NCBI GenBank assembly: GCA_963794265.1
Contig: CAWCDJ010000007.1
Coordinates: 478,846 to 542,845, forward strand
DNA from: Bryobacterales bacterium
Lineage (GTDB): Bacteria > Acidobacteriota > Terriglobia > Bryobacterales > Bryobacteraceae
Direction: 5' to 3'
DNA length: 64,000 bases
Part shown: positions 1-64,000 of the stretch, piece by piece
Layout of the letters: each line of letters starts with the position of its first letter
Numbering within the stretch: position 1 is the stretch's first letter
The notes under the pieces: generated by a model
Seen by the model: only the letters and a program-made list of their open reading frames with translations
Databases searched by the model: none
What the model was told of the DNA's origin: nothing
Position numbers and translations under genes: made by a program

Positions 1-560
1 CCGAATGGGACCCCATCCGGCTGCGGAGGCGCATGGGCTATGTCATCCAGGATTCGGGTCTCTTCCCGCACTGGACCGTGGAGCAAAACGTAGGCCTCGT
101 GCCGCGCCTGGAAAAGTGGCCGGCGGCGCGGATCGCCGGCCGCGTCGAGGAACTGCTCGACGCGGTCGGCCTGGAGCCGCGCGAATTCCGCGCCAGGCTG
201 CCCCGAGAGCTCTCGGGCGGCCAGAAACAGCGCGTCGGCATCGCCCGCGCGCTGGCCGCGGAGCCGCCCCTGCTGCTGCTTGACGAACCCTTCGCCGCGC
301 TTGACCCGATCACCCGGTTCGAACTACAGCGCCAGTTTCTCGAGTTGCGGAACTCCGTCCGCACCGCTTCCCTGTTCGTAACCCACGACGTGCGCGAAGC
401 GCTCATGGTCGGTACCCGCATCGCGCTGCTCAAGGACGGAGTCCTGGATGTGCTGGCGGAACCGGCCGCTTTTCTGGATGCGGATACCGAGGAGGCGCGG
501 GCCTTTCTGGCCGCCCTCGAAGAACCCTGGAGGCCTGGTGAACGGCACACTCTCTTCTGA
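1..560 (+). CDS. ABC transporter ATP-binding subunit (osmoprotectant/glycine-betaine type), 5' end outside window
   Basis: The frame is open from the window edge (codons from nt 3 read EWDPIRLRRRMGYVIQDSGLFPHWTV, a Q-loop region). ABC signature LSGGQKQRVGIARAL and Walker B LLLLDEP are present. A permease and a betaine-type binding protein follow. Confidence 0.9.
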   Translation, partial: EWDPIRLRRRMGYVIQDSGLFPHWTVEQNVGLVPRLEKWPAARIAGRVEELLDAVGLEPREFRARLPRELSGGQKQRVGIARALAAEPPLLLLDEPFAALDPITRFELQRQFLELRNSVRTASLFVTHDVREALMVGTRIALLKDGVLDVLAEPAAFLDADTEEARAFLAALEEPWRPGERHTLF

Positions 561-1155
561 AATTCTGGCGCTCTCTCTGGAGCACCTGGAACTGGTTCTG
601 CTGGCGCTCGCGATCGCCGCGTCTGCCGGACTGCCGGCGGCGGTGCTGCTCACCCGGCGGCCGGCCAGCCGCCGCTGGGTGATGAGCTTCGCCAATATCG
701 CGCAGACCGTTCCCAGCTTGGCCCTGTTCGGGTTTCTGCTGCCGCTTCCGTTCATCGGCGGAATCGGCAAGCGCACCGCCGTGGTGGCGCTGTGTCTCTA
801 CGCCCTGCTTCCCATCCTCCGCAACACCCTCACCGGAATCCTGGGGGTGGACCAGGCGGTTCGGGAATCTGCGGCGGCCATGGGGATGACCCGAAACCAG
901 GTGCTCTGGCAAGTGGAACTTCCGCTGGCGGTGCCCTCTATCGTGGCTGGCCTGCGAATTGCCGCGGTGGCCACGATCGGGACCGCCACCATCGCGGCAG
1001 CCATTGGCGGAGGCGGCCTGGGGGTCTTCATCTTTCGCGGGATCTCGATGGCCGATACCCGCACCATCATGGCCGGGGCCGTGCCGGCGGCGGTGATGGC
1101 CCTGTTGGCGGACGAAGGGTTGGAATGGATCGAGCGAAGGCTGTCTCGGGCCTGA
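538..1155 (+). CDS. ABC transporter permease (osmoprotectant type)
   Basis: Multi-span hydrophobic protein with a permease EAA-like loop (ESAAAMGMTRNQVLWQVELPLAVPSI). GTG 538 lies just before the ATPase stop. The ORF-track start at 448 would overlap the ATPase gene by more than 100 nt. Confidence 0.8.
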   Translation: MNGTLSSEILALSLEHLELVLLALAIAASAGLPAAVLLTRRPASRRWVMSFANIAQTVPSLALFGFLLPLPFIGGIGKRTAVVALCLYALLPILRNTLTGILGVDQAVRESAAAMGMTRNQVLWQVELPLAVPSIVAGLRIAAVATIGTATIAAAIGGGGLGVFIFRGISMADTRTIMAGAVPAAVMALLADEGLEWIERRLSRA

Positions 1156-1982
1156 TCGCGTTGCTGCTGGCCGCCTGCGGGAGGCCGGCACGTATCGTGG
1201 TGGGCTCAAAGAACTTTACGGAACAGGTGCTGCTGGGCGAAATCCTGGCACAGCAGATCGAGCGGCGGCTGGGCGTCCCGGTGGAGCGCAAGCTCGATCT
1301 GGGAGGTACGCTGCTGGCGCAGGAAGCGCTGGTGCGCGGCGATATCGACCTGTATCCCGAATACACCGGTACGGCGCTCACCGCGGTTCTCAAGCAGGCG
1401 CCGGTCGCCGGACCCGCCGCCGCATTCGACCAGGTGCGCGGGGAATATCTGCGCCGGTGGGGCCTGGAGTGGCTCCCGCCCCTTGGTTTCAACGATACGT
1501 TCGCGATGATTGTCACCCGCCGGACGGCTTCCGCCGCGGGTCTTTCGACCTTGTCCGAAGCCTCCCGCGCGCGGACCTGGCGGCTGGGCGCCGGCTACGA
1601 GTTCGAGCAGCGTCCCGACGGACTCGACGGCCTCCTCAGGACTTACGGCCTTCGCCTCGAGGGCGCACCCATCTCCATGGACCTCGGACTTCTGTACCAG
1701 GCCCTGATTTCCGGCAAAGTGGATATGATTGCCGCCAATTCGACGGATGGGCTGGCTTCGGTCCTTCCCGTGACGATTCTCCGGGACGACCGCCATTACT
1801 TTCCGCCCTATCAATGCGCGGTAGTGGTCCGTCAGGAAGCCCTCCAGCGAAATCCGCGGTTGAAATCAGCCCTGATGGAGCTTTCCGGCCGGATTTCGGA
1901 TGCCGCGATGAGGGATCTCAATTATCAGGTCGATGGACTCCACCGGCCCGTACCGGAAGTGGCCCGTTCCTTTCTGCAATAG
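1125..1982 (+). CDS. glycine betaine/choline-type ABC substrate-binding lipoprotein
   Basis: ATG 1125 gives the lipoprotein signal MDRAKAVSGLIALLLAAC. The body resembles OpuBC/OpuCC-type binding proteins (IVVGSKNFTEQVLLGEI, DLYPEYTGT, MIAANSTDG). The ORF-track start at 792 is an in-frame extension overlapping the permease. Confidence 0.85.
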   Translation: MDRAKAVSGLIALLLAACGRPARIVVGSKNFTEQVLLGEILAQQIERRLGVPVERKLDLGGTLLAQEALVRGDIDLYPEYTGTALTAVLKQAPVAGPAAAFDQVRGEYLRRWGLEWLPPLGFNDTFAMIVTRRTASAAGLSTLSEASRARTWRLGAGYEFEQRPDGLDGLLRTYGLRLEGAPISMDLGLLYQALISGKVDMIAANSTDGLASVLPVTILRDDRHYFPPYQCAVVVRQEALQRNPRLKSALMELSGRISDAAMRDLNYQVDGLHRPVPEVARSFLQ

Positions 1983-2078
1983 TAGTACTATCAGTACAGA
2001 TATGGTACATTGCTAACTTCCTTCCGGAATAGCCTGAACCGATCATTGAGTTTCGACCACTAAACTCCGGTTATCAAC

Positions 2079-2279
2079 ATGCTGCGCGCTCTCGGATGTC
2101 TCGGATTAGGAGGAGGATTTCTGATAATCTCCCCCAATCTCAGGGAAACACTGTCGGACGGGTTCGACCGTGGGATTCGTACGATGGATCAGAACAGCCC
2201 CTGGTCGTATGTCGGCGCAGGGGTGCTCACCCTGTTTATCTTGATGGTTTACCTGTATAGGGCGGCGCAACCGCGCTAG
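2079..2279 (+). CDS. hypothetical small membrane protein
   Basis: 66-aa ORF with two hydrophobic segments. No family recognised and no clear ribosome-binding site. Confidence 0.3.
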   Translation: MLRALGCLGLGGGFLIISPNLRETLSDGFDRGIRTMDQNSPWSYVGAGVLTLFILMVYLYRAAQPR

Positions 2280-2286
2280 GAATCGT

Positions 2287-2790
2287 TCAGACCGCCTTCG
2301 CCCTGCGCGAGGCAGTGCGCGTTTCGGAACGTGCGGGCTTGCGTTCGGCCGCCGCGCTCAGCCTTTTTACCTGATCGGTCACGCACACCAGGAACATCGG
2401 CTGGCGGGCATTCTTCAACAGGTCGATGATCCGGTTGGGAGCGTCCTCGAGATAAATCGTCTTACCGTCGGTCAGCAGGTGAATGTCGGAAGAAGCCTCC
2501 AGCGCTTCGCTCAGGCGTTTTCCCATATCTTTTTGCAGGAAGCGGAGAACGCGACGGATCTTCTGCAGCGAAAACCCCTTGCGCCGGAGCTCGGCGATCA
2601 CCGAGATCTCTACCACCTCTTCGGCCATGTAAATGCGCTTGTGGCCGTCCTGTTTCGGGGAAACGACATTGCGCTCGTCCCACCACTGCAATTGTCGAAG
2701 GCTGACTCCGCAGATGCGGGCGACGTCGCTACTGTTGAAACCCCCGCCTTCCGACGGAGAGGATTGAGGGGACTTCCTGCCTTTGAACAT
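2287..2790 (-). CDS. MerR family transcriptional regulator
   Basis: N-terminal MerR-type helix-turn-helix (FNSSDVARICGVSLRQLQWWDERNVVSP...RIYMAEEVVEISVIAELRRKGFSLQKIR). Confidence 0.85.
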   Translation of the reverse strand: MFKGRKSPQSSPSEGGGFNSSDVARICGVSLRQLQWWDERNVVSPKQDGHKRIYMAEEVVEISVIAELRRKGFSLQKIRRVLRFLQKDMGKRLSEALEASSDIHLLTDGKTIYLEDAPNRIIDLLKNARQPMFLVCVTDQVKRLSAAAERKPARSETRTASRRAKAV

Positions 2791-3012
2791 TATTCGCCAC
2801 TTCCGTTGTTAAATTAGTGCCACTTTGGATTGTACATGGGACACAGGCGGTGTCAATAGGGCGGTCGGAAGAGAATCGGGAAGTTTATATCCGAATCCTC
2901 TCGTGATCGTGCTCACGGTTGCCCGAGTAACGCTGTGCGGAGTCGCACCAGCACGCCCCTCCGCACAGGCATTTCCGCCAAACCCGCCAGTACACTGGGA
3001 TGGGAGGAACCC

Positions 3013-3294
3013 ATGGCATCAAATATGGGCAATGGAAGCAACCAGCTGATCTGGATCGGAATCGCGGCGGGAACTGCGATCGGAATCGGAATTGCGCTGT
3101 CACGCCGGAAGCCGGCATCCGGGTGGGATACGGCACGCGACGTCACCAAGCGGATGGCCGATCGCTCCGGCGATCTCGCGGATGCGACCAAAGACATCAT
3201 GGAGCGCATGAAGACGATCTACGAAGAAGGCCGGCGCGTGGTAGAGGATGCCGCCCAACTCTGGGAGCAAGGCCGCAAACTGGTCCGCGTATAG
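3013..3294 (+). CDS. YtxH-like small membrane-anchored protein (tentative family)
   Basis: ATG 3013 is preceded by GGGAGGA. One TM helix (LIWIGIAAGTAIGIGIAL) is followed by a charged helical tail. The gene is divergent from the MerR gene. Confidence 0.5.
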   Translation: MASNMGNGSNQLIWIGIAAGTAIGIGIALSRRKPASGWDTARDVTKRMADRSGDLADATKDIMERMKTIYEEGRRVVEDAAQLWEQGRKLVRV

Positions 3295-3349
3295 CGGCTC
3301 CGTGGAGCCGGCCTTCCGGCGTGTGCCGGAAGGCGCTGCCCACGGCAAT

Positions 3350-6300
3350 CTAGTTCAGCGATGCGAGGACGCTTCTGGCCCCCACCAGATCTGGACTGAT
3401 CTCTACCGCCTGGCTCAGTTCCGCTTTCGCCTGCGCCTGCTCGTCGAGGCCGAGGTATCCGAGTCCGGTCAGGTAATGTGCGTTAGCGGATTGCGCCCGT
3501 GAGGACAGTGCACGGCCTTGCCTGCCGGCCTGTGCCGGCCGCGCAAGATCGTTCTTTCCAGTCTCCACCAGGTTTTCGAACGCAGCCTTGGCCTGGTCGT
3601 TCCGGCCGAGCTTTTGTAGAGCCAGGGCCGTGTAGTACGACTGGGCACTGCCAGTGATTGCGCGGCCGCGACGGCGGCCTGCTGAGGTTTCGCGCGGTGC
3701 GACGGCTTTATTCCAGGCCTCGAGCGCTTTCTGGTGATCGCCGAGTCCTTCGTAAGCCACTCCTGTCCAGTATGAAACTTCCGCGTTCCGCGCGCCGGCA
3801 CCGAATCCCAGTGGCAGATTGGACGGGACATCGACCGCCGCTTTCAGATCGGCCAAAGCTTCCTGGTACCGCTTGGCCTTAATGTTCGTCTGGCTGCGCA
3901 GGATGTGGGCATCCGTCCAGTGCTCCGCCACGTTCAGGTTGGCGCCTTCCGCCACGGCGAACGGCCGGCCCGTCATCATCCCGATGGCTTCGTCGTAGTT
4001 ACCCAAAGCCACCTTCAATGCGATGGCCCGATTTTCGGCATCGTCCCGGCGCGCGACCACCGCCGCGTTCTGCTCGAACAGCTTCATGCGCTTTTCGAGC
4101 GGCGTCCCCGCCTGTTCATAGAGCTCATCGAGCTCGGTGAAATGCAGCGGGTACTTGGGGTTGAGCGAAACGGCCTTTTCCAGCTCCGCTATAGCCTTAT
4201 TCAGATCGGCGCCGGATTTCTGATGCATGTAGGCGGTCGCCAGGTTCCGGTGAACGATCGCGAAGGAGGGGTCAATGGCTTCCGAGGCTTCCCACATTTT
4301 GGCGGCTTCCCCGGGCTGCCAATCGTATAGGAGGTTGCCCAGGTAATAGGGTGCGCGCGCATCGTGCGGATTCGTGCGCACCGCCTGCCGCAGCACGTCG
4401 ATTTCCTCGTTCTGGAACGGGAAGACGTAATCCGCGGGCATCGCCTTGGCCAACTGGTAATACTCCGAGGCCCGTTGCGGCTGGCCCAGTTTTTCGGCGA
4501 AGTAGGCCAGGTAGTAGTAGGCCATGGGGTGGATTTTCGATTTGTCCGGCGCGGCCTTGGTCATCTGGAGCAGCACATCCGTACCGTCCTGCCAGAGGCC
4601 CGCGTCAAGATACTCGGCGGCAGTTTCCTGCGCGGTCGCGGGGTGCGTGTACATCGTGGAGGCCAGAGTCTTGGCAGCCGCCGCGCCTCTCGAAGCCAGC
4701 CACACCTCGGCCATGGAGCGAACGTCCAGCGGATCGGCCCGGTGAGAGGCGGCCGCCACCACTTCGAGAGCTTCCTTCGGCCGGTCGAGGTGGCGCAGCA
4801 CCGCAGCCTTCAGGTTCTGAGCCCGGATGTTCAAAGCATTGGAATCGATCGAGCGGTCGACGAAATCGAGCGCCGCGGCCATGTCCCCGCGCGAGACCGC
4901 AATCTCGGCCAGGGAATAATAGCCCGCCGCTTTCCACGCCTGACTCCACGTGGCTTTATAGAGATAGGTATAGGCTTCGTCTGTCTTTCCTTCCGCTTTT
5001 AGAACGGCGCCTAAATAGTAGATCGCCTCTCCGTCTTTGGGATCGGTGTACCGGTCGGTGAGGCGAGCCAGGGCGGTCCGCAGGTACTTCTCGGCTTCCT
5101 CGTACCGCGCCTTCCGGAAACAGGCGATGCCCATCGCGGTGTTCACGCGGGTGTCGCCCGGGTCGCGCCGCAGGGCCTCTTCCCAGTACGGAATCGGATT
5201 CACGCTGGGATCATGGAATTGCTCTGCGCGCAGCCCCGTCAGGTACAGCTCCTCATTGCTCTTGATGTCCTTGGGCGCGGCCGGCGAGGTCACCACCTTG
5301 GGCGTCGGCAACGGCTTGAGCCGGACCGGTTGGTAGGAGACGAGTTCCTTGCCGCCGTCCGAAATGGAAGCCACCAGGTCATGGGGGTCGATGCCTTCGG
5401 GCACCGGGACCTGCTTCACGTACGGTTTGCCCGGATTGATGGCGATGGTCTCGCTCAATAGCACCCGGTCTCCGGCTTTCAGCAACACCTGAGCGGCGTC
5501 GTGCGCGGACGTGGCGTAGAAGCCGACTTTCGCCGTGCCATTCGCCACCTCCAGATTGACCGCGGCATCCAGGTTGGCCTTCTTCACTCCGCCGATATCG
5601 CGGAAGGGATACCAGTTCATCGAGAACGACCGCGTCTCATAAGGTTGGAGCCAGCTATAATCCGGCTGGTTATCCGAGTAGCCCCCCACCATCAGCTCGA
5701 TATACGGGCCGTCGTTGTCGGTCAGAATTTTATCCCAGGCGCGCCCGCTGGGGCCGTTGCCCCAGGTCCAGAATTTCTTGCCGGGAACCACGTTGTGGTC
5801 CGCCACGCTCATCGTGCCGGCCTCTTTGCCGTGGTCGTAACCGGCAAAGAAATTGTCCTGGTAGTTCCATGCGAACACCGAGTTCGACTGAATATGGTTC
5901 TTGTACCAGCTGATGTCCACGCCTTTGGTGAAGTCCGCGCCGCTATACACGCTGTGGGAGATTGGCCAGTCCGTGAACACCCGTTTTGCGTGATAGACGC
6001 CGAACTGCGTACTCGGAGGAAAGATAACCTGGTAATCCTGGTCGGCGTGCACGGCCAGATTGGCGAAGCACAGCATCGTGTTCACGATCGGGGTGCGATT
6101 CAGGATGCGAACCGACGCTTCCAGGTAGGCCTTGCCCGGCCGCAGCGTGTAGCCCACCGCCCACCGCATGCGCTGCCGTACTTCCAGTTCGCCCACCCAA
6201 ACGGTCTTGCTGCCGTCGGGGTTCTCTTCCACTTTGTATTGCACGGGAAGGAAGGTGCTGGCCCGGTGGTGATGCGGGATGTTCCACTCCACGCCTCCGG

Positions 6301-6736
6301 AAATCCAGGCGCCGATCAGGCCGATCAGCGCAGGCTTGATCACGTGCTGCCGGTAGATGAAGTTGTAGTTGTTGGTCTTATCGACTCCCTCGATAATCCG
6401 GCCGCCGATCTCCGGCAGGATTCCGATGCGGATGTACTCATTCTCGAGATACACCACGGTGTAGGTCTTGTCGACTTTCTTGCCGGTGAGCGAGTCGTAC
6501 ATCGGATAGGGATAAACGGGCGCCAGCGCCCCTTGCGACTCTCTGCCGAAAAAGAACATCGGGTTGGGTTCCGGCGCGCCGGCCAGATACGTGGGGATCA
6601 CCATGGTGGTTTCCCGGACCGTCACCGAGGATGCATCGGCACCCCTCAAAAAAGACGTTCCAGCCAGCAGAACCATGGCCAGACACAACAATAGTGGGCT
6701 CGTCACCCCTTTACGGAACATGATGGCATTCTCCAA
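3350..6736 (-). CDS. secreted DUF5107 domain protein with long C-terminal TPR array
   Basis: Signal peptide (LLLCLAMVLLAGTSFLRGA). The N-terminal ~450 aa show DUF5107-like blocks (YLENEYIRIGILPEIGGRI, GGVEWNIPHHHRASTF, FWTWGNGPSG, IELMVGGYSDNQPDYSW). The rest is tandem TPR-like repeats. The start could be the internal ATG 6721. Confidence 0.8.
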   Translation of the reverse strand: MENAIMFRKGVTSPLLLCLAMVLLAGTSFLRGADASSVTVRETTMVIPTYLAGAPEPNPMFFFGRESQGALAPVYPYPMYDSLTGKKVDKTYTVVYLENEYIRIGILPEIGGRIIEGVDKTNNYNFIYRQHVIKPALIGLIGAWISGGVEWNIPHHHRASTFLPVQYKVEENPDGSKTVWVGELEVRQRMRWAVGYTLRPGKAYLEASVRILNRTPIVNTMLCFANLAVHADQDYQVIFPPSTQFGVYHAKRVFTDWPISHSVYSGADFTKGVDISWYKNHIQSNSVFAWNYQDNFFAGYDHGKEAGTMSVADHNVVPGKKFWTWGNGPSGRAWDKILTDNDGPYIELMVGGYSDNQPDYSWLQPYETRSFSMNWYPFRDIGGVKKANLDAAVNLEVANGTAKVGFYATSAHDAAQVLLKAGDRVLLSETIAINPGKPYVKQVPVPEGIDPHDLVASISDGGKELVSYQPVRLKPLPTPKVVTSPAAPKDIKSNEELYLTGLRAEQFHDPSVNPIPYWEEALRRDPGDTRVNTAMGIACFRKARYEEAEKYLRTALARLTDRYTDPKDGEAIYYLGAVLKAEGKTDEAYTYLYKATWSQAWKAAGYYSLAEIAVSRGDMAAALDFVDRSIDSNALNIRAQNLKAAVLRHLDRPKEALEVVAAASHRADPLDVRSMAEVWLASRGAAAAKTLASTMYTHPATAQETAAEYLDAGLWQDGTDVLLQMTKAAPDKSKIHPMAYYYLAYFAEKLGQPQRASEYYQLAKAMPADYVFPFQNEEIDVLRQAVRTNPHDARAPYYLGNLLYDWQPGEAAKMWEASEAIDPSFAIVHRNLATAYMHQKSGADLNKAIAELEKAVSLNPKYPLHFTELDELYEQAGTPLEKRMKLFEQNAAVVARRDDAENRAIALKVALGNYDEAIGMMTGRPFAVAEGANLNVAEHWTDAHILRSQTNIKAKRYQEALADLKAAVDVPSNLPLGFGAGARNAEVSYWTGVAYEGLGDHQKALEAWNKAVAPRETSAGRRRGRAITGSAQSYYTALALQKLGRNDQAKAAFENLVETGKNDLARPAQAGRQGRALSSRAQSANAHYLTGLGYLGLDEQAQAKAELSQAVEISPDLVGARSVLASLN

Positions 6737-6885
6737 AAAAGACCTGAAACGGCTATTGTACTCCGCAACCGGCGAGGCAGGGTACGTGTTTCCCCGGCCC
6801 TGGCTTCATCAGGCGCATTTCGCGGCCCTTAGTAATTGGTTTATACGATTGAAATAAATAGTTGTGGACCTTAATCTTAGGTATC

Positions 6886-8193
6886 ATGCGATGGATGCTT
6901 CTGGGGGCAATTCTGGGTGCTCTGGTCTCATTGCTGGCTGGTGAGGCTGTGCGGAGCGGCCTGCCTCCATTTCTCTATACGGCGGCGCCCCGATACGACG
7001 AGGCGGCCTGGAAACAAGGCGGCGAACGGTTTCCGGACGGCGCGCACCTGGTCCTGGCGACCGGCGAAACTCGGCGCGACTTGGCCCCGGGCTTCTTCGC
7101 TTCGGCGGATGCGGTGGTTTCGCACGATGGAACGCGGGTCTTATTTGCCGGACGCCGCGCCAGGCAGGATCGCTGGCAAATCTGGCAGGTGGACTTGGCG
7201 GGGGGCGCGCCGAAACGAGTGGTCGCCAGTTCCGATTCCTGTATTCGCCCGCTTTACCTCCCCGGAGGAGAGATCGTTTATACGCGGGTCACGCCTGGCG
7301 GCTCGGCGATCGAACTGGTCCGATCCGAGGGCCTGAAACCGGAAGTCCTGACCTACGCACCGGGCCGGTATCTGACCGATGACGTCCTCCAAGACGGCCG
7401 CATTCTCTTCGAATGGCGGGGCGATCTCTTCACGGTGTACCCGGACGGCACGGGCGTGGAAGCCCTGCGCTGCGATCACGGCCCTGAGCGCTCCGGAGGT
7501 CGGCAAGTTTCTTCCGGAGACGTGATCTTCAGCGTCGACGGCGGTCTTGCGCGCTTCACCTCCGCGCTGGCCACTCAGCAGAAACTGCCGCCGTCAGCAT
7601 TGGAAATCAGCGGCCCGGTTGCGGAAACGACACCCGGCCGGTGGTTGGTTGCGGCCCGGCCCCGCTCCGGCGGCGAGTACGCCATTTACACGGCTGAGCC
7701 TCGCGCCGCGGACCTATACCGCGTGGAGGCCCCGCACGGCGTCAATGCCGTGGAACCGGTGGCCCTGGCGGCACGAGTGCCGCCGCGCGATTTTCCCTCC
7801 GGCCTGGTTGCCACGCGGACCACCGGCAACCTCCTCTGTCTGAATGCGAGAGAATCGCAAACCCCCATCCAGGGAAACGTTCATTCGGTGCGGTTCTACA
7901 GCCGCAGTGCCGCCGGAAGGACGGAGTTGCTGGGGCAGACGAATGTGGCGTCGGATGGATCGTTTTACGTCGAAGTGCCCGCCGACCGGCCCATTCGCAT
8001 GGAACTCCTGAATGCCGCGGGTGTCCGCGTGCGCGCGGAGCAGCACTGGTTCTGGATGCGCCCCAGCGAACAGCGGATCTGCGTGGGTTGCCATGCCGGA
8101 CCGGAGCGGGCGCCGGAAAATAAGACCCCGGAGATCCTCACGCAAACCCTGACCCCGGTGAAGATGCTCCCAGATCATGGACGGACCCAATGA
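6886..8193 (+). CDS. secreted PD40/TolB-like beta-propeller protein with C-terminal single CxxCH haem-c module
   Basis: ATG 6886 (TTG 6862 also possible) gives the signal/TM segment MRWMLLGAILGALVSLLAG. PD40-like stretch VVSHDGTRVLFAGRRARQDRWQIWQVDLAGG is present. The C-terminal block reads DGSFYVEVPADRPIRMELLNAAG...HWFWMRPSEQRICVGCHAG, with CxxCH at nt 8080-8094. The stop overlaps the next start (ATGA 8190-8193). Confidence 0.7.
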   Translation: MRWMLLGAILGALVSLLAGEAVRSGLPPFLYTAAPRYDEAAWKQGGERFPDGAHLVLATGETRRDLAPGFFASADAVVSHDGTRVLFAGRRARQDRWQIWQVDLAGGAPKRVVASSDSCIRPLYLPGGEIVYTRVTPGGSAIELVRSEGLKPEVLTYAPGRYLTDDVLQDGRILFEWRGDLFTVYPDGTGVEALRCDHGPERSGGRQVSSGDVIFSVDGGLARFTSALATQQKLPPSALEISGPVAETTPGRWLVAARPRSGGEYAIYTAEPRAADLYRVEAPHGVNAVEPVALAARVPPRDFPSGLVATRTTGNLLCLNARESQTPIQGNVHSVRFYSRSAAGRTELLGQTNVASDGSFYVEVPADRPIRMELLNAAGVRVRAEQHWFWMRPSEQRICVGCHAGPERAPENKTPEILTQTLTPVKMLPDHGRTQ

Positions 8194-9815
8194 AACTGCG
8201 ATCTTGCCTCTATTTTTTGCCCTTGCTGGCTGCCGGCACGCTGATCGCGCAAAGCAACGGCCCCATTCGCTTCGAAGATGCTACACCCCAGTCGGGCACG
8301 GCATTCATTCATTCGTTTGGAGCGGAACAATTGGGTTCGCTGATCGAAAGCACGGGCGCGGGGTGCGTCTGGTTCGACTACAACAACGATGGCAGGCCGG
8401 ATCTGTTTGTGGTGAGCGGCCGCCCGCTGGGGAAGGGCATGCATCCGTATCCGCTGCGCCACCCGCCGGCGGTGATGCCGCACAACCACCTTTACCGCAA
8501 TGACGGCGCCGGCAAATTCACCGATGTGACGGACCAGGCCGGAGTAAGCGGCGACGGCTTCGGCTTCGCCGCGATCGCCGCGGATTTCGATAACGACGGC
8601 CATACCGACCTGCTGGTGACCAACTACGGCCATGTCACGCTGTACCGGAATCGCGGAGACGGGACATTCGAGGATGTGACCGCCAAGGCGGGCCTGGACG
8701 TGAAGGGGTGGGCCATTGGCGCCGCATGGCTCGACTACGACCGGGACGGTTGCGTCGATCTCTTCATCGGCCGCTATGTGAAGTTCGATCCTTCGTACCG
8801 ATCCTACTATGCCGCCGACAATTACCCGGGGCCGCTCGATTACGAAGCCGACAGCAACCTGCTGTTCCACAATACGTGCCACGGCGGATTCGTGGACGTC
8901 AGCGAGAAATCGGGCATCTCGAAACACAAAGGCCGCGCTATGGGCGTGACGGCCGCCGATTTCGACGGCGACGGCTACCCCGATATCTACGTGGCCAATG
9001 ACAAGACCGAAAACTTCCTCTTTCACAACCGGCGCGACGGGACGTTCGAAGAGATCGCGCTAGACGCGGGCGCGGCGTTTGGACAGGACGGGGAATCGAC
9101 CTCCGCGATGGGGCCGGTATTCTTCGATATTAATAATGACGGGCATGCCGATCTTTGGGTGAGCGATTCCAAGTACAACCGGCTGCTTCGGAACTCCGGC
9201 AAGCTGCCGTTCACGGACGTGACTCTCGAAGCCGGCATCTCCCAGCGGACGGCGCAATACACCAGTTGGGGCTCGGGAGCCTTTGACTTCGATAACGACG
9301 GGCTGAAGGACATCCTGATCTTCCATGGCGGTCTGATCCACCTGATTCCCGAAGAAGATTCGGTGTTCCGAAATCTGGGCGGCGGCAAATTCCAGGACGT
9401 CTCGGCACAGGCCGGCCCGTTCTTCGCCACCAAGAGCGTGGGCCGCGGCGCCTGCTTCGCGGATTACGACGGCGACGGCAAGGTGGACGCCTACCTGGTG
9501 AACCTGGGCGCGCCTGGAGTGCTGCTCAGGAACACTTCTCCTTCCACCGGGCACTGGCTTTTCATCAAGCTGGTGGGAACCCGGAGCAACCGCGATGGAA
9601 TCGGCGCCAAGGTGGAAGTGGACGCCGGCGAATTGAAGCAATTCTCGCAACGCGTGGCCGGGTCCGGATACCTGAGCCAGAACGACGGCCGGCTGCACTT
9701 CGGCCTCGGGCCACACAACAAAGTGGACCGCATCACCGTCACGTGGCCGAGCGGAGTCCGCCAGGTAGTGGAGGCGGTGAACGCCGACCAGGTGATCACG
9801 ATCACGGAGAAGTGA
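8190..9815 (+). CDS. CRTAC1 family protein (FG-GAP/VCBS repeats + ASPIC/UnbV domain), paralogue 1
   Basis: Signal MKLRSCLYFLPLLAAGTLIAQ. Repeated FG-GAP units (FDYNNDGRPDLFV, DFDNDGHTDLLV, DYDRDGCVDLFI, DFDGDGYPDIYV). C-terminal UnbV/ASPIC block NHWLFIKLVGTRSNRDGIGAKVEV...GSGYLSQNDGRLHFGLG. Confidence 0.9.
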   Translation: MKLRSCLYFLPLLAAGTLIAQSNGPIRFEDATPQSGTAFIHSFGAEQLGSLIESTGAGCVWFDYNNDGRPDLFVVSGRPLGKGMHPYPLRHPPAVMPHNHLYRNDGAGKFTDVTDQAGVSGDGFGFAAIAADFDNDGHTDLLVTNYGHVTLYRNRGDGTFEDVTAKAGLDVKGWAIGAAWLDYDRDGCVDLFIGRYVKFDPSYRSYYAADNYPGPLDYEADSNLLFHNTCHGGFVDVSEKSGISKHKGRAMGVTAADFDGDGYPDIYVANDKTENFLFHNRRDGTFEEIALDAGAAFGQDGESTSAMGPVFFDINNDGHADLWVSDSKYNRLLRNSGKLPFTDVTLEAGISQRTAQYTSWGSGAFDFDNDGLKDILIFHGGLIHLIPEEDSVFRNLGGGKFQDVSAQAGPFFATKSVGRGACFADYDGDGKVDAYLVNLGAPGVLLRNTSPSTGHWLFIKLVGTRSNRDGIGAKVEVDAGELKQFSQRVAGSGYLSQNDGRLHFGLGPHNKVDRITVTWPSGVRQVVEAVNADQVITITEK

Positions 9816-9817
9816 AT

Positions 9818-11638
9818 ATGCGACGGGCGATTTGGGCGCTTCTCATCGTTGTCACGGCCGCCGGGCAAACCCGCTACAAGAGCCCCGACGACCTGGCCCT
9901 GTCGCCCGACGGGAAGCGCCTCTTCGTGGTGTGCAGCGGCAGCGGCGAAGTCCTGGTCGTGGATACGGCCACGCGCGCCGTCGCGGGGCGCGTAACGGTG
10001 GGAAAGGTCCCGCGTGGAATCGCCCTGGCGCCCGGGGGAAAACGCTTCTACGTGACCAATTCGTGGTCCGATACGGTCAGCGAGGTAGACGCGACATCGT
10101 TGCAGGTGCTGCGAACACTGCCCGCTGGTTTCGAACCCACCGGCGTCACGGTGGATGCCGCGCGCAATGTGCTGTACGTGGCGAACCGGCTCTCCGACGA
10201 TATCTCAATGATCGACCTGGCCGCCGGGGCTGATGTGCAGCGTTTTGTGGCGGGCCGTGGCGCCAGCTACGTGGCGGCATCGCCCGATGGAGCGCACATC
10301 TACGTCACCCACATTTATCCGGAGATCGGCAAATTCCGGGCAACTCCGAGATCGGAAATCACGGAATTGGATGCCAGGCGCCAGGTGGTCGCCAACCGTC
10401 TCGCTCTGAATAACGCCGCGGGCGTATTTCACATGGCTTTTTCGCGCGATGGCCGCGTCGGTATCGCCGGCGAGTTGCGGCCCAAGAACCTGGTGCCCCT
10501 GGCGCATGTGGAACACGGAGGGGTGTTCGGGAATTCGCTGGCCGTATTTGGCGAAGGCATAGAGGGTGTGGCGCAGATGCCCCTGGACCAGATCGACACC
10601 TTCTCTTCGCTGCCATTCGGGGTCGCGATTTCACCCGACGAAACGCGGGCTTACGTTTCGGCCAGCGGGTCGAACGAGATCCTGATCCTGGACCTGCCGA
10701 AACTCGTGGCGGCGGCGCGCTCCCCACAAGCGGCCCGGCTGGCCAACGATCTCTCAGCGTCGGCCCGGTATGTGCTGGCGCATGTTCCCGTGGGGCACAA
10801 TCCGCGTGCCATCCAGGTCTCGCCCGACGGGAAACTGCTCTATGTCGCGAACCGGCTCGACGACACTGTTTCCATCGTGGACACGGCGCGCGCGTCGGTC
10901 GTCGCCAATATCCCGCTGGGCGGCCCCGGCACATTGACACCCGAGCGGCGCGGCGAGCGCCTGTTCTACTCGTCGATGTACTCGTTCGGCCACCAGTTCG
11001 GTTGCGCCAACTGCCATCTCGACTCGACTTTCGACGGCCTCTCCTGGGACCTGGAACCCGATGGTTTCGGCATCGACATCGTGGACAATCGCGCGTTGGA
11101 AGAGATCAAGGACACGGCCCCCTACAAGTGGAACGGCTCCAATCCGGACCTCCAAACCGAGTGCGGTCCCCGGACGGAGCGATTCTTCTTCCGCTCGGAG
11201 GGCTTCCGGGGGGCCGATTTGGAAGATCTGGTGAAGTACGTCCAATCGATTCCCCTGCGTCCCAACCGGTACCGGCTGCCTGGAGGAGAAATGACTCCGG
11301 CGCAGGAGCGAGGCCGCGCCATCTTCACGCGCACCGCCAAGCAAGACGGCACGCCCATTCCGGAGATCCTGCAGTGCGCGGTCTGTCATGCCGGGAAGTA
11401 TCACACCAGCAAAGTCTCGATGGACGTGGGCACAGGCAAGCCGTCAGACCGCTCCCCGCTGGTGGACATACCGCAACTGACCAACGTAGTGAACAGCGCG
11501 CCATATCTGCATGACGGCTCGGCGGCGACGCTCGAAGAGATATGGACGGTTTTCAACCCGCACGACCAGCACGGCGTGACGAACGATCTGACCAAAGATG
11601 AGCTTAACGACCTCATCGAGTACCTGAAAACGCTATGA
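9818..11638 (+). CDS. secreted YVTN-type beta-propeller fused to di-haem cytochrome c peroxidase/MauG-like domain
   Basis: ATG 9818 lies 2 nt after the upstream stop. Signal MRRAIWALLIVVTAAG. YVTN-like repeats (SPDGKRLFVVCSGSGEVLVVD, GGKRFYVTNSWSDTVSEVD, NVLYVANRLSDDISMID, SPDGKLLYVANRLDDTVSIVD). The C-terminal CCP-like domain has CANCH (11003-11017), KWNG, CAVCH (11375-11389) and PYLHDGS. Confidence 0.85.
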   Translation: MRRAIWALLIVVTAAGQTRYKSPDDLALSPDGKRLFVVCSGSGEVLVVDTATRAVAGRVTVGKVPRGIALAPGGKRFYVTNSWSDTVSEVDATSLQVLRTLPAGFEPTGVTVDAARNVLYVANRLSDDISMIDLAAGADVQRFVAGRGASYVAASPDGAHIYVTHIYPEIGKFRATPRSEITELDARRQVVANRLALNNAAGVFHMAFSRDGRVGIAGELRPKNLVPLAHVEHGGVFGNSLAVFGEGIEGVAQMPLDQIDTFSSLPFGVAISPDETRAYVSASGSNEILILDLPKLVAAARSPQAARLANDLSASARYVLAHVPVGHNPRAIQVSPDGKLLYVANRLDDTVSIVDTARASVVANIPLGGPGTLTPERRGERLFYSSMYSFGHQFGCANCHLDSTFDGLSWDLEPDGFGIDIVDNRALEEIKDTAPYKWNGSNPDLQTECGPRTERFFFRSEGFRGADLEDLVKYVQSIPLRPNRYRLPGGEMTPAQERGRAIFTRTAKQDGTPIPEILQCAVCHAGKYHTSKVSMDVGTGKPSDRSPLVDIPQLTNVVNSAPYLHDGSAATLEEIWTVFNPHDQHGVTNDLTKDELNDLIEYLKTL

Positions 11639-12759
11639 AGAGTGACGACTTCGAGATGACGGAACGGCGGGCGGCGGGTGGCGGAGGGCGGTCCTCTTTC
11701 CGCGCCGTCATGGTTCTGCTTCTGGCCTGCTGCGCGATGGCCGCGGAAATGCCGCGATTCCGGTGGCAGAATTTCACGGTCGCGAATGGATTGCCGAACA
11801 ACCGTGTCTATTGCGTGGCGGTGGATGGCGACAGGGTCTGGGCCGGCACGGACAACGGGCTGGCGCTCTACGAAAACGGCCGCTGGAAGACCTTCACGGT
11901 GGCGGACGGGCTGGCACATCGGGCGGTGCTCTCGCTGGCTGTCGACAAGCGAACCCACAATCTCTGGATCGGAACCATGGGCGGGCTCAGCCGCTACTCG
12001 GCCGGGCGGATCGACACTTTCACGCAACTGTCCAGCGGCCTGCCCAACGACGTGGTCTATGGAGTCTCCGTGCTGGGCGATTGTGTCTGGGTGGCCACGG
12101 CCGCCGGCGGGGCCCGCTACAACACGCGGACCAAACAATGGAACCTCTACAACGAGCGGAACACCCCGATGTACGAAATCTGGACCTATGGCGTGACCGC
12201 CACACCCGAAAAAGTCTATTACGCGGTGTGGGGCGGGGGAGTGCTCGAGTACGACGTGAAGACGGAGCGGTGGAAAGACTATAACGACCCGGACGGCGAA
12301 AACGAGATCGTGCTGTTCAAAGACCAGGGGTTGATCCACGAGATCACCACCTCCGTAAGTTATGTGAACCATATTCTATGGGCGGCCACGTACTTCGGCG
12401 TTTCCCGGTACGATGGCCGGAATTGGCGAAACTTTCTGGATAAGGACAGCGGCCTTCCGAGCAACTTCCTGAACCAGGTCAAGACCGTGGACGGAACGCG
12501 CACGTGGTTTTCCACCGATAAAGGCCTGGCCTACTACGACGGGAAATGTTGGGCCACGTATCGACCCGCGCTGGATACTCACGCGCCCGAAATGCTGGTG
12601 CGGGATGAAAACGGAGCCGTCACGCGCGTGCCCGTCGAATCCGCGCCGGCGCATCATTATACTTTCGCCGTCGATTTTCAGAACGACGACATTTGGGTGG
12701 CGACCGCCAAGGGCGTGAGCCACGGAATTCATATTTCACCCGGAGAATCCGACCGATGA
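11635..12759 (+). CDS. stand-alone two-component-regulator-propeller (Reg_prop) repeat protein
   Basis: ATG 11635 overlaps the upstream TGA. Repeats present: GLPNNRVYCVAVDGDRVWAGTDNGLALY, GLAHRAVLSLAVD..LWIGTMGGLSRY, GLPNDVVYGVSVLGDCVWVATAAGGARY, GLPSNFLNQVKTVDGTRTWFSTDKGLAYY. No kinase, HTH or receiver domain follows. Confidence 0.8.
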   Translation: MKSDDFEMTERRAAGGGGRSSFRAVMVLLLACCAMAAEMPRFRWQNFTVANGLPNNRVYCVAVDGDRVWAGTDNGLALYENGRWKTFTVADGLAHRAVLSLAVDKRTHNLWIGTMGGLSRYSAGRIDTFTQLSSGLPNDVVYGVSVLGDCVWVATAAGGARYNTRTKQWNLYNERNTPMYEIWTYGVTATPEKVYYAVWGGGVLEYDVKTERWKDYNDPDGENEIVLFKDQGLIHEITTSVSYVNHILWAATYFGVSRYDGRNWRNFLDKDSGLPSNFLNQVKTVDGTRTWFSTDKGLAYYDGKCWATYRPALDTHAPEMLVRDENGAVTRVPVESAPAHHYTFAVDFQNDDIWVATAKGVSHGIHISPGESDR

Positions 12760-13262
12760 ACACCATTGAATTGATCGACCGAATCGCAGGCGCGACTGAA
12801 GTGAAGAAGCGCGCCATCACTGCGCTCTCGGTCCTGAATGAAGCCTACGCCTACCCCAAGCCCAGCTCCTTTTCGCGCGGGCTGCGCATTGACCTGGGGA
12901 GCGTCGCGATCCTGCTGATTTCCGGCACCGCCAGCATCGACGAGAACGGCAACAGCGTTCATATCGGCGACTTTCGCGCTCAGCTTCGGCGCACGTACCT
13001 GAATATCACCGGACTGTTGGCGGCGGAGGGCGCGACGTGGGCAGATGTTGTCCGGACGACGTGCTATTTGCGGGACATCGAACGCGATTACGCGGCTTTC
13101 AACGAAGAGCGTACCACGTTCTTCGCGGAGCAGGGTCTGGAGCCGCTGCCGGCGTCCACCGGCATCCAGGCGATTCTCTGCCGGCCCGAACTGCTGGTGG
13201 AAATCGAGGCGATCGCAATCCTGGTCGCGCCACATCGGGAACAGCCATGCAATGGCAACTGA
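12756..13262 (+). CDS. RidA/YjgF family protein
   Basis: ATG 12756 overlaps the upstream TGA. YjgF-like core (LLISGTASIDENGNSVHIGDFRAQLRRTYLNITGLLAAEGATWADVVRTTCYLRD ... LVEIEAIA). Confidence 0.8.
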   Translation: MNTIELIDRIAGATEVKKRAITALSVLNEAYAYPKPSSFSRGLRIDLGSVAILLISGTASIDENGNSVHIGDFRAQLRRTYLNITGLLAAEGATWADVVRTTCYLRDIERDYAAFNEERTTFFAEQGLEPLPASTGIQAILCRPELLVEIEAIAILVAPHREQPCNGN

Positions 13263-15058
13263 TTGCGGCAGCGCTGGCCGTGCCGGTGTGTCTGAGCGCT
13301 CAGGCGCCGGTGTGTTCCTGCGGGCGCCAACCGCAGGGTGCGCCGGTAAGCCGCACGCTCGAGCCCTATGGCGGCGTTCCGGAAGACCTGCAGCCATTTT
13401 CGAAATTCACCAAGCCCTACTACGAAAACTACACCAGGACGCCGGAATATAACGGCGCGGCCGCCGATGCGACTACCGTTCCGCCATCTGAGGTGAGCGA
13501 AGTCCCGATCGGTTTCCTGGGACCGATTCAGGATAATAAGGACGAGCCGCTGGGGTTGGCCATGCTGCATGGCGCCCAACTCGCGATCGACGAAGCCAAC
13601 GCCCGCGGGGGATATTGCGGAAAGCCGTTCCGGCTGAAAATTCATAATGACGCCGCTACGTGGGGCGCGTCGAGCAATGAACTCGTGAAGATGATCTACG
13701 ACGAGAAGGTGTGGGCCATGCTCGGGTCGATCAGCGGCGATTCCACGCATATCTCGCTGCGGGTCTCGCTGCGGGCGGAACTGCCCATCGTCAACAGCGC
13801 TGCCACCGACCCTACCATTCCCGAAACCGAGATTCCCTGGATACTGACGACGATTCAGGACGACCGCGTGCAGTCCTACACGCTGGCGCGCCGCATCTAT
13901 ACGGATCTGAAACTCAAGCGCGTGGCCCTGCTCCGCGTCAACGAGAGGTACGGCCGCCTCGGCGTGGTGAAGTTTCGGGATGCCTCGCGGCGGCTCGGGC
14001 ACCCCGTGATGATCGAACAGAAGTTCGATCCGGCGGCGACCACGTTCACGCACCAGCTTCGGGTGATCGACGATTCGGGAGTGGACGCAATCGTGCTATG
14101 GTGCGATGCCCCGGCTGCCGGGACCATTCTTAAAGAGATGCGGCAGATGGGAATGAAGCAGCCGGTCTTCGGCAGCGCCCGGGTGGTCGGGGAAGCTCTC
14201 TTTCAAAACGCCGGCAGTGCCGCCGAAGGCTTGGAAGCGGTCTACCCGTTCGATCCCAATCGCGACGATCCCGGATGGCTGGGTTTTCAAAAGCGGTTCG
14301 CGTCGGCCTACCACGCCAGGACCGATGCCTTTTCCGCCCTGGCGTTCGACACCATGAATATCCTGCTCGGAGCGATCTGCCGCGGGGGGCTGAACCGTGG
14401 CGAGATTCGCAATGCGCTCTATGCTTTGCAGACTTATAAGGGGGTCACCGGGGAGATGGTGTTCGACCCCAACGCCAAGAACATCGCCCCGATGTATCTG
14501 GGCAAGGTGCACAATGGCCGGTGGACATACAGGCGCTACAGCATGCAGAAACCGTACGCCACGGTGGGCGCAGCCGGCGTAAAATACAACGGTCCGGCTT
14601 CATCCTGGACCGCCGGTGCGCACCGCAAGATCGGCCTGTTCGGCCCGGGGGCGGCGGCGCTGGCGCCGGCCTTGAGCAGCCCCGGGTACGAGGTGATCGG
14701 CGTCTCCTCGGAAACTGCCTGGGGTAAGGGGTCCGACGAACTGGTGAAAATGATCTACGACCCCGATGTGATCGGTATCGTGGCCACCGATCGGGCTTCC
14801 GCGCATCTCGCTGAGCAAATCGCGGTGAAGGCATTGATCCCGGTCGTGGCCATCTCGGCCGATCGTACGTTGACTTCGGCGAACGTGCCATGGATCTTCC
14901 GCCTGAACAGCGGTACCCCTGCAGCCGATGCCGTACGCTGCTTCAGGGATGCCGATTCCCGGGCCGGCGGGAGCCGCGATTCGATCCGCGAGCGATTGGC
15001 CTCGGGAATGATGGTGGCCGGTCGATTCTCGTTCACATCCAGCGGCGAACTCCGCTAG
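13247..15058 (+). CDS. secreted periplasmic-binding-protein type 1 (LivK/amino-acid-amide type) protein with extra partial C-terminal PBP1 repeat
   Basis: ATG 13247 gives the signal MQWQLIAAALAVPVCLSAQA and overlaps the RidA 3' end by 16 nt. Leu/Ile/Val-binding-like blocks (IGFLGPIQDNKDEPLGLAMLHGAQLAIDEANARGG, LVKMIYDEKVWAMLGSISGDSTH, LPIVNSAATDPTI). A second degenerate copy occurs after aa ~460. Confidence 0.85.
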   Translation: MQWQLIAAALAVPVCLSAQAPVCSCGRQPQGAPVSRTLEPYGGVPEDLQPFSKFTKPYYENYTRTPEYNGAAADATTVPPSEVSEVPIGFLGPIQDNKDEPLGLAMLHGAQLAIDEANARGGYCGKPFRLKIHNDAATWGASSNELVKMIYDEKVWAMLGSISGDSTHISLRVSLRAELPIVNSAATDPTIPETEIPWILTTIQDDRVQSYTLARRIYTDLKLKRVALLRVNERYGRLGVVKFRDASRRLGHPVMIEQKFDPAATTFTHQLRVIDDSGVDAIVLWCDAPAAGTILKEMRQMGMKQPVFGSARVVGEALFQNAGSAAEGLEAVYPFDPNRDDPGWLGFQKRFASAYHARTDAFSALAFDTMNILLGAICRGGLNRGEIRNALYALQTYKGVTGEMVFDPNAKNIAPMYLGKVHNGRWTYRRYSMQKPYATVGAAGVKYNGPASSWTAGAHRKIGLFGPGAAALAPALSSPGYEVIGVSSETAWGKGSDELVKMIYDPDVIGIVATDRASAHLAEQIAVKALIPVVAISADRTLTSANVPWIFRLNSGTPAADAVRCFRDADSRAGGSRDSIRERLASGMMVAGRFSFTSSGELR

Positions 15059-15328
15059 GCTGCAGCGCAACCCTCCGCGACCTCATTTCACCCATGCGGA
15101 AAGCAGGCTTTCCGAGAGATTTCCGGAGGGCCTGCCTGCGGCAGCGTCCGTTTCCGCCTCCGGAGGGGCCGCCTTCGCCCCGGCCTTCGGAAGATAACCC
15201 CAATCCTCTCAACTGACTACGTGTTGCCATGGCCAGCCGGGCCATGCCGCCTTGTAAACCAAAAGCAATCCTACAAATAAAGCGATTCGCTCCTTCAAAA
15301 TCTTCCATTTTGCATATCGTCAAATCAA

Positions 15329-15358
15329 TTGACATACAGATGCAACAGGACTTACAAT
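15329..15358 (+). promoter_or_regulatory. sigma-70-like promoter candidate (TTGACA-18 nt-TACAAT)
   Basis: TTGACA at 15329-15334 and TACAAT at 15353-15358 sit in an AT-richer intergenic stretch, ~270 nt upstream of the TonB-receptor ATG (15629). Confidence 0.5.
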
Positions 15359-15628
15359 CAACCCGATATAGATTGCGGGTCTGAGAATCCTTTTCTCTCG
15401 GAAAAGGACTTGTGTCTGAAGTTCGAGCACGGCAATATTCCGTCGGGCCACCGGAAATAAAACCCTCTGGCTGGTCTCAGGCACGCACTCTGGGTTTAAG
15501 TCGGGCCATTATTGCATTCGGCCGGGAGGCGCAGGTTCGCTTTGGCAGGTTCGCAGTGTCGACTACGGGCCTGGAGTTGGGGGGACAGTTCGGTTGAATG
15601 GTTCCACGTGGAATCAGAAAGGGGTCAT

Positions 15629-18600
15629 ATGAAGAGTGTCTTTTCATGGGCTATGGCGTTGCTCTTAATCCTTGCCGCAACTGGCATGGCCCAGGATTAC
15701 CGAGGACGCATCGAAGGCTTGGTCACAGACCAAAGCAAAGCGGTGATCGCGGGAGCAAACGTGACACTGCTGAACGTCAACACGGGAGTCAAGGTCGTCA
15801 AGCAGACCAGCGAAACTGGCCTGTACCTGTTCGACTTGGTTGATCCCGGCACTTATTCGGTCACCATCGAGTCGACCGGATTCAACCGCTTCATCCAGGA
15901 AAACATTACTGTTCAGACGCGCGGTGACGTTACCGTCAACGCCATGCTGACTCCTGGAGCGGTACAACAGAGCATCACGGTGGATGAGACGCCCGCGGCG
16001 GTGGAGTTCAACTCCGCCAACAAAGAGCTGACCATCGATTCGAAATTGGCGGAGGAAGTGCCGCGAATTGATCGAAACCCGTTTAAATTAACGTTGATCG
16101 CCCCGTCGGCGGTCAATACCCGCGGTGAAATGCAGCCGTACCATTCCTGGTCCGCCAACAGCGTGGACCTGGGTGGCGACACGAACCTGAAGAACGACCT
16201 CGAAGTCGACGGCATGCCGATCGGTATGGGCCAGAAGAACTCAACGCCGCCCAACACCGATGCCGTGCAGGAAGTCATCGTCTCCACCAACAGCGTAGAC
16301 GCCGAATCCGGCCACAGCGCTGGTGGCGGCATCACGATCACTACGAAATCCGGCACCAACGAATTTCATGGCACCGGCTTTTACGTGGGCCGTTATCCCT
16401 GGCTCAGCGCGGAAGCCGACCGCACGCGTTTCAGCGAGAATTCCCAGCGCCAGAATATGTTCGGCGGCACTCTCGGCAACCCGATCAAGAAGAACAAGCT
16501 GTTCAACTTCTTCTCGATGGAGGACTGGAAGGTCGGCTACCCGAATAGTTATGTCCGGACCGTACCGACCGCCCTCCAGGCACAAGGCGATTTCTCGCAG
16601 ACGTTGAACATCACCGGTGGCCAATCGACGATTTTCGACCCCTGGACCTCGGTACTGAATGCGGATGGCTCGGTGACCGTTCAGCCGTTCGCGGGCAATG
16701 TGATTCCGCAGAGCCGCATGGATCCTCTGGCGGCCAGCCTGATGAAGCAGTTCTGGGCGCCCAACAATGCCGGCATCAATATCACCGGCGCAAACAACTA
16801 TCTGAAGGGCTACAACGAAAAGTACGGATATTACAACTTTTCGGAGAGGGCCGACTACAATATCAACGATAAGTGGAAGGTCTTCGGACGTCTGGCCCAC
16901 TACAATACGACCGATATCGCGGGGAACCCGACACCGAACAACTCCGAACTCTACGTCCCGACAGGTACCGCGCGAGCGGCCTGGAACGCGGGCGGCGATG
17001 CCATTTGGAGCATCAATTCGCGCACCGTGGCAGAGTTTCGCGGTGACTGGCACAAGCTTCTGGACGCCTACGTTTCCACGCCCCTCGGTTCGAGCGGCTG
17101 GGGATCGATCTGGCCGAACAATGCCTGGTACGCACCGTATCAGACGGCTTCGGTTGGCGCGCCGGTCTACTTCCCCGATATGAACATCGGCGGACAAGGG
17201 TTTGGCGGCGGCGGTTTCTACTGGAACCAGGCGCCCAAGGGCGAAGCGATGTCCGCCAAGATCGCGCAGCAAAGAGGCTCGCACTATATCAAAGCCGGCT
17301 TTGAACAGCGCGAAAGCTACGGGCTCAGCTACGTGTCGAGCACGTCGAATTTCTATTTCAATCAGGCTTTGACGGCCAACACGTTCAACAATCCCGATAC
17401 CCTGCACTATGGCAATCCGTACGCCACCTTCCTGCTGGGCGCCTTGGATGGCTCCTCGCAGATGATCGGCGGTCCGGTTCCCGACGCGCACGTGAAGTTC
17501 TACGGCATGTATATCCAGGACGACTGGAAGGTGTCGCCGAGACTCACGTTGAACTTAGGCCTCCGGAACGAGTACGAGACGCCGCTCTACGATCCGCAGC
17601 ACAACTTCTCGCAGGGGTTGAACCTTTCGGCGGCGGTGCCGGAAATGCAGGCAACTCCTCCGGTCATGCCGGCGGCAGCCCTCAACATCGTAGGCAATAA
17701 CTTCTACCACTTTACAGGCCAATGGAACTTCACCAGCAGCAGCCATCCGGGTATGTTCGACGCCCAGAAACTGGCACTGCAGCCGCGCGTCGGCTTGGCT
17801 TACCGCATTAACGACAAGACGGCTTTCCGGTTTGGCTACGCGCGATACCTGACCCCGTACGAAATGAATATCGCGCTGGCGCCGGTTTCCGGTTATGAGA
17901 CAGTCGGGTTCCTGGAACCGCCGTTCCTGGGGATGACGGGCTACCAGAACACGCTGTCGCCCCTCCAGGGCGTGCCGCAGGAGACCATTTCGAATCCGTA
18001 TCCGACCTCCACCAATCCGCTGCTGCCCATTCTGGGCAAAGCCTACGGTGGGAATCTCGGGCGTGGCGGCCAGCCGCTGCTGTGGTACAACCCGAATCAG
18101 CAGAAGGGTCGCAATGACCGCTTTAACTTCAATATTCAGCGCCAGATTGTCAACCAGATCGTGGTTTCGGGAACCTACTTCCTGAATATCGGCAATCAGC
18201 AGTACACCAAGGCGTTGAACCAGATCAACCCGGCACTGGAAACGCAGTATCAGAACCAGTTGAACGTTCAGGTGGCAAATCCTTTCTATCACTACCTGAA
18301 CCAGACCCTGATGCCGGGTCCGCTGTATAACCAGCAAACGGTTTCCTTAGGCTCTTTGCTGGTGCCTTATCCGCAGTACGGCGGCTTGTACGAATTGGGC
18401 GACCTGGGCGCCGGCGAGCGGTATCAGTCGGTCGAACTGAAGGCGCAGAAGCAGTTCAGCAAGGGCTACAACTTCTTGGTGTCGTATGTATACATTCGGG
18501 AGAAGGCCCAGACCAATGGCTTCCTGAACGGCGGCGTGTTCAACGACCAGGAATGGTACTCGAACCAGCTCGTCTGGCAGGATAGCAATCAGCCGCATCA

Positions 18601-19147
18601 CCGCTTCAACATCGCGGGCACCTGGCAATTGCCGATAGGCAAGGGCAAGCATTTTCTTGGTGGTGTGCCCAAGGCGGCGGATGCCATCGTGGGCGGCTGG
18701 GAGGTCGCTGGTCTCTGGACGTTCATGTCCGGCGATTTCCCGCAGTTCGGCAACATGATCGTGACCGGGAACCCGTGCATTTCCAATCCAACTCCTCAGC
18801 ACTGGTTCAATACGGCGGCGTTCTCTCCGATACCCGCCAACACCTATGTTCTGCGTTCCAATCCGCTGCAATACGGTTGCCTGACGGGTCCGAAATTCTG
18901 GACCCTGGACAGCAACCTGACCAAGAGCTTCAACATTACCGAGAGAGTTCACGCGGAGCTCAAGATCGCGGCTTACAACGTTACCAACCGGCTGAACCGG
19001 GGCGATCCGGACACGGGCGTGCAATCTTCGACGTTCGGTCAGGCTCTCTATCAGGGCTCCCCGGGCGGCATTTTTGGCGCACAGGGTGCGACCTACGGCA
19101 ACCAAAGCGGCCGACAGGCTGAACTTGGCCTTAAGATAATATTCTAG
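15629..19147 (+). CDS. TonB-dependent receptor with N-terminal carboxypeptidase-regulatory-like domain
   Basis: ATG 15629 follows GAAAGGGG. Signal MKSVFSWAMALLLILAATGMAQ. CarboxypepD_reg-like domain (GRIEGLVTDQSKAVIAGANVTLLNVNTGV..GTYSVTIESTGF). Plug-like VQEVIVSTNSVDAESGHSAGGGITITTKSGTNEFHG. The long barrel ends in a terminal F (ELGLKIIF). Confidence 0.9.
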   Translation: MKSVFSWAMALLLILAATGMAQDYRGRIEGLVTDQSKAVIAGANVTLLNVNTGVKVVKQTSETGLYLFDLVDPGTYSVTIESTGFNRFIQENITVQTRGDVTVNAMLTPGAVQQSITVDETPAAVEFNSANKELTIDSKLAEEVPRIDRNPFKLTLIAPSAVNTRGEMQPYHSWSANSVDLGGDTNLKNDLEVDGMPIGMGQKNSTPPNTDAVQEVIVSTNSVDAESGHSAGGGITITTKSGTNEFHGTGFYVGRYPWLSAEADRTRFSENSQRQNMFGGTLGNPIKKNKLFNFFSMEDWKVGYPNSYVRTVPTALQAQGDFSQTLNITGGQSTIFDPWTSVLNADGSVTVQPFAGNVIPQSRMDPLAASLMKQFWAPNNAGINITGANNYLKGYNEKYGYYNFSERADYNINDKWKVFGRLAHYNTTDIAGNPTPNNSELYVPTGTARAAWNAGGDAIWSINSRTVAEFRGDWHKLLDAYVSTPLGSSGWGSIWPNNAWYAPYQTASVGAPVYFPDMNIGGQGFGGGGFYWNQAPKGEAMSAKIAQQRGSHYIKAGFEQRESYGLSYVSSTSNFYFNQALTANTFNNPDTLHYGNPYATFLLGALDGSSQMIGGPVPDAHVKFYGMYIQDDWKVSPRLTLNLGLRNEYETPLYDPQHNFSQGLNLSAAVPEMQATPPVMPAAALNIVGNNFYHFTGQWNFTSSSHPGMFDAQKLALQPRVGLAYRINDKTAFRFGYARYLTPYEMNIALAPVSGYETVGFLEPPFLGMTGYQNTLSPLQGVPQETISNPYPTSTNPLLPILGKAYGGNLGRGGQPLLWYNPNQQKGRNDRFNFNIQRQIVNQIVVSGTYFLNIGNQQYTKALNQINPALETQYQNQLNVQVANPFYHYLNQTLMPGPLYNQQTVSLGSLLVPYPQYGGLYELGDLGAGERYQSVELKAQKQFSKGYNFLVSYVYIREKAQTNGFLNGGVFNDQEWYSNQLVWQDSNQPHHRFNIAGTWQLPIGKGKHFLGGVPKAADAIVGGWEVAGLWTFMSGDFPQFGNMIVTGNPCISNPTPQHWFNTAAFSPIPANTYVLRSNPLQYGCLTGPKFWTLDSNLTKSFNITERVHAELKIAAYNVTNRLNRGDPDTGVQSSTFGQALYQGSPGGIFGAQGATYGNQSGRQAELGLKIIF

Positions 19148-19167
19148 GGCCACGTTCGAATACGGCT

Positions 19168-19206
19168 AAAAACAGCGGCGGGCGAAAGCCCGCCGCTGTT
19201 TTTGTG
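19168..19206 (+). terminator. intrinsic terminator
   Basis: AAAAACAGCGGCGGGC-GAAA-GCCCGCCGCTGTTTTT forms a perfect GC-rich stem with a GAAA loop and a T-tract, 21 nt after the receptor stop. Confidence 0.85.
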
Positions 19207-19272
19207 TTTGGCGGGTAACGCCAAATCCGAAGTATATTGATAGGTAGTGTTTCGTACGGCGCGAATTCACCC

Positions 19273-21012
19273 ATGGTTTCCTTCACCCGGCGTAGTGCAT
19301 TGACCCTTCTGGCTTTACCGGCCAGCCGGCTCTTCGGTCAGATCCAAGGGATGGCCTCACGCGGCATTAAGGCCGCCCCCCGGGGCAAGCCTTCCGGGCT
19401 TCCCTTTCACGCCAGGTTCACGGATATTGCGGCCCAGGCCGGCCTTATCACACCCGTGCTGTGCGGCCATCTCCAGCACGCCGACTACGTGATCGAGCCC
19501 ATGAGTTGCGGGGTGGCCTTCTTCGACTACGATAACGACGGCTGGCTCGACATTCTGGTGCTCACCGGATCCCGATTCGGCGATCCGCCGCCTAATGCCT
19601 CCAAGCGCCTGTACAAGAATAACCGGGACGGAACGTTCACCGACGTGACGAAGAGCGCCGGGCTCTTCAGCACCGGATACGAATACGGCGTCACGATTGG
19701 AGACTACAACAACGATGGATTCGAGGACGTGTTCATTACCGGGTGGGGCCAGAACACGCTATACCGGAACAACGGAGACGGCACCTTCACCGACGTAACG
19801 AAGGAAGCCGGGCTTCTCAACGCCAAGCCGCGCTTTGGCACCGGATGCACATTCCTCGATTACGATCGGGATGGCCGGCTCGACCTGTTTGTTTCCAACT
19901 ATCTCGCCTTCGACATGGAGACCGTGCCGCGGGCGGGCGAGTCGAAGAGTTGCAGCGAAAACCTGTTTTGCGGACCGCGCGGACTCCCTTACGGGCGCCA
20001 CTCGCTGTATCACAACAACGGAGACGGGACGTTCACCGACGTCACCGAAAAATCGGGTATCGCAAAGACGCCGGGCGGCTACGGCCTGACGGCGGTGTCC
20101 GCGGACTTCGATAACGACGGCTGGCCGGATATTTACGTCGCCTGCGATTCCACCCCCAGCCTGATGTTTCGCAACAACCACGACGGCACTTTCACGGAGC
20201 AGGGGCTCGAAACCGGTGTGGCCCTCAGCGACGACGGGATGGTGCAGGCCGGCATGGGCCTGGCTGTGGGCGATTTCCGGCTGGACGGTAATCTCCATAT
20301 CATCAAGACGCACTTTTCGGGAGACACGCCGGCCGTATACCTCAACGATGGCAAGGGCAATTTTCAGGACGGAACCCTGCGCTCCGGCCTCGCCGTGGAA
20401 ACACGCTTCATCGATTGGGGCATTGGCATCGCGGACCTCGACAATAACGGTAATCCCGACCTTTTCATTGTGACCGGCGGCATCTACCCGGAGTTGCGAG
20501 ACGACTACGACACGCCCCGCGTCATTTTCCGGAACCTGGGCAATGGCCGGTTTGAAGAACTTCTGGGAATGGGCGGGCCAGGCGTGGACGCAACGCATTC
20601 GAGCCGGGGCTGCGCCTTCGGAGACTTCGACAACGACGGCGACGTGGACGTCGTGATCGTCAACCACAACGAACCGCCGTCGCTGCTTCGGAATGACGTG
20701 GACCCGGCAAACCACTGGCTCAAGATCAAATTGATGGGCGTCCAGTCGAATCGTAGCGCCATCGGCGCACGCGTGACCGTCCACTACGGCGATAAGCTTC
20801 AGGCGCAGGAGGTGCTCAGCCAGTCGTCGTACCTCTCCATGAGCGACACCCGCCTGCATTTCGGGCTCGGGCCGGTAAACGTGGCGGACGTCGAAATCCG
20901 GTGGCCCCTCGGGCGCGTCGAGAGGCTGGAAAAGGTCGATACAGACCAGTTAATCTGGGTTAAGGAGGGCTCCGGAATCGCACGGTCCGAGCGGTTCCCC
21001 GAACGGAAGTGA
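19273..21012 (+). CDS. CRTAC1 family protein (FG-GAP + ASPIC/UnbV), paralogue 2, Tat-like signal
   Basis: ATG 19273 gives MVSFTRRSALTLLALPASRLFGQ, with a twin-arginine motif (the ORF-track start 19237 is TTG). FG-GAP units (FFDYDNDGWLDILV, DYNNDGFEDVFI, DYDRDGRLDLFV, DFDNDGWPDIYV). UnbV block NHWLKIKLMGVQSNRSAIGARVTV..SYLSMSDTRLHFGLG. Confidence 0.9.
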   Translation: MVSFTRRSALTLLALPASRLFGQIQGMASRGIKAAPRGKPSGLPFHARFTDIAAQAGLITPVLCGHLQHADYVIEPMSCGVAFFDYDNDGWLDILVLTGSRFGDPPPNASKRLYKNNRDGTFTDVTKSAGLFSTGYEYGVTIGDYNNDGFEDVFITGWGQNTLYRNNGDGTFTDVTKEAGLLNAKPRFGTGCTFLDYDRDGRLDLFVSNYLAFDMETVPRAGESKSCSENLFCGPRGLPYGRHSLYHNNGDGTFTDVTEKSGIAKTPGGYGLTAVSADFDNDGWPDIYVACDSTPSLMFRNNHDGTFTEQGLETGVALSDDGMVQAGMGLAVGDFRLDGNLHIIKTHFSGDTPAVYLNDGKGNFQDGTLRSGLAVETRFIDWGIGIADLDNNGNPDLFIVTGGIYPELRDDYDTPRVIFRNLGNGRFEELLGMGGPGVDATHSSRGCAFGDFDNDGDVDVVIVNHNEPPSLLRNDVDPANHWLKIKLMGVQSNRSAIGARVTVHYGDKLQAQEVLSQSSYLSMSDTRLHFGLGPVNVADVEIRWPLGRVERLEKVDTDQLIWVKEGSGIARSERFPERK

Positions 21013-22208
21013 TGAGATACCTGCCGCGCCGGCTTCGAGCATCGCTGGTGATCGTCTGCGCCGGCGTGGCGCTGGCGCAGAAGCCGGCCATCGAAGGAGC
21101 ATGGCGGTTGCTTGCCCAGGGAAAGCGCGATCAGGCGGTGACCCTGCTGCGCGAAGTCATCCGGGCGAACCCCCGGAATGCGGATGCGCACCTGCTGCTG
21201 GGCAGTGTCCTGATGGACGCCGGGCAGCGCGATGAATCGATCGCGCAACTGCGTGAGGGAGTTCGGCTGGAGCCTGAATCCGCCGAGGCGCACAACGCGC
21301 TGGGGGAAGCCTACAACGCCTTTGGAGATCCAACCTCGGCGGAACCGGAATTCGAGCGCGCGGTCGAACTCGATCCGCGGCATGCGCAGGCCCAGGTGAA
21401 CCTCGGGGCCGCTCTGTTGCAGCAAGGCAAGGGCGCGGCCGCCGCCCCTCACCTGGATGAGGGCATCAGGCTCTTCGGGCGCAAACCGGATGCCGCCTAT
21501 CCTCTCTACCTGCGGGCCAAGATCTACACCGACGACAGCGATATCCAAAAAGCAGCGTCCGAATTGAAGCAGGCGGTCGAACTGCGCCCGGACTTCGCAG
21601 AGGCGTGGTCGGACCTGGGGGATGCCCGAAAGAGCCAGGGCGACGATGCCGGCGCGTTATCCGACTTTCGCCGCGCGGTCTCGTTGAGTCCCGACGACCC
21701 TATCGCACAGTACCGCCTGGGCTCCCAGTTGCTGGACACGGGCGCGGCGCATGAGGCTGTAGACCACCTCGATGCGGCCGTTCGCCTGGATCCGAAAAAT
21801 CAGTCGGCGCTCAATGCCCTGCAACGGGCCCTGCGGCGGGACGGCCAGGTGGAGCGAGCCGAAGCGGTGAAGGCGAAGCTGGCGGAAGTGCTGCGACAGC
21901 GGGACCAGGCAGACCAGAAAATGGTGGCGGCCTTCGAAATGAACAACCGAGGCGCGGAACTCGAAAAGGCCGGCGATATTCGTGGGGCGTCCGAGAAATA
22001 CCGCGCCGCGCTGGAACTCCTGCCCGAGCACGTGGGAATCCGGACCAACCTTGCGGTGGCTCTTCTGAAACTCGGAAACTGGCAGGAGGGCATCGCCCAA
22101 ATGCGCGAGGCGCTGCGGCGGGATCCCGGCAACACGAAGCTCCAAAGAGCGCTCGAAGATGCTCTCGCGCAGGCCAAGGCCCACGGGATCGTCCTGAAGA
22201 AACAGTAA
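21009..22208 (+). CDS. TPR repeat protein
   Basis: The start (GTG 21009 or ATG 21012) overlaps the CRTAC1 stop TGA 21010-21012. Signal-like MMRYLPRRLRASLVIVCAGVALAQ. Tandem TPR units (AHNALGEAYNAFGDPTSAEPEFERAVELDP, AWSDLGDARKSQGDDAGALSDFRRAVSLSP, etc.). Confidence 0.85.
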   Translation: MMRYLPRRLRASLVIVCAGVALAQKPAIEGAWRLLAQGKRDQAVTLLREVIRANPRNADAHLLLGSVLMDAGQRDESIAQLREGVRLEPESAEAHNALGEAYNAFGDPTSAEPEFERAVELDPRHAQAQVNLGAALLQQGKGAAAAPHLDEGIRLFGRKPDAAYPLYLRAKIYTDDSDIQKAASELKQAVELRPDFAEAWSDLGDARKSQGDDAGALSDFRRAVSLSPDDPIAQYRLGSQLLDTGAAHEAVDHLDAAVRLDPKNQSALNALQRALRRDGQVERAEAVKAKLAEVLRQRDQADQKMVAAFEMNNRGAELEKAGDIRGASEKYRAALELLPEHVGIRTNLAVALLKLGNWQEGIAQMREALRRDPGNTKLQRALEDALAQAKAHGIVLKKQ

Positions 22209-22266
22209 CTCCGGGGCTCTTCTTCTACGCAGTTGCAAGGTAAAGATCGAATTACAAGGGAGCAGT

Positions 22267-23499
22267 ATGGAAACGACGAGCCGATCAGTTGCGGCGCCGG
22301 CTTTTGCCGGCACCGATTCAGCCATTCCAGAGCAGGCGAGGGCTGCCGTCCTGGAGGGTGCCGGCAAGGATGCGCCGATATCTTCGAAAGACAATCTGAG
22401 AATAACCAGGCTGGAGACTTTCCTTGTCAAGCCGCGCTGGTTGTTCCTCAAGATCCATACGAATGCCGGAATTGTCGGATTGGGCGAGCCGATCACGGAG
22501 GGTCGCGCTCTGACGTGTGCCGAAGCGGTCAGGGAAATCGAACCTTATCTGATCGGCAAAGATCCACGGCGGGTGGTGCATCATTGGCAGGCGATCTACC
22601 GGCATGCGTTCTATCGCGGCGGTCCCATTCTGACCAGCGCCCTCAGCGGGATCGACCAGGCACTCTGGGATATCAAGGGAAAGGCGCTGGGGGTTCCGGT
22701 CTACGAACTTCTGGGAGGCCCGACCCGCAGCCGCATCCGGGTCTATGCCCACGCCAGCACGACGGAACAAATGAAACGGATGCAGGAATTGGGATTCAGC
22801 GCCTTCAAAACGGGTCCGGCGAAGAAGCGGCCGTCCCGCTATATCGAAACGCTGGCAGCCGTGAATTACGCCGCGGAACGCTTCGCCGAATTGCGGGCCG
22901 CCATGGGCCCGGATGTGGACATCGCAATCGATTTCCACGGCGCCACCAGCCCGGCGACAGCCAAGTTGCTCATCAAGGCGCTCGAACCCCATCAGCCCAT
23001 GTTCATTGAAGAACCCTGCCAGTGCCAGGATCACGATGCGATGGCTGAGATTGCGCGCGGCACGCACCTTCCGATTGCGACCGGCGAACGCGTATTCACC
23101 AAGTGGGGCTTCCGGGAAGTGCTCGAGAAACGCGCCGCTACCGTGTTGCAGCCCGACTTGAGCCACGCCGGAGGGATTACCGAAGGGCGCCTGATCGCGG
23201 GTATGGCGGAGGCCTATTCCGCTTCCATCGCCCCGCACAATCCGCTAGGCCCGATTTCCCTGGCCGCGGGCGTGCAGTTGGCTGCTTCGATTCCCAATTT
23301 CCTCTGCCAGGAGCAGGTCTCGCTCGGTGAGGGATACCTGAAGGAGCCTTTCACGGTCCGCGAAGGCTATCTCGATCTCCCGGCTGGTCCCGGGCTGGGC
23401 ATTGAACTGGACGAGAACGCGCTCGCCGACAAGATGAACCACGACTGGCACAACCAGGAGAGCTACGATTTCGACGACGGTTCCGTGGTCGATTGGTAG
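22267..23499 (+). CDS. enolase-superfamily acid-sugar dehydratase (galactonate dehydratase-like)
   Basis: ATG 22267 follows GGGAG. The core matches the DgoD-like pattern (RITRLETFLVKPRWLFLKIHTNAGIVGLGEP, SGIDQALWDIKGKALGVPVYELLGG, DFHG, FIEEP, IATGE). A ~43-aa N-terminal extension has no alternative ATG/GTG/TTG start in frame. Confidence 0.85.
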   Translation: METTSRSVAAPAFAGTDSAIPEQARAAVLEGAGKDAPISSKDNLRITRLETFLVKPRWLFLKIHTNAGIVGLGEPITEGRALTCAEAVREIEPYLIGKDPRRVVHHWQAIYRHAFYRGGPILTSALSGIDQALWDIKGKALGVPVYELLGGPTRSRIRVYAHASTTEQMKRMQELGFSAFKTGPAKKRPSRYIETLAAVNYAAERFAELRAAMGPDVDIAIDFHGATSPATAKLLIKALEPHQPMFIEEPCQCQDHDAMAEIARGTHLPIATGERVFTKWGFREVLEKRAATVLQPDLSHAGGITEGRLIAGMAEAYSASIAPHNPLGPISLAAGVQLAASIPNFLCQEQVSLGEGYLKEPFTVREGYLDLPAGPGLGIELDENALADKMNHDWHNQESYDFDDGSVVDW

Positions 23500-23600
23500 T
23501 AGCGGGGGACCGCGCTGCCAGCCATGTGCCGCCCTGTTCCGCCCGCAGCGGTGAGGTGGGTTAAGATAAGCCTGCTAATCCTGGTTTCTGGAGTGGACTC

Positions 23601-26600
23601 ATGAGAAAGCTCTTGCTGTTCTCGGTTGTATTGGCGGTTGTCATTCCGTCCTCCCGCGGGGCATCGATTTACACCGCGCGACTCGACGATCCCAAGGCAG
23701 TCTACCTGACCACTGACCGGTTTCCGGTTCGCGGTGACGGCAAGGCGGACGATAGCGCGGCGATTCAGGCCGCGATCGATAAGGTTCAGGAGACCACGGG
23801 AGAGGGGATTCTCTTCGTTCCAGAGGGCCGGTATCGCGTCACGAGGACCATTTATGTCTGGCCAGGCGTGCGGGTGATCGGCTATGGCGAAAAACGCCCC
23901 GTCTTCGTGCTGGCGGACCAGACTCCAGGCTTCCAGCAGGGAATCGGCTACATGTTCTTCTTCGCCGGTTTTCGACCCAATCAGCGGAGCGGGCGCGCCG
24001 GGTTTCCACGCCGGGGCTTTCGGATGCCGCCCCCGCCTTCAGGATCGGTGCCTCCGGACCAGACAATTGCGGACGCCAACCCGGGCACTTTCTATTCCGC
24101 GATGAGCAATATAGATTTCGAGATCGGAAGCGGAAACGCTGCCGCCGTCGGAATCCGCTTTCACGTCGCCCAACACGGATACCTGGCCCACATGGACTTC
24201 CAGATCGGTTCGGGGCTGGCTGCTCTCAACGACATCGGGAACGAGGCCGAAGACCTGCACTTCCACGGCGGCCGTTACGGCATACTCACGCGCAAACCTT
24301 CGCCGGCATGGCAGTTCACGCTGATCGACTCGACCTTCGATGGCCAGCGGGAAGCGGCGATCCGTGAAAACGAGGCGGGCCTGACGCTGGTTCACGACGC
24401 CTTCCGGAACGTTCCCACCGCGATTTCGATCGACCCCCGGTATTCCGACCAGCTTTGGGTGAAAGATGCGCGTTTCGAAAACGTCAGCGGTCCCGCGATC
24501 GTGATCAGCAACGAGAACAACCGGATGACCGAGATCAACCTGGAGGGCATCACTTGCCGCCATGTGCCGGTGTTCGCGCGATTTCGCGAGAGCGGGCGGG
24601 AACTTGCCGGGCCGGGCGAGACGTACGAGGTGAAGATCCTCTCCCACGGCCTCACGCTCCCGGCGTTGGGCGCCAACGGAGAAATCAAGACCCGCTATGA
24701 CGCCGCCCCGCTCCAGGCCCTGCCGCCCTTCTCGCCGAACGCCATCCGGAGCCTGCCTGCGGCCGACACGTGGGTCAATCTGCGCTCGCTGGGCGTGAAA
24801 GGCGATGGCTCGACCGACGAGACCGCCGCCATTCAGAAGGCGATCGACGGACACCGCGCCCTGTACATTCCTTCCGGACACTACATCGTGAGCGACACGC
24901 TCCGGTTGCGACCCGACAGCGTGCTCATCGGCCTGCATCCGGACCAGACCCAGTTCGACGTTCTCGAATCCACACCGCGGTTCCAGGGGCCGGGCACTCC
25001 CCTTCCGATTCTCGAAGCGCCGCGCGGGGGGAGCGACATCGTGACCGGGATCGGTCTTTACACCAACGGCATCAACAGCCGCGGCGTGGGCGCCATGTGG
25101 ATGGCCGGTACGGATTCCCTCATGGATGACGTGCGCTTTCTCGGGGGCCACGGAACCGACGGCATCGACGGCCGGCGAGTCAATCCGTATAGCGCGAATC
25201 TGGCCTCGGATCCGGATCCCCACCGCCGCTGGGACGCGCAGTACCCCAGTTTGTGGATCACGCACGGCGGAGGCGGCACGTTCGCGAATATCTGGACGCC
25301 CGACACCTTCGCCGAGGCGGGCCTCTATATCTCGGATACCTCCACGCCCGGCCGCGTGTACGAACTATCGAGCGAGCATCACGTCCGCATGGAGATCAAG
25401 CTCGATCAGGTAGCCAACTGGGACCTCTACGCCTTGCAGACCGAGGGCGAGCGGGAGGAGAGCGCGGATGCGCTTTCGCTCGAGATCAGCAGGTCGAGCA
25501 ATATTACCATTGCCAATTACCACGGCTACCGCGTGGTGAGAAGTTATCATCCTTACCCGTACGCGGTTCACATATATGACTCGCACGATATCCGGTTCCG
25601 TAACGTGCACGTGGATAGTAACAGCGCCATAGCTCTATGCGACGAGTCGGGCTGCCGCCAGCAGACAAGGTCCAGTAAAGTCTCTTATGAAAACTGCATT
25701 TTCGACCAATCTCTGAACGCCGAAGTCAGGGACCGGGAATTCGCGTGGCTGGATGACACCGGCAAGGCGGCTCCGTCCCAGCCGCACCGGCCTTCCCCCG
25801 TGCTCCAACCGGGCGCCACGGTAGAGAAGCTGACCTCCGGCTTCTACAACATCTCCGGCGCGGCCGCGGATCCTTCCGGCCGATTGTATTTCGTCGATGG
25901 TCACCGGCAGCGGATTTACCGATGGACACCGGAAACTAGGGATCTTCGCGTTATTCGCGACAATCCGCTGGATCCCGTGAACCTGATATTCGACAAAGCG
26001 GGCGACCTGATCGTCGTCTCTTCCGGCGGAAAAGGAATGACCGTCTATTCCTTCCGTCCCGATGGCCCGGAGGATGAACTCACCGTCCTTCAACCGGAGC
26101 GGCCCGAAGAACGTCCCGGCATGACCGTCGTCCTCCCGGTGGATTACTGGGTAAACGGGGACTTCACGAACACGCTCTCTACAGAGAACTACGAATACGT
26201 ATCCCTTGATCAAATGTTTTCGAAGGTCGTGTCGACGAGGATGCCCCACCAGTACGTCTCACCGGATCGGACGCTTTTCATCCCGGCCGAGGATGCAATT
26301 GTTCAGGGGGCGCCGTACTTCGGATATAAGTTCGGCTATCTTCTACAGGCGTTCGGCCTGGTGGAGAACGTCCCAGGTAAGCCGTTTTACGTGACCAACG
26401 AATCGGAACAGCGGACTTACAAAGCGACGGTGAATCCAGACGGCACTCTTTCCCGCCTCCAACTCTTCACGGAACAGGGTGGAGAGAGCCTTGCGCAAGA
26501 CGCGGAAGGAAACGTCTATCTCGCGGCCGGCCAGATTTTTGTATACAGCCCGTCGGCTAAACTGATCGATACGATCCGAGTTCCAGAGCGTCCGCTCGAC

Positions 26601-26690
26601 CTGGTGTTCGGCGGAAAAGACCGCCACACGCTTTTCATCCTGACGCAATCTTCTTTATACGCCGTGCGCACGCGCTACGGCGGAGTGTAG
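23601..26690 (+). CDS. secreted GH55-like double pectate-lyase-fold protein fused to SMP-30/gluconolactonase-like propeller
   Basis: Signal MRKLLLFSVVLAVVIPSSRGA. Two Pectate_lyase_3-type heads are present (VRGDGKADDSAAIQAAIDKV..GILFVPEGRYRV and GVKGDGSTDETAAIQKAIDGHRALYIPSGHYIV). The C-terminal ~300 aa carry SMP30/LRE-like strands (DPSGRLYFVDGHRQRIYRW, DKAGDLIVVS, DAEGNVYLAAGQIFVYS, LVFGGKDRHTLFI). Confidence 0.75.
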   Translation: MRKLLLFSVVLAVVIPSSRGASIYTARLDDPKAVYLTTDRFPVRGDGKADDSAAIQAAIDKVQETTGEGILFVPEGRYRVTRTIYVWPGVRVIGYGEKRPVFVLADQTPGFQQGIGYMFFFAGFRPNQRSGRAGFPRRGFRMPPPPSGSVPPDQTIADANPGTFYSAMSNIDFEIGSGNAAAVGIRFHVAQHGYLAHMDFQIGSGLAALNDIGNEAEDLHFHGGRYGILTRKPSPAWQFTLIDSTFDGQREAAIRENEAGLTLVHDAFRNVPTAISIDPRYSDQLWVKDARFENVSGPAIVISNENNRMTEINLEGITCRHVPVFARFRESGRELAGPGETYEVKILSHGLTLPALGANGEIKTRYDAAPLQALPPFSPNAIRSLPAADTWVNLRSLGVKGDGSTDETAAIQKAIDGHRALYIPSGHYIVSDTLRLRPDSVLIGLHPDQTQFDVLESTPRFQGPGTPLPILEAPRGGSDIVTGIGLYTNGINSRGVGAMWMAGTDSLMDDVRFLGGHGTDGIDGRRVNPYSANLASDPDPHRRWDAQYPSLWITHGGGGTFANIWTPDTFAEAGLYISDTSTPGRVYELSSEHHVRMEIKLDQVANWDLYALQTEGEREESADALSLEISRSSNITIANYHGYRVVRSYHPYPYAVHIYDSHDIRFRNVHVDSNSAIALCDESGCRQQTRSSKVSYENCIFDQSLNAEVRDREFAWLDDTGKAAPSQPHRPSPVLQPGATVEKLTSGFYNISGAAADPSGRLYFVDGHRQRIYRWTPETRDLRVIRDNPLDPVNLIFDKAGDLIVVSSGGKGMTVYSFRPDGPEDELTVLQPERPEERPGMTVVLPVDYWVNGDFTNTLSTENYEYVSLDQMFSKVVSTRMPHQYVSPDRTLFIPAEDAIVQGAPYFGYKFGYLLQAFGLVENVPGKPFYVTNESEQRTYKATVNPDGTLSRLQLFTEQGGESLAQDAEGNVYLAAGQIFVYSPSAKLIDTIRVPERPLDLVFGGKDRHTLFILTQSSLYAVRTRYGGV

Positions 26691-26721
26691 GCCGGGAGCC
26701 GCGGGCGAAGGCTGCGCCGTC

Positions 26722-29124
26722 TTACCGGGCGAGGGCCGAATCCGGCGCGGGGAGGCCGGAAATTCCCCACTTCTCGTTCGGCTGCGGCCCCAGGTGGAAC
26801 CGGAGCACGCCGCCTTTCACGATCTCGTCGTGCGTGATCCAGGCCCGCTCCAGCGGTTTGCCGTTGAGGGTGGCGGACTGCACGTAGATATCGCCGGGAG
26901 CCTTCCTCAGCGCTTCCACCGTGAAGCTGTTGCCGCTTTCCAGGTGGATCGTCGCCCGGGCGAACATCGGGCTTCCCAGCGCGTAAACGGGTTGGCCCGG
27001 ATTGACGGGATAGAACCCGAGCGCGCTGAAGATATACCAGGAGGACATCTGGCCGGTGTCCTCGTCGCCCAGCCACCCGGCAGGCCCGGGTTTGTACAGA
27101 CGGTCCTCGATGGTATGCACCCAGCGCTGGGCCTTCCAGGGCTGGCCCGCATAGTCGTACAGATACACGACGTGATGCACGGGCTCGTTGATATGAGCAT
27201 ACTGGCCCATATCTTCCAACTTGGCTTCGGTCATCTCGTGGATAACCTGGCCGTACCCGCCGACCCGGAAGGATGTTGTTGCGGTGAACAGCGAATCCAG
27301 CTTGTGAAGGAACGCGTCTCTTCCGCCCATCAGTTGCATCAGCCCGGGAACGTCCTGCTGCACGGACCACAGCCACTGCCAGGCATTGCCTTCGGTATAG
27401 ACGCCTCCCCACGCCAGCGGGTCGAACGGCTCGATCCACGAACCGTCGGATTTGCGGCCGCGCATAAAGCCGGCAGCCGGGTCGTAAACGTTGCGGTAGT
27501 TCTTTGCGCGGGCCGCGAATACCCGGTAGTCTCCCTCCTTGCCCAATGCCCTGGCCATTTGAGCCACGGCGAAATCGTCGTAGGCGTACTCCAGGGTGCA
27601 GGCCACGGATTCGTGCACGCCGTGGTCGTACGGAACGTAGCCGAGTTTGATGTAGTCTTCGATCCCGCTGCGCGCCTGGAAACCGCCGCTCCCCTTTTCT
27701 GTTTCATCTTTTCGGAGCGCGGCGTACGCCTTGTCGACGTCGTAGCCGCGAATGCGCTTCATGTACGCATCGGCGATCACGGAATCGCCGTGCGTCCCGA
27801 TCATGACATTCGTCTCGCCCGGGTTGGGCCACTTGGGAATGAAGCCGCCCTCATCGTAGGCGTTCAGCATGGCGCGAATGATCTCGGCATCCTGCTTCGG
27901 ATCGAGGATGGTCAGCAGCGGGAATTGCGCGCGGAAGGTATCCCAAAAGCCGGTATCGGCGAACATCTCGCCGGGGTGGATTTTGCCGTCGTAAGGGCTC
28001 CAGTGCACCAGATTGCCGGAAGCGTCGGTTTCCTGGAGCATATGCGGGAACTGCACGGCGTGATAGAGGGCCGTATAAAAGGTCCGCCGCTGCGCTTCCG
28101 TGCCGCCCTCGACGTCGATCTTCGCCAGTTGGCGCTCCCACCTTGACCTGGCGCGCCCGGCAATCCGGTCGAAATCGGGTTCGGGCATATCCTGGTCCAG
28201 ATTGCGCCGGGCTTGCTCGAGGCTGATCAACGAAACGCCGATGCGAACGGTGACGGACTCCCCCTCTTTGGTGGAGAAGCCAGCGTATGCGCCCACGTGA
28301 TTTCCGGCGCGCGAAGCCGAAGTGGCGTCGATGACGGTTGACGCATTCGCCACCGGCCGACCCTGCCGCGTCTCGGGAATTTCCCAAACGCCGCGGCGCG
28401 TGAACGGATGGTCAAACACCGCGACGAAGTACTGCGAGAAATTCGGAGAGTTGTGCGCGCCCGACGAGTTCCTGCCGGTAATCGTGTTGTTTTCCGGATG
28501 AACTTCAACCGCGCTGCCGCCATGGCTGCCATCGAGCAGAACGTACGCGTCCTCGGTCTTGGGGAAGGTGAAGCGGAAGGCGCCTCCGTGCGGCGATGGA
28601 GTCATTTCCACCTTCACCTTGTACGCATCGAGGAGCACGGTGTAGCGGTAAGGCAACGCCTGCTCATTATCGTGGCTGAAGTGAGACGCGCGCTCGCTGG
28701 GCTGCACCTGGAGTACCCCGGTAATCGGCATCAGAGAGAACGGGCCGTAGTTGCTCATCCATGCGGATGGCTGATGCGTGGCCATGAACCCGATCAGGGT
28801 TTCGCGGAAGTACTGATACGGCCAGCCATTGCCTTCCGTCATTTGCGGGGTCCATCCCAGCATGCCAAAGGGCGTAAAGACGCCGGGATAGGTATTGCCG
28901 TGGGAGAGTTCGTACATCGACCAGGTGCCCACCAGCGGGTCGGGGAGATCGGCGCGGCTTTTCGGAGTGTCAGCGCCGAATCCTGGAGCGGCCAGCAGGC
29001 AGCACAGGAGCCCGGATGCCAGACAGTGCTTCAACCAAGAGGGAATCATCACTTGAGAGATAACACGGAGCGCCTGGAAAGTCATGGCAGGCGCCAGGGT
29101 GGGAGACAGCCGGATCAAAAGCAA
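26722..29124 (-). CDS. GH92 family glycoside hydrolase (alpha-mannosidase-like)
   Basis: GH92 hallmark blocks: GNTYPGVFTPFGMLGWTP, FSHDNEQALPYRYTVLL, FYTALYH, GYVPYDHGVHESVACTLEYAYDDFAVAQMA, YTEGNAWQWLWSV, NEPVHHVVYLYDYAG. The likely true start is the internal ATG 29049, giving signal MIPSWLKHCLASGLLCCLLAAPGFGA. Confidence 0.9.
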   Translation of the reverse strand: MLLIRLSPTLAPAMTFQALRVISQVMIPSWLKHCLASGLLCCLLAAPGFGADTPKSRADLPDPLVGTWSMYELSHGNTYPGVFTPFGMLGWTPQMTEGNGWPYQYFRETLIGFMATHQPSAWMSNYGPFSLMPITGVLQVQPSERASHFSHDNEQALPYRYTVLLDAYKVKVEMTPSPHGGAFRFTFPKTEDAYVLLDGSHGGSAVEVHPENNTITGRNSSGAHNSPNFSQYFVAVFDHPFTRRGVWEIPETRQGRPVANASTVIDATSASRAGNHVGAYAGFSTKEGESVTVRIGVSLISLEQARRNLDQDMPEPDFDRIAGRARSRWERQLAKIDVEGGTEAQRRTFYTALYHAVQFPHMLQETDASGNLVHWSPYDGKIHPGEMFADTGFWDTFRAQFPLLTILDPKQDAEIIRAMLNAYDEGGFIPKWPNPGETNVMIGTHGDSVIADAYMKRIRGYDVDKAYAALRKDETEKGSGGFQARSGIEDYIKLGYVPYDHGVHESVACTLEYAYDDFAVAQMARALGKEGDYRVFAARAKNYRNVYDPAAGFMRGRKSDGSWIEPFDPLAWGGVYTEGNAWQWLWSVQQDVPGLMQLMGGRDAFLHKLDSLFTATTSFRVGGYGQVIHEMTEAKLEDMGQYAHINEPVHHVVYLYDYAGQPWKAQRWVHTIEDRLYKPGPAGWLGDEDTGQMSSWYIFSALGFYPVNPGQPVYALGSPMFARATIHLESGNSFTVEALRKAPGDIYVQSATLNGKPLERAWITHDEIVKGGVLRFHLGPQPNEKWGISGLPAPDSALAR

Positions 29125-29132
29125 AGAGCCCC

Positions 29133-29165
29133 GCTGCTTTCGGCAGCGGGGCCCTTTGTGTTATC
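29133..29165 (-). terminator. intrinsic terminator candidate after TonB receptor gene
   Basis: On the minus strand, GCCCCGCTGC-CGAAA-GCAGCGGGGC is followed by TCTTTGCTTTTG. It lies 17-20 nt after the receptor stop (29182) and before the GH92 start. Confidence 0.7.
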
Positions 29166-29181
29166 GGTTAGACTCTCGGAA

Positions 29182-32100
29182 TCAGAAGCTGAACCGGAGA
29201 GCGAGTTGCAGGGTTCGGGCGTCGCGATAGGTACTCGCTTGTCCGAAATTAGCGTCAGAGGCGGAAATCGCGCTGCCCGGATTGTCGCCGCTGAAGCCGG
29301 TGTTGAGTCCCCAGACCTCCGCGTGGTTGAACAGGTTGAAAACCTCGCAACGGAACTGCACTTTCACGGTTTCCGTGAAGTTGAAGTTCTTGACGAGGTT
29401 TACGTCCATGTTACGGATGCCGGGCATCCGCAAGGCATTCCGGCCGAGGTTGCCGTACGTGCCGTCCGCGGGACGGGTGAACGCAGCGGGGTTGAGCCAC
29501 TGGAAGCTGTTCTGCCCCGCATAGGGGTCGCCGGTGAGATTCGGATACTGACTGCCCGCATTCACCCCGGCGAGGTTGCCGTTGGAGGTGATGTTGATGG
29601 GCATGCCCGATTGCGCCCGGAACATGCCGCTGAGTTCCCATCCATTGATCACCTGTTTGGCAATGGGATTCGCCATCGTGGTCTTCGGCAGCAGGTAAAC
29701 GAAATCCACCGTCTCTACGTTCGGCTGGTCGTAACCGGCGTTGGCGTAGTTCTGGGCGATGTTGAACGGGTTGTTGATGGAATCTGAGTCGTTGTCCACG
29801 ATGTCCTTGATGTTGGACCGCGTGTAGTTGAAGTTCATGGAGAAACTGTTAGCGAAGCGCCGGCTCAGCCGGAACATCACGGCGTTGTAGCGCGAGTAGG
29901 CGTTCGTCTCGACCGCGTTCAAACCGCCCCAGCCGAGATACGGAAGAAGCGCGCTGGAGTAGTAATTGACCGACGGCAACAGGTTCGGGTTGCTGAGGAA
30001 GGTGCCCGCGGCTACCGCGTTGACTTGGCGCTGGTCCATCAGGTGCACTGCATGGTTGCCTGAATAGGAGATGTCCAGTGCGAACTTGGCGGGTAACTGC
30101 CGCTGAACACCCGCGTACCACGAGTAGATGCTCGGCATCGTGTTGTTGGTGGGCCAAACCGTCATTCCAGGGGGCTGGATCGGCGCTGACGGATTTCCGA
30201 CGCCGCTGGTATCGATCGAGGACACGTTGCCGTTGTACACGTTGCCCGAAACCAGGTTGGGCCACTGCGCGCCCGCGCCGAAGTTGAAGTTGTTCTGGCG
30301 GAGGCGTTCGTTAAACATGCCGATTCCACCGCGCACGGCCATCTTCCCATCACCGAATAAGTCATATGCCACGCCGACTCGAGGCTCGGCAAACGTCTTG
30401 GCCGGGGAGAATCCGGGGTCCACGCCGGAGCAGGGATCGCAGATCAGCCCCAAGGGAGTCAATGCCGTCAGCGGAGCGCCGACGATGTAACCATTGCTCA
30501 AGTTGATGGTCGGTCTCTTGCTGGTGTCGTACTTGCTCAGATCGACGCTGTAAAGGGTCCACGTGCCTTCGCCGCCCGGCGTGCCGCCGCGAACTTGCGT
30601 GTAAGTCGGGAGCATGTGCACTATGCGAATGCCATATTCCACCGTCATGCGTTGGCTGACTTTCCAACTATCCTGGGCATAGCCGTCCAGTTCCCAGAAG
30701 CGGAACCACGGATAAATATGTCCGCTGGCCTGAGAGAAGTTGTTAAAGTTGCCCAACATCATGTTGGCAATACCGTTGCCCGTGTCCTGCGGCATCGAAG
30801 AGGAAGAGCTGAAATTGATGCTACCTTCCAGGCCCCAGTTGCCGGTCTGCGTCTTGAAGTCACGGTTGTAATACATTCCGAACTTAAAGGTATGCGACCC
30901 GTAGACCCAAGAAAGGTTCTCGGTCAGACCATAATCTTTGCCGGTGTTGTGCCATCCCGGGTCGCCCAGGGAGAAGCCGTATCCGGAATTCGTGGTCACA
31001 TCCTGAACCGAGTTCGTGATGTTTGTCTGCGGGTATAGCTGGGTCCAGTTGGCGCCAAGGGTGGTGCGGTTGAGCGGATTGTCGCCCACGATCGAAAGCG
31101 ACTGTGACTGGTGGTTGTAAGACAAAATCGTTTCGGAAGCCAGCGAGGGAGTAAACGTGCTGACCAGGTTCCAGGACCACGAACTGCCCGGCTTCGGCCG
31201 CGTTTGCGGCTGGATCGGGAAAGGCTCGCCGGTCCAGATCCCGTTCTGAACGGTCTCTTTCTGGTAATCGTTGACCCAGCGGAAGAACGCATTCATCTTG
31301 CTGTTGACGGCATAGTCCATGCGCAGCATGTCCTGGTTCTTCACCAGGTTGTCGGGGTTGTTGTAGTAGTACCGCACGTAGCCCGGGTTCGGGGCGGCCG
31401 GAAGGCTCGTATAGCCGGGGATGCCGGTGTAGATCTTCAGCAGTGCGGAACTCATCGGGTTCCACACCGATTGCGGAACCGTGTTGTTGGGGTACGGCGT
31501 GCCGTTAGTGATGTTCCCGGCGCCATCGCGCGTGATCGTTCCGGGTTCAAAAACGGTGCCGTTCTTGAACTGCGGAGCATACTGCATGTTGGTGGAAAGC
31601 AGCCACGGGCTGAAATTTCCGCCCAGGATGGTCGCGTTGGGAACATCCGCATAAGAGCTGGAGGGCAGATTGCGGCGGGTCATCTCCCGGTTGTAGAAGA
31701 AGAACAACCGCTTGTCCTGCCTGGTGGAGACTTTCGGAATTGGCACCCAGCCGCTGATATTGCCGCCGAACTGGTTGTAGCGGAGTTGGGGCTGGAGGGT
31801 GTTGCACAATACGCACTTGGCATCCAGCGCGTTGTTACGGAAGTACTCGTATGCGGTGCCGTGAAACTTGTTCGAGCCGGACTTGGTCTGCACCGAGATG
31901 ACCATGCCGGAGTTGCGGCCGTACTCGGCGTTGAAGCCGCTCTGTAGTACCCGGAACTCCGCAATCGTATCGATGCTGGCCTGGGTATACTGCGACTGGT
32001 TATCGCCAACGTCGATATTCGGAGATCCGTCCAGGTAGAAGTTGTTCTCCGATCCACGTCCGCCGAGCGAATGGAACTGCGACACGTCGTTGAAGTTCAC

Positions 32101-32634
32101 ATTGAAATCGCTCTGCGCGGCGCTGGTCATGCCTGGAACCGTGTTCATCAGAGACGTAAAGTTCCGGCCGTTCATAGGCAGCTCGGACATCTGCGTCTTG
32201 TCTACCAGGTATGCTTTATCCGCAGTATTGGTCGTGATCAGCGGGGTGCTCTCCGCTGACACGGATACGGCCTCACTCACATTGCCGACGTCCAGCTTGA
32301 CTTGGCCGACGTCCAGCTTAGAGTTGACGTCCAGGGTGACCGTGACCTCAGCCTTCTTGAATCCATCTTTCTCGATACTGATGAGATACCTGCCCGGCTG
32401 AATGTCGATCGCCCGGAAGCGACCGGTCATGTCCGTAGTGGTTTGGCGTGCCGTGCCGCCTTTGGCTACGTCGTTGATTTTGACTGTGGCATCCGGAATA
32501 ACAGCTCCGGAAGTATCTATAACGGTGCCGCTGATGTTTTGTGATTGCGCCATGATTCGCGGAGCCATCAGCGTGAGCAAAAGCGCTGAAAGGATCGCGA
32601 TTTTTACGCTGACATAGCGTCGTCGTGCATTCAT
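29182..32634 (-). CDS. TonB-dependent receptor with N-terminal carboxypeptidase-regulatory-like domain
   Basis: Signal VKIAILSALLLTLMAPRIMAQ. CarboxypepD_reg-like ISGTVIDTSGAVIPDATVKINDVAKGG..GRYLISIEKDGF. Plug-like FRVLQSGFNAEYGRNSGMVISVQTKSGSNKFHG. The barrel ends in LALRFSF. Confidence 0.9.
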   Translation of the reverse strand: MNARRRYVSVKIAILSALLLTLMAPRIMAQSQNISGTVIDTSGAVIPDATVKINDVAKGGTARQTTTDMTGRFRAIDIQPGRYLISIEKDGFKKAEVTVTLDVNSKLDVGQVKLDVGNVSEAVSVSAESTPLITTNTADKAYLVDKTQMSELPMNGRNFTSLMNTVPGMTSAAQSDFNVNFNDVSQFHSLGGRGSENNFYLDGSPNIDVGDNQSQYTQASIDTIAEFRVLQSGFNAEYGRNSGMVISVQTKSGSNKFHGTAYEYFRNNALDAKCVLCNTLQPQLRYNQFGGNISGWVPIPKVSTRQDKRLFFFYNREMTRRNLPSSSYADVPNATILGGNFSPWLLSTNMQYAPQFKNGTVFEPGTITRDGAGNITNGTPYPNNTVPQSVWNPMSSALLKIYTGIPGYTSLPAAPNPGYVRYYYNNPDNLVKNQDMLRMDYAVNSKMNAFFRWVNDYQKETVQNGIWTGEPFPIQPQTRPKPGSSWSWNLVSTFTPSLASETILSYNHQSQSLSIVGDNPLNRTTLGANWTQLYPQTNITNSVQDVTTNSGYGFSLGDPGWHNTGKDYGLTENLSWVYGSHTFKFGMYYNRDFKTQTGNWGLEGSINFSSSSSMPQDTGNGIANMMLGNFNNFSQASGHIYPWFRFWELDGYAQDSWKVSQRMTVEYGIRIVHMLPTYTQVRGGTPGGEGTWTLYSVDLSKYDTSKRPTINLSNGYIVGAPLTALTPLGLICDPCSGVDPGFSPAKTFAEPRVGVAYDLFGDGKMAVRGGIGMFNERLRQNNFNFGAGAQWPNLVSGNVYNGNVSSIDTSGVGNPSAPIQPPGMTVWPTNNTMPSIYSWYAGVQRQLPAKFALDISYSGNHAVHLMDQRQVNAVAAGTFLSNPNLLPSVNYYSSALLPYLGWGGLNAVETNAYSRYNAVMFRLSRRFANSFSMNFNYTRSNIKDIVDNDSDSINNPFNIAQNYANAGYDQPNVETVDFVYLLPKTTMANPIAKQVINGWELSGMFRAQSGMPINITSNGNLAGVNAGSQYPNLTGDPYAGQNSFQWLNPAAFTRPADGTYGNLGRNALRMPGIRNMDVNLVKNFNFTETVKVQFRCEVFNLFNHAEVWGLNTGFSGDNPGSAISASDANFGQASTYRDARTLQLALRFSF

Positions 32635-32878
32635 AAATTACCTTCTCTCGGGGCTTCGCACTGCAATGAGACTAACCCGACTGTTCTGTTGTCGATGAGC
32701 GATCGCTCTCGCTGGTTCTTGTCGCGGTGAGACCACCGCGACCAACCCCAAAGCAAATTACGCCTGTGGTCAAACGTAATGCAAATCTACTAGGAAATCA
32801 AGGGTTATATGGGGAATCGCAGGGCATTTGCGCAATTTCAGCTCCGGAATTGGCCGGTGCCCGGAAAGTGGCTTTTGG

Positions 32879-32933
32879 TCTATGAAAAACGGGAGGCGAT
32901 CGGCGAAAAAGACCGTCAATCTATGAAAAACGG
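32879..32933. repeat. 14-bp perfect direct repeat TCTATGAAAAACGG x2, 41-bp period, in receptor upstream region
   Basis: Copies lie at 32879-32892 and 32920-32933. The spacing is not a multiple of 3, and the repeats sit in the 446-bp non-coding gap between the TPR gene stop and the receptor start. Confidence 0.6.
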
Positions 32934-33080
32934 AGTGCGGATGCCCGGATTTTTGGACAACCGACCGGGCGCCTCCGGCGCGCGAAATAGGGCTGTGGAA
33001 ATTTCGAGCGAGGACGGCCAAAAGCCTAAGGGCATTTGCCGGCGCTGTGGAGGTTTTGGCCAGTAGCCGGCCGGAACTCC

Positions 33081-34202
33081 TCAGCGCGCGCCCGCTACCG
33101 GGCCATCCGCGGGCGTTTGGGCCTTCAGTGCGGCAGCTCTCAGCTCTTGGACCCGCCGAAGCGCGCTGCTGGCTTCCGCGTCGCGTCCGCAGGCCTTGAG
33201 CGCCCGCCCGAGGTCGTAGTAAGCGGATGCCTCATCGGGGTTTAGCTCCACGGCCTTCTGCAGCAGTACGACGGCCTCGGCAGGCTGCTCCAGTCGTAGT
33301 TTGGCCTTCCCCAAATAGAAGTACGGGGCCCAGAAATCAGGTTTCACCCTTTTCGCCCGCTCGAGGTAGGGAATCCCTTCCTTATAGCGGGTTTCCTGGA
33401 CCAGCAGACCGCCAAGGAAATAGCTGGCATCCGGATCGGCGGGGTCCTGTTTGAGCACCAGTTCCAGTTCCCGGATCGCGTCGTCGGTCCGGCGGAGGCT
33501 GATGTAGACCTTTCCCAATTCGAGGTGTACACCCGGAAACTTGGGGTCGAGCCGGAGCGTTTCGAGGAAAGCCGCCTCGGCCTTGGGAAAGACCGTGGCC
33601 TCGTAGTAGGCCTTCCCGAGCAGGAACTGCGCTCGCGCCGGACCCGCCGCCTCGAACATCTGTTGGAAAATCGCCTTCGCCTTTTCGGTGTCGTGGTTCT
33701 TCAGGTACGAAAACCCCAGCAGGAACAGGATGTTCTCATCGTGCGGAGCGGTGGCGCGCAGGGCCTCGAGATCGCGGATCGCCGGCACCACCTGGCCGGT
33801 GTAGGCGCGGCACAGGGCGAGTAACTGCCGGGCCTGCAGGTTCTGGGGATTGATCGCCACGACTCGGGCGAATAACGGGAGCGCCCGCGCGTGGGCCTCC
33901 TGCTTGAGGTAGACCAGCCCCAGGTTCAGGAGGAGCGCCTGGTCGTCCGGGCTCACACGCAGGGCGCGCTGATAAACCGTGATCGCCTGATCGGAGCGGT
34001 TGGTGCGGGAGTAGATCACGCCCAGGTTGCTGAGCGCCGCAACCTGGCGCGGTTCCTCCCGGAGGACGGACAGGAAGCCCCGCTCCGCGGCCGCGTAGTT
34101 TTCCGCGGCGAGGTCCCGGACAGCCCGGTCGAAGACCTCCTTCGCCGGCTCGGCGGCCCAGAGAAACAAGCCGCAGAGGCACAGGCACGCAGCCGACTTC
34201 AT
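33081..34202 (-). CDS. TPR repeat protein (secreted)
   Basis: Signal MKSAACLCLCGLFLWAAEP. Tandem TPR units run throughout (AALSNLGVIYSRTNRSDQAITVYQRALRVSPDD, etc.). Confidence 0.85.
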   Translation of the reverse strand: MKSAACLCLCGLFLWAAEPAKEVFDRAVRDLAAENYAAAERGFLSVLREEPRQVAALSNLGVIYSRTNRSDQAITVYQRALRVSPDDQALLLNLGLVYLKQEAHARALPLFARVVAINPQNLQARQLLALCRAYTGQVVPAIRDLEALRATAPHDENILFLLGFSYLKNHDTEKAKAIFQQMFEAAGPARAQFLLGKAYYEATVFPKAEAAFLETLRLDPKFPGVHLELGKVYISLRRTDDAIRELELVLKQDPADPDASYFLGGLLVQETRYKEGIPYLERAKRVKPDFWAPYFYLGKAKLRLEQPAEAVVLLQKAVELNPDEASAYYDLGRALKACGRDAEASSALRRVQELRAAALKAQTPADGPVAGAR

Positions 34203-34467
34203 TTCGCCACCATTTTACCCGAATTCAGGCGGCTCCTGCCGCCGGCTTCGCGCCTCGGAGGCGGCGCGGCGCGTAACCGCCTCGGAGCGGCAACGCTTCC
34301 CTGCCAGGAGTTACAATACGTGCGAGCATGAAGTTCGTCCTGGTCCTGCCGGTGTCGAACGCGGCAGAGGGGGCTGCGAGCGGCCCGTGTTTTCAGAAGG
34401 CGATCGGCTTCGACCGCTCGAAGCCGCGCGCCCGGGCTTTCCTCCAGGCACCGGGACGGCCGAAGAA

Positions 34468-36129
34468 ATGAGACGAGCCCTCTGGCCCTTCGCGGCATTG
34501 CTGTGGGCATTCTGGGCTGTTCTCTCCGGCCAGAATCCCCAGTCGCCCATTCACTTCGCCTACAGGCCGATCGATTTCAAGCTGGACAGCTCGGAGACCC
34601 CGCAGCGTCACGCGCCCGAAACCATGGCGGGCGGGGTCGCTATGTTCGATTACAATAACGACGGCTATCTCGATATCTACTTCGCGAACGGAGCCGACAT
34701 AGGGACTCTGAAAAAGAATTCGCCCAAATACTCCAACCGCCTGTTCGAGAACGACGGCCACGGTAACTTCAAAGATGTCACCGAGAAGGCCGGACTGGCG
34801 GGTGTGGGTTTCGACAATGGCGTCGCCATCGGCGACTATGACAACGACGGTTACGAGGACATCTTTGTCGGCGGAGTTCATGGGAACCATCTCTACCACA
34901 ACAACGGCAACGGCACGTTTACCGATGTGACGGCTAAGGCGGGTCTCGACCAGCCGGATAAGGAGTACGGACCCTTGTGGTCGGTCGGCGGCGCATGGGT
35001 GGACGTGAATAACGATGGGCTGCTGGACCTTTTCGTGGTCAATTATCTGGCGTGGAACCCCAAGACCGAACCTGTTTGCGAAGCCGCTCCCGGGATGCGC
35101 GACTACTGCCATCCGAAATACTATAAGGGCACACCGAACCAGTTATTCCTGAATCAGGGCAACGGGACCTTCAAAGACATATCGGCGGAGTCTGGAATCC
35201 GCGCCCATCCGGGGAAGGGCATGGGAGTGGGGCTTGCGGATTTTGACCTGGATGGTTGGATGGATATCTTCGTCGCCAACGATAAGGTTTACAACTCGTA
35301 CTTTCACAACAAGGGCGGCGGTAAGTTCGAGGAGACTTCGTTCGATGCCGGAGTAGCTCTGACGGAGGACGGCCAGTTTATCTCGGGCATGGGGGTGGAC
35401 GCCCGCGACCTCGACAACGACGGCCTGCCCGACATCGTCTTTGCGGCGCTCGATAACGAGACCTTTCCGCTCTTCCGGAACCTTGGAAAGAATGCGTTCG
35501 CCGACATCACGGAGAAGAGCGGGATGGCCCGGCTCACTGTGCCCATGGCCGGGTACTCACCCACGATCGCCGATTTCGACAACGATGGCTGGAAGGACAT
35601 CTTCGTCTCGCGCGGCCACGTGCAATCTCTGGGCTATGCATCGACCGCGCCCGTGGAGCAGCCGAACACCGTGTTCCGGAACCTGGGCAACACACGATTT
35701 CAGGCCCTCACCGCCGAAGCCGGCTTGACGGCGCAGCATCCCAGCCGCCACCGTGGCTCGGCGGTTGGAGACCTGAATGGCGACGGGCGCCTGGACGTAG
35801 TGGTCTCGGCTCTCAGCGCGCCTGCCGAGGTGTGGCTTAACGACAGCCCCGGCAGCAATCACTGGATCGAATTCGCGCTCGAAGGGTCGAAAAGCAACCG
35901 CGATGGAATTGGAGCCAGGCTCAAAGTCGTAGCGGGCGGAATCACGCAGTACAATCACGTCTCGTTCGCTGCCGGATACGCTTCTTCGAGCGCTGGTCCC
36001 ACGCATTTCGGTTTGGGCTCGAGCAAGACCGTGGACCTGGTGGAGATCCGCTGGCCCTCCGGAATTACGCAGGAGCTCAGAAACCTCGCCGCCGACCGCA
36101 TCGTCAAAGTCCGGGAGCCGGTGAAGTAG
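34468..36129 (+). CDS. CRTAC1 family protein (FG-GAP + ASPIC/UnbV), paralogue 3
   Basis: ATG 34468 gives the signal MRRALWPFAALLWAFWAVLSGQ. FG-GAP units (MFDYNNDGYLDIYF, DYDNDGYEDIFV, DVNNDGLLDLFV, DFDLDGWMDIFV, DLDNDGLPDIVF, DFDNDGWKDIFV). UnbV block NHWIEFALEGSKSNRDGIGARLKV..AGYASSSAGPTHFGLG. Confidence 0.9.
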   Translation: MRRALWPFAALLWAFWAVLSGQNPQSPIHFAYRPIDFKLDSSETPQRHAPETMAGGVAMFDYNNDGYLDIYFANGADIGTLKKNSPKYSNRLFENDGHGNFKDVTEKAGLAGVGFDNGVAIGDYDNDGYEDIFVGGVHGNHLYHNNGNGTFTDVTAKAGLDQPDKEYGPLWSVGGAWVDVNNDGLLDLFVVNYLAWNPKTEPVCEAAPGMRDYCHPKYYKGTPNQLFLNQGNGTFKDISAESGIRAHPGKGMGVGLADFDLDGWMDIFVANDKVYNSYFHNKGGGKFEETSFDAGVALTEDGQFISGMGVDARDLDNDGLPDIVFAALDNETFPLFRNLGKNAFADITEKSGMARLTVPMAGYSPTIADFDNDGWKDIFVSRGHVQSLGYASTAPVEQPNTVFRNLGNTRFQALTAEAGLTAQHPSRHRGSAVGDLNGDGRLDVVVSALSAPAEVWLNDSPGSNHWIEFALEGSKSNRDGIGARLKVVAGGITQYNHVSFAAGYASSSAGPTHFGLGSSKTVDLVEIRWPSGITQELRNLAADRIVKVREPVK

Positions 36130-36159
36130 CGTCGGCGCTCGAGCGGGCGGAGCGCTTGC

Positions 36160-37830
36160 CTAGGTCTCTACCCAATTCTTGCGGCCCAGAATCATCCCTG
36201 GATCGTGCCGCTTCCCCTGGGGAGACCGTCGATCCTCCCTCCAACTCGTCCACCAGAGCATCGGGCCCAGCAGCCGGCTTGCCGCTGATGCCACCAAGCC
36301 GAATTCACGCTCCAGTTCCTTCCGCAGAGCGCGCACTCGTCCGGCCACGTCCCGGTTAGTGCTCCGCAGATGGTGCTCCATGGCCCACAGGCTGGCCGGA
36401 TAAGCGTGCCTCAGCATCCGGGCTTCGCGCTGGAAGCGCTCCCGCACCCGCGGGTTCGGATGGTCCTTATACCGCTTCCACCCTTTGAAGGTCGTGCGGC
36501 AGATCCGGAAGAGGCTGGGTCCGTTGCGCTCGAAATCGCGCCGGAACGCCCATGCCAGAAACTTCCGAGACTCCTCCCGCGAAATCGCCTGGTGCCGGAA
36601 ATTGAATGCGTCCTGCCCGTGGATGTCCGCCAGGTCCACATCGAGTAATCTTCCCTGCTCCTCCATTTCCCGGTACAACGGCGTCCCAGGCACGGGCGTA
36701 TACAGCATGAACTGGTGCAGGTCCGTCTCGTGCGCCACCGCGTATTCGATCTCATCGGCGAGGTTTTCCGGGGTGTGGTGCTCCAGCCCCAGGATGGTCG
36801 AGCCGAGCAGCACGATCCCGTGTTCCCTCAGTTCCGCCGCCAGTCGCATCGTGTCGGCTCCCGCCAGCTTGGCGTACTCCGACCGGGGCGATTCCAGCCC
36901 GATCCAGATCGACGAGATCCCCAGCTCCACCAGTTGTTCATAGCGGTACTTCGCGATCGCGTTAGCCGACGAAAAGATGTGCAGCGTCCAACTCTTTCCC
37001 GCCACGCTCATCAAGGACAGCAACTCCAGCGCCCGGCGCTTCTGAAGCAGAAAGTTTTCGTCCATGATAAAGAACGATTTCACGCCGCGGGAACTCTCGG
37101 CCGCCTCCATCACGCGGAACAGTTCGGCCCCCGTGGAGTACAGGTTCAGCATCTTCCCTTTGCCGCCGAAAAATGCGGAAGTGGTGCAGAAGTTGCACCC
37201 CAGCGGGCATCCCATGGAAGCAATGATCGTGGCCGACGAGTCCATCTTGTCGGGGATTCGCAGCCCCATAATCCTCAAGTCAAACCCCGAGTCGAGCGAA
37301 GGGTGGCGCACCGGGGCGCTCGAGTCCTCGCCCAGGTACTCGCGCATCCACGCGATACCGTCGCCCTTCACGATGTGGTCCGCGTCCACCATACCCTCAA
37401 CTCCCGGTATGGCCGAAACGTGGCCTCCCACCACGATGGTCGAACCCGGCGAGATCTCACGGACCATGCGGCACATCTCCCGCACTTTGCCCACGTTCAC
37501 GATAATCGAGGAAATACCGACAATGTCGTACTGGTGCGCCCGCAGTTCGCGCGCGAAGTCCTCGCGAGTCGGAAAATCCAGAACGGCGCAGGGCGCGCTG
37601 ATGTTCTCCTGGATCATCAGAATCCCCCACGAACGGTGAAACCGGCGGATCGAGAAGGCGCCCTGCGCCTTGGTCACCTGATTGTGGTAAAGCTCCATCG
37701 GGTTGATGGAGCGGCTGCCGAATTCGTCGTCCTGCGCGTACGGACCGAAGACCGAGGATAACAAGACTCTGGCTTCGCTCCCTTTCGGGTGGGGATGGGC
37801 AATGGAAGGAAAAATGGAAGGGGCTGTCAA
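36160..37830 (-). CDS. cobalamin-binding (class B) radical SAM enzyme, substrate unknown
   Basis: B12-binding Rossmann-like segment (YDIVGISSIIVNVGKVREMCRMVREISPGSTIVVGGHVS) followed by the radical SAM motif CPLGCNFC (CxxxCxxC). Only a TTG start (37830) is available at the 5' end, so the start is uncertain. Confidence 0.85.
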   Translation of the reverse strand: MTAPSIFPSIAHPHPKGSEARVLLSSVFGPYAQDDEFGSRSINPMELYHNQVTKAQGAFSIRRFHRSWGILMIQENISAPCAVLDFPTREDFARELRAHQYDIVGISSIIVNVGKVREMCRMVREISPGSTIVVGGHVSAIPGVEGMVDADHIVKGDGIAWMREYLGEDSSAPVRHPSLDSGFDLRIMGLRIPDKMDSSATIIASMGCPLGCNFCTTSAFFGGKGKMLNLYSTGAELFRVMEAAESSRGVKSFFIMDENFLLQKRRALELLSLMSVAGKSWTLHIFSSANAIAKYRYEQLVELGISSIWIGLESPRSEYAKLAGADTMRLAAELREHGIVLLGSTILGLEHHTPENLADEIEYAVAHETDLHQFMLYTPVPGTPLYREMEEQGRLLDVDLADIHGQDAFNFRHQAISREESRKFLAWAFRRDFERNGPSLFRICRTTFKGWKRYKDHPNPRVRERFQREARMLRHAYPASLWAMEHHLRSTNRDVAGRVRALRKELEREFGLVASAASRLLGPMLWWTSWREDRRSPQGKRHDPGMILGRKNWVET

Positions 37831-38066
37831 CGGTCCAGATTAACAGGATTTCAGGATCGGAAGCTCTCCAGACATGTAATTTTTTTGTAAGATCGACAGG
37901 TGTTAGAACCTCCCGCCTGCCGGCCGAAGCGGGAGCCGCAAGCTCGGAAAACGCTACGCTGAAACGAATAGCCGAGAGTTAGTAACTGGTTTCGAGCAGC
38001 CGAAGATTATTTGTAAGTGGCGGGCGAAAAATATGTCTGGAAAATGATTGACCCTCAGGGCGTGGT

Positions 38067-38843
38067 TCACAGCTTGAACAGTTCCCGCAGCCGTCTGGTC
38101 TGCACCCGGCTTACGGGGACTTCGGTGTGCTTCCGATCGTCCATCCGCAGTTGGTAGCTCGACTTGAACCACGGCACCACTTCCTTGATCCGGTTGATGT
38201 TCACCAGGTAGGAGCGGTGCACCCGCCAGAACAGGTCGCGGTCCAGGCTGGCCTGCAGGTCCTCGATTGTGCGATAGGTGGAATGGCCTTCGAGGCTGGT
38301 CGTGACCAGCGTGATCAGTCCGTCGTCGATTGTGGCGTAGATTACGTCCGCGGCATCAACGATGAAATGGCGGTTGTTCGCGCGCACCAGCAGTTTGTTC
38401 CGCGGTGCTTGCGGCGCCCCCTTCGGCGTCTCGGGCGTTTCCGGGCTCTTCTTTTCCTGGATCACCCGCCGCGCCCGCTCAATGGTCTCCGCCAGCCGTC
38501 CCTTTTCCACGGGCTTCAGCAGGTAATCCATCGCCTCCAGGCGAAAAGCCTCCACCGCATATTGGTCGTAAGCCGTAACGAATATGAAGTGCGGTAGGTC
38601 GACTTCCATTTCCCGCAGCCGCCGGACCACCCCCAAGCCATCCAGCCCAGGCATGTGTACGTCCAAAAACACTAGCTCCGGTTCCATCTTCCCGATCAGG
38701 TCCACGGCCTGTAAACCATTGGAACCCGTAGCAATTACATCGATTTCCGGGAAATCCTTAAGGAGGTAGGAAAGTTCGTCGCAAGCCAGCTGTTCATCGT
38801 CAACGACAACAGTAGTTAATGTGGCCGTCGCACGGTCGCGCAT
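38067..38843 (-). CDS. LytR/AlgR family response regulator (receiver + LytTR DNA-binding domain)
   Basis: ATG 38843. Receiver domain VVVDDEQLACDELSYLLKDF..LVFLDVHMPGLDG..FIFVTAYDQYAVEAF. LytTR domain FIVDAADVIYATIDDG..FWRVHRSYLVNINRIKEV. The 704-aa ORF in the track is this gene plus an upstream antisense shadow of the inositol-phosphate synthase gene. Confidence 0.9.
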   Translation of the reverse strand: MRDRATATLTTVVVDDEQLACDELSYLLKDFPEIDVIATGSNGLQAVDLIGKMEPELVFLDVHMPGLDGLGVVRRLREMEVDLPHFIFVTAYDQYAVEAFRLEAMDYLLKPVEKGRLAETIERARRVIQEKKSPETPETPKGAPQAPRNKLLVRANNRHFIVDAADVIYATIDDGLITLVTTSLEGHSTYRTIEDLQASLDRDLFWRVHRSYLVNINRIKEVVPWFKSSYQLRMDDRKHTEVPVSRVQTRRLRELFKL

Positions 38844-38879
38844 GGAGTTGCTATTATAGCATTTCGACCCAAGAGGAGA

Positions 38880-40205
38880 ATGATTTTGCCCAATCCAGAC
38901 AGCGTCCAAATTGCGCCCGCCGAGGGAAAACTGGGGGTTTTGATCCCAGGAATGGGGGCCGTGACGACGACGTTCATCGCGGGCCTCGAAGCTATGAAGC
39001 GGGGCTTGGGGAAACCCATCGGCTCCCTCACCCAACTGGGAACTGTCCGATTGGGTAAGCGTACCGAGGGGCGTAGCCCGGCGATCCGCGATTTCGTGCC
39101 TCTTGCCAGCCCGGCAGATCTTGAGATCGGCTGCTGGGATATCTTCGAAGACAACGCTTACGAGGCTGCCGTAAAGGCCGGCGTGCTCGAAACGGCGCTG
39201 CTCCAGCAACTGAAGGAGCCGCTCTCGGCTGTCCAGCCGATGAAGGCCGTGTTCGACCAGAATTTCGTCAAGCGCCTCAATGGTCCCAACGTCAAGACCG
39301 GCGGGTCCAAGATGGACTATGCCGAAATGGTGATGGACGATATCCGCCAGTTCCAGAAACGCACCGGGGTGGCCCGTATGGCCATGATCTGGTGCGGTTC
39401 GACGGAGGTCTACCACGAGCCCGCCGCGGTGCACGCCACCCTCAAAGATTTCGAATGCGGCCTGCAAAAGAGCGACCCGGAAATTTCCGCCAGCCAGATT
39501 TACGCCTATGCCGCGATCAAGCTGGGCATTCCCCACGCCAATGGCGCCCCGCACCTGACGACGGATATGCCGGCCCTGCTCGAACTGGCGCGCGACCATA
39601 ATGTTCCGATCGCAGGCAAGGATTATAAGAGCGGCCAGACATTCATGAAGACGCTGCTCGCGCCCGGTCTCAAATCGCGCCTGCTGGGGCTGAACGGCTG
39701 GTTCTCCACCAACATCCTGGGCAACCGCGACGGCGAAGTTCTGGACGAGCCCGGCTCGTTCCGCTCCAAAGAAGTCAGCAAATCTTCCGCGCTCGAATAC
39801 ATCCTTCAGAAGGACCTCTATCCCGATTTGTACAAGGAGTTCTATCACAAGGTCCGGATCGAGTATTATCCGCCGCGCGGCGACGCCAAAGAGGGATGGG
39901 ACAACATCGATATTTTCGGGTGGCTGGGCTACCCGATGCAGATCAAAATTAACTTCCTGTGCCGGGATTCGATTCTGGCGGCTCCTCTGGTGCTCGACCT
40001 GATTCTGTTCATGGACCTTGCCCAGCGTGCCGGAATGCGCGGCGTGCAGGAATGGCTGTCGTTCTACTTCAAGGCGCCCATGCACGCTCCCGAAGTCTAT
40101 CCGGAGCACGACGTTTTCATCCAGCTCATGAAATTGAAGAACACCCTGCGCTGGATGCGCGGCGAGGACCTCATTACGCATCTCGGCCTGGAATATTACG
40201 ATTAG
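38880..40205 (+). CDS. ino1: inositol-3-phosphate synthase (myo-inositol-1-phosphate synthase)
   Basis: ATG 38880 follows AAGAGGAGA. N-terminal GVLIPGMGAVTTTFIAG. Long blocks typical of the ~430-aa bacterial enzyme (GWFSTNILGNRDGEVLDEPGSFRSKEVSK, YHKVRIEYYPPRGDAKEGWDNIDIFGWLGYPMQIKINFLCRDSILAAPLVLDL). Confidence 0.93.
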   Translation: MILPNPDSVQIAPAEGKLGVLIPGMGAVTTTFIAGLEAMKRGLGKPIGSLTQLGTVRLGKRTEGRSPAIRDFVPLASPADLEIGCWDIFEDNAYEAAVKAGVLETALLQQLKEPLSAVQPMKAVFDQNFVKRLNGPNVKTGGSKMDYAEMVMDDIRQFQKRTGVARMAMIWCGSTEVYHEPAAVHATLKDFECGLQKSDPEISASQIYAYAAIKLGIPHANGAPHLTTDMPALLELARDHNVPIAGKDYKSGQTFMKTLLAPGLKSRLLGLNGWFSTNILGNRDGEVLDEPGSFRSKEVSKSSALEYILQKDLYPDLYKEFYHKVRIEYYPPRGDAKEGWDNIDIFGWLGYPMQIKINFLCRDSILAAPLVLDLILFMDLAQRAGMRGVQEWLSFYFKAPMHAPEVYPEHDVFIQLMKLKNTLRWMRGEDLITHLGLEYYD

Positions 40206-40270
40206 CAGCTGTATCTTTTTGCGGGCGAGCCGGTTCGGAGGGGCCGGCGCATCCGATTGTCTAGGAGCAT

Positions 40271-41269
40271 ATGAAAGTACTGGTAATCGGGGGGACCCAG
40301 TTCATTGGCCGCCACCTGGTGGAAACGCTAGTGAAGGGCGGTCACGAGCTCTCGATCCTGCACCGCAAGCCGAAGCACGATTTCGGACGGCGGGTCGAGA
40401 ACATCATGGCCGACCGCAACGATGCGGAATCCCTGCGCGAGGCGCTCATCACGCGCCGTTTTGAAATCGTTTTTGACAACGTCTACGACTTCGAGCGCGG
40501 CACCACTGCCGAACAGGTCGAAGCGACCATCCGAGCCTGCGGCGATCGCATCAGCCGCTATATCTTCATGTCCAGCGTGGCCGCCTATGGCGACGGATTG
40601 AACCACAAAGAGAGCGACCCGCTGGCGCCCGACTACCACCCCAACCCCTACACACGCCACAAGGCCACCACCGAGCGCATGCTGTTTCGCATGCACGCCC
40701 AGAGAGGACTTCCGGTGGTGACCTTCCGGCCGCCCTTCGTATACGGGCCACGCAGCAACTATTACCGCGAGCAGTTCTTCTGGGACCGCCTGCGGGCCGG
40801 CCGGCCGATCATCATTCCCGGCGACGGCCACCGCCTCATGCAGTTCGTCTACGTGCACGACCTGGTGCACGCCATGGTCCGCTCGATGGAGGAGCCGCGC
40901 GCCACCGGCGAAGCCTTCAACATCGGCGACCCGAAGCCCGTCACCCAGGCCGAGCTGGTGGAAAAACTGGGCCGCGCAGCCAATATCGACCCTGTGCTGG
41001 CGCGGATCCCGCGGGATGTGATCGCACAGGCCGGCGGCAACGCGATGGAAGAACCCTTCTACTTCGGCGAATACTACGACCTTCCACCCATCACCGAGAA
41101 CATCGGCAAAGTGACGCGTGTCCTGAAGATGAAGCTTACGCCCTTCGAGACGGGGTTGAAAGACACTTACAAGTGGTATCTCCGCAACCAGAAGCCGCGC
41201 ACCTCGACCTTCGAGTTCGACGATAGGCTGCTGGCGATGGTGCGAACCGGGTCGCCGGCCAGCGTGTAA
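40271..41269 (+). CDS. NAD-dependent epimerase/dehydratase family (extended SDR) protein
   Basis: ATG follows TAGGAG. N-terminal Rossmann motif MKVLVIGGTQFIGRHLV. YxxxK-type centre (YTRHKATTE). Confidence 0.85.
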   Translation: MKVLVIGGTQFIGRHLVETLVKGGHELSILHRKPKHDFGRRVENIMADRNDAESLREALITRRFEIVFDNVYDFERGTTAEQVEATIRACGDRISRYIFMSSVAAYGDGLNHKESDPLAPDYHPNPYTRHKATTERMLFRMHAQRGLPVVTFRPPFVYGPRSNYYREQFFWDRLRAGRPIIIPGDGHRLMQFVYVHDLVHAMVRSMEEPRATGEAFNIGDPKPVTQAELVEKLGRAANIDPVLARIPRDVIAQAGGNAMEEPFYFGEYYDLPPITENIGKVTRVLKMKLTPFETGLKDTYKWYLRNQKPRTSTFEFDDRLLAMVRTGSPASV

Positions 41270-41327
41270 GACACTTCCCGGCTATCCGGCCTCCCCGGTT
41301 TCGCGGCGAAGCCCGGTAACCCGTTTT

Positions 41328-41876
41328 TCACCGCAGCCGCATGGTCGTGCAGCCCTCGAGTTCCAACAGTTTCTGCTTCAGCGGCAGTCCTCCGCCATAT
41401 CCTGTCAGCTTCCCGCCGGCGCCGATCACCCGGTGGCACGGCACCACGATCGGGATCGGGTTCGCTCCGTTCGCCGAGCCTACGGCCCGCACCGCGGAAG
41501 GCGCGCCGATGGCTTCGGCCACCTGCCGATAGCTGCGCGTCTGTCCGTATGGAATCGTCGTCAGGTAGCGCCAGACGCGCTTCTGAAATGCGGTCCCCTG
41601 CATGTCGAGAGGAAGGTCGAAGTCCCGCCGCGTCCCACGGAGATAGGCGCGCAACTGGCGCGCGGTTTCTTCAATCAGCGGGTTCCCGTCGTTCCGTTGC
41701 CCTCCGCTGGCACGGGCGGGAGCGAACTCGATCGACCGGATCCCCGATTCCGCAGCCGAGATTCTCACCCGGACCTCGTCATCCACCTGTACGTCGGACC
41801 ACTCCAACATCTTCACAGTGTGGCACGTTTTGCACACGTGTACGCGCAAATGCTTACGATTCACCACGTTTCCCAT
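41328..41876 (-). CDS. ogt: methylated-DNA--protein-cysteine methyltransferase
   Basis: Active-site IVVPCHRVIG, and GTAFQKRVWRYLTTIPYGQTRSYRQVA. The start may be the internal ATG 41810 (MLEWSDVQV). Confidence 0.9.
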   Translation of the reverse strand: MGNVVNRKHLRVHVCKTCHTVKMLEWSDVQVDDEVRVRISAAESGIRSIEFAPARASGGQRNDGNPLIEETARQLRAYLRGTRRDFDLPLDMQGTAFQKRVWRYLTTIPYGQTRSYRQVAEAIGAPSAVRAVGSANGANPIPIVVPCHRVIGAGGKLTGYGGGLPLKQKLLELEGCTTMRLR

Positions 41877-41920
41877 GCGTAAGGGTGAAAGCCCTTGCTA
41901 TAATTTAAACATTCGCCTCT

Positions 41921-42892
41921 ATGCCTGTTAAGCCTTTCGCACCCAATCACGGCGAGGAAAAAAAGATCTTTCTATTGAAGCCGCGGGGCTTCTGCGCCGG
42001 TGTCGTCAGGGCTATCGATGTGGTTAAGATCGCTCTCGACCTCTACGGTCCGCCCGTCTATGTACGCAAGGAGATCGTCCACAACATGCACGTGGTCGAT
42101 GAATTGCGCGAAGCCGGTGCCATTTTCGTCGAAGAACTCGATGAGGTGCCGGAGGGCGCCCGTGCCATTTTCAGCGCCCACGGTGTGGCGCCGGCGGTGC
42201 GGCGGCAGGCGAAAGACCGGCGTCTGGAGGTGATCGACGCCACCTGCCCGCTGGTCACCAAGGTCCATCTCGAAGCGGTCCGTTTTGCGCGCGAGGGCTT
42301 CAGCATCGTGCTCATCGGCCACAAAGACCACGACGAAGTCATCGGCACGCTCGGCGAAGTCACCGCATGCAGCTATCTGGTGGAGACGGTCGATGACGTC
42401 GATCGGCTCACGGTGCCGGATGCTGCGCGCGTCCGCTACCTTACCCAAACCACCCTCAGCCTGGATGAAACCCGGGATATCGTCGGACGGCTGAAGGAAC
42501 GCTTTCCCCTGGTGCAGGGTCCGCCCGCGCAGGATATCTGCTACGCCACGGAGAACCGGCAGATGGCCGTCAAAGCCGTCTCGCAGGCGGTCGACCTGCT
42601 CCTGGTCGTCGGCTCCCAGAACAGCTCCAACTCCAAGCGCCTGGTCGAAGTGGGCGATAACTTCGGCGTCCGTTCGTTTCTGGTCAATGACCGCGGCGCC
42701 GTGGACCCCATCTGGCTGGAGAATGTAAAAAACGTCGCGGTTACTGCAGGCGCCTCGGCTCCGGAACACCTGGTGCAGGAACTCATCGAGTTCCTTCGTG
42801 GTCTCGGATACCGTCAGATGGAAGAGATCGAACTTGTGGATGAAGACGTGCGGTTCTCACTGCCGTCGGAGTTGATGATTTCGATTCGATGA
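41921..42892 (+). CDS. ispH: 4-hydroxy-3-methylbut-2-enyl diphosphate reductase
   Basis: IspH/LytB blocks: PRGFCAGVVRAIDVV, VYVRKEIVHNMHVV, SAHGV, ATCPLVTKVH, GHKDHDEV, TQTTLS, ICYATENRQ, VVGSQNSSNSKRL. The stop overlaps the shc start. Confidence 0.95.
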   Translation: MPVKPFAPNHGEEKKIFLLKPRGFCAGVVRAIDVVKIALDLYGPPVYVRKEIVHNMHVVDELREAGAIFVEELDEVPEGARAIFSAHGVAPAVRRQAKDRRLEVIDATCPLVTKVHLEAVRFAREGFSIVLIGHKDHDEVIGTLGEVTACSYLVETVDDVDRLTVPDAARVRYLTQTTLSLDETRDIVGRLKERFPLVQGPPAQDICYATENRQMAVKAVSQAVDLLLVVGSQNSSNSKRLVEVGDNFGVRSFLVNDRGAVDPIWLENVKNVAVTAGASAPEHLVQELIEFLRGLGYRQMEEIELVDEDVRFSLPSELMISIR

Positions 42893-44814
42893 GTGCCTCC
42901 GTACAGATCGGCAATGCCCTCGAATCCGAGGCGGGGCAGGCGATGCGCCGCGCCGCCTCATACCTCGCCTCCCGGCAGGCTTCCGACGGCCACTGGTGCG
43001 CCGAGCTGACTGCCGATACGACCCTCGAAGCCGATTACATCCTGTTTCAGCTCTGGCTCCATCCGCCGGTCGACGGCAACTGGCAGCCCGCCACCCGGTC
43101 GCTGATCGACAAGGCGGTGCGCTCGATTCTCGACCGGCAACTTTCCGACGGCGGCTTTAACATCTATGTCCGGGGACCGTCGGAAGTCAGCGCCTCGATC
43201 AAAGCCTACGTGGCGTTGAAACTGGCCGGCCTCCCGGTCGAAGATCCGCGCATGGCGCTCCTGCGCTCCCGTATTCTGGAACTGGGAGGAATACAGGCCG
43301 CCAACAGCTACGTCAAGGTCAACCTCAGCCTCTTCGACCTCTACCCGCGGCAATATTGCCCGAGCATCCCGCCGGAGGTCGTGCTGCTGCCCTGGAATTT
43401 TCTATACCAGATGTCGTCGTGGACGCGAGCCATCGTGGTCTCGCTGTCGATCGTCCACAGCGTCAACCCGCGCAAGCCGGTGCCGGCCGGATTCACGCTC
43501 GACGAACTCTGGCTTCCCGGCGTCAGCCCGGCGTTCCACAGGGACCGGCGGACCTTCACCTGGCACAACTTTTTCCTCGCCACGGACCGGCTGCTCAAAT
43601 GGTGGGAGCGTTGCGGCTCGCGCGTGCTGCGCCGCAAGGCCTTTGCCCGCGCCAAAGAGTGGATGGTCGAGCGGCTCCAGCACTCCGATGGTCTGGGCGC
43701 CATCTATCCGCCGATGATGTATTCGGTGATGGCGCTCGATTCGCTCGGCGTCGCCCCCGGCGACCCGCTGCGCGTCGAGGCCCTCAAGCAGTTCGATAAC
43801 CTGATGGTAGACGACGGCGAGCGCTTCTTCTTCCAGCCCTGCTTCTCGCCCGTCTGGGACACCGCGATCGGCGCGTACGCCCTGGCCGAGAGCGACCCGC
43901 GGCACCGGGCGCTCGGCGGCGCAGCGGATTGGCTGCTGGCGCGCGAGGTGCGGCGAAAGGGCGACTGGTCCGTCAAGCGTCCTTCAATCGAGCCCTCCGG
44001 CTGGGCCTTCGAGTATCGCAACGAGTTCTACCCCGATATCGACGATACGGCGATGGCGGTGCTCGCGCTGAGCGAAGCGCGCGGTTCCGACGCCGCGGCG
44101 CAGGGAGCGTGCCAAAAGCGCGCTCTCGCCTGGCTGCTGGCCATGCAATCGAGTGATGGCGGATGGGCCGCCTTCGACGCCGATAACAATTGGAATTTCC
44201 TCAGCAATGTGCCGTTCGCCGACCACAACGCCATGCTCGACCCCACCTGCCCGGATATCACCGGCCGTGTGCTCGAAGCATTGGCCGCGCAGGGGCTCGA
44301 CCGCAACCACCAGGCGGTCCAGCGCGGCGTCGAATGGCTCGTTCGCAATCAGCAGCCGGACGGCAGTTGGTACGGCCGCTGGGGCGTGGCTTACATTTAT
44401 GGCACGTGTTTCGCGCTGCGCGGCCTGGCCGCTTCCGGCGAAGACGACCGCGAAGCTCACGTGCTGCGTGCCGGAGAGTGGCTGCGCTCCATTCAGAACG
44501 CCGACGGCGGCTGGGGTGAAAGCTGCGCCAGCTACGATCGTGGAATCTTCACCGGAGGGCCCAGTACGCCCTCGCAAACGGCTTGGGCGATCCTCGGCCT
44601 CATCGCCGGGGGCGACGCCAACAGCCTCAGCGTGCAACACGGAATCGATTACCTGCTCGAAACCCAACGCCCCGACGGCAGTTGGGAGGAAGAGTTGGCC
44701 ACCGGGACCGGCTTTCCCAGGGTTTTCTATCTCAACTACCACTTGTACAAGGACTACTTCCCCCTACTCGCGCTTTCTTCGTTCGTGAAGGCCGGCGCGA
44801 ACTCGAACGGATAG
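42889..44814 (+). CDS. shc: squalene-hopene cyclase
   Basis: DxDDTA catalytic motif (YPDIDDTAMAV). Multiple QW repeats (QQPDGSWYGRWG, QNADGGWGE, QRPDGSWEE). ATG 42889 overlaps the ispH TGA (ATGA). Confidence 0.95.
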   Translation: MSASVQIGNALESEAGQAMRRAASYLASRQASDGHWCAELTADTTLEADYILFQLWLHPPVDGNWQPATRSLIDKAVRSILDRQLSDGGFNIYVRGPSEVSASIKAYVALKLAGLPVEDPRMALLRSRILELGGIQAANSYVKVNLSLFDLYPRQYCPSIPPEVVLLPWNFLYQMSSWTRAIVVSLSIVHSVNPRKPVPAGFTLDELWLPGVSPAFHRDRRTFTWHNFFLATDRLLKWWERCGSRVLRRKAFARAKEWMVERLQHSDGLGAIYPPMMYSVMALDSLGVAPGDPLRVEALKQFDNLMVDDGERFFFQPCFSPVWDTAIGAYALAESDPRHRALGGAADWLLAREVRRKGDWSVKRPSIEPSGWAFEYRNEFYPDIDDTAMAVLALSEARGSDAAAQGACQKRALAWLLAMQSSDGGWAAFDADNNWNFLSNVPFADHNAMLDPTCPDITGRVLEALAAQGLDRNHQAVQRGVEWLVRNQQPDGSWYGRWGVAYIYGTCFALRGLAASGEDDREAHVLRAGEWLRSIQNADGGWGESCASYDRGIFTGGPSTPSQTAWAILGLIAGGDANSLSVQHGIDYLLETQRPDGSWEEELATGTGFPRVFYLNYHLYKDYFPLLALSSFVKAGANSNG

Positions 44815-44817
44815 CCT

Positions 44818-45924
44818 ATGAAATTCCCTATCGCGATGACTGCCGGCCTGGCCGGATACATCTTCAAGAACAAAATGCGGCCCCGTCCGGAGTGGCAGAA
44901 GAACGCCGCCCCGGCCGCGGACACTGCCAACCCCTTCCGCATCCTGCCTCCAAAAACCGGCGAGAAGCGGCAGCCTCATCCGATGATCAACAAGCGGTTC
45001 CCCATCGTCCTGATGCTCGAGCCGCTGCACGCCTGCAATCTCACCTGCACCGGCTGCGGCCGGATCCGCGAGTACGAATCCACCATCACCGAGCGCGTGC
45101 CGCTCGAAGAGTGCCTGGCGGCGGTGGATGAGTGCGGCGCGCCCATCGTCTCCATCTGCGGCGGAGAGCCGATGATGTACCCGCAGATCGGCGAGCTGAC
45201 CGCCGGAATCCTCGAGCGCAACCGCCACATCTACCTCTGCACCAACGGCATGTTCATCAAGAAGCGCCTGCGTGAGTTTAAGCCCGACCCGCGCTTCTAC
45301 TTCAACGTGCACCTCGACGGCATGGAGAAGAACCACGACATCGCCGTGGAGAAGGAAGGCGTGTTCCAGGCCGCGGTCGAAGGAATCCGCCTCGCCAAGG
45401 CCGCCGGCTTCCAGGTCTGCACCAACACAACCGTCTACAAAGAGACCGACATGCGCGAAATCGAGGAGCTCTTCGAGTTCCTCAAGCAGTTCCACGTGGA
45501 CGGCCACCAGATCGCGCCCGCCTACGGCTACTCGGCCGTGGACGATCGTGAGATCTTCATGACCCGCGAAGACATCCACGAGAAGTTCAAGGATATCGAC
45601 CGCCTCGCGAAGAAGTACGCCATCCGCCAGACGCCGGTCTACCTGGATTTCCTCAAGGGCGAGCGGGAACTTCCCTGCACAGCCTGGGGCAACCCGACCT
45701 ACAACATCAAGGGCTGGAAAGGCCCGTGCTACCTGATCACCGACGGGCACTACAAAGCGTTTGAGGACCTCATGACCCAAACGCCCTGGGAAAGCTACGG
45801 CAAGGGCAACGACCCGCGCTGCGAGCATTGCATGGTGCATTGCGGTTTCGAGCCCTCCGCCGCCCTGGGCATCAACGTCGGCCTGGCCGACAACCTGAAG
45901 ATGCTGGCATGGACGCTGCGCTAG
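44818..45924 (+). CDS. hpnH: adenosyl-hopene transferase (radical SAM)
   Basis: Begins 3 nt after the shc stop. Radical SAM motif LHACNLTCTGCGRIREY. HpnH-like length and C-terminal Cys cluster (CEHCMVHCG). Confidence 0.9.
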   Translation: MKFPIAMTAGLAGYIFKNKMRPRPEWQKNAAPAADTANPFRILPPKTGEKRQPHPMINKRFPIVLMLEPLHACNLTCTGCGRIREYESTITERVPLEECLAAVDECGAPIVSICGGEPMMYPQIGELTAGILERNRHIYLCTNGMFIKKRLREFKPDPRFYFNVHLDGMEKNHDIAVEKEGVFQAAVEGIRLAKAAGFQVCTNTTVYKETDMREIEELFEFLKQFHVDGHQIAPAYGYSAVDDREIFMTREDIHEKFKDIDRLAKKYAIRQTPVYLDFLKGERELPCTAWGNPTYNIKGWKGPCYLITDGHYKAFEDLMTQTPWESYGKGNDPRCEHCMVHCGFEPSAALGINVGLADNLKMLAWTLR

Positions 45925-46027
45925 ATCTTTTCACCGCCGAGACGCCGAGGCGCCGGGAAGGCCATCGTCTCGACGATGAATCCCACGGAGCCGCTACCGT
46001 CAGGGAGCGGGCCGGGCAGGCCGGCGG

Positions 46028-47020
46028 ATGAAACCCGTCCTGGTCACCGGCGCCTCCGGCTTTCTCGGTTGGCACGTGGCGCGCGCCCTGGTCGAGCGCG
46101 GCTACTCCGTGCGGGCGCTGGTGCGCCCCGGCAGCCGCGTGGAAGAGTTGCCCGTCGAGCGGGCTACGGGCGACCTCCGCGACCTCTCTTCGCTCGAACG
46201 CGCCGCCGCCGGCTGCGGCCTGCTGTTCCACGTGGCCGCCGATTACCGGCTCTGGTCGAAGGACCCCGGTCAACTCTACCGCTCGAATGTCGAAGGCACC
46301 CGCAATCTGCTCGAGGCCGCCCGCGGCGCCGGAATCGAGCGCATGGTCTACACCAGCACGGTAGGCTGCATCGGCATCCCGCACGGCGGACTGGGTGACG
46401 AGACCACCCCCGTGACGCTTGCCGATATGGCCGGCGACTACAAGCGCTCGAAGTTTCTGGCCGAGCAGGTCGTTCTGGAATTCGCCCGGGGCGGCTTCCC
46501 CGTGGTCATCGTCAACCCCACCGCTCCCATCGGCGACCACGACGTCAAGCCCACCCCCACCGGCAAGATCGTGCTCGACTTCCTGAATGGCGACATGCCC
46601 GCCTTCATCGACACCGGGCTGAACGTGGTGGACGTGCGCGACACCGCCGAAGGACACCTGCTGGCATGTGAGCGCGGCAGGGCGGGGGAGCGATACATTC
46701 TCGGATCGGAGAACCTTACCCTGGAACAGATTCTCGGCCGGCTGGCTGAAATTACCGGCCGCAAACCGCCGCGCCTGAAGCTGCCCTACGCCGTCGCCTG
46801 GTGCGCCGGGGCCTGCAGTACAGCCTGGGCCGGATTCACGGGCACGCCGCCGCGCGTGCCTATGGAAGGCGTCCGCATGGCGCGAAAGAAGATGTGGGTG
46901 ACGCACGAAAAGGCGCGCCGCGAACTCGGCTTTGAACCCGGGCCCGCGCGCACCGCGCTGGCTCGTGCCGTCCAATGGTTTCAGGGGCGCGGCAGCCTGG
47001 CTCGCGTCCCCGCCGCTTGA
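46028..47020 (+). CDS. hpnA: hopanoid-associated sugar epimerase-like SDR
   Basis: MKPVLVTGASGFLGWHVARAL Rossmann motif, YKRSK catalytic pair, and a position between hpnH and hpnG. Confidence 0.8.
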   Translation: MKPVLVTGASGFLGWHVARALVERGYSVRALVRPGSRVEELPVERATGDLRDLSSLERAAAGCGLLFHVAADYRLWSKDPGQLYRSNVEGTRNLLEAARGAGIERMVYTSTVGCIGIPHGGLGDETTPVTLADMAGDYKRSKFLAEQVVLEFARGGFPVVIVNPTAPIGDHDVKPTPTGKIVLDFLNGDMPAFIDTGLNVVDVRDTAEGHLLACERGRAGERYILGSENLTLEQILGRLAEITGRKPPRLKLPYAVAWCAGACSTAWAGFTGTPPRVPMEGVRMARKKMWVTHEKARRELGFEPGPARTALARAVQWFQGRGSLARVPAA

Positions 47021-47716
47021 ATGAGGCTCTTATTCGTGGCTTCCGACCCCATGGAGTTTCGCGGAATTCTCTCGCGCGCCAATGACGTGCACCCCCTGCC
47101 TCTGGGCATCGATTGGGCGCGCGCCGGGACGCTCGGAACTCATGAGGCCGTTTTCGCCGCCAACGGGGTAGGACGCAAGCGGGCCGCCGCCGCGGTGGAT
47201 GCTCCGCTCTCCCGGTGGCGTCCCGATATGATTGTGAGCACTGGATTTTGCGGCGCTCTGGAGGAAAGCCTGAAGGTCGCCGAAATCGTGGTGGGCACGG
47301 AAGTGGTGGCGTCCGAAGGTTGCTGGCCGGCCGTGCCGGTATCGTCCGCAGTACCCTTCCGAACGGGAGTGGTGGCCTCGGTGGACCGTGTAGCGCGTAC
47401 GGTCGCCCAAAAGCGGGAGTTGCGCCGCTCCGGCGCCGCGGTCGTCGAGATGGAAGCCGCCGGGGTCGCCGAGCGCGCCGAATTCCTCCGCATCCCGTTC
47501 CAATGTGTACGCGTTGTCACCGATCTCGCTGACGAAATTATGGCGAATGACTTCGATAGCGCACTGCGCCCCGACGGGCACTTCGCTACAATGCATATTT
47601 TACTGGGAGCCCTGCGCCAGCCAACTGTCCGGTTCCCGGAATTGCTGCGGCTTAGACGCCGCTCGATCCGGGCCGCCCGGGGTTTGGGGGATTTCATTGC
47701 CGACTGCCAATTCTAG
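47021..47716 (+). CDS. hpnG: hopanoid-associated phosphorylase/nucleosidase (adenosylhopane nucleosidase)
   Basis: Abuts the hpnA stop. PNP_UDP_1/MTA-nucleosidase-like blocks (STGFCGAL, VVEMEAAGVA, VRVVTDLAD). Confidence 0.8.
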   Translation: MRLLFVASDPMEFRGILSRANDVHPLPLGIDWARAGTLGTHEAVFAANGVGRKRAAAAVDAPLSRWRPDMIVSTGFCGALEESLKVAEIVVGTEVVASEGCWPAVPVSSAVPFRTGVVASVDRVARTVAQKRELRRSGAAVVEMEAAGVAERAEFLRIPFQCVRVVTDLADEIMANDFDSALRPDGHFATMHILLGALRQPTVRFPELLRLRRRSIRAARGLGDFIADCQF

Positions 47717-47738
47717 CTCGACCGCCATTCCCGAAACC

Positions 47739-48794
47739 ATGCGCGCTGCCGTCTATCGCGGCCAAAGCATTGTGACTGTCGAAGAGGTCCCCACCCCCGT
47801 GATTCTTCCTGGGGAGCTTCTGATTCGCGTGGAAGCCTGCGGGATCTGCCACACCGACCTGAAGAAGATCGAGCACAATCTGCTCGCCCCGCCGCGCATC
47901 TACGGCCACGAGACCGCCGGGGTGGTGGTCGCGGCCGGACAGGGTGTTTCTCGGTTCCGTCCCGGAGATCGCGTGCTGGCGTTTCATCACATCCCCTGCC
48001 AGAACTGTTTTTACTGCAGCCGGAAGCTGTACGCCCAGTGTCCCGTGTACAAGACGGTCGGAATCACCGCCGGGTTTGAACCCGCGGGCGGAGGTTTTGC
48101 TCAGTACGTACGGGTGATGCCCTGGATCGTCGAGCGTGGGGTCGAGAAGATTCCCGATGGCATCTCCTACGATCGAGCCACCCTGGTGGAGCCGCTGAAC
48201 ACCTGCCTTAAAGCGGTGGTGCAGTGCGACCCGCAGCCGGAAGACGTGTTGGTCGTCATGGGCCAGGGTCCTATCGGCCTCATGTTCACGATGCTGGCGC
48301 GGCGTACGGGCGCGCGGGTCGCCGCCACCGATACGATCGCCGAGCGGCGCGCGCTTTCCGCCCGCTGCGGCGCCGAATTCAGCTGGGATCCCCGTGCCGT
48401 CGACGTGCCTGCCGAAGTGAAGCGGCTGACCGGGGGCCGCGGCGCCGATCTCGTGATCGTGGCGGTTTCCGCCCCGGGAATCGTCGGGCAGGCCCTCGCC
48501 TGCTCCCGCCCGGGCGCCCGCATACTCCTCTTCGCCCAGACCTCCGCCGCCGAAAGAATCGAGACCACCGGGGCCGATCTGGTTGCCGGCGAACGCACCC
48601 TGTTCGGGTGCTATAGCGCTTCAGTGGATCTTCAGGCCGAATCCGCGCGTCTTGCCTTTAGCGGGGAGTTGCCTGTGGAAGAATTGATTTCGCACCGGTT
48701 CCCTTTAGTTAAAATCCGTTCAGGTTTTGATTTGGCATTGCATCCAGGACCTAAATCGTTGAAAATAATCGTTCAGCCACAGAGGTGGTCATAG
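47739..48794 (+). CDS. zinc-dependent medium-chain alcohol/polyol dehydrogenase (MDR) 1
   Basis: ATG 47739 lies 22 nt after the hpnG stop. Catalytic Zn ligands CGICHTD and GHETAG. Structural Zn loop CQNCFYCSRKLYAQC. Rossmann motif VMGQGPIGLM. The ORF-track start 47505 overlaps hpnG. Confidence 0.85.
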   Translation: MRAAVYRGQSIVTVEEVPTPVILPGELLIRVEACGICHTDLKKIEHNLLAPPRIYGHETAGVVVAAGQGVSRFRPGDRVLAFHHIPCQNCFYCSRKLYAQCPVYKTVGITAGFEPAGGGFAQYVRVMPWIVERGVEKIPDGISYDRATLVEPLNTCLKAVVQCDPQPEDVLVVMGQGPIGLMFTMLARRTGARVAATDTIAERRALSARCGAEFSWDPRAVDVPAEVKRLTGGRGADLVIVAVSAPGIVGQALACSRPGARILLFAQTSAAERIETTGADLVAGERTLFGCYSASVDLQAESARLAFSGELPVEELISHRFPLVKIRSGFDLALHPGPKSLKIIVQPQRWS

Positions 48795-49834
48795 TGAACA
48801 ACCACATGATGGCTGCCGTGCTTTACGGCAAGGAACACTTGCAGGTTGAGCCGGTAGCAGTTCCTGAAATTGAAACTGGAGACATCCTCGTACGAGTGAA
48901 AGTGGCGCTGACCTGCGGCACCGACGTGAAGGTGTTCCGCAGAGGGTATCATGCTCGGATGATCGTACCCCCAGCTGTGTTCGGGCACGAACTGGCCGGC
49001 GATGTTGTCGCGGTAGGCGAGGATGTTGCGAGGTTTTCGGTGGGACAACGGGTGGTGGCAGCCAACTCCGCGCCCTGCGGATCGTGCTTCTTTTGTGCCC
49101 GCAACCTCGAAAACCTCTGCGAGGATCTCCTGTTCAACAACGGAGCCTACGCCGAATACATCCGGATTCCCGCCCGCATCGTCGAGCGCAACACCTACCT
49201 GATTCCGCCCCAGGTCGGCTATCACGATGCCGCACTGGTGGAGCCCCTCGCCTGCGTGGTGCGCGGCTTTGAGGAGACCGCTCCCAGGCCGGACGACAAC
49301 ATCGCGATCATCGGCCTCGGTCCCATTGGCCTGATGTTCGTGAAGCTAGCCAAACTGCGGGGCTGTCGCGTCATCGCGGTCGGCCGCCGCCGGACGCAAC
49401 TGGAACGAGCCGCCATGCTGGGCGCCGATGAATTGATCGTCGCCCGTGACGAATCGGACCCGGTTAAGGCCGTTCGCGACCTCACCCACGGCCGCGGGGT
49501 GGATGTCGCTATCGAGGCTGTCGGCAAGCCCGAAACCTGGGAATGGGCCGCCAACATGGTCCGCCGCGGCGGCACGGTCAATTTCTTCGGGGGCTGCCCG
49601 AACGACAGCGCGGTGCGCCTCGATACGTCGCTGCTGCACTATTCCGAGATCACCTGCAAGGCCAGCTTTCACCATACGCCGGCCTACATCCGGAAGGCGC
49701 TGGACCTGGTCTCGGCGGGGCACATCACCGCCGGCTTCTTCGTGAATCGCGAGGAGCCCCTGGCCAATCTTCTGGAAGTGATGCGCCACCTGATGAGCCA
49801 CAACGGGCATCTCAAAACGGCTATCGTTCCGTAG
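48785..49834 (+). CDS. zinc-dependent medium-chain alcohol/polyol dehydrogenase (MDR) 2
   Basis: GTG 48785 overlaps the upstream stop by 10 nt (alternative ATG 48806). CGTD and GHELAG catalytic Zn motifs. Structural Zn loop CGSCFFCARNLENLC. Rossmann motif IIGLGPIGLM. Confidence 0.85.
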   Translation: MVIVNNHMMAAVLYGKEHLQVEPVAVPEIETGDILVRVKVALTCGTDVKVFRRGYHARMIVPPAVFGHELAGDVVAVGEDVARFSVGQRVVAANSAPCGSCFFCARNLENLCEDLLFNNGAYAEYIRIPARIVERNTYLIPPQVGYHDAALVEPLACVVRGFEETAPRPDDNIAIIGLGPIGLMFVKLAKLRGCRVIAVGRRRTQLERAAMLGADELIVARDESDPVKAVRDLTHGRGVDVAIEAVGKPETWEWAANMVRRGGTVNFFGGCPNDSAVRLDTSLLHYSEITCKASFHHTPAYIRKALDLVSAGHITAGFFVNREEPLANLLEVMRHLMSHNGHLKTAIVP

Positions 49835-49868
49835 CTTCCGGGCCGGTCCGCCGGCCCTTTTGCCCCAC

Positions 49869-50783
49869 ATGCCGCTCGCCCCCGCCGAGTTCGTTCGTTC
49901 CATCCAGGCTCTTCGAAAGCCGTATTCTCTCGAAGAAGCCCAGGCCTATACGCGCTGGCTGGCCACGCACCACTACGAGAATTTCCACGTGGTGAGCTTC
50001 CTGCTGCCCAAGCGCCTGCACCAGGATTTCTACAACGTCTACTCCTACTGCCGGTGGGCCGACGATCTCGGCGACGAGATCGGCGATAAAGCTGAAAGCC
50101 TGCGCCTTCTCGAGTGGTGGGGCCGCGAACTCGATGCCATGTACGAGGGCCGCGCCACGCACCCTGTCTTCGTGGCGCTTCTCCCCACCGTGCGGAAATA
50201 CGAAATTCCCCGCCGGCCGTTCGCCGACCTCGTCGCCGCGTTCGTGCAGGATCAGCAGGTTAGCCGCTACCGCGACTGGGACGAGCTTTTCGGCTATTGC
50301 CGCTGCTCGGCCAACCCCGTGGGGCGCCTGGTGCTCTACCTCTGCGGCTATTCGGACGACGCCCGCCAGAGCCTCTCCGACTCCACCTGCACCGCCCTGC
50401 AACTCGCCAACTTCTGGCAGGACGTCACGGTCGACCTGCTCAAGGACCGCATCTACATTCCACTCGAAATCATGGAGCGGCACGGTTACACTGTGGAAGA
50501 GTTGTTCTCACACCGTTTCACGCCCGCCTTCCGCGAGGTCATGCGGGAAATCGTGACCAAGGCGCGGGAACTGTTCCTCAAGGGGCTGCCTCTCGCGGCC
50601 ATGGTGGATCGCCGTCTCGCGCTCGATATCGACCTCTTCAGCCGCGGCGGCATGCGCGTGCTCGAAAAAATCGAGCGCCAGGGCTACGACGTGCTGGCCG
50701 CCCGCCCGGCCATCTCCAAAGCCGAACGCGTCAGCCTGCTGTTCTCATCGCTGGTGCGGGTGGCGCTCCGGCGGGCGGCGTGA
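49869..50783 (+). CDS. hpnC: hydroxysqualene synthase (squalene synthase HpnC)
   Basis: ATG 49869 (TTG 49860 in the ORF track). Squalene/phytoene synthase fold with YENFHVVSFLLPKRLHQDFYNVYSYCRWADDLGDE and FWQDVTVD. Confidence 0.9.
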   Translation: MPLAPAEFVRSIQALRKPYSLEEAQAYTRWLATHHYENFHVVSFLLPKRLHQDFYNVYSYCRWADDLGDEIGDKAESLRLLEWWGRELDAMYEGRATHPVFVALLPTVRKYEIPRRPFADLVAAFVQDQQVSRYRDWDELFGYCRCSANPVGRLVLYLCGYSDDARQSLSDSTCTALQLANFWQDVTVDLLKDRIYIPLEIMERHGYTVEELFSHRFTPAFREVMREIVTKARELFLKGLPLAAMVDRRLALDIDLFSRGGMRVLEKIERQGYDVLAARPAISKAERVSLLFSSLVRVALRRAA

Positions 50784-51619
50784 TGGTCTCGATCGAGCAA
50801 TCCTACGATTACTGCCGGCGGGTCGCCCGGAGCCGCGCCCGGAACTTCTACTACTCGTTTCTGCTGCTCTCCCGGCAGCAGCGCAAGGCCATGTGCGCCA
50901 TATACGCCTTCATGCGCTACTGCGACGACCTCAGCGACGACCCGGGTGCTTCGCGCGCCGCGATCGACCGCTGGAGCGCCGAAATGGAGGAGGCACTCGA
51001 AGGCCGTTTCAGCGATCATCCGGTGTGGCCGGCTTTCCACCACACCGTGCGCCGCTTCGGCATCCCCCACCAGTATTTTCGCGAAATGATCGCGGGCGTC
51101 GCCTCCGACCTCGAACCGCGCCAGATGCAGACCTTCGACGAGCTCTACCACTACTGCTACCAGGTGGCTTCAGTCGTCGGCCTGACCATCATCCATATTT
51201 TCGGATTCGATACGCCCAGCGCGCTGCCGCTGGCCGAGAAGTGCGGCGTGGCGTTTCAACTGACCAATATCCTGCGCGATATTGGGGAAGACGCCGAGCG
51301 CTGCCGCATTTACCTTCCGGCCGAGGATCTGGAGCGCTTCGGGGTCAGCCCCGGCGATCTGCAGCAGGGCCTCCGCACCGACCGCGTGCTCGGCCTCCTG
51401 AAGTTCGAAGCCGGCCGCGCCCGCCAGTATTACGATGAATCGCAGCCGCTGCTCGACCTGATCCATCCGCGCAGCCGCCCCTCGCTGTGGGCGCTGATTT
51501 CGATCTATTCCGCGCTTCTCGACCGGATCGTCGGCGTGGATTACGACGTTTTTACGCGCCGCGTCCGCCTGTCACCGCTCGCAAAATCGTGGATCGTCGT
51601 GCGCGCCCTGGTGGGCTGA
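50783..51619 (+). CDS. hpnD: presqualene diphosphate synthase
   Basis: ATG 50783 overlaps the hpnC TGA by 1 nt. SYDYCRRVARSRARNFYYSFLLL, AIYAFMRYCDDLSDD and LTNILRDIGEDA motifs. The ORF-track start 50297 is an out-of-context extension inside hpnC. Confidence 0.9.
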   Translation: MVSIEQSYDYCRRVARSRARNFYYSFLLLSRQQRKAMCAIYAFMRYCDDLSDDPGASRAAIDRWSAEMEEALEGRFSDHPVWPAFHHTVRRFGIPHQYFREMIAGVASDLEPRQMQTFDELYHYCYQVASVVGLTIIHIFGFDTPSALPLAEKCGVAFQLTNILRDIGEDAERCRIYLPAEDLERFGVSPGDLQQGLRTDRVLGLLKFEAGRARQYYDESQPLLDLIHPRSRPSLWALISIYSALLDRIVGVDYDVFTRRVRLSPLAKSWIVVRALVG

Positions 51620-51624
51620 AGAAT

Positions 51625-51873
51625 TCACTCCCCAATCAGGCTCATCTGCCTCGGGTCGTGCTCCGGAACCTTCACCGGGGGGCGCTCCAGGTCGTCATGT
51701 TTCGGATCGAACCTCCGGATGAGCTGATTGAGCTTGAGCGAGGATTCCCAAATGTCGCACAAGAGCCCACATCGCAGGCATCCAGCGACAATACCACCGC
51801 GCCCGTCGATAGCGGGATTGTACCGTTTGTGCCTGGCGCAACGGCCGTCGAACTTGCGGGCGCGAATTTTCAA
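51625..51873 (-). CDS. hypothetical Cys-rich small protein (uncertain)
   Basis: 82-codon ORF with only a TTG start and no SD, but GC-rich third codon positions as in real genes here. It contains CARH...CLRCGLLC. It lies in the same frame as tatA, separated from it by TAA plus 6 codons. Confidence 0.25.
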   Translation of the reverse strand: MKIRARKFDGRCARHKRYNPAIDGRGGIVAGCLRCGLLCDIWESSLKLNQLIRRFDPKHDDLERPPVKVPEHDPRQMSLIGE

Positions 51874-51891
51874 AGCAGCGTGTTCAGTAGT

Positions 51892-52065
51892 TTAGACTTT
51901 TTCGACTTCGTTCTTTACTTCTTCTACTTCGCCCTTGAGTGATGTCTTGAAATTGCGAATGCCTTCTCCGAGGCCTTTTGCCAATTCCGGTATTTTCTTG
52001 GTGCCGAACAAAAGCACGAAAACCAAGCCGATGACCAGCAGTTCCGGCCAACCGAGGGTATCCAT
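51892..52065 (-). CDS. tatA: twin-arginine translocase subunit TatA/E
   Basis: Hand translation of the minus strand gives [57 protein letters not shown] (57 aa), which is the canonical TatA TM helix, FG hinge and amphipathic helix. GAAGGAG lies 6-7 nt upstream. It falls below the length cutoff of the ORF track. Confidence 0.9.
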
Positions 52066-52140
52066 CTGCGCTCCTTCTTTCGTCTGATAGAGACGCTTAC
52101 ATTGTAACCCGCGTTACTGGCCGCGGGGCGGCTAATCGCT

Positions 52141-52614
52141 TTACATCGGCTCGTGGCAGAAATTGCAGTCGATGCTCACCTTCTTCGCCTGGTGGCATTT
52201 CATGCAGCCCCCCATCGTGATGTCGCCCTCTCGCGACAACTGGTCCTCCCCGGCCACATTTCCGTGGCATTCCTCGCACGTGTTTCCAGCCGCCAGGTGT
52301 TTGCGGTGGCTGAAATCCACGTAGGACGGAATCTGGTAAACCCTCGCCCAGGGGAGCGGGCGCGATTCCTTCGCGAACTGCGCCAGTTTCCGGATCGCCG
52401 GACTGCCGGCCTTGATGGCCGAATGGCACTGCATGCAGGTCGAAGCCGGCACGATGGTCATGCTCTCGCCGGGGTCCGGATTCGGATGGCACATTTTGCA
52501 TTCGAGCTTCATGGTTCCCGCGTGCTGCTTATGACTGAACGGGATCGGCTGCTCCGGGGCATCCGCCGCCCACAGGCAGCAGGCCAGGGAGACCACCAGC
52601 AGCAGCGGCTTCAC
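52141..52614 (-). CDS. pentahaem c-type cytochrome (cytochrome c3 family-like), secreted
   Basis: GTG 52614 overlaps the GMC gene TGA (GTGA). Signal [17 protein letters not shown]. Five CxxCH motifs (CKMCH, CMQCH, CEECH, CMKCH, CNFCH) occur in 157 aa, plus FSHKQH/FSHRKH distal-His-like pairs. The 408-aa track ORF is this gene plus an out-of-frame overlap of the GMC gene. Confidence 0.85.
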
Positions 52615-54173
52615 AGGTTCCCCGCGCGCATCTGCCCAGCCAGGTATTCGGAAGCCCGCAAGGAAAGCGACAGAATCGTCATGGTCGGATTCTGCGAGCC
52701 GCCGGTCACGAAACTGCTGCCGTCCACTACGAACAGGTTCCGGATGTCGTGGCTCTGGTTCCAGCGGTTGAGGACGCTGGTCTTCGGGTCTTCGCCCATG
52801 CGGCAGGTTCCCAGTTCGTGGATGCTGTAGCCCGGCGGAAACATCTTGTCGTTCTTGTTCAGTACTTCCCAGCCCGTGCCGCGGCACACCTCGGCCAGGG
52901 TGTCGACGGCGTCTCTGGCCATGTGGAATTCGTTGTCGCCGTACTTGTACTGGAAGTTCAGCACCGGGATGCCCCACGCGTCCTTCACGTCTTTGTCGAT
53001 GCTCACCCGGTTTTCGTAGCGCGGCAGCACTTCGCCCATCGCGGTCGCGGAGAATGCCGCGCCGCGTGCGTTCGCGATCTGCCTTTCCAATTCCTCGCCC
53101 CACGCCCCGAAATACTTCGGGTCCGGCGTTCCTCCAATGTTGAAATCGAAAGCGTACCCGCGGAGGAAATCGCGCTTCTCGCCTTTGGCCAGGTTGCGGA
53201 ACCTCGGAATGTAGCCGCCCCCGCGCACGCCCCTTCCGCCGCGCGCTTCGGGTACGATCGCCAGCACGCTGCTCGAAATGTAGAACTGGTCGTGCAGATA
53301 GCGACCCAGCACGCCGCTCGAATTGGCGATGCCGGAATTGAGCAGAATGCGCGTGCTCTCCAGGCACGAAGCGCCGAGCACCACTGCCTTGGCCTTCACG
53401 TGCAGTTCGCGCCCCGAGAGCTTGTCGTGATAGTGAGCCCCGTTGACGCGGCCGGTATCCCTCTCGACGGTGATTTCGCGGACCACCGCGTTAGGCACCA
53501 GCGTCAGCTTGCCGCTGGCCACGGCGTCCGGTAGCAGCAGGTTGAGCGAACTCGCGAGCGGCCCGTTCCCGGTGGCGCGGCGCATCTTGGTCACCGTCAT
53601 GCCCGCGCTTTTGGCGGACGCGGCGAACTTCTTCACGATCTCGCTGTCCGGTGAATCGTCCTCGATGAAGTTGCCGTCCGGCAATTGCGGCAGGCCCTCT
53701 TTGCGCCCCACCACGCGGAAGACGGGCTCCACCCTGGAATAAAACGGCGCAAGGTCGGCATAGCTGATCGGCCAATTCTCGCCGAAACCGTCGTGGTCCC
53801 TGGCCTTGAACTCATAGTCGCTCAGCCGGAAAGACATGCGCGCCCAGAAGTTCGACTTGCCGCCGATCATCCGCACCCGTACCCAATTGAAGGGTTCCCC
53901 GGGGCTATGGGTGTAGGGCACCTGGGTTTCGTCGACCCACTGGTTCGCATTGAACTCGTTGGCCTGGAGAACGTGCGGCAGGCGCCCCGGCTTGCCGAAG
54001 CCGCGGTAGGGCAGGTCGTAGACCGCGCGCATGACGCGGTCCTTCTGGAAATCCACCTGCGGCCCGGCATCCAGCAGCACGCAGTCAACGCCCATCTTCG
54101 TCAGTGTGTTGGCGGCCATCCCTCCGGACGCGCCGGAGCCGATGATGAGAACGTCGTACACTTTGGCAGCCAT
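52611..54173 (-). CDS. GMC family FAD-dependent oxidoreductase (large flavoprotein subunit)
   Basis: N-terminal [22 protein letters not shown] motif and a C-terminal GMC block ([37 protein letters not shown]). Confidence 0.9.
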
Positions 54174-54194
54174 AATTTTCCCTTCTAGCGTTCT

Positions 54195-54812
54195 CTACTC
54201 GAAAGGCAGCCAGTAGAACCCGCGAGCGCCGAAGCGCCGCCCGCCGCCGGCAGCTGCGCCGGCCTGGTTGTACTCCCGGGAGTTCACGGTCGCGGTGTAG
54301 ACGTCGTGCTTGGCTTCGCGCAGAAAGTGCGCCAGTGGATCGGCGGGCGCTTCGTAGGTCCACGGCTCCCGCAGCGGCGCCAGAATCGTCGCCGCGTCGG
54401 AATCGCCGGCTTCCGAAAATGGACGGCTGGAGCGCTTCATCGCCGCCGCATTCAACGCGTCCAGGCCGCCGCGATAGAGCTGCTGGCGGTCCGCGGGCGA
54501 AACGGAGATCAGGAAATCGAGAAACTCCGGCACCTTGGCATCCAACGCTCCCGGCGTGCCGTTCAGGGACGGCTGAAGAAGGTCGCTGAGCTTTCGCAGC
54601 GCGGAATATTGCCCGGCTGTGAAGAATTGCGGGATCGGGTCCCCCGCGAGATCGACAGCCGCGGTCTGGAGCTGCGGAATTTCCATGGATCCGCCGGGCA
54701 TTCCGGCGGACCGCCCGGACGGATTCCGGGGAGCTGCGGGCGGCTGCTGCGCCAGGAGTGCGCCGGCGGCAGGAGCGGCAGCCAGGGATTGAAAAAAGCG
54801 CCTGCGTTTCAT
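54195..54812 (-). CDS. gluconate 2-dehydrogenase subunit 3-like small subunit with Tat signal
   Basis: MKRRRFFQSLAAAPAAGALLAQ twin-arginine signal. ~200-aa protein directly upstream of a GMC flavoprotein, which is the usual pairing of this family. Confidence 0.75.
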   Translation of the reverse strand: MKRRRFFQSLAAAPAAGALLAQQPPAAPRNPSGRSAGMPGGSMEIPQLQTAAVDLAGDPIPQFFTAGQYSALRKLSDLLQPSLNGTPGALDAKVPEFLDFLISVSPADRQQLYRGGLDALNAAAMKRSSRPFSEAGDSDAATILAPLREPWTYEAPADPLAHFLREAKHDVYTATVNSREYNQAGAAAGGGRRFGARGFYWLPFE

Positions 54813-54896
54813 GCTTGAATTCTATCAAGTTCCCGGCCAATCGCGCCCCCAAGTTGAGCAGAGCAGTTCCATTGGCGGTGAGCAGGATGTTAGAGT

Positions 54897-56123
54897 GTGA
54901 ATGTTATGAACACACCCTGGACGCCCATGCGGTGGCCCGCCAGTTGGAACAGTCCCTCCGCGTTGGCTCTGCTGAAGGGTACGAGCATCGACACGTTGCT
55001 CATTGAGAATAGCGAGAAGTTCGGGCCCGTGCGTGCCGCGGCCGAACAGAGCGGCCTGAAGGTGGTTCATACGGACGCTGCCCCGGATGGGGTCACGCGG
55101 ATCAAGGGGGAATGGCCGGGAGTCCGGGCCATGGACCGCAGCGAGGGCGCCGGACCGACGGGCGTGCCGTGGGTCGATTCCAACGGTTGGGCCGTGCGTC
55201 TGGCCGCGGCGCTCCAGCCGGGAGCGGCCGTATGGGTGGATGCGCCCCCGAAAGGCAACCCGCGCTACACGTCTGGCTCTTATCTGATCGCGATCGCCGA
55301 CGCGGCGTCGCGCGGCGGCCGCTGGATTATCTCTCTCGATGACGCGCTGGCAGCCGGACTTTCCAAACAGCAGCCCGATTCCCTGTCGGCATGGAAGACC
55401 ATCACCCAGACCGACGGATTCTTCGCGCAGCACAAGGAGTGGGCCGGCTACGTGCCGCGGGCCGTGGCCGGGGTGGTCTCCGATTTCACCGGCTCCAACG
55501 AATTCTTCAGCCGCGAGCTGCTGAACCTGATCGACCGCGCTGGGCTGAGTTACAGCATCCTGCCGAAAGGCAAACTCTCCGCCGCGGATCTCGCGGGGCT
55601 TCGCGCCGTTATTTACGCCGACGACACGCCGCCCCCGGACGCGGTGCGGAGGCAGATTGCGGCGTTCGTCCAGGCCGGCGGGCTCCTCATCACGGTTCCG
55701 AATTGGGGGAAGCCTACGGGCGCCACGGTGGATCAGCATCCGCGCTACGACATCCGCGCCTCCGGCAAAGGCCGCATCGCGACTTCGAAAGCGGAAGCCG
55801 CCGATCCCTACGAGATGGCCAACGACGTCGTGGTGCTGGTGAGCCATCGTTACGACCTGGTGCGCTTCTGGAACGGCGGCGCCACCGGCTCTTTCTACAC
55901 CGTCTCGCCCGACCGCAGCCGGGCCCTGGTGCACCTGCTCTTCTACGCAAACCGCGGGCCGGACGAGGCCAGCGTGCGGGTTGAGGGACGCTACCGAGCG
56001 GTGAAAGCGTGGACCGCGGCTGGGGAGGAAATCAAGAACGTCGGAGTGCTTACCCAGAAGGACGCGGTAGAATTGCACCTGCCGCAGGTACCGCAATACG
56101 TAGCCCTGGATTTCCAGGCATAG
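54897..56123 (+). CDS. hypothetical protein (no family recognised)
   Basis: 408-aa ORF with balanced amino-acid composition, whereas the antisense 442-aa ORF is R/G/P/H-rich shadow. GTG 54897 or ATG 54906. It ends 12 nt before the DUF362 gene. A GATase1/ThuA-like stretch (LRAVIYADDTPPPDAVRRQIAAFVQAGGLLI) is only a weak hint. Confidence 0.6.
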   Translation: MNVMNTPWTPMRWPASWNSPSALALLKGTSIDTLLIENSEKFGPVRAAAEQSGLKVVHTDAAPDGVTRIKGEWPGVRAMDRSEGAGPTGVPWVDSNGWAVRLAAALQPGAAVWVDAPPKGNPRYTSGSYLIAIADAASRGGRWIISLDDALAAGLSKQQPDSLSAWKTITQTDGFFAQHKEWAGYVPRAVAGVVSDFTGSNEFFSRELLNLIDRAGLSYSILPKGKLSAADLAGLRAVIYADDTPPPDAVRRQIAAFVQAGGLLITVPNWGKPTGATVDQHPRYDIRASGKGRIATSKAEAADPYEMANDVVVLVSHRYDLVRFWNGGATGSFYTVSPDRSRALVHLLFYANRGPDEASVRVEGRYRAVKAWTAAGEEIKNVGVLTQKDAVELHLPQVPQYVALDFQA

Positions 56124-56135
56124 CGAGGGGAGTTC

Positions 56136-57335
56136 ATGATCCGCTGCACACATACGCGCCGGGAATGGTTCCGGCAGGCCGCTGCCGGCCTATCGATTGC
56201 TTCTTTGCAGTCCCGCGCCGCCGAGGCCCCGGCGGCACCGGTGGCGGTCGCCCGCTGCCGCACCTACAACCCAAACGAGTTGCTTCCCGTGATGGCCAGG
56301 ATGTTCGATCAACTGGGTGGACTCGAGCGCCTCGTAAAGGGCAAAACGGTGGCGGTGAAGATCAACCTTACCGGGTCGCCCACGTACCGGTTGAAATATT
56401 TCCCGCTCGAAGATACGCACTACACGCATCCTCAGGTGATCGCCGCGGCGGCCCACCTCATGGGCCGCGCCGGCGCGCGGCGGATTCGGATTCTGGAGAG
56501 CCCCTGGTCTACCGCCGACCCGGTGCAAGAGTACCTCCTGCAAGCCAACATCGATCCGCGCATCATCCTGAACGCCGCGCCCAACGTGGAATTCGAAAAC
56601 ACGAACTACCTGGGAGACGCAAAGAAGTATGCGCGTCTCAGCGTGCCGTTTGGCGGATACGTCTTCCCGGCTTTCGACCTGAACCACTCCTACCAGGATT
56701 GCGACGTCTTCGTGAGCATCGGCAAATTGAAGGAGCACGCGACCGCCGGCGTCACACTCTCGATGAAGAACTGCTTCGGCATGACGCCCTGCACCATCTA
56801 CGGCACCGGCGCGGGAAAGGACGAGCCGTCGATCGTCCCGCGGGGAGGCCGCGACCTGATCCATGCCGGGTACCGCGGGCCCTCGAAGAGCGCGCCGCAG
56901 GAGAAAGATCCGAAGTCTCCGCGCGCCGACACCTGGCGCGTGCCGCGCACGGTTGTCGACCTGATTTCCGCGCGCCCGATTCACCTGGCGATTGTCGAAG
57001 GCATCCGGACCATGACCGGCGGCGAGGGCCCCTGGGTATCGCTCGATTCACAGATGGTCGCGCCGGGCGTGATCGTGGCCGGGCTCAACCCGGTGAACAC
57101 GGACGCTGTCTCGATGGCGCTGATGTCGTTCGACCCCATGGCGGTTCGCGGCACGCCGCCGTTCGAGCGCTGCGACAGCACCCTTCAACTGGCCGAACAG
57201 GCAGGTGCCGGAACGCGCGACTTGAAACGGATTGAAGTTATCGGAACGCCCATTGCCGAAGTTCGCTTCGATTTTGCGGGGATGCGCGAGCAGCGGAAGA
57301 AATCTCCGCACCGCGGCTACCCCATGCGCGGTTAG
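56136..57335 (+). CDS. DUF362 domain protein with Tat signal
   Basis: Twin-arginine signal HTRREWFRQAAAGLSIASLQSRAAEA. DUF362-like start VAVARCRTYNPNELLPVMARMFDQLGGLERLVKGKTVAVKINL. Confidence 0.8.
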   Translation: MIRCTHTRREWFRQAAAGLSIASLQSRAAEAPAAPVAVARCRTYNPNELLPVMARMFDQLGGLERLVKGKTVAVKINLTGSPTYRLKYFPLEDTHYTHPQVIAAAAHLMGRAGARRIRILESPWSTADPVQEYLLQANIDPRIILNAAPNVEFENTNYLGDAKKYARLSVPFGGYVFPAFDLNHSYQDCDVFVSIGKLKEHATAGVTLSMKNCFGMTPCTIYGTGAGKDEPSIVPRGGRDLIHAGYRGPSKSAPQEKDPKSPRADTWRVPRTVVDLISARPIHLAIVEGIRTMTGGEGPWVSLDSQMVAPGVIVAGLNPVNTDAVSMALMSFDPMAVRGTPPFERCDSTLQLAEQAGAGTRDLKRIEVIGTPIAEVRFDFAGMREQRKKSPHRGYPMRG

Positions 57336-57353
57336 GGCGACCCGTCTGAATTC

Positions 57354-58709
57354 ATGAATCCCCACTCCCGGAGCGCCGTCAGGCGGCGCTCCTTCCTGAC
57401 GGGCGCGGCTGCCGCCGTGGGTGCCGGCTTCTGGGCTGACCAGACCCTCGAAGCGCTCCCACAGAACGTAAATACGAACTCGAAACCTTCCGGGTTGAAG
57501 ATCACGGACCTGCGCGTGGCCACGATCGCCCGCGCTCCCATGACCTGCCCCATTATTCGCATCGATACGAACCAGGGTATCTACGGCCTGGGCGAAGTCC
57601 GCGACGGCGCCAGCAGGAATTACGCCCTGATGCTCAAGAGCCGTCTGCTGGGCGAAAACCCCTGCAACGTGGATAAGGTCTTCCGCAAGATCAAGCAGTT
57701 CGGCGGGTTCTCCCGGCAGGCCGGCGGAGTCTGCGGCGTGGAGATGGCGCTGTGGGACCTGGCCGGCAAAGCCTACAACGTGCCGGTGTACCAAATGGTC
57801 GGCGGCAGGTTCCGCGATAAGATTCGCTGCTACGCCGACACCACCGAATCGCACGACCCCAAAGTTTATGGCCAGCGCCTGAAGCTGCGCAAAGAGCAAG
57901 GCTTCACCTGGCTGAAGATGGACCTCGGGGTGGACCTTGCGGCCAATGTCCCCGGCGCGATCACGCACCCGGCGGATGTCAGCATCTCGCAGGGCGGGCG
58001 CGTGCAGCACATGTTCACCGGCATCGAGATCAGCGACAAAGGCCTGGGCCTCATGTGCGATTACGTAGCCAGCATCCGCGAGCAGGTGGGGATGGACATT
58101 CCGCTTTCGGCCGACCACTTCGGCCACATCGGCCTCAATAGCTGCATCCGGCTGGGCAAGGCCATGGAGAAATTCAACCTGGCGTGGCTCGAGGACATGA
58201 TCCCCTGGCAGTACACCGAGCTGCTCAAGAAGATTTCCGACGCCGTCGATATCCCTATCGCCACCGGCGAGGACATCTACCTCAAAGAACCTTTTATCGA
58301 GCTGTGCCGCAATCACGCGGTCGATATCATCCATCCGGATCTGGCCAGCTCGGGCGGCATCCTCGAGACGAAGAAGATCGGCGACGCGGCGCAGGAGTAC
58401 GGGGTGCCGATGGCGATGCACTTTGCCGGCTCGCCGATTTCCTGCATGGCGAACGTCCATTGCGCCGCCGCCACCGAGAATTTCCTGGTCCTGGAGAACC
58501 ACTCCGTCGATGTTCTCTGGTGGAACGACCTCGTCGAAGGCGTGGCGAAACCGATTGTCGACAAGGGATTCATTACCGTGCCCGACAAACCCGGACTGGG
58601 GGTCACGCTGAACGAAGAGGTGGTGAAGCAGCACCTGGCCATGCCCGGGTACTTCGAGCCGACGCCGGAATGGGACGTCGATCGTACGAACGACCGGCTA
58701 TGGAGTTGA
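57354..58709 (+). CDS. enolase-superfamily (mandelate racemase/muconate lactonizing family) protein with Tat signal
   Basis: Signal SAVRRRSFLTGAAAAVGAGFWA. MR/MLE blocks present (IIRIDTNQGIYGLGEV, CGVEMALWDLAGKAYNVPVYQMVGG, LKMDLG, SADHFGH, WLEDMIP, IATGEDIY, IIHPDL). Confidence 0.85.
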   Translation: MNPHSRSAVRRRSFLTGAAAAVGAGFWADQTLEALPQNVNTNSKPSGLKITDLRVATIARAPMTCPIIRIDTNQGIYGLGEVRDGASRNYALMLKSRLLGENPCNVDKVFRKIKQFGGFSRQAGGVCGVEMALWDLAGKAYNVPVYQMVGGRFRDKIRCYADTTESHDPKVYGQRLKLRKEQGFTWLKMDLGVDLAANVPGAITHPADVSISQGGRVQHMFTGIEISDKGLGLMCDYVASIREQVGMDIPLSADHFGHIGLNSCIRLGKAMEKFNLAWLEDMIPWQYTELLKKISDAVDIPIATGEDIYLKEPFIELCRNHAVDIIHPDLASSGGILETKKIGDAAQEYGVPMAMHFAGSPISCMANVHCAAATENFLVLENHSVDVLWWNDLVEGVAKPIVDKGFITVPDKPGLGVTLNEEVVKQHLAMPGYFEPTPEWDVDRTNDRLWS

Positions 58710-58823
58710 TCCGCCCCGCGGCGGTGATTTTCATCACAGCATCACGCTTCGTGGGAGTGTGAGCGCACACACGCTCTGAAATCCTGTCGTTTTGCCCGCA
58801 CGTCCAATCATTAGGAGGTGCAG

Positions 58824-59384
58824 ATGACGAAAGTGACGGGAATTTGCGTAGTGGCGCTCGTGCTGGCTGCGGTGCCCGGGCTTCGGGCCCAGGCCATGAA
58901 TTCCGCTGGCCGCTCGGTCAATCCCAACGCGGCCGGAACAGCTCGCATCGAACGCGAAGTGCGGCACGAACTGGTGATGCTGCCCTACTACGGCGTGTTC
59001 GACAACCTGGAGTACCGGGTGGATGGTTCCACGGTAACTCTGCTCGGCCAGGTCACGCGCCCGACTTTAAAAAGCGACGCGGAGAACGTCGTCAAGGGAA
59101 TCGAAGGCGTACACGCCGTCGTGAACCAGATCCAAGTGCTTCCGCTATCCCCGATGGACGACCGTACCCGCCTCGCGGAATACCGTGCCATCTACAGCGA
59201 TCCGAGCCTGCAAAAGTACGCTCTAGAGGCCATTCCGCCGATCCACATCATCGTGGACAGCGGGAAAGTGACGCTGGTCGGTGCGGTGGCCGGCCAGATG
59301 GACAAAAACCTGGCGGGAATCCGCGCCAATTCGGTGCCCGGAGTTTTTTCGGTGACTAACGACCTGAGAGTGGATAAGCGGTAA
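58824..59384 (+). CDS. BON domain protein (two BON modules), secreted
   Basis: ATG 58824 lies 5-6 nt after TAGGAGG (the track start 58818 is GTG). Signal MTKVTGICVVALVLAAVPGLRAQA. BON-like YRVDGSTVTLLGQVTRPTLKSDAENVVKGIEGVHAVVNQIQV and VDSGKVTLVGAVAGQMDKNLAGIRANSVPGVFSVTNDLRV. Confidence 0.85.
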   Translation: MTKVTGICVVALVLAAVPGLRAQAMNSAGRSVNPNAAGTARIEREVRHELVMLPYYGVFDNLEYRVDGSTVTLLGQVTRPTLKSDAENVVKGIEGVHAVVNQIQVLPLSPMDDRTRLAEYRAIYSDPSLQKYALEAIPPIHIIVDSGKVTLVGAVAGQMDKNLAGIRANSVPGVFSVTNDLRVDKR

Positions 59385-59393
59385 AGCGAAAGC

Positions 59394-59413
59394 GGGGCAG
59401 GCTATCCTGCCCC
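59394..59413. terminator. hairpin between convergent BON and VWA genes (possible bidirectional terminator)
   Basis: GGGGCAGG-CTAT-CCTGCCCC is an 8-bp perfect stem. The flanks are T-rich on the minus-strand reading (GCTTTCGCTTT) and moderately T-rich on the plus strand (ATTCCATTT). Confidence 0.55.
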
Positions 59414-59420
59414 ATTCCAT

Positions 59421-60542
59421 TTACTTATCCGCGCCCTTCGGGGCCAGCCAGTATCCCGGCCGGGTCTGAACCCGCTTCACTTCCGGTCTTCCGGTCACGT
59501 CCACGACGATCTCGTGGAATCCACCCTCGTCGCGGTTGTTGGGCGCGTAGGTGATGAGGTACTGGCTGTGCAGTTCTTCACCCACCCGCTCGATCGCCTG
59601 CTCCAGGCTCTTCTGACTGTGGAAGCCGAACTCGCTGCCGCCGGTGCCTTTCGTGAAGAGTTCCACGGGGTTGTCCCTGAAGACCGCTTTCGCGTCTTTG
59701 AAGAGCTCCACCATGAGCGGGATGAACTCGGCGCGGCCGGCGTTGTAGCCATAGGTCTGGGCCACGGTGGTCGGCGTGGACGGCATGCCTCCCGGCAGGG
59801 GATGCATGGCGGGCGGCAGATTATCGGGCCGGCCCACGGGCGTCGGGGCCGTCAGCGTGGTCATGAAGCGCGACATATCCACCGAGTAGAACGCGATGTT
59901 CTGAATCTGCAGCCCGATCAGCGCTTCCCGCACCCGGTTTTCGCTGCCGATGTCGCGCGTCTCGCCGATCGCCAGAATGATGCGCCGCCGGTTCTTGGGA
60001 CGGTTGCGCAGCATGCGCGTGCCTTCCACCACAGCGTCGATCATGCGGTTGGACTGGCTTCCCGGATAGATCGTCTTCAGTTTGTCGGTGATTTTCTGCG
60101 GGTCGGAGGTAAAGTCCTGCATCACCCGGATGCGCGCGTCGTAAGCGATGAGCGCCACCTCGCCCTGGTCTCCAACTACAAGCGGCGCGATCAGATTGCC
60201 GATCCGCTTGACCTCCGGCAGCAGTCCCTCCACGTGGGAATTGGCTTGAACCAGCAGGACCAGGGAGATCGGGTTAAAGGAAACATCGACGTGAATATTC
60301 TGTTCCTTGCCATTGTCGAACAGGCGGAACTGGTCTGGCCGCAACCCGTCTACGCTATCGCCGTTGCGGTCGAAGACCAGCACCGGAGCGGAGACGTACT
60401 CCGCTCCCACACGGAAATGCAGCAGGTCTGCATCGGCGGCGGGCTCGGTTTGGGATGCCGGGGCGGGCGGTTTGGCCTGGTCGGAGGATTGCTGGGCGAG
60501 CGATAACCCGCAGAGAAACGTCGCGAAAATCAGTCGGTACAT
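59421..60542 (-). CDS. VWA domain protein (acidobacterial VWFA-related type), secreted
   Basis: Signal MYRLIFATFLCGLSLAQQ. VWA-like core (VSFNPISLVLLVQANSH, VALIAYDARIRVMQDFTSD, RRRIILAIGETRDIGS). Confidence 0.85.
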   Translation of the reverse strand: MYRLIFATFLCGLSLAQQSSDQAKPPAPASQTEPAADADLLHFRVGAEYVSAPVLVFDRNGDSVDGLRPDQFRLFDNGKEQNIHVDVSFNPISLVLLVQANSHVEGLLPEVKRIGNLIAPLVVGDQGEVALIAYDARIRVMQDFTSDPQKITDKLKTIYPGSQSNRMIDAVVEGTRMLRNRPKNRRRIILAIGETRDIGSENRVREALIGLQIQNIAFYSVDMSRFMTTLTAPTPVGRPDNLPPAMHPLPGGMPSTPTTVAQTYGYNAGRAEFIPLMVELFKDAKAVFRDNPVELFTKGTGGSEFGFHSQKSLEQAIERVGEELHSQYLITYAPNNRDEGGFHEIVVDVTGRPEVKRVQTRPGYWLAPKGADK

Positions 60543-60543
60543 T

Positions 60544-61041
60544 CTACTCCTGGCGGAGCGTCACATGCTCGGTTTCGCCTTTCAGCAGATCTAGCACGTG
60601 AGGCACCAATTCCACGATAGCATCCAGAGATTCCACGGCTGCCCGCGGGGACCCTGGTAGATTGACGATGAGCACCCGGCCGCGGGTTCCAGCAAGCGCG
60701 CGGGAGAGAGTGGCCAGCGGCGTGAACTTGCGGCCCTTCGAGCGCATTAATTCTCCGATTCCGGGGATTTCGCGGTCGAGAATCGCGCGCGTCGCCTCGG
60801 GGGTCACATCCCGGCAGGCCACGCCGGTGCCTCCGGTGGTGAAGATGGCCGAGACCTGGTCTCCATCGGCGAGGGTGGCAAGCCGGCCGCCGATTTCCGC
60901 CGCCTCGTCCGGAATCACTTCCATCACCGTGACGCTCCAGCCCAGCTGTTCCAACCGGTCACGAACGGCCGGCCCCGAACGATCCACGCGAGTGCCCGCG
61001 CTGACCGAATCGCTGATTGTCAACACCGCGGCATTGATCAT
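60544..61041 (-). CDS. mogA: molybdenum cofactor biosynthesis protein MogA/MoaB family
   Basis: [39 protein letters not shown] and [11 protein letters not shown] motifs. Overlaps the moaC stop. Confidence 0.85.
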
Positions 61042-61511
61042 AACTTTGCCTCCCGCCGGAAATCCCCGCTCTTTCCACCGGTCTTTTCGAGAAGATAAAG
61101 GTCCTGGATCTCGATCGACTTATCAAGCGCTTTGATCATGTCGTAGACCGTGAGCGCCGCCACCGCGGCCGCCGTTAACGCCTCCATCTCCACACCGGTT
61201 TGCGCGGTGGTGGCTGCGCCGGCGACGATGCGGATGCCGCTCTCTTCGACCGTGAGATCCACATCCGCGTGCGACAGCGGCAGCGGATGGCACAGCGGTA
61301 TCAGCTCGGCGGTGCGCTTGGCCGCCATTATGCCCGCCACCCGCGCAACCTCGAGCGGATTGCCCTTGGGGTTGTCCGGAAGCTTCCCGAGAACCTCGGG
61401 TGCGATGCGCACAAACGCGTGCGCTCGCGCCGTCCGGCGTGTCCCGGCCTTGCCGGAGACATCCACCATGCGGGGCGTGCCTGCCTGGTCGTAATGGGAG
61501 AGCTTGTTCAT
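61038..61511 (-). CDS. moaC: cyclic pyranopterin monophosphate synthase
   Basis: MoaC blocks: [79 protein letters not shown]. Confidence 0.95.
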
Positions 61512-62710
61512 TTGAGCAGCACCCGGATCATTTCGCCGCGGGGGTATTCCGCGCGGCCGGATTCCGCTACCAGATACGCGTTCGCGCGGGTCATCGAGGG
61601 CACGTCGCCCGAGCCGTGCCAGTCAATCGGGGTCACCTCGGCGCCATCTTCGGAAAGCCGCGCCGGAAGGAACCGCGTCAACCCGGTCTTGTGGCGAAAT
61701 TCCCGGGTCAACCGGGCGAACGGCATGCGGAGTGCCGGTTCGGATTCTCCGCCGAGCAATTCCAGCGCGGCGCGCGCGAAGAGTTCGAACGTCACCATGG
61801 TAGAGGCGGGGTTCCCAGGCAGCCCGAAAAAGTACTTGCCGGCGGCGCTGCCGAAGACGGCCGGCTGCCCCGGCTGGATCAGAACGCGATCGAAGAAGAA
61901 GCGCGCGCCGAATTCGGCGAGTACTTCCTCCACCACGTCGTACTTCCCCGCCGAGACGCCGCCCGAAAGCAGCAGCAGGCCGGACTCGAGCCCCTCCCGG
62001 ATCTGCGCGCGCGTGTGCGTTACCGTATCGCGCGCTACCGCCAGGATTCGGGGGATGCCTCCGGCGCGCGCCACCTGTGCGGCCAGCGAGTAGGCGTTGG
62101 AGTTACGGATCTGAAACCCTTCAGGCTTTTTTCCGGCCTCCACGATTTCGTCACCGGTCGCGACGATGGCTACTTCGGGCCGCCGGTAGACCGAAATGGA
62201 TGTATGTCCGAAGGCCGCCAGCGCAGCCACCGCGCTATAGTCCAGCCGCAGGCCGGGGTGCAGGACGATCTCGCCGGCCGCGGCCTCGCAGCCTTGCGGA
62301 TTGATGAACTGGTGCGGCTCGGCGCTGCGATCGATCGCGACGCGCGCTCCTTCGCGGCGGGTGTGTTCCACCATCACCACCGAGTCGGCGCCTTCCGGCA
62401 CCGGCGCGCCGGTCATGATCTCGACCGCCTGGCCCGGACCGATCAGGCCCGAAAACCGCTCGCCGGCCCGCACTTCGCCGATCACTTCCAACGTTGCCGG
62501 CAGATCGATGGAGCGGACCGCATACCCGTCGCGGACCGAGCGTGGCAGCGCCGGCGTATCCCGATCGGCGCGCACGGGTTCGGCGAGCACCCGGCCCGCG
62601 GCGTTTTCGAGTTCGACCGTCTCGACCGCCGGCGCGGGCATCCCGGCGCGCACCGTCGAGATCACCGTCCGCCGCGCTTCCAAAAATGTCAGCGTCGCCA
62701 CAAGTTCCAT
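61508..62710 (-). CDS. moeA: molybdopterin molybdotransferase
   Basis: MoeA blocks: [93 protein letters not shown] 62710 ([14 protein letters not shown]) is preferred over GTG 62740. Confidence 0.9.
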
Positions 62711-62814
62711 TGTAGGGTAGGCGGCGGATGCCGGTATCACGCTTTACATTGGCACGTGAAAACCGGTTGAACTCGCAACCGCGCGTTCCGAAAATGAAGG
62801 AGGAGGACGATCTG

Positions 62815-63327
62815 ATGGCAGACACCAGAGCTCAAGAACAATCGCGCGGCACGATGACGCGCAGACAGGAAAACTTACCGTCCCGCGAGTACGCTCGCGA
62901 TATCTTCAACCCGTTTTCGATGCTCCGGCGGCTCTCCGAAGAGATGGACCGCACCTTCGGCAGTTCCTTCGGGCTGGGCCGCGCGTTCGGTGAAAGCGGC
63001 ACGTGGCTGCCGGCCATAGAAGTGCGGGAACGCGACAACAACCTGGAGATTCTGGCCGAGCTTCCGGGCATGAGCAAAGAAGACGTCAACGTGGAGGTCA
63101 GGAAGGAAGGCGTGGTGATCGAAGGCGAAAAGAAACGCGAGAAGGAGGCCGACGAGGGCGGCGTCCACACTACCGAGCGATCTTACGGCCACTTCGTTCG
63201 GGTGGTCCCGATTCCCGAGGGAGCGGAACCCGATAAGGCCAAGGCCGAATTCAAGAACGGCGTGCTGCAAATCCGTGTGCCGTATTCCGAAGAACACCGC
63301 AAGAGCCGGCGCATTCCGATCGGGTAA
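62815..63327 (+). CDS. Hsp20/alpha-crystallin family small heat-shock protein
   Basis: ATG 62815 follows AAGGAGGAGGA. Alpha-crystallin domain (WLPAIEVRERDNNLEILAELPGMSKEDVNVEV...ERSYGHFVRVVPIPEGAEPDKAKAEFKNGVLQIRVP). A possible promoter, TTGAAC (62767)-17 nt-GAAAAT (62790), lies upstream. Confidence 0.9.
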   Translation: MADTRAQEQSRGTMTRRQENLPSREYARDIFNPFSMLRRLSEEMDRTFGSSFGLGRAFGESGTWLPAIEVRERDNNLEILAELPGMSKEDVNVEVRKEGVVIEGEKKREKEADEGGVHTTERSYGHFVRVVPIPEGAEPDKAKAEFKNGVLQIRVPYSEEHRKSRRIPIG

Positions 63328-63342
63328 CGCTACACTGAATTC

Positions 63343-64000
63343 GTGCCATATCGATCTTCGCTCTGCCTGATGGTGTCGATGGTGCGAAGCGGCGCGGTAT
63401 CGCCATCCGAACTGGTCGAGGCACACTTGCGGCAGATCGAAGCGCGCAACCCGGCCTTGAACGCGTTTGTCTCGGTGTTCGCCGAATCCGCGCTCGCCGA
63501 GGCGCGGGAGCGGGAGACGCTTTTGGCGTGCGGCGAGGCGCTCGGACTGCTGCACGGCGTCCCGGTGACCGTGAAGGACAGCTTCGATGTAGCGGGCTAT
63601 CCGACCCGCGCCGGCAGCCGGCTGCGCAACCCGAACCCGGCGGCGCGGGATGCCGCCGCTGTGCTGCAACTGCGCCGTGAAGGCGCCATCATTCTGGGCA
63701 AGACCAACACGCCTGAGTTGTTGGCCAGCTACGAGACCGATAATTCTCTCACGGGCCGCACGAACCATCCGCTCGATCCCGAGCGCACGCCGGGCGGGTC
63801 GAGCGGGGGCGAGGCGGCCGCGATCGCGTCGTTCTGCTCCCCAGGCGGCTTAGCCAGCGACGGCGGGGGCTCGATCCGCGTTCCCGCGCACTTCTGCGGC
63901 ATCGCGGGCCTGAAACCCACGCCCGGCCGCATCTCCGGCGACGGACATTTTCCCTCGCTCGGATATCCGGGGGGCCTCACCTCCGCGGCCGGCCCGATGG
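63343..64000 (+). CDS. amidase-signature family enzyme (GatA-like), 3' end outside window
   Basis: Hand translation from GTG 63343 stays open to the window end and is absent from the ORF track. It reads ...SPSELVEAHLRQIEARNPALNAFV...LHGVPVTVKDSFDVAGYPTRAGS...KTNTPE...RTNHPLDPERTPGGSSGGEAAAIAS...LASDGGGSIRVPAHFCGIAGLKPT, the amidase signature. ATG 63370 is an alternative start. Confidence 0.85.
   Translation, partial: MPYRSSLCLMVSMVRSGAVSPSELVEAHLRQIEARNPALNAFVSVFAESALAEARERETLLACGEALGLLHGVPVTVKDSFDVAGYPTRAGSRLRNPNPAARDAAAVLQLRREGAIILGKTNTPELLASYETDNSLTGRTNHPLDPERTPGGSSGGEAAAIASFCSPGGLASDGGGSIRVPAHFCGIAGLKPTPGRISGDGHFPSLGYPGGLTSAAGPM

Follow-up and report, generated by a model that had tools for sequence, protein, structure and literature searches.

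Organisation of the locus

Six genes, designated P1 to P6, occupy positions 6886-15058 on the forward (+) strand of a 64-kb window, the whole stretch of DNA that was analysed. They encode a protein like the alpha subunit of hydrazine synthase (HZS), the anammox enzyme (P1, 435 aa, 6886..8193), a secreted CRTAC1-family protein (P2, 8190..9815), a fused HZS-beta-gamma-like protein (P3, 606 aa, 9818..11638), a secreted single Reg_prop beta-propeller (P4, 11635..12759), a cytoplasmic protein of the Rid fold (P5, 168 aa, 12756..13262) and a secreted solute-binding protein of the LivK/LivJ type (PBP type I; P6, 603 aa, 13247..15058). Successive reading frames overlap or nearly abut. ATGA overlaps occur at 8190, 11635 and 12756, the TGA stop of P2 (9813-9815) is followed by the ATG of P3 at 9818, and P5 and P6 share 16 nt (13247-13262). 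All of these junctions had been read identically in the first-pass annotation. Its domain and haem-motif calls were also reproduced with Pfam and by reading of the sequence, as were the signal-like hydrophobic N-termini of five of the six products (P1, P2, P3, P4 and P6, not P5).

Intergenic space is confined to the two ends of the block. Directly 5′ of P1 is a promoter-like element (6829..6885, + strand) with the boxes TTGAAA (6849-6854) and TAATCT (6872-6877) separated by a 17-nt spacer, and the ATG of P1 begins 8 nt past the latter, −10-like box. A promoter function is suggested by conservation: the ~57 nt 5′ of P1 are kept among orthologous loci of Bryobacterales, while the sequence farther upstream is unrelated. 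A consensus promoter scan did not flag this element, and within the operon a conserved promoter-like element was found upstream of P1 only. After P6, a gap of ~450 nt precedes a gene for a TonB-dependent-type outer-membrane protein. The terminator-like hairpin (15388..15408, + strand) and the promoter-like site for the next gene (15329-15358) placed in this gap by the consensus scan are weak evidence, as such sites are at least as frequent in shuffled sequence. Judging from this layout, the region represents one Bryobacterales operon whose genes are probably co-transcribed.

Conservation and genomic setting

All six genes are present in the same order and on the same strand at 59 of 63 Bryobacterales/Terriglobia loci (genome loci of sufficient length) and on 30 of 31 metagenome contigs of a second lineage. 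The flanking genes differ among these loci, and the arrangement is not due to chance. In Bacteroidota all six genes are present but rearranged. Inheritance of the six genes as one block extends over at least two phyla; a synteny survey, as suggested in the first-pass annotation, finds them co-conserved elsewhere.

A gene for a Crp/Fnr-family regulator lies upstream of the block in 35 loci of one lineage. Oxygen- or oxidant-linked control by regulators of this family is known for bacterial cytochrome c peroxidase (CCP) genes, and by analogy the upstream gene hints at control of this kind. The 64-kb window contains neither HAO/HDH nor nitrite reductase genes, nor any others of the nitrogen cycle. 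Glycan-use genes abound in it, as do TonB-type receptors and additional CRTAC1-TPR pairs.

The haem proteins P1 and P3

P1 is built of a signal or anchor helix, a six-bladed propeller of the TolB/Tricorn_N type and an HZS_alpha middle domain (Pfam, E 3e-16) with one haem c site. Both the N-terminus of the propeller and the middle domain are matched by PDB 5c2v_A (E 4e-13), which is also the best Foldseek match of the P1 model (E 1e-18, TMq 0.69, against 2e-9 and 0.48 for TolB). The NCBIfam model hydrazine_alpha is hit as well. The haem c motif CVGCH (C399, C402, H403; 8080..8094) aligns with the haem alpha-I motif of HZS-alpha. Residues 399-403 are invariant at 84/84 and 80/80 orthologous loci, and the motif is also kept in 34 family representatives, down to 25% identity. 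R392, R397 and W388 are likewise conserved across the family. The position of alpha-Tyr591 is held by Glu or Ala in P1 orthologues, never Tyr, and the C-terminal alpha-II haem domain is absent. No conserved sixth ligand was found near the haem in the family alignment, and the site may be open. Glu residues E407 of P1 and E454 of P3 were considered as catalytic acids and rejected as not general, since both are Ala in the second lineage.

P3 begins with a signal peptide, which is followed by a YVTN propeller of seven blades, the sixth of them bearing a helical insertion, and by a di-haem domain of the CCP/MauG/HZS-gamma-like type. Pfam matches are to the YVTN/lactonase propeller and CCP_MauG, with RoxA-like matches too, and the NCBIfam models hydrazine_BC, hydrazine_beta and hydrazine_gamma score 194, 162 and 75 bits. 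The protein matches 5c2v_B over its full length (E 3e-41) and 5c2v_C with E 5e-18; the P3 model returns 5c2v_B in Foldseek (E 5e-32, TMt 0.88). For both the P1 and P3 models 5c2v is the best Foldseek match, with the next fold 9-10 orders of magnitude behind. Within the haem domain of the P3 model pLDDT is below 50 at residues 388-463 and 534-586, and the haem pockets are described from sequence alignment only.

The first haem motif, CANCH (C396, C399, H400; 11003..11017), is the equivalent of HZS gamma-I (Cys102, Cys105, His106) and is invariant at 74/74 and 41/41 loci. Trp438 (11129..11131), in the sequence PYKWNG, corresponds in position to HZS gamma-His144 and to the Trp between the haems of CCP and MauG, and is invariant at 74/74 and 40/40 loci. 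The register of PYKWNG against PFRHEG of HZS-gamma is our own alignment reading and agrees with a structure-based statement by Hagglund et al. (2025, Genome Biol Evol, PMC12758564). By alignment (chain residue 126 plus an offset of 39), Cys449 (11162..11164) is the equivalent of HZS gamma-Cys165, which forms a third covalent bond to haem gamma-I. It is Cys in 70/73 and 39/40 loci (109/113), and Asp in the two Bacteroidota loci counted here. The second haem motif, CAVCH (C520, C523, H524; 11375..11389), likely marks the electron-entry haem; it is invariant in all orthologues examined, as are H565, H585 and the PYLHDG motif. The probable distal ligand is His585 (11570-11572), as H585-G586 aligns with the HG of HZS-gamma.

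P1 and P3 are homologues of HZS alpha and of a fused HZS beta-gamma, with three haem c sites kept. The first-pass annotation had noted that the two proteins reproduce the subunit logic of HZS. The relationship is stronger than was proposed, as sequence and fold both identify true homologues of alpha, beta and gamma alike. The likeness goes past generic propellers: it takes in the alpha middle domain as well as the gamma domain and the counterpart of Cys165. The haem motifs are invariant in orthologues.

The accessory proteins

P2 contains seven FG-GAP_3 repeats, forming a propeller, and an UnbV_ASPIC domain (Pfam), and matches the structure of human CRTAC1 (9etn, E 8e-23). Its median identity is 76% within Bryobacterales and falls to 54% in lineage 3 and to 43-50% in Bacteroidota. 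P4 carries no kinase or regulator output domain in Pfam. Its best solved relative is 4a2l (E 3e-26), the periplasmic sensor domain of a Bacteroides hybrid two-component system, and its Bacteroidota orthologues are 48-49% identical. The first ~37 residues of P4 are unconserved even in the relative L039, where P4 is 90% identical. The true start may lie a few codons downstream, for example at Met8, which would leave a gap of ~20 nt or less.

Four of the six proteins are beta-propellers, and P4 resembles a glycan-sensing domain. These features, with the glycan-use genes, receptors and CRTAC1-TPR pairs that abound in the window, would suit a non-catalytic secreted assembly for the binding or sensing of, for example, polymers, with the haems as redox sensors or structural cofactors. 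Such a role is highly improbable: strict conservation over wide divergence extends to all three haem sites and what surrounds them, the operon has no signalling output domain, and cytoplasmic enzymes are inherited together with the secreted proteins.

P6, of the amino acid/amide (HAAT) class, matches Peripla_BP_6 (Pfam, E 6e-42) and 4gnr (E 1e-26). The adjacent genes include no permease or ATPase that could serve as its transporter partner. A C-terminal extension (14720..14944) is what is left of another binding-protein gene, PBP2, which is a separate gene in other lineages. The extension shares 46% identity with PBP2 residues 183-256 in locus L098, and it repeats the sequence of the N-lobe of P6 itself.

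Of the proteins of the module, P5 (Pfam Ribonuc_L-PSP) is conserved best when the distant lineages are compared. It shares the Rid (YjgF/RidA) fold and the conserved Glu of the EIEA motif with the Rid family (Niehaus et al. 2015, PMC4433059), from which it differs in a ~45-residue N-terminal extension and in its gene context, secreted haem proteins instead of PLP enzymes or amine oxidases. In PDB alignments the position of the catalytic Arg105, required for imine hydrolysis, is held by Ser134 (13155-13157; pASTg against pARs). Orthologues have Ser at this position in 97 of 99 cases (66/68 and 31/31), with one Ala, one Leu and no Arg. Ser has been reported in ~10% of RidA-subfamily proteins, with unknown consequence (PMC4433059). 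The presence of a RidA protein had been taken as a hint of imine chemistry; the loss of the Arg weakens it, and so does the lack of a signal peptide in P5 in any lineage examined. In relatives the cluster gains a DAHP synthase gene, at three different positions, and this recurrent linkage points to the shikimate pathway rather than to a nitrogenous substrate.

Relationship to hydrazine synthases

Similarity to the HZS of Kuenenia stuttgartiensis (PDB 5C2V) includes an alpha subunit that combines a propeller with a haem middle domain, a beta propeller whose blade 6 carries a helical insertion, and a gamma domain that holds two haems and has a third Cys at gamma-I; the beta-gamma fusion is shared with Scalindua. 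Unlike the anammox enzymes, the operon encodes three haems instead of four, places the alpha gene first in a reversed gene order, and belongs to a soil heterotroph whose window is without anammox genes. The NCBIfam HZS equivalog scores fall far under their cut-offs (58 against 800, and 194 against 1250).

An HZS-like action on a small N-compound has nevertheless to be considered. NO would be reduced to hydroxylamine at the gamma-like haem and condensed with ammonia or an amine, brought by the binding protein, at the alpha-like haem, resulting in N-N or N-C bond formation or in NO/NH2OH detoxification. The homology to all three subunits, the retention of both candidate catalytic haems and of the gamma-I environment with its rare Cys165 equivalent, and the HAAT class of P6 are consistent with this scheme. 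It is nonetheless quite unlikely, given the low equivalog scores, the lack of nitrogen-cycle genes in the 64 kb and a Rid-like protein without the imine-hydrolase Arg. The residues that define HZS catalysis are also missing: alpha-I has no Tyr591 ligand, the alpha-II domain is absent and gamma-His144 is Trp. It has been reported that alpha-Cys303 of the Zn site is not conserved, that the alpha-type haem is predicted to be His-ligated and that HZS homologues of this type cannot make hydrazine (PMC12758564). A hydrazine-type reaction is accordingly improbable, and it is very unlikely that the complex makes hydrazine.

The earlier view that no pathway of this composition had been described is out of date, as the core of alpha-like, CRTAC1 and beta-gamma-like genes appears in the study of HZS-homologue gene clusters by Hagglund et al. 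(PMC12758564), in whose hit tables Bryobacteraceae proteins are present. The core fits their clade II, since the alpha-like gene comes first, 5′ of the fused beta-gamma-like gene, with the CRTAC1-family FG-GAP gene between. In the alpha-like protein, as in clade II, the alpha-II haem is missing together with the final ~100 residues or more, and the haem motifs of the beta-gamma-like protein are just the two canonical ones. The absence of Tyr591 and the Trp at gamma-His144 are also shared with clade II. The Reg_prop propeller and Rid-like protein are unmentioned in that paper. Downstream binding-protein genes are described there for clade III only, whereas P6 lies in a clade II-type cluster, and the Cys165 equivalent is given for clade I only, whereas Cys449 is conserved here in the second lineage as well as in the clade II lineage of the window. 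That study stresses anaerobes; the six-gene block occurs in Acidobacteriota and Bacteroidota, with recurrent DAHP synthase.

Genes resembling hzs are also carried by Phycisphaerae UBA1845 and other subsea-tunnel genomes (Dalcin Martins et al. 2023, PMC10732223), with hzsA-like directly 5′ of a fused hzsBC-like gene, and HZS-like enzymes were proposed to be a broad family with other substrates. Those Phycisphaerae genomes contain hao, nxr and other anammox-related genes and are discussed as possible new anammox bacteria, while the present operon has other accessory genes and an acidobacterium as host.

Relationship to di-haem peroxidases and MauG

The di-haem domain of P3 shares two CxxCH motifs, the inter-haem Trp, a P-Y-x-H-D-G motif and secretion with the CCPs and MauG/MbnH. 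It differs in its fusion to a seven-bladed propeller, in the extra haem-linking Cys and in its pairing with a second haem protein. A plain periplasmic peroxidase for oxidant defence, with P3 as a bacterial CCP and the other proteins as accessories or passengers, is an unlikely explanation. The CCP_MauG and RoxA-like matches, the invariant CCP-type Trp and PYLHDG motif, the Fnr-like regulator upstream in one lineage and the aerobic or facultative soil bacteria that are the hosts would all accord with it. It leaves unexplained why P3 is co-inherited across phyla with another haem protein, with three further secreted proteins and with a Rid-like protein of the cytoplasm. Furthermore, the distal ligand is probably His, as in HZS-gamma, instead of the Met of CCP, and similarity is much weaker to the best CCP (E 7e-5) than to HZS-gamma (E 5e-18).

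Alternatively, P3 could act in maturation in the manner of MauG or MbnH, oxidising aromatic residues of P1, P2, P4 or P6 to form a protein-derived cofactor or cross-link, the matured partner being the real catalyst. The inter-haem Trp is as in MauG, weak MbnH-family/MauG-like matches were found together with the solved di-haem enzyme 6e1c, and the DAHP synthase linkage hints at aromatic chemistry. The potential partners are secreted and strongly conserved, P4 and P2 more so than the haem proteins within Bryobacterales. This too is rather doubtful, as the operon has no gene for a small cofactor-bearing subunit, no candidate modified residue was found, the MauG Tyr ligand is not evident, and the closest relative, HZS-gamma, acts on a small molecule.

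Proposed mechanism

The favoured reading, held with slightly better than even confidence, is of a secreted three-haem complex of HZS-like build and CCP-type wiring, which is not a hydrazine synthase and in which the accessory genes have the roles proposed below. P1 and P3 would together form the complex. The entry point for electrons would be the C-terminal P3 haem (C520/H524), whose ligation is probably bis-His, with H585; they would then cross the invariant Trp438, as in bacterial CCP and MauG, to the first P3 haem (H400), which in the lineage of the window probably carries a cross-link to Cys449. Activation of a small oxidant (peroxide or an N-oxide, for instance) could take place there, and a product or oxidising equivalent would be put to use at P1, whose haem is an ordinary His-ligated one. 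A nitrogenous substrate is possible.

The P2 and P4 propellers may be further secreted subunits or substrate-holding modules. P6, without transporter partner genes nearby, might capture substrate or product, and P5, with DAHP synthase in many relatives, may represent the cytoplasmic side of the same pathway. Observations that speak against the three-haem complex model include the Ala at E407 and E454 in the second lineage and the Asp in place of Cys449 in Bacteroidota; in addition, no transporter gene ties the cytoplasmic Rid-like protein and DAHP synthase to the secreted part.

The core of the cluster has been known since 2025. What is new is the inheritance of the six-gene block, Bacteroidota included, together with the Ser for Arg in P5, a binding protein without a transporter and a DAHP synthase gene in three positions.

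Organization of the operon

The operon consists of six genes on the + strand: P1 (6886-8193), encoding a haem protein resembling the alpha subunit of anammox hydrazine synthase (HZS); P2 (8190-9815), a CRTAC1-like protein; P3 (9818-11638), a fused HZS-beta-gamma-like protein; P4 (11635-12759), a Reg_prop propeller; P5 (12756-13262), a Rid-like protein; and P6 (13247-15058), a LivK/LivJ-type binding protein (PBP1). The tight six-gene layout reported by the first-pass annotation was confirmed in its open reading frames, junctions and domains, the junctions by direct reading. The junction sequences contain ATGA overlaps at 8190, 11635 and 12756. Between P2 and P3 the TGA stop (9813-9815) is followed by AT and then the ATG at 9818, and the P5 and P6 genes share 16 nt. 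Gaps are found only at the two ends, of approximately 150 nt 5′ of P1 and 453 nt 3′ of P6. Beyond these lie a divergent DUF5107-TPR gene (3350-6736) and a gene for a TonB-dependent-type outer-membrane protein, respectively. The identity and structure of the operon are near certain.

An element of approximately 57 nt (6829-6885) is kept upstream of P1 among Bryobacterales orthologues. P1 is the only gene preceded by such a conserved element; from this and from the gene spacing we infer that P1 to P6 are co-transcribed. A -10-like box lies just 8 nt before the P1 ATG, which suggests that the transcript may be near-leaderless. The element contains CTAGT(A/G), and a similar ACTAGTG is found upstream of the cluster in locus L098, a member of a distant second lineage. 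A scan for consensus promoters and terminators returned counts at or below those of shuffled sequence, and an Rfam scan of 6000-16000 gave no credible match. Every operon product except P5 has a hydrophobic N-terminus. The first ~37 residues of P4 are unconserved, even against locus L039, whose P4 is 90% identical, and the real start may therefore be a few codons downstream.

The hydrazine synthase-like core

Concerning its origin, HZS was long regarded as an enzyme without relatives. The first-pass annotation had drawn an analogy between the two haem proteins of the operon and the HZS subunits. This resemblance was borne out and is now raised to homology with alpha, beta and gamma. Pfam identifies the HZS_alpha middle domain in P1 (E 3e-16), and the Kuenenia HZS-alpha chain (5c2v_A) aligns to it at the N-terminus of the propeller and at the haem-bearing middle domain (E 4e-13). 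The architecture of HZS-alpha, an N-terminal six-bladed propeller followed by the haem alpha-I middle domain, is thus present. A Foldseek search with the AlphaFold model of P1 (pLDDT 78) returned 5c2v_A as the best PDB match (E 1e-18, TMq 0.69), followed by the TolB fold (E 2e-9, 0.48).

Residues were numbered with chain offsets of +27 (alpha) and +39 (gamma) taken from the PDB alignments and checked against Hagglund et al. 2025 (PMC12758564). In HZS, haem alpha-I is ligated by Tyr591, while the CxxCH histidine, His587, is diverted to a Zn site. His587 aligns with P1 H403. Tyr591 lacks an equivalent: the window has Glu407 at its position, where orthologues carry Glu, Gln, Ala, Thr or Ser but in no case Tyr. 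Hagglund et al. noted a 2-residue gap at this position and predicted a canonical His-ligated haem. The only CxxCH of P1 lies 32 residues from the C-terminus, and P1 therefore lacks the alpha-II haem domain; the HZS-alpha chain has 782 residues and includes the bis-His haem alpha-II domain, in contrast to the 435 residues of P1. Among 34 representatives of the P1 family, down to 25% identity, the CxGCH and a preceding W-x-W-x-R-P-x-E-x-R are essentially invariant and no conserved sixth haem ligand is apparent.

P3 aligns with the full length of HZS-beta (5c2v_B) through residues 20-357 (E 3e-41); the alignment takes in the helical insertion of blade 6 in the seven-bladed propeller, a trait of HZS-beta. 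It also matches HZS-gamma (5c2v_C; E 5e-18). The propeller of the P3 model matches 5c2v_B in Foldseek with E 5e-32, TMt 0.88 and rmsd 2.9, and the second-best match is weaker by ten orders of magnitude. Among NCBIfam models, P3 scores best with the beta-gamma fusion of the Scalindua type (194 bits). The Mg-binding Glu of the HZS-beta loop is not clearly conserved in homologues (PMC12758564), and its alignment in P3 is ambiguous.

In the gamma-like domain, Cys102, Cys105 and His106 of HZS-gamma align with P3 C396, C399 and H400. Gamma-Cys165, which provides an unusual third covalent haem link in HZS, aligns with P3 C449, and a third link is accordingly predicted there from the alignment. This residue is Cys in 70/73 and 39/40 loci (109/113 in all). 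It is Asp in both Bacteroidota loci (L082 and L083), which makes the predicted additional link to haem a feature of particular lineages and no constant of the module. The beta-gamma-like protein of the two Bacteroidota loci has a third CxxCH near its N-terminus.

An invariant Trp438, within a PYKWNG motif, stands in P3 where HZS has gamma-His144. Trp is also reported at this position in clades I-III of the HZS-homologue clusters (PMC12758564), and it corresponds to the inter-haem Trp of bacterial cytochrome c peroxidases (CCP) and MauG. P3 possesses features of CCP/MauG, namely two haem c sites, the inter-haem Trp and PYxHDG, with both W438 and P562-G567 invariant; the CCP_MauG model scores 27.7 bits against a cut-off of 25.6. 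These features would suit a plain peroxidase or a MauG-like enzyme acting in protein maturation. Both of these families are stand-alone di-haem proteins, unlike P3, whose di-haem domain is fused to a propeller. The distal ligand of the electron-transfer haem is Met in CCP and Tyr in MauG. The alignment with the HG of HZS-gamma suggests that the C-terminal haem of P3 may instead be bis-His, ligated through H585, in a part of the model that is of low confidence. The model of the haem domain as a whole is too poor for inspection of the haem pockets. A plain peroxidase is considered unlikely, and a maturation enzyme of the MauG type slightly more so.

The NCBIfam equivalog scores fall far below their cut-offs: 58 against 800 for hydrazine_alpha, 194 against 1250 for hydrazine_BC, 162 against 560 for hydrazine_beta and 75 against 625 for hydrazine_gamma. 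No HDH/HAO or other nitrogen-cycle genes occur within the 64-kb window. As judged from the low equivalog scores and the lack of Tyr591, alpha-II and gamma-His144, the operon product is predicted not to be a hydrazine synthase, and an HZS-like nitrogen reaction is regarded as improbable. Two glutamates, P1 Glu407 as a stand-in for Tyr591 and P3 Glu454 as a stand-in for HZS Asp168, were rejected as general catalytic residues because each is replaced by Ala in the second lineage. No locus departs from the three haem motifs (one in P1, two in P3) or from W438, H565 and H585. A non-catalytic assembly of the proteins is regarded as highly improbable.

Relation to described clusters

HZS homologues were searched for by Hagglund et al. 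(PMC12758564), who sorted co-localised pairs of alpha-like and beta-gamma-like genes into clades I-IV. Their hit tables include Bryobacteraceae proteins. In clades I and II, a CRTAC1-family FG-GAP gene lies between the two members of the pair. Clades II and III are without alpha-II and the C-terminal ~100 residues. Clade II has no extra haem in the beta-gamma-like protein and clade III has one, and clade III has two binding-protein genes downstream. The authors noted that the same HZS residues are missing and concluded that the homologues are unable to form hydrazine. An earlier study had proposed that HZS-like enzymes make up a wide family acting on other substrates (Dalcin Martins et al. 2023; PMC10732223).

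The order P1-P2-P3 is the clade II layout, with the alpha-like gene upstream, the CRTAC1/FG-GAP gene between and a fused beta-gamma-like gene, and the CxxCH count (one in P1, two in P3) is likewise that of clade II. By these features, rather than by a joint tree, the window operon fits clade II on every listed point. The three CxxCH of the beta-gamma-like protein in the Bacteroidota relatives fit clade III on the same basis. The first-pass annotation had regarded the gene composition as undescribed. For the core this no longer holds, in view of the 2025 study (PMC12758564). Neither the Rid-like protein nor the Reg_prop propeller is mentioned in the text and some supplements of PMC12758564 and PMC10732223. 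The six-gene composition, the Rid protein lacking its arginine and the linkage to DAHP synthase are new, and provide new constraints on function.

Accessory proteins

P2 matches the solved human CRTAC1. P4 is a protein of 374 aa comprising the Reg_prop propeller alone, with no histidine kinase or response regulator output domain. Its closest match is the periplasmic sensor domain of a Bacteroides hybrid two-component system.

P5 has the Rid (YjgF) fold (Ribonuc_L-PSP E 3e-18; 34 solved Rid proteins match). Its presence had been taken as a hint of imine chemistry. In RidA, Arg105 binds the substrate carboxylate and is essential to imine hydrolysis (PMC4433059). Alignment with three solved relatives places Ser134 of P5 at this position, and the orthologues have Ser in 97/99 cases, Ala in one, Leu in one and Arg in none. 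No signal peptide was found in any P5 orthologue. P5 is therefore a cytoplasmic Rid-fold protein which is not evidence for imine chemistry, and with this substitution it is predicted that P5 cannot be a normal imine deaminase. A chorismatase-like function was also considered, on the basis of a 29.5-bit FkbO/Hyg5 match and the linkage to DAHP synthase. It stays no more than an idea, as the RutC and RidA models score higher; no chorismatase is among the solved relatives of P5.

P6 has a hydrophobic N-terminus and the type I periplasmic binding fold of the ABC-transporter solute-binding proteins of the LivK/LivJ (HAAT) type (Peripla_BP_6 E 6e-42; 4gnr E 1e-26). Neither the window operon nor the loci annotated among its relatives (L082, L083 and L098) have permease or ATPase genes beside the binding-protein gene. 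Within its C-terminal ~180 residues, the stretch encoded at 14720-14944 is 46% identical to part of PBP2, a second binding protein encoded by a gene of its own in other lineages. Due to this partial copy in the C-terminal extension, P6 looks like a full binding protein fused to the remnant of another.

Outside the operon, the window contains two further CRTAC1-family genes (19237-21012 and 34387-36129), giving three CRTAC1 paralogues in 64 kb. Each lies beside a TPR gene (21009-22208 and 33081-34202, respectively), and genes for CarboxypepD_reg/TonB-type outer-membrane proteins (15512-19147 and 29182-32634) adjoin the pairs, forming blocks at 15512-22208 and 29182-36129. Glycan-use genes are located at 22267-29124 and encode a mandelate racemase/enolase-family protein, a 1029-aa pectate-lyase-fold protein with an SGL domain and a GH92 mannosidase. 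A hopanoid biosynthesis cluster (41921-51619) encodes IspH/LytB, squalene-hopene cyclase, an HpnH-like radical SAM protein with DUF3463, an HpnA-like epimerase, an HpnG-like nucleosidase, two zinc alcohol dehydrogenases and squalene synthase.

Distribution and companion genes

Relatives of HZS are common in ordinary soil bacteria. An exhaustive search with P1 matched 2,517 clusters at 50% identity, 223 of them with E below 1e-30. A pattern scan with two narrow patterns found relatives in 545 species-representative genomes, the best 80 of which are Bryobacterales/Terriglobia MAGs. The six-gene order and strand of the window are kept in 59 of the 63 genome loci with enough sequence, while the flanks differ. 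In the second lineage, known from metagenomes of peat, wetland and sediment, the same order is found in 30/31 loci, with P1 only ~32% identical to that of the window. Bacteroidota have orthologues of all six in one cluster with CRTAC1 moved upstream, at identities to the window of 29-31% (P1), 43-50% (P2), 37% (P3), 48-49% (P4), 61-65% (P5) and 40-42% (P6). Conservation across the two distant lineages is highest for P5, the Rid-like protein; the alpha-like P1 shows the lowest conservation of the six in each set.

A DAHP synthase gene is absent from the window and is linked to the cluster in several relatives, scoring 347 and 455 bits against the NCBIfam curated cut-off of 335. It lies between the Rid-like gene and PBP1 in 30 loci of the second lineage (e.g. 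L098, 17385-18272), between PBP1 and PBP2 in Bacteroidota (L083, 15653-16513), and immediately before P1, in the same orientation, in 12 Terriglobia loci (e.g. L074, 9150-9893; the others are L034, L040, L042, L045, L046, L055, L073, L075, L076, L080 and L081). That the linkage outlasts rearrangement speaks for a functional connection with the shikimate pathway, which none of the current hypotheses accounts for.

A Crp/Fnr-family regulator gene is located directly upstream of the cluster in 35 second-lineage loci (L098, 8896-9585, and 34 others of L085-L164). The protein has N-terminal cysteines listed as C5, C8, C29 and C106. Examined as a candidate NO sensor, it gave only generic Fnr/FixK-like scores far below cut-offs. 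A candidate Fnr-type box, the intergenic palindrome TGAC-N4-GTCA at ~9771-9782 of L098, was discarded as badly placed relative to the -10-like box. Bryobacteraceae also contain a paralogous alpha-like/beta-gamma-like pair (L048, 6711-13154, and L054). In this type, Redoxin, TonB_C and CarboxypepD_reg genes precede the pair, which adjoins a CusCBA-like metal efflux system, and no CRTAC1, Reg_prop, Rid or binding-protein genes are present.

Proposed function and significance

The overall best explanation, given somewhat better than an even chance, is that P1 and P3 would form a secreted HZS-like complex. The propellers P2 and P4, the P6 binding protein and, in the cytoplasm, the Rid-like P5 would belong to the same pathway, joined in relatives by DAHP synthase. 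A two-site mechanism acting on small molecules is put forward more tentatively, at rather less than even. Electrons would reach P3 at its C-terminal bis-His haem and cross Trp438 to the first P3 haem, where a small oxidant would be activated. The His-ligated and apparently open haem of P1 would be the second reaction site. A nitrogenous substrate, as hinted at in the first-pass annotation, is possible but gained no support.

The partner set is fixed and only partly reported before: two secreted propellers, a Rid-fold protein, one or two transporter-less binding proteins and often DAHP synthase. It places constraints on any functional hypothesis. Matches annotated as ‘HZS_alpha’ or ‘hzs-like’ in Acidobacteriota and Bacteroidota are not to be taken as anammox potential. 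Hosts of the cluster, such as Solibacter usitatus Ellin6076 and Paludibaculum fermentans, are in culture, and the biochemistry of an HZS-like complex could therefore be approached without anammox enrichment cultures.

A more specific and speculative proposal, itself thought unlikely to hold as a whole, is that the six-gene block (eight in some lineages) is a widespread soil and sediment enzyme system, the closest living relative of HZS, drawing on the HZS architecture with two haem sites to couple another reaction. One haem would activate a small oxidant or N-oxide and the other would transform an amine or shikimate-derived aromatic, with the binding protein and a new type of Rid-fold enzyme handling the product. 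If true, this would represent new periplasmic chemistry and offer a view of the pre-anammox function of HZS, accessible in cultured aerobes like Solibacter usitatus.

Follow-up and report, generated by a model that had tools for sequence, protein, structure and literature searches.

Among the major membrane lipids of bacteria are the hopanoids, from which the hopane biomarkers of the geological record derive. The core pathway to the C35 hopanoids has a gap: the conversion of ribosylhopane to bacteriohopanetetrol (BHT) is without a gene, and the origin of the BHT stereoisomers is also unexplained. Reduction of ribosylhopane in a cell-free system has been reported, according to the title of that work (Bodlenner 2015). 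The preliminary description of the locus studied here took this step to lack an assigned gene, and the literature of 2025-26 confirms it: the reduction is given without a gene in one study (Geobiology 2025) and is called "predicted nonenzymatic" in another (Nat Prod Rep 2026). In 2017, hpnA was proposed for the step, and HpnA was noted to be non-essential for BHT in Burkholderia and absent from Rhodopseudomonas (Sinninghe Damsté et al. 2017, Front Microbiol 8:968, PMC5462960). Among 48 BHT-capable (hpnH-positive) Alphaproteobacteria, HpnA is absent from only six, and the hpn clusters contain no candidate gene resembling the pair described below (Geobiology 2025).

The closest described system is found in Acidobacteria, where the same 2017 study (PMC5462960) reported two accessory genes in hopanoid clusters: ug1, a "Zn-dependent alcohol dehydrogenase, ca. 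370 aa", after hpnA-hpnG, and ug2, a "Zn-binding alcohol dehydrogenase, ca. 350 aa", before hpnC-hpnD-hpnE. Both were found in subdivisions 1 and 3, with their function "not established". Chloracidobacterium was reported to have the BHP genes and to lack ug2, and hpnE to be generally present in genomes of subdivisions 1 and 3, at a dispersed position in Bryobacter. The two dehydrogenases of our locus, MDR1 and MDR2, are the same genes as ug1 and ug2, respectively, and their association with hpn genes is therefore not new; it has been known since 2017. The paired dehydrogenases go unmentioned in the 2020 paper on HpnCDE evolution, in the 2025-26 hopanoid survey and in the 2025 alphaproteobacterial study.

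Our window, by which we mean the whole stretch of 64,000 nucleotides analysed, comes from a member of the Bryobacteraceae and carries the gene order ispH-shc-hpnH-hpnA-hpnG-MDR1-MDR2-hpnC-hpnD, all on the plus strand. The first gene, ispH (41921..42892; NCBIfam NF002189, 448 bits against a cut-off of 444), overlaps the start of shc by 4 nt at its 3' end. The squalene-hopene cyclase gene shc (42889..44814; TIGR01507, 649 bits against 431) is followed by hpnH (44818..45924), encoding the radical SAM adenosylhopane synthase (TIGR03470, 423 bits against 225), and by hpnA (46028..47020), encoding a hopanoid-associated extended SDR (TIGR03466, 473 bits against 368) whose runner-up match, at 237 bits, is SdmB, a sterol demethylase reductase. 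The hpnG-like nucleosidase/phosphorylase gene (47021..47716) has TIGR03468 as its top match, with 148 bits, below the cut-off of 187; PNP_UDP_1 is present in the loci orthologous to the one that contains it. MDR1 (47739..48794; 351 aa, starting with ATG) begins 22 nt downstream of the hpnG stop (47716). For MDR2 (48794..49834) the possible starts are GTG at 48785, which gives a 10-nt overlap with MDR1, GTG at 48794, which gives a 1-nt overlap, and ATG at 48806, which leaves an 11-nt gap; the GTG at 48794 lies 5 nt downstream of a Shine-Dalgarno-like GAGGTGG. The hydroxysqualene synthase gene hpnC (49860..50783; TIGR03464, 353 bits against 250) follows the end of MDR2 after 25 nt if it starts at TTG 49860, or after 34 nt if it starts at ATG 49869. 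Finally, the presqualene diphosphate synthase gene hpnD (50780..51619) has TIGR03465 as its top match, just under the cut-off (258 bits against 279); as read from the sequence, it starts at GTG 50780 or ATG 50783, in an overlap with the stop codon of hpnC. The spacing around both MDR genes between hpnG and hpnC is thus 0-34 nt, and their intactness, coordinates and spacings agree with the preliminary description. Because the gaps are tiny or replaced by overlaps, and because we observed no excess of terminator-like or promoter-like sites from ispH to hpnD, these genes form a single operon. No hpnE was found within the 64-kb window.

MDR1 and MDR2 have the architecture of the MDR superfamily, with an N-terminal GroES-like catalytic domain (ADH_N, PF08240; 91 and 86 bits, respectively) and a C-terminal Rossmann domain (ADH_zinc_N, PF00107; 71 and 97 bits), all above the gathering scores. 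Zinc-dependent MDR enzymes interconvert alcohols and carbonyls; removal of a hydroxyl is not their chemistry. The predicted ligands of the catalytic zinc are the Cys of CHTD (MDR1) or CGTD (MDR2), the GHE motif and the Glu of VEPL, corresponding in MDR1 to C37, H57, E58 and E151. Both proteins have a Cys4 structural-zinc lobe with the spacing C-x2-C-x2-C-x7-C, and the Rossmann motif GxGPIG. Over 86 orthologues of MDR1 and 79 of MDR2, each zinc-site residue is either invariant or conserved in 95% or more. The end of strand beta-2 carries D198 in MDR1 and reads GRRR in MDR2, which suggests an NAD-type cofactor site in the former and an NADP-type site in the latter. No membrane segment was detected in either protein.

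The two proteins lie close to the polyol/L-threonine dehydrogenase branch of the superfamily (Tdh, sorbitol dehydrogenase, IolM, GatD), with which they share the two domains, a catalytic zinc set of Cys, His and two Glu, the Cys4 lobe and the Rossmann motif. Unlike the members of that branch, they carry invariant active-site-proximal motifs of their own: TAGFEPAGGG (an insert), SYSxS and TDxKK in the subfamily of MDR1, and CGTDxKVFRRGYHARM and SFHHTP in that of MDR2, where NSAPCG and NLCEDLLF are invariant as well. IolM (scyllo-inosose 3-dehydrogenase) and Tdh are the best NCBIfam matches of both. The scores of MDR1 and MDR2, respectively, are 148 and 159 bits against a cut-off of 458 for the L-threonine 3-dehydrogenase model TIGR00692, 144 and 150 against 380 for NF003808, and 152 and 167 against 450 for IolM (NF041097). 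Since scores of about 150-167 bits face equivalog cut-offs of 380-458, both proteins lie outside all characterised equivalogs, and neither is a bona fide Tdh or IolM. The label given to orthologues by JGI, L-iditol 2-dehydrogenase/sorbitol dehydrogenase, is an automatic name; the human and sheep sorbitol dehydrogenases, at E = 1e-22 to 1e-23, are poorer matches than alcohol dehydrogenases of the generic kind and threonine dehydrogenases, and the best PDB match is 4cpd, a general alcohol dehydrogenase from Thermus. We saw no inositol-catabolism genes among the neighbours of MDR1 and MDR2. A gene for inositol-1-phosphate synthase is present 7.5 kb upstream, and was not seen in the one related locus with genes listed (L001).

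The two genes do not derive from a recent duplication. MDR1 and MDR2 share 36% identity over 284 aa (E = 2e-48), and fall into separate clades of a neighbour-joining tree, which indicates two distinct MDR subfamilies, hereafter A and B. The A-then-B tandem is found in at least 10 deep lineages, with A-A identities of 36-50% and G+C contents from 39% to 72%, and several of them (L087, L094, L098, L099, L220) show a 4-nt stop/start overlap between A and B. The tandem thus appears to be obligate and, judging from these overlaps, usually translationally coupled. At the end of beta-2, the A proteins of all 10 lineages compared have an acidic residue, predicting an NAD-type site, and the B proteins of eight have Gly or a basic residue, predicting an NADP-type site, the other two having an NAD-type pocket. 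A-like genes are also found on their own, in cyanobacteria and in a soil cluster of 31 members. In a mirror-tree comparison across 36 lineage pairs, the correlation between A and B (r = 0.38) was too low to make a case for a physical complex. Fusion proteins were uninformative as a clue to partners: one candidate (P0148) joins a sugar nucleotidyltransferase to an MDR outside the orthogroup, and the other (P0145) is a contig fragment in which the C-terminus of HpnG runs into MDR1.

The placement of the pair in the hpn operon is not a chance arrangement, because the order hpnA-hpnG-A-B-hpnC-hpnD recurs in essentially all of the approximately 80 species-representative Bryobacterales loci with enough contig. 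Across the Bryobacterales loci, median identities are 70% for MDR1 and 74% for MDR2, compared with 72% for IspH, 72% for HpnH, 65% for Shc and 41% for HpnG, the product of the least conserved gene of the operon. The linked pair is under purifying selection as strong as that on the core pathway enzymes. Our alignment-based genome scan returned Bryobacterales only, and other lineages were reached in metagenomes with a DNA pattern that excluded the Bryobacterales "CGIC" motif. To quantify linkage, all A genes were clustered at 70% identity, and only informative clusters entered the denominators. We found hpnC/D downstream of B in 7 of 12 such clusters (79/79 Bryobacterales, 19/19 Terriglobales-like and 4/4 L106-like loci, and also L096, L098, L164 and L187), and hpnG upstream of A in 3 of 13 (85/85, 27/40 and 4/8 loci of the same three groups), although locus counts are mostly from Acidobacteriota and hence not phylogenetically independent. 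The linkage to hpnC/D recurs under three or more phylum-level labels. Directly upstream of A-B-hpnC-hpnD(-hpnE) stand hpnA-hpnG in Bryobacterales and in many Terriglobales-like genomes; A-B-hpnC-hpnD with no hpnG in view is found in a MAG of Armatimonadota and in a Chlamydiota-like lineage of low GC. In the Armatimonadota MAG (L096), the pair is directly followed by HpnC and HpnE scoring above the NCBIfam cut-offs and by HpnD as a top match of 237 bits (cut-off 279); in L098, codons overlap by 4 nt both at A/B and at B/hpnC. In Terriglobales-like loci, 0.2-1.5 kb separate B from hpnC, so that their co-transcription is not assured there. The gene hpnE shares an operon with the pair in Terriglobales-like (11/11) and L106-like (3/3) loci and in L096, L164 and L187, and it follows hpnD in none of 72 Bryobacterales loci.

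Co-location with hpn genes is thus conserved, with exceptions: in five lineages or more (L091/L138/L205, L094, L097, L099, L220), no hpn gene is in view around the pair. Other neighbours of the pair are an LtaE/GntG-type threonine aldolase (L096), a BtuF-like binding protein (L220), queF (L087) and queE (L091). We searched the hpn-unlinked loci and the upstream neighbours of the hpnG-less pairs for a common theme, and no pattern emerged among recN, adenylate kinase, hydantoinase, queE/queF, BtuF-like, GGDEF and PEP-CTERM proteins. The faithful partner of the pair across lineages is hpnC-hpnD(-hpnE), rather than hpnG. The preliminary description had expected recurrent linkage to hpn genes, which these genomes display, and had tied the pair to hpnG, with which it does not stay when the order breaks. 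Compared with the 2017 account, which treated ug1 and ug2 as separate accessory genes of two clusters, what is new is the hpnA-hpnG-A-B-hpnC-hpnD order in about 80 Bryobacterales species loci, the fidelity to hpnC-hpnD, including beside hpnCD(E) outside Acidobacteriota, and the hpn-free copies of the pair. The arrangement of two MDR subfamilies in an apparently obligate A-B tandem, with predicted NAD- versus NADP-type sites, is also absent from that account.

We tentatively suggest, giving it somewhat less than an even chance, that A and B make up a redox module, two-step or heteromeric, with a role in squalene/hopanoid metabolism, residing in Acidobacteriota within the squalene/hopanoid gene set as A-B-hpnC-hpnD(-hpnE). 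A and B would cooperate, as a heteromer or in two successive steps, at one hydroxyl/carbonyl position of a hydroxylated intermediate in the squalene-to-bacteriohopanepolyol pathway. Going by the motifs of the cofactor pockets, A would be the oxidising enzyme, using NAD+, and B the reducing one, using NADPH. When an NAD-type and an NADP-type dehydrogenase are encoded together, this usually points to isomerisation or epimerisation by oxidation and then reduction, or to an aldose-to-polyol-to-ketose sequence. Comparable NAD+/NADPH couples that act at a single alcohol position are formed by xylose reductase and xylitol dehydrogenase, and by IolG and IolW in the formation of scyllo-inositol. The likeness is one of working principle only: there is no common substrate, the A-B intermediate and direction are hypothetical, and B is NAD-type in two of 10 lineages. 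The obvious candidate substrates would be the polyol/aldose side chain after HpnG (ribosylhopane or BHT), or hydroxysqualene, the allylic alcohol of HpnC. Against a module of this kind stand the pairs with no hpn genes in view, the single A-like genes, the absence of membrane segments and the fact that the nearest characterised relatives mostly use small hydrophilic substrates (threonine, polyols, inosose). Moreover, we know of no orphan redox step in squalene synthesis by HpnCDE.

Alternatively, the pair could serve a general small-molecule pathway unrelated to triterpenoids, for example oxidation of L-threonine or a polyol with NAD+ followed by reduction of the product with NADPH, and merely share the hpn operon in some phyla. 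Threonine, inosose and polyol dehydrogenases are indeed the top family matches, both proteins are soluble, the single A-like genes are conserved in cyanobacteria, and the pair is widespread outside hpn contexts, with a threonine aldolase as a neighbour even in L096. Nonetheless, we regard this explanation as rather unlikely: linkage to hpnC/D in most informative clusters, across phyla and partly through overlapping codons, is hard to obtain by chance, no equivalog cut-off is reached, and the contexts away from hpn genes lack a common theme.

The preliminary description proposed instead that the missing ribosylhopane reductase, an NAD(P)H-dependent enzyme that would convert the open-chain C-35 aldehyde of the HpnG product to BHT, is to be found in this pair, as one enzyme or both. 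Of the two, we would take B to be the likelier. What stands of this proposal is the pair of intact zinc enzymes, their conserved linkage to hpn genes, with A directly after hpnG in the three groups counted above, and a step without a gene. The reduction in cell-free extracts is reported to require NADPH, and the pocket of B is of the NADP type in most lineages. The best structural match is a general alcohol dehydrogenase, and a polyol-type MDR may suit a ribose-derived side chain projecting from the membrane to a soluble enzyme. The distribution does not follow, however. A ribosylhopane reductase is expected to accompany hpnH/hpnG and to cover the BHT producers, whereas the pair stays with hpnC/D when synteny breaks, occurs in A-B-hpnC-hpnD(-hpnE) loci with no hpnG, and is found with no hpn genes at all in view. 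Armatimonadota and Chlamydiota are unlisted among C35-hopanoid producers in a 2026 survey, a weak point since it is an absence of mention. The pair cannot be a general reductase, because it is absent from the alphaproteobacterial hpn clusters and because Chloracidobacterium lacks ug2. In addition, HpnA (TIGR03466) is an equally placed candidate: like the MDR pair, it is an NAD(P)-dependent oxidoreductase in hpn clusters, it is encoded immediately upstream of hpnG and it has been proposed for the same reduction; unlike the pair, it belongs to the SDR superfamily, has no zinc and is far more widespread among hopanoid producers. A single reduction would also leave unexplained why two enzymes, both catalytically intact by sequence, are conserved. 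We therefore consider the reductase reading possible and do not favour it, holding it to be distinctly unlikely. The same low probability applies to a variant in which A-B would be a lineage-specific system for the last step or steps of the BHT side chain, with B reducing ribosylhopane and A acting on the same polyol, for example by setting or inverting C-34. A role as C-34 epimerase yielding BHT-34R is speculation; our literature search found no paper with both "BHT-34R" and Acidobacteria.

It is also doubtful, to much the same degree, that the pair serves the squalene branch by acting on hydroxysqualene, for example by inverting or recycling its C-12 alcohol through a ketone for HpnE. HpnC makes hydroxysqualene as a secondary allylic alcohol, no neighbour accompanies the pair through lineages and phyla as faithfully as hpnC-hpnD, codons overlap in L098 both within the pair and between B and hpnC, and NAD-type and NADP-type enzymes could fit a two-enzyme stereoinversion. 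Nevertheless, no such step is known or needed; in work of 2015 by Pan et al., HpnC, HpnD and HpnE alone reportedly yield squalene in E. coli. Both proteins are of the soluble polyol/threonine-dehydrogenase type, and their conserved basic motifs close to the active site (TDxKK in A, KVFRRGYHARM in B) point to a polar or anionic substrate more than to an alcohol of a C30 hydrocarbon. The pair is missing from most bacteria that have hpnCDE, and the 2020 study of HpnCDE neighbourhoods reports no neighbour of this kind. Finally, that the pair compensates for a missing HpnE by removing the hydroxyl of hydroxysqualene, a weaker alternative in the preliminary description, would fit the lack of hpnE in the window and after hpnD in Bryobacterales. 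It is scarcely credible, however, and is contradicted by other lineages, where one operon holds the pair, hpnCD and then hpnE, as well as by the 2017 survey of hpnE, by the MDR fold, which is not the FAD-dependent amine-oxidase fold, and by the chemistry of zinc-dependent MDR enzymes.

If the side-chain reading is true, the pair would provide the first gene assignment for a reaction open since 2010-2015. If the pair acts with HpnC and HpnD, bacterial squalene synthesis by three enzymes would, in several phyla, have an accessory that had gone unrecognised. Failing both, the pair would be an ordinary uncharacterised dehydrogenase pair that shares an operon with lipid genes. The strong conservation of the two dehydrogenases makes them concrete and cheaply testable candidate genes.

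Judged from sequence, ispH to hpnD reads as a single operon in which nine + strand genes lie head to tail, with spacings of −4 to +34 nt except for the hpnH-hpnA gap of about 100 nt, the sole wide one. Terminator-like and promoter-like sites across ispH-hpnD showed no excess over shuffled sequence. The genes ispH (41921-42892), shc (42889-44814; SHC), hpnH (44818-45924), hpnA (46028-47020) and hpnC (49860, or 49869, to 50783) score above the curated NCBIfam cut-offs, while hpnG (47021-47716) and hpnD (50780, or 50783, to 51619) are assigned by their top NCBIfam matches (TIGR03468 with 148 bits against a cut-off of 187 for hpnG; 258 bits against 279 for hpnD). Between hpnG and hpnC lie the two zinc-dependent medium-chain dehydrogenase (Zn-MDR) genes, MDR1 (47739-48794, +) and MDR2 (48794, or 48785 or 48806, to 49834, +). 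The preliminary description had placed them 22 nt after hpnG, overlapping or 11 nt apart, and 25-34 nt before hpnC; the rechecked coordinates agree, and the presence of the pair inside the hpn operon is confirmed, far beyond chance. The source lineage is Bryobacteraceae (Acidobacteriota), and the top MDR1 matches (81-100% identical) come from Bryobacteraceae and Solibacteraceae MAGs.

Several other genes surround the operon. A 556-aa B12-binding radical SAM protein is encoded 4 kb upstream (36160-37830, −); it scores just 39-57 bits against HpnJ, HpnR, BchE and PhpK, and is therefore regarded as an unassigned class-B radical SAM enzyme. A gene of the myo-inositol-1-phosphate synthase family (38880-40205, +; PF07994, 319 bits) stands beside that of a LytTR response regulator (38067-38840, −), and was not seen in L001, the only related locus with a gene listing. 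Next comes an SDR of the NAD-dependent epimerase type (40271-41269, +), whose position upstream of ispH is shared by several Bryobacterales loci. Downstream of hpnD (52141-54812, −), multihaem cytochrome c7/c3-like, GMC oxidoreductase and gluconate 2-dehydrogenase subunit-3-like genes together look like a three-subunit membrane-bound dehydrogenase.

Both products are indeed Zn-MDRs, as had been claimed: each has the ADH_N and ADH_zinc_N domains and keeps the catalytic zinc ligands, the Cys4 structural lobe and GxGxxG. Since they share just 36% identity and are placed in separate clades by a neighbor-joining tree that also holds about 70 further MDR representatives, they are not recent duplicates but members of different MDR subfamilies, here called A (MDR1) and B (MDR2). 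Neither reached any curated NCBIfam equivalog (best IolM and Tdh, 150-167 bits versus cut-offs of 380-458), and no membrane segments were found in either. Among solved structures the closest is 4cpd (E = 1e-36 to 1e-40), a generic alcohol dehydrogenase from Thermus, and the JGI name "L-iditol 2-dehydrogenase" carried by orthologs is an automatic label.

A scan in which each GTDB species was represented by one genome gave 80 loci, every one from Bryobacterales, with MDR1 65-88% identical to the window copy. Using the window proteins in tblastn, we found the order hpnA-hpnG-MDR1-MDR2-hpnC-hpnD kept wherever the contig extends far enough, and in one related species the gene calls and Pfam content match the window operon. 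Over the Bryobacterales loci, median identities were 70% for MDR1 (the protein by which this set was chosen), 74% for MDR2, 72% for IspH and HpnH, 69% for HpnA, 65% for Shc, 67% for HpnC and 62% for HpnD, so that MDR1 and MDR2 are as strongly constrained as the enzymes of the core pathway. No other gene of the operon evolves nearly as fast as hpnG (41% versus 62-74% for the rest), and hpnH is absent between shc and hpnA in about one third of the Bryobacterales loci (L007-L086).

To look outside Bryobacterales, we ran an exhaustive profile search over 1.8 billion representatives and then examined the contexts of the most distant full-length relatives; metagenomes were scanned with a degenerate DNA pattern designed to skip the Bryobacterales motif. 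A is directly followed by B in 10 lineages, with A-A identities of 36-50%, G+C contents from 39% to 72%, and 4-nt stop/start overlaps between the two genes in several of them. In the metagenome sample, B follows A in 28 of the 33 loci with sufficient downstream sequence, and the loci lacking it fall in a distinct A-like cluster that is never paired. A and B form a module. The unpaired cluster holds 31 single A-like dehydrogenases (L107, L118, L133, L177 and 27 more loci), 44-55% identical, with B never downstream, hpn genes never adjacent, and contexts that give no functional hint; the same is true of the contexts of a single A-like gene of their own that is conserved in many cyanobacteria (L093).

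The two subfamilies also differ in their predicted cofactor pockets. At the end of beta-2, A carries an acidic residue in 10/10 lineages (NAD type), and B a glycine or a basic residue in 8/10 (NADP type; GRRR in the window MDR2). Near the active site, A has the invariant motifs C-x-TD-x-KK, a TAGFEPAGGG insert past the zinc lobe, and SYSxS, and B has CGTDxKVFRRGYHARM, NSAPCG, NLCEDLLF and SFHHTP; the conserved basic motifs beside the catalytic cysteine could mean that the substrate is polar or anionic. Degenerate versions occur as well. In one locus (L099, 1986-4090) the A protein lacks the Cys4 zinc lobe and the B protein the catalytic cysteine (ALIGGTVRK), and another A-type protein (P0126) has lost its catalytic cysteine; these may be pseudo-enzyme subunits.

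To compare the linkages, all A genes were clustered at 70% identity and neighbors were counted per informative cluster. hpnC/hpnD directly follow B in 7 of 12 clusters (Bryobacterales 79/79, Terriglobales-like 19/19, L106-like 4/4, plus the loci L096, L098, L164 and L187), and hpnG precedes A in just 3 of 13 (85/85, 27/40 and 4/8). Terriglobales-like loci have a gap of 0.2-1.5 kb between the pair and the hpnCDE genes, and where they lack upstream hpnG, the gene ahead of the pair is recN-like and divergent. Locus L096, from an Armatimonadota MAG (GCA_028871815.1), has the order aldolase-A-B-(89 aa)-HpnC-HpnD-HpnE; HpnC and HpnE pass their NCBIfam cut-offs, HpnD is the top match (237 bits against 279), and hpnG, hpnH and shc were not found within 10 kb of the pair. 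Its aldolase (8946-9977, 394 bits), 23 nt upstream of the pair, is of the PLP-dependent LtaE/GntG type. L098, with 39% G+C and a Chlamydiota MAG as nearest named relative, has a compact A-B-hpnC-hpnD operon with a divergent nadA upstream. The hopanoid link in Acidobacteriota is genuine and strong, and where synteny breaks the pair remains with the squalene-synthase genes, adjacency to hpnG being the weaker linkage. Unlinked copies exist too: no hpn genes are in view of the pair at L091/L138/L205, L094, L097 (of marine origin, its relatives being Planctomycetota), L099 (with degenerate zinc sites) or L220 (groundwater), where a Peripla_BP_2 (BtuF/FhuD-like) gene (12054-12953) overlaps the end of B. 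Queuosine-pathway genes adjoin two unlinked pairs (queF, 172 bits, L087 1130-1504; queE, 214 bits, L091 6015-6650), which may be a coincidence.

The gene pair itself is not a new observation, since Sinninghe Damsté et al. (2017) described three acidobacterial gene clusters including "hpnA-hpnG-ug1" and "ug2-hpnC-hpnD-hpnE" (PMC5462960). Their Table S1 lists ug1 as "Zn-dependent alcohol dehydrogenase (ca. 370 aa)", ug2 as "Zn-binding alcohol dehydrogenase (ca. 350 aa)", and the function of each as "not established"; ug2 was present in every subdivision 1 and 3 genome and absent from Chloracidobacterium (PMC5462960). The functional proposal made for ug1 and ug2 is new. The step from ribosylhopane to bacteriohopanetetrol (BHT) still has no gene, as had been stated: a 2025 study (Geobiology) says so and saw no additional candidates close to the hpn clusters in 48 Alphaproteobacteria, a 2026 review draws the step as predicted non-enzymatic, and no gene is assigned in the literature containing the word "ribosylhopane".

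Two intact Zn-MDRs, obligately paired and often translationally coupled, thus sit inside squalene/hopanoid operons in several lineages. We suggest that A and B would act jointly on a single hydroxyl/carbonyl position in some hydroxylated intermediate of the pathway, whether as a heteromer or by NAD+-linked oxidation followed by NADPH-linked reduction, the candidate substrates being the ribosylhopane/BHT side chain or hydroxysqualene. Two-enzyme couples of this type include xylose reductase/xylitol dehydrogenase and IolG/IolW. In this exact form, a pathway-associated redox module is a tentative proposal, with slightly less than an even chance of being right; taken broadly, to include the two specific sub-hypotheses (ribosylhopane reduction and action on hydroxysqualene) that are each improbable on their own, it is probably correct. 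A general small-molecule role unconnected to triterpenoids, which the unlinked copies, the threonine-aldolase neighbor in L096 and the family resemblance would allow, is unlikely.

Still less probable is the role first put forward, that of ribosylhopane reductase. In its favor are the facts that no other orphan redox reaction is known in the pathway, that the reduction is reported in cell-free extract (in a reference cited by the 2025 alphaproteobacterial study), that the B pocket is of NADP type, and that a soluble polyol-type dehydrogenase fits the ribose-derived head group chemically better than a C30 hydrocarbon alcohol. However, adjacency to hpnG, its specific argument, is weaker than linkage to hpnC/hpnD, and HpnA, suggested for this step in the 2017 paper (PMC5462960), is an equally well placed rival. 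Because alphaproteobacterial hpn clusters lack any such gene and Chloracidobacterium lacks ug2 (PMC5462960), the pair is not a universal reductase. Armatimonadota and Chlamydiota are also missing from the C35-hopanoid producer phyla of a 2026 survey, a weak point resting on absence of mention, and a single reduction does not account for two enzymes that are both conserved and catalytically complete yet differ in their cofactor pockets. The proposal is legitimate and testable, yet not favored by comparative genomics. As for compensation for a missing HpnE, no hpnE was found anywhere in the 64-kb window or directly after hpnD in Bryobacterales (0/72 loci), but the idea is contradicted by lineages in which one operon carries hpnE downstream of A-B-hpnC-hpnD (Terriglobales-like 11/11, L106-like 3/3, L096, L164 and L187).

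What this analysis adds to the published gene pair is the existence of unlinked copies, the obligate pairing of A and B from distinct subfamilies, their NAD/NADP dichotomy, and a link to hpnC-hpnD that recurs in several phylum-level lineages.
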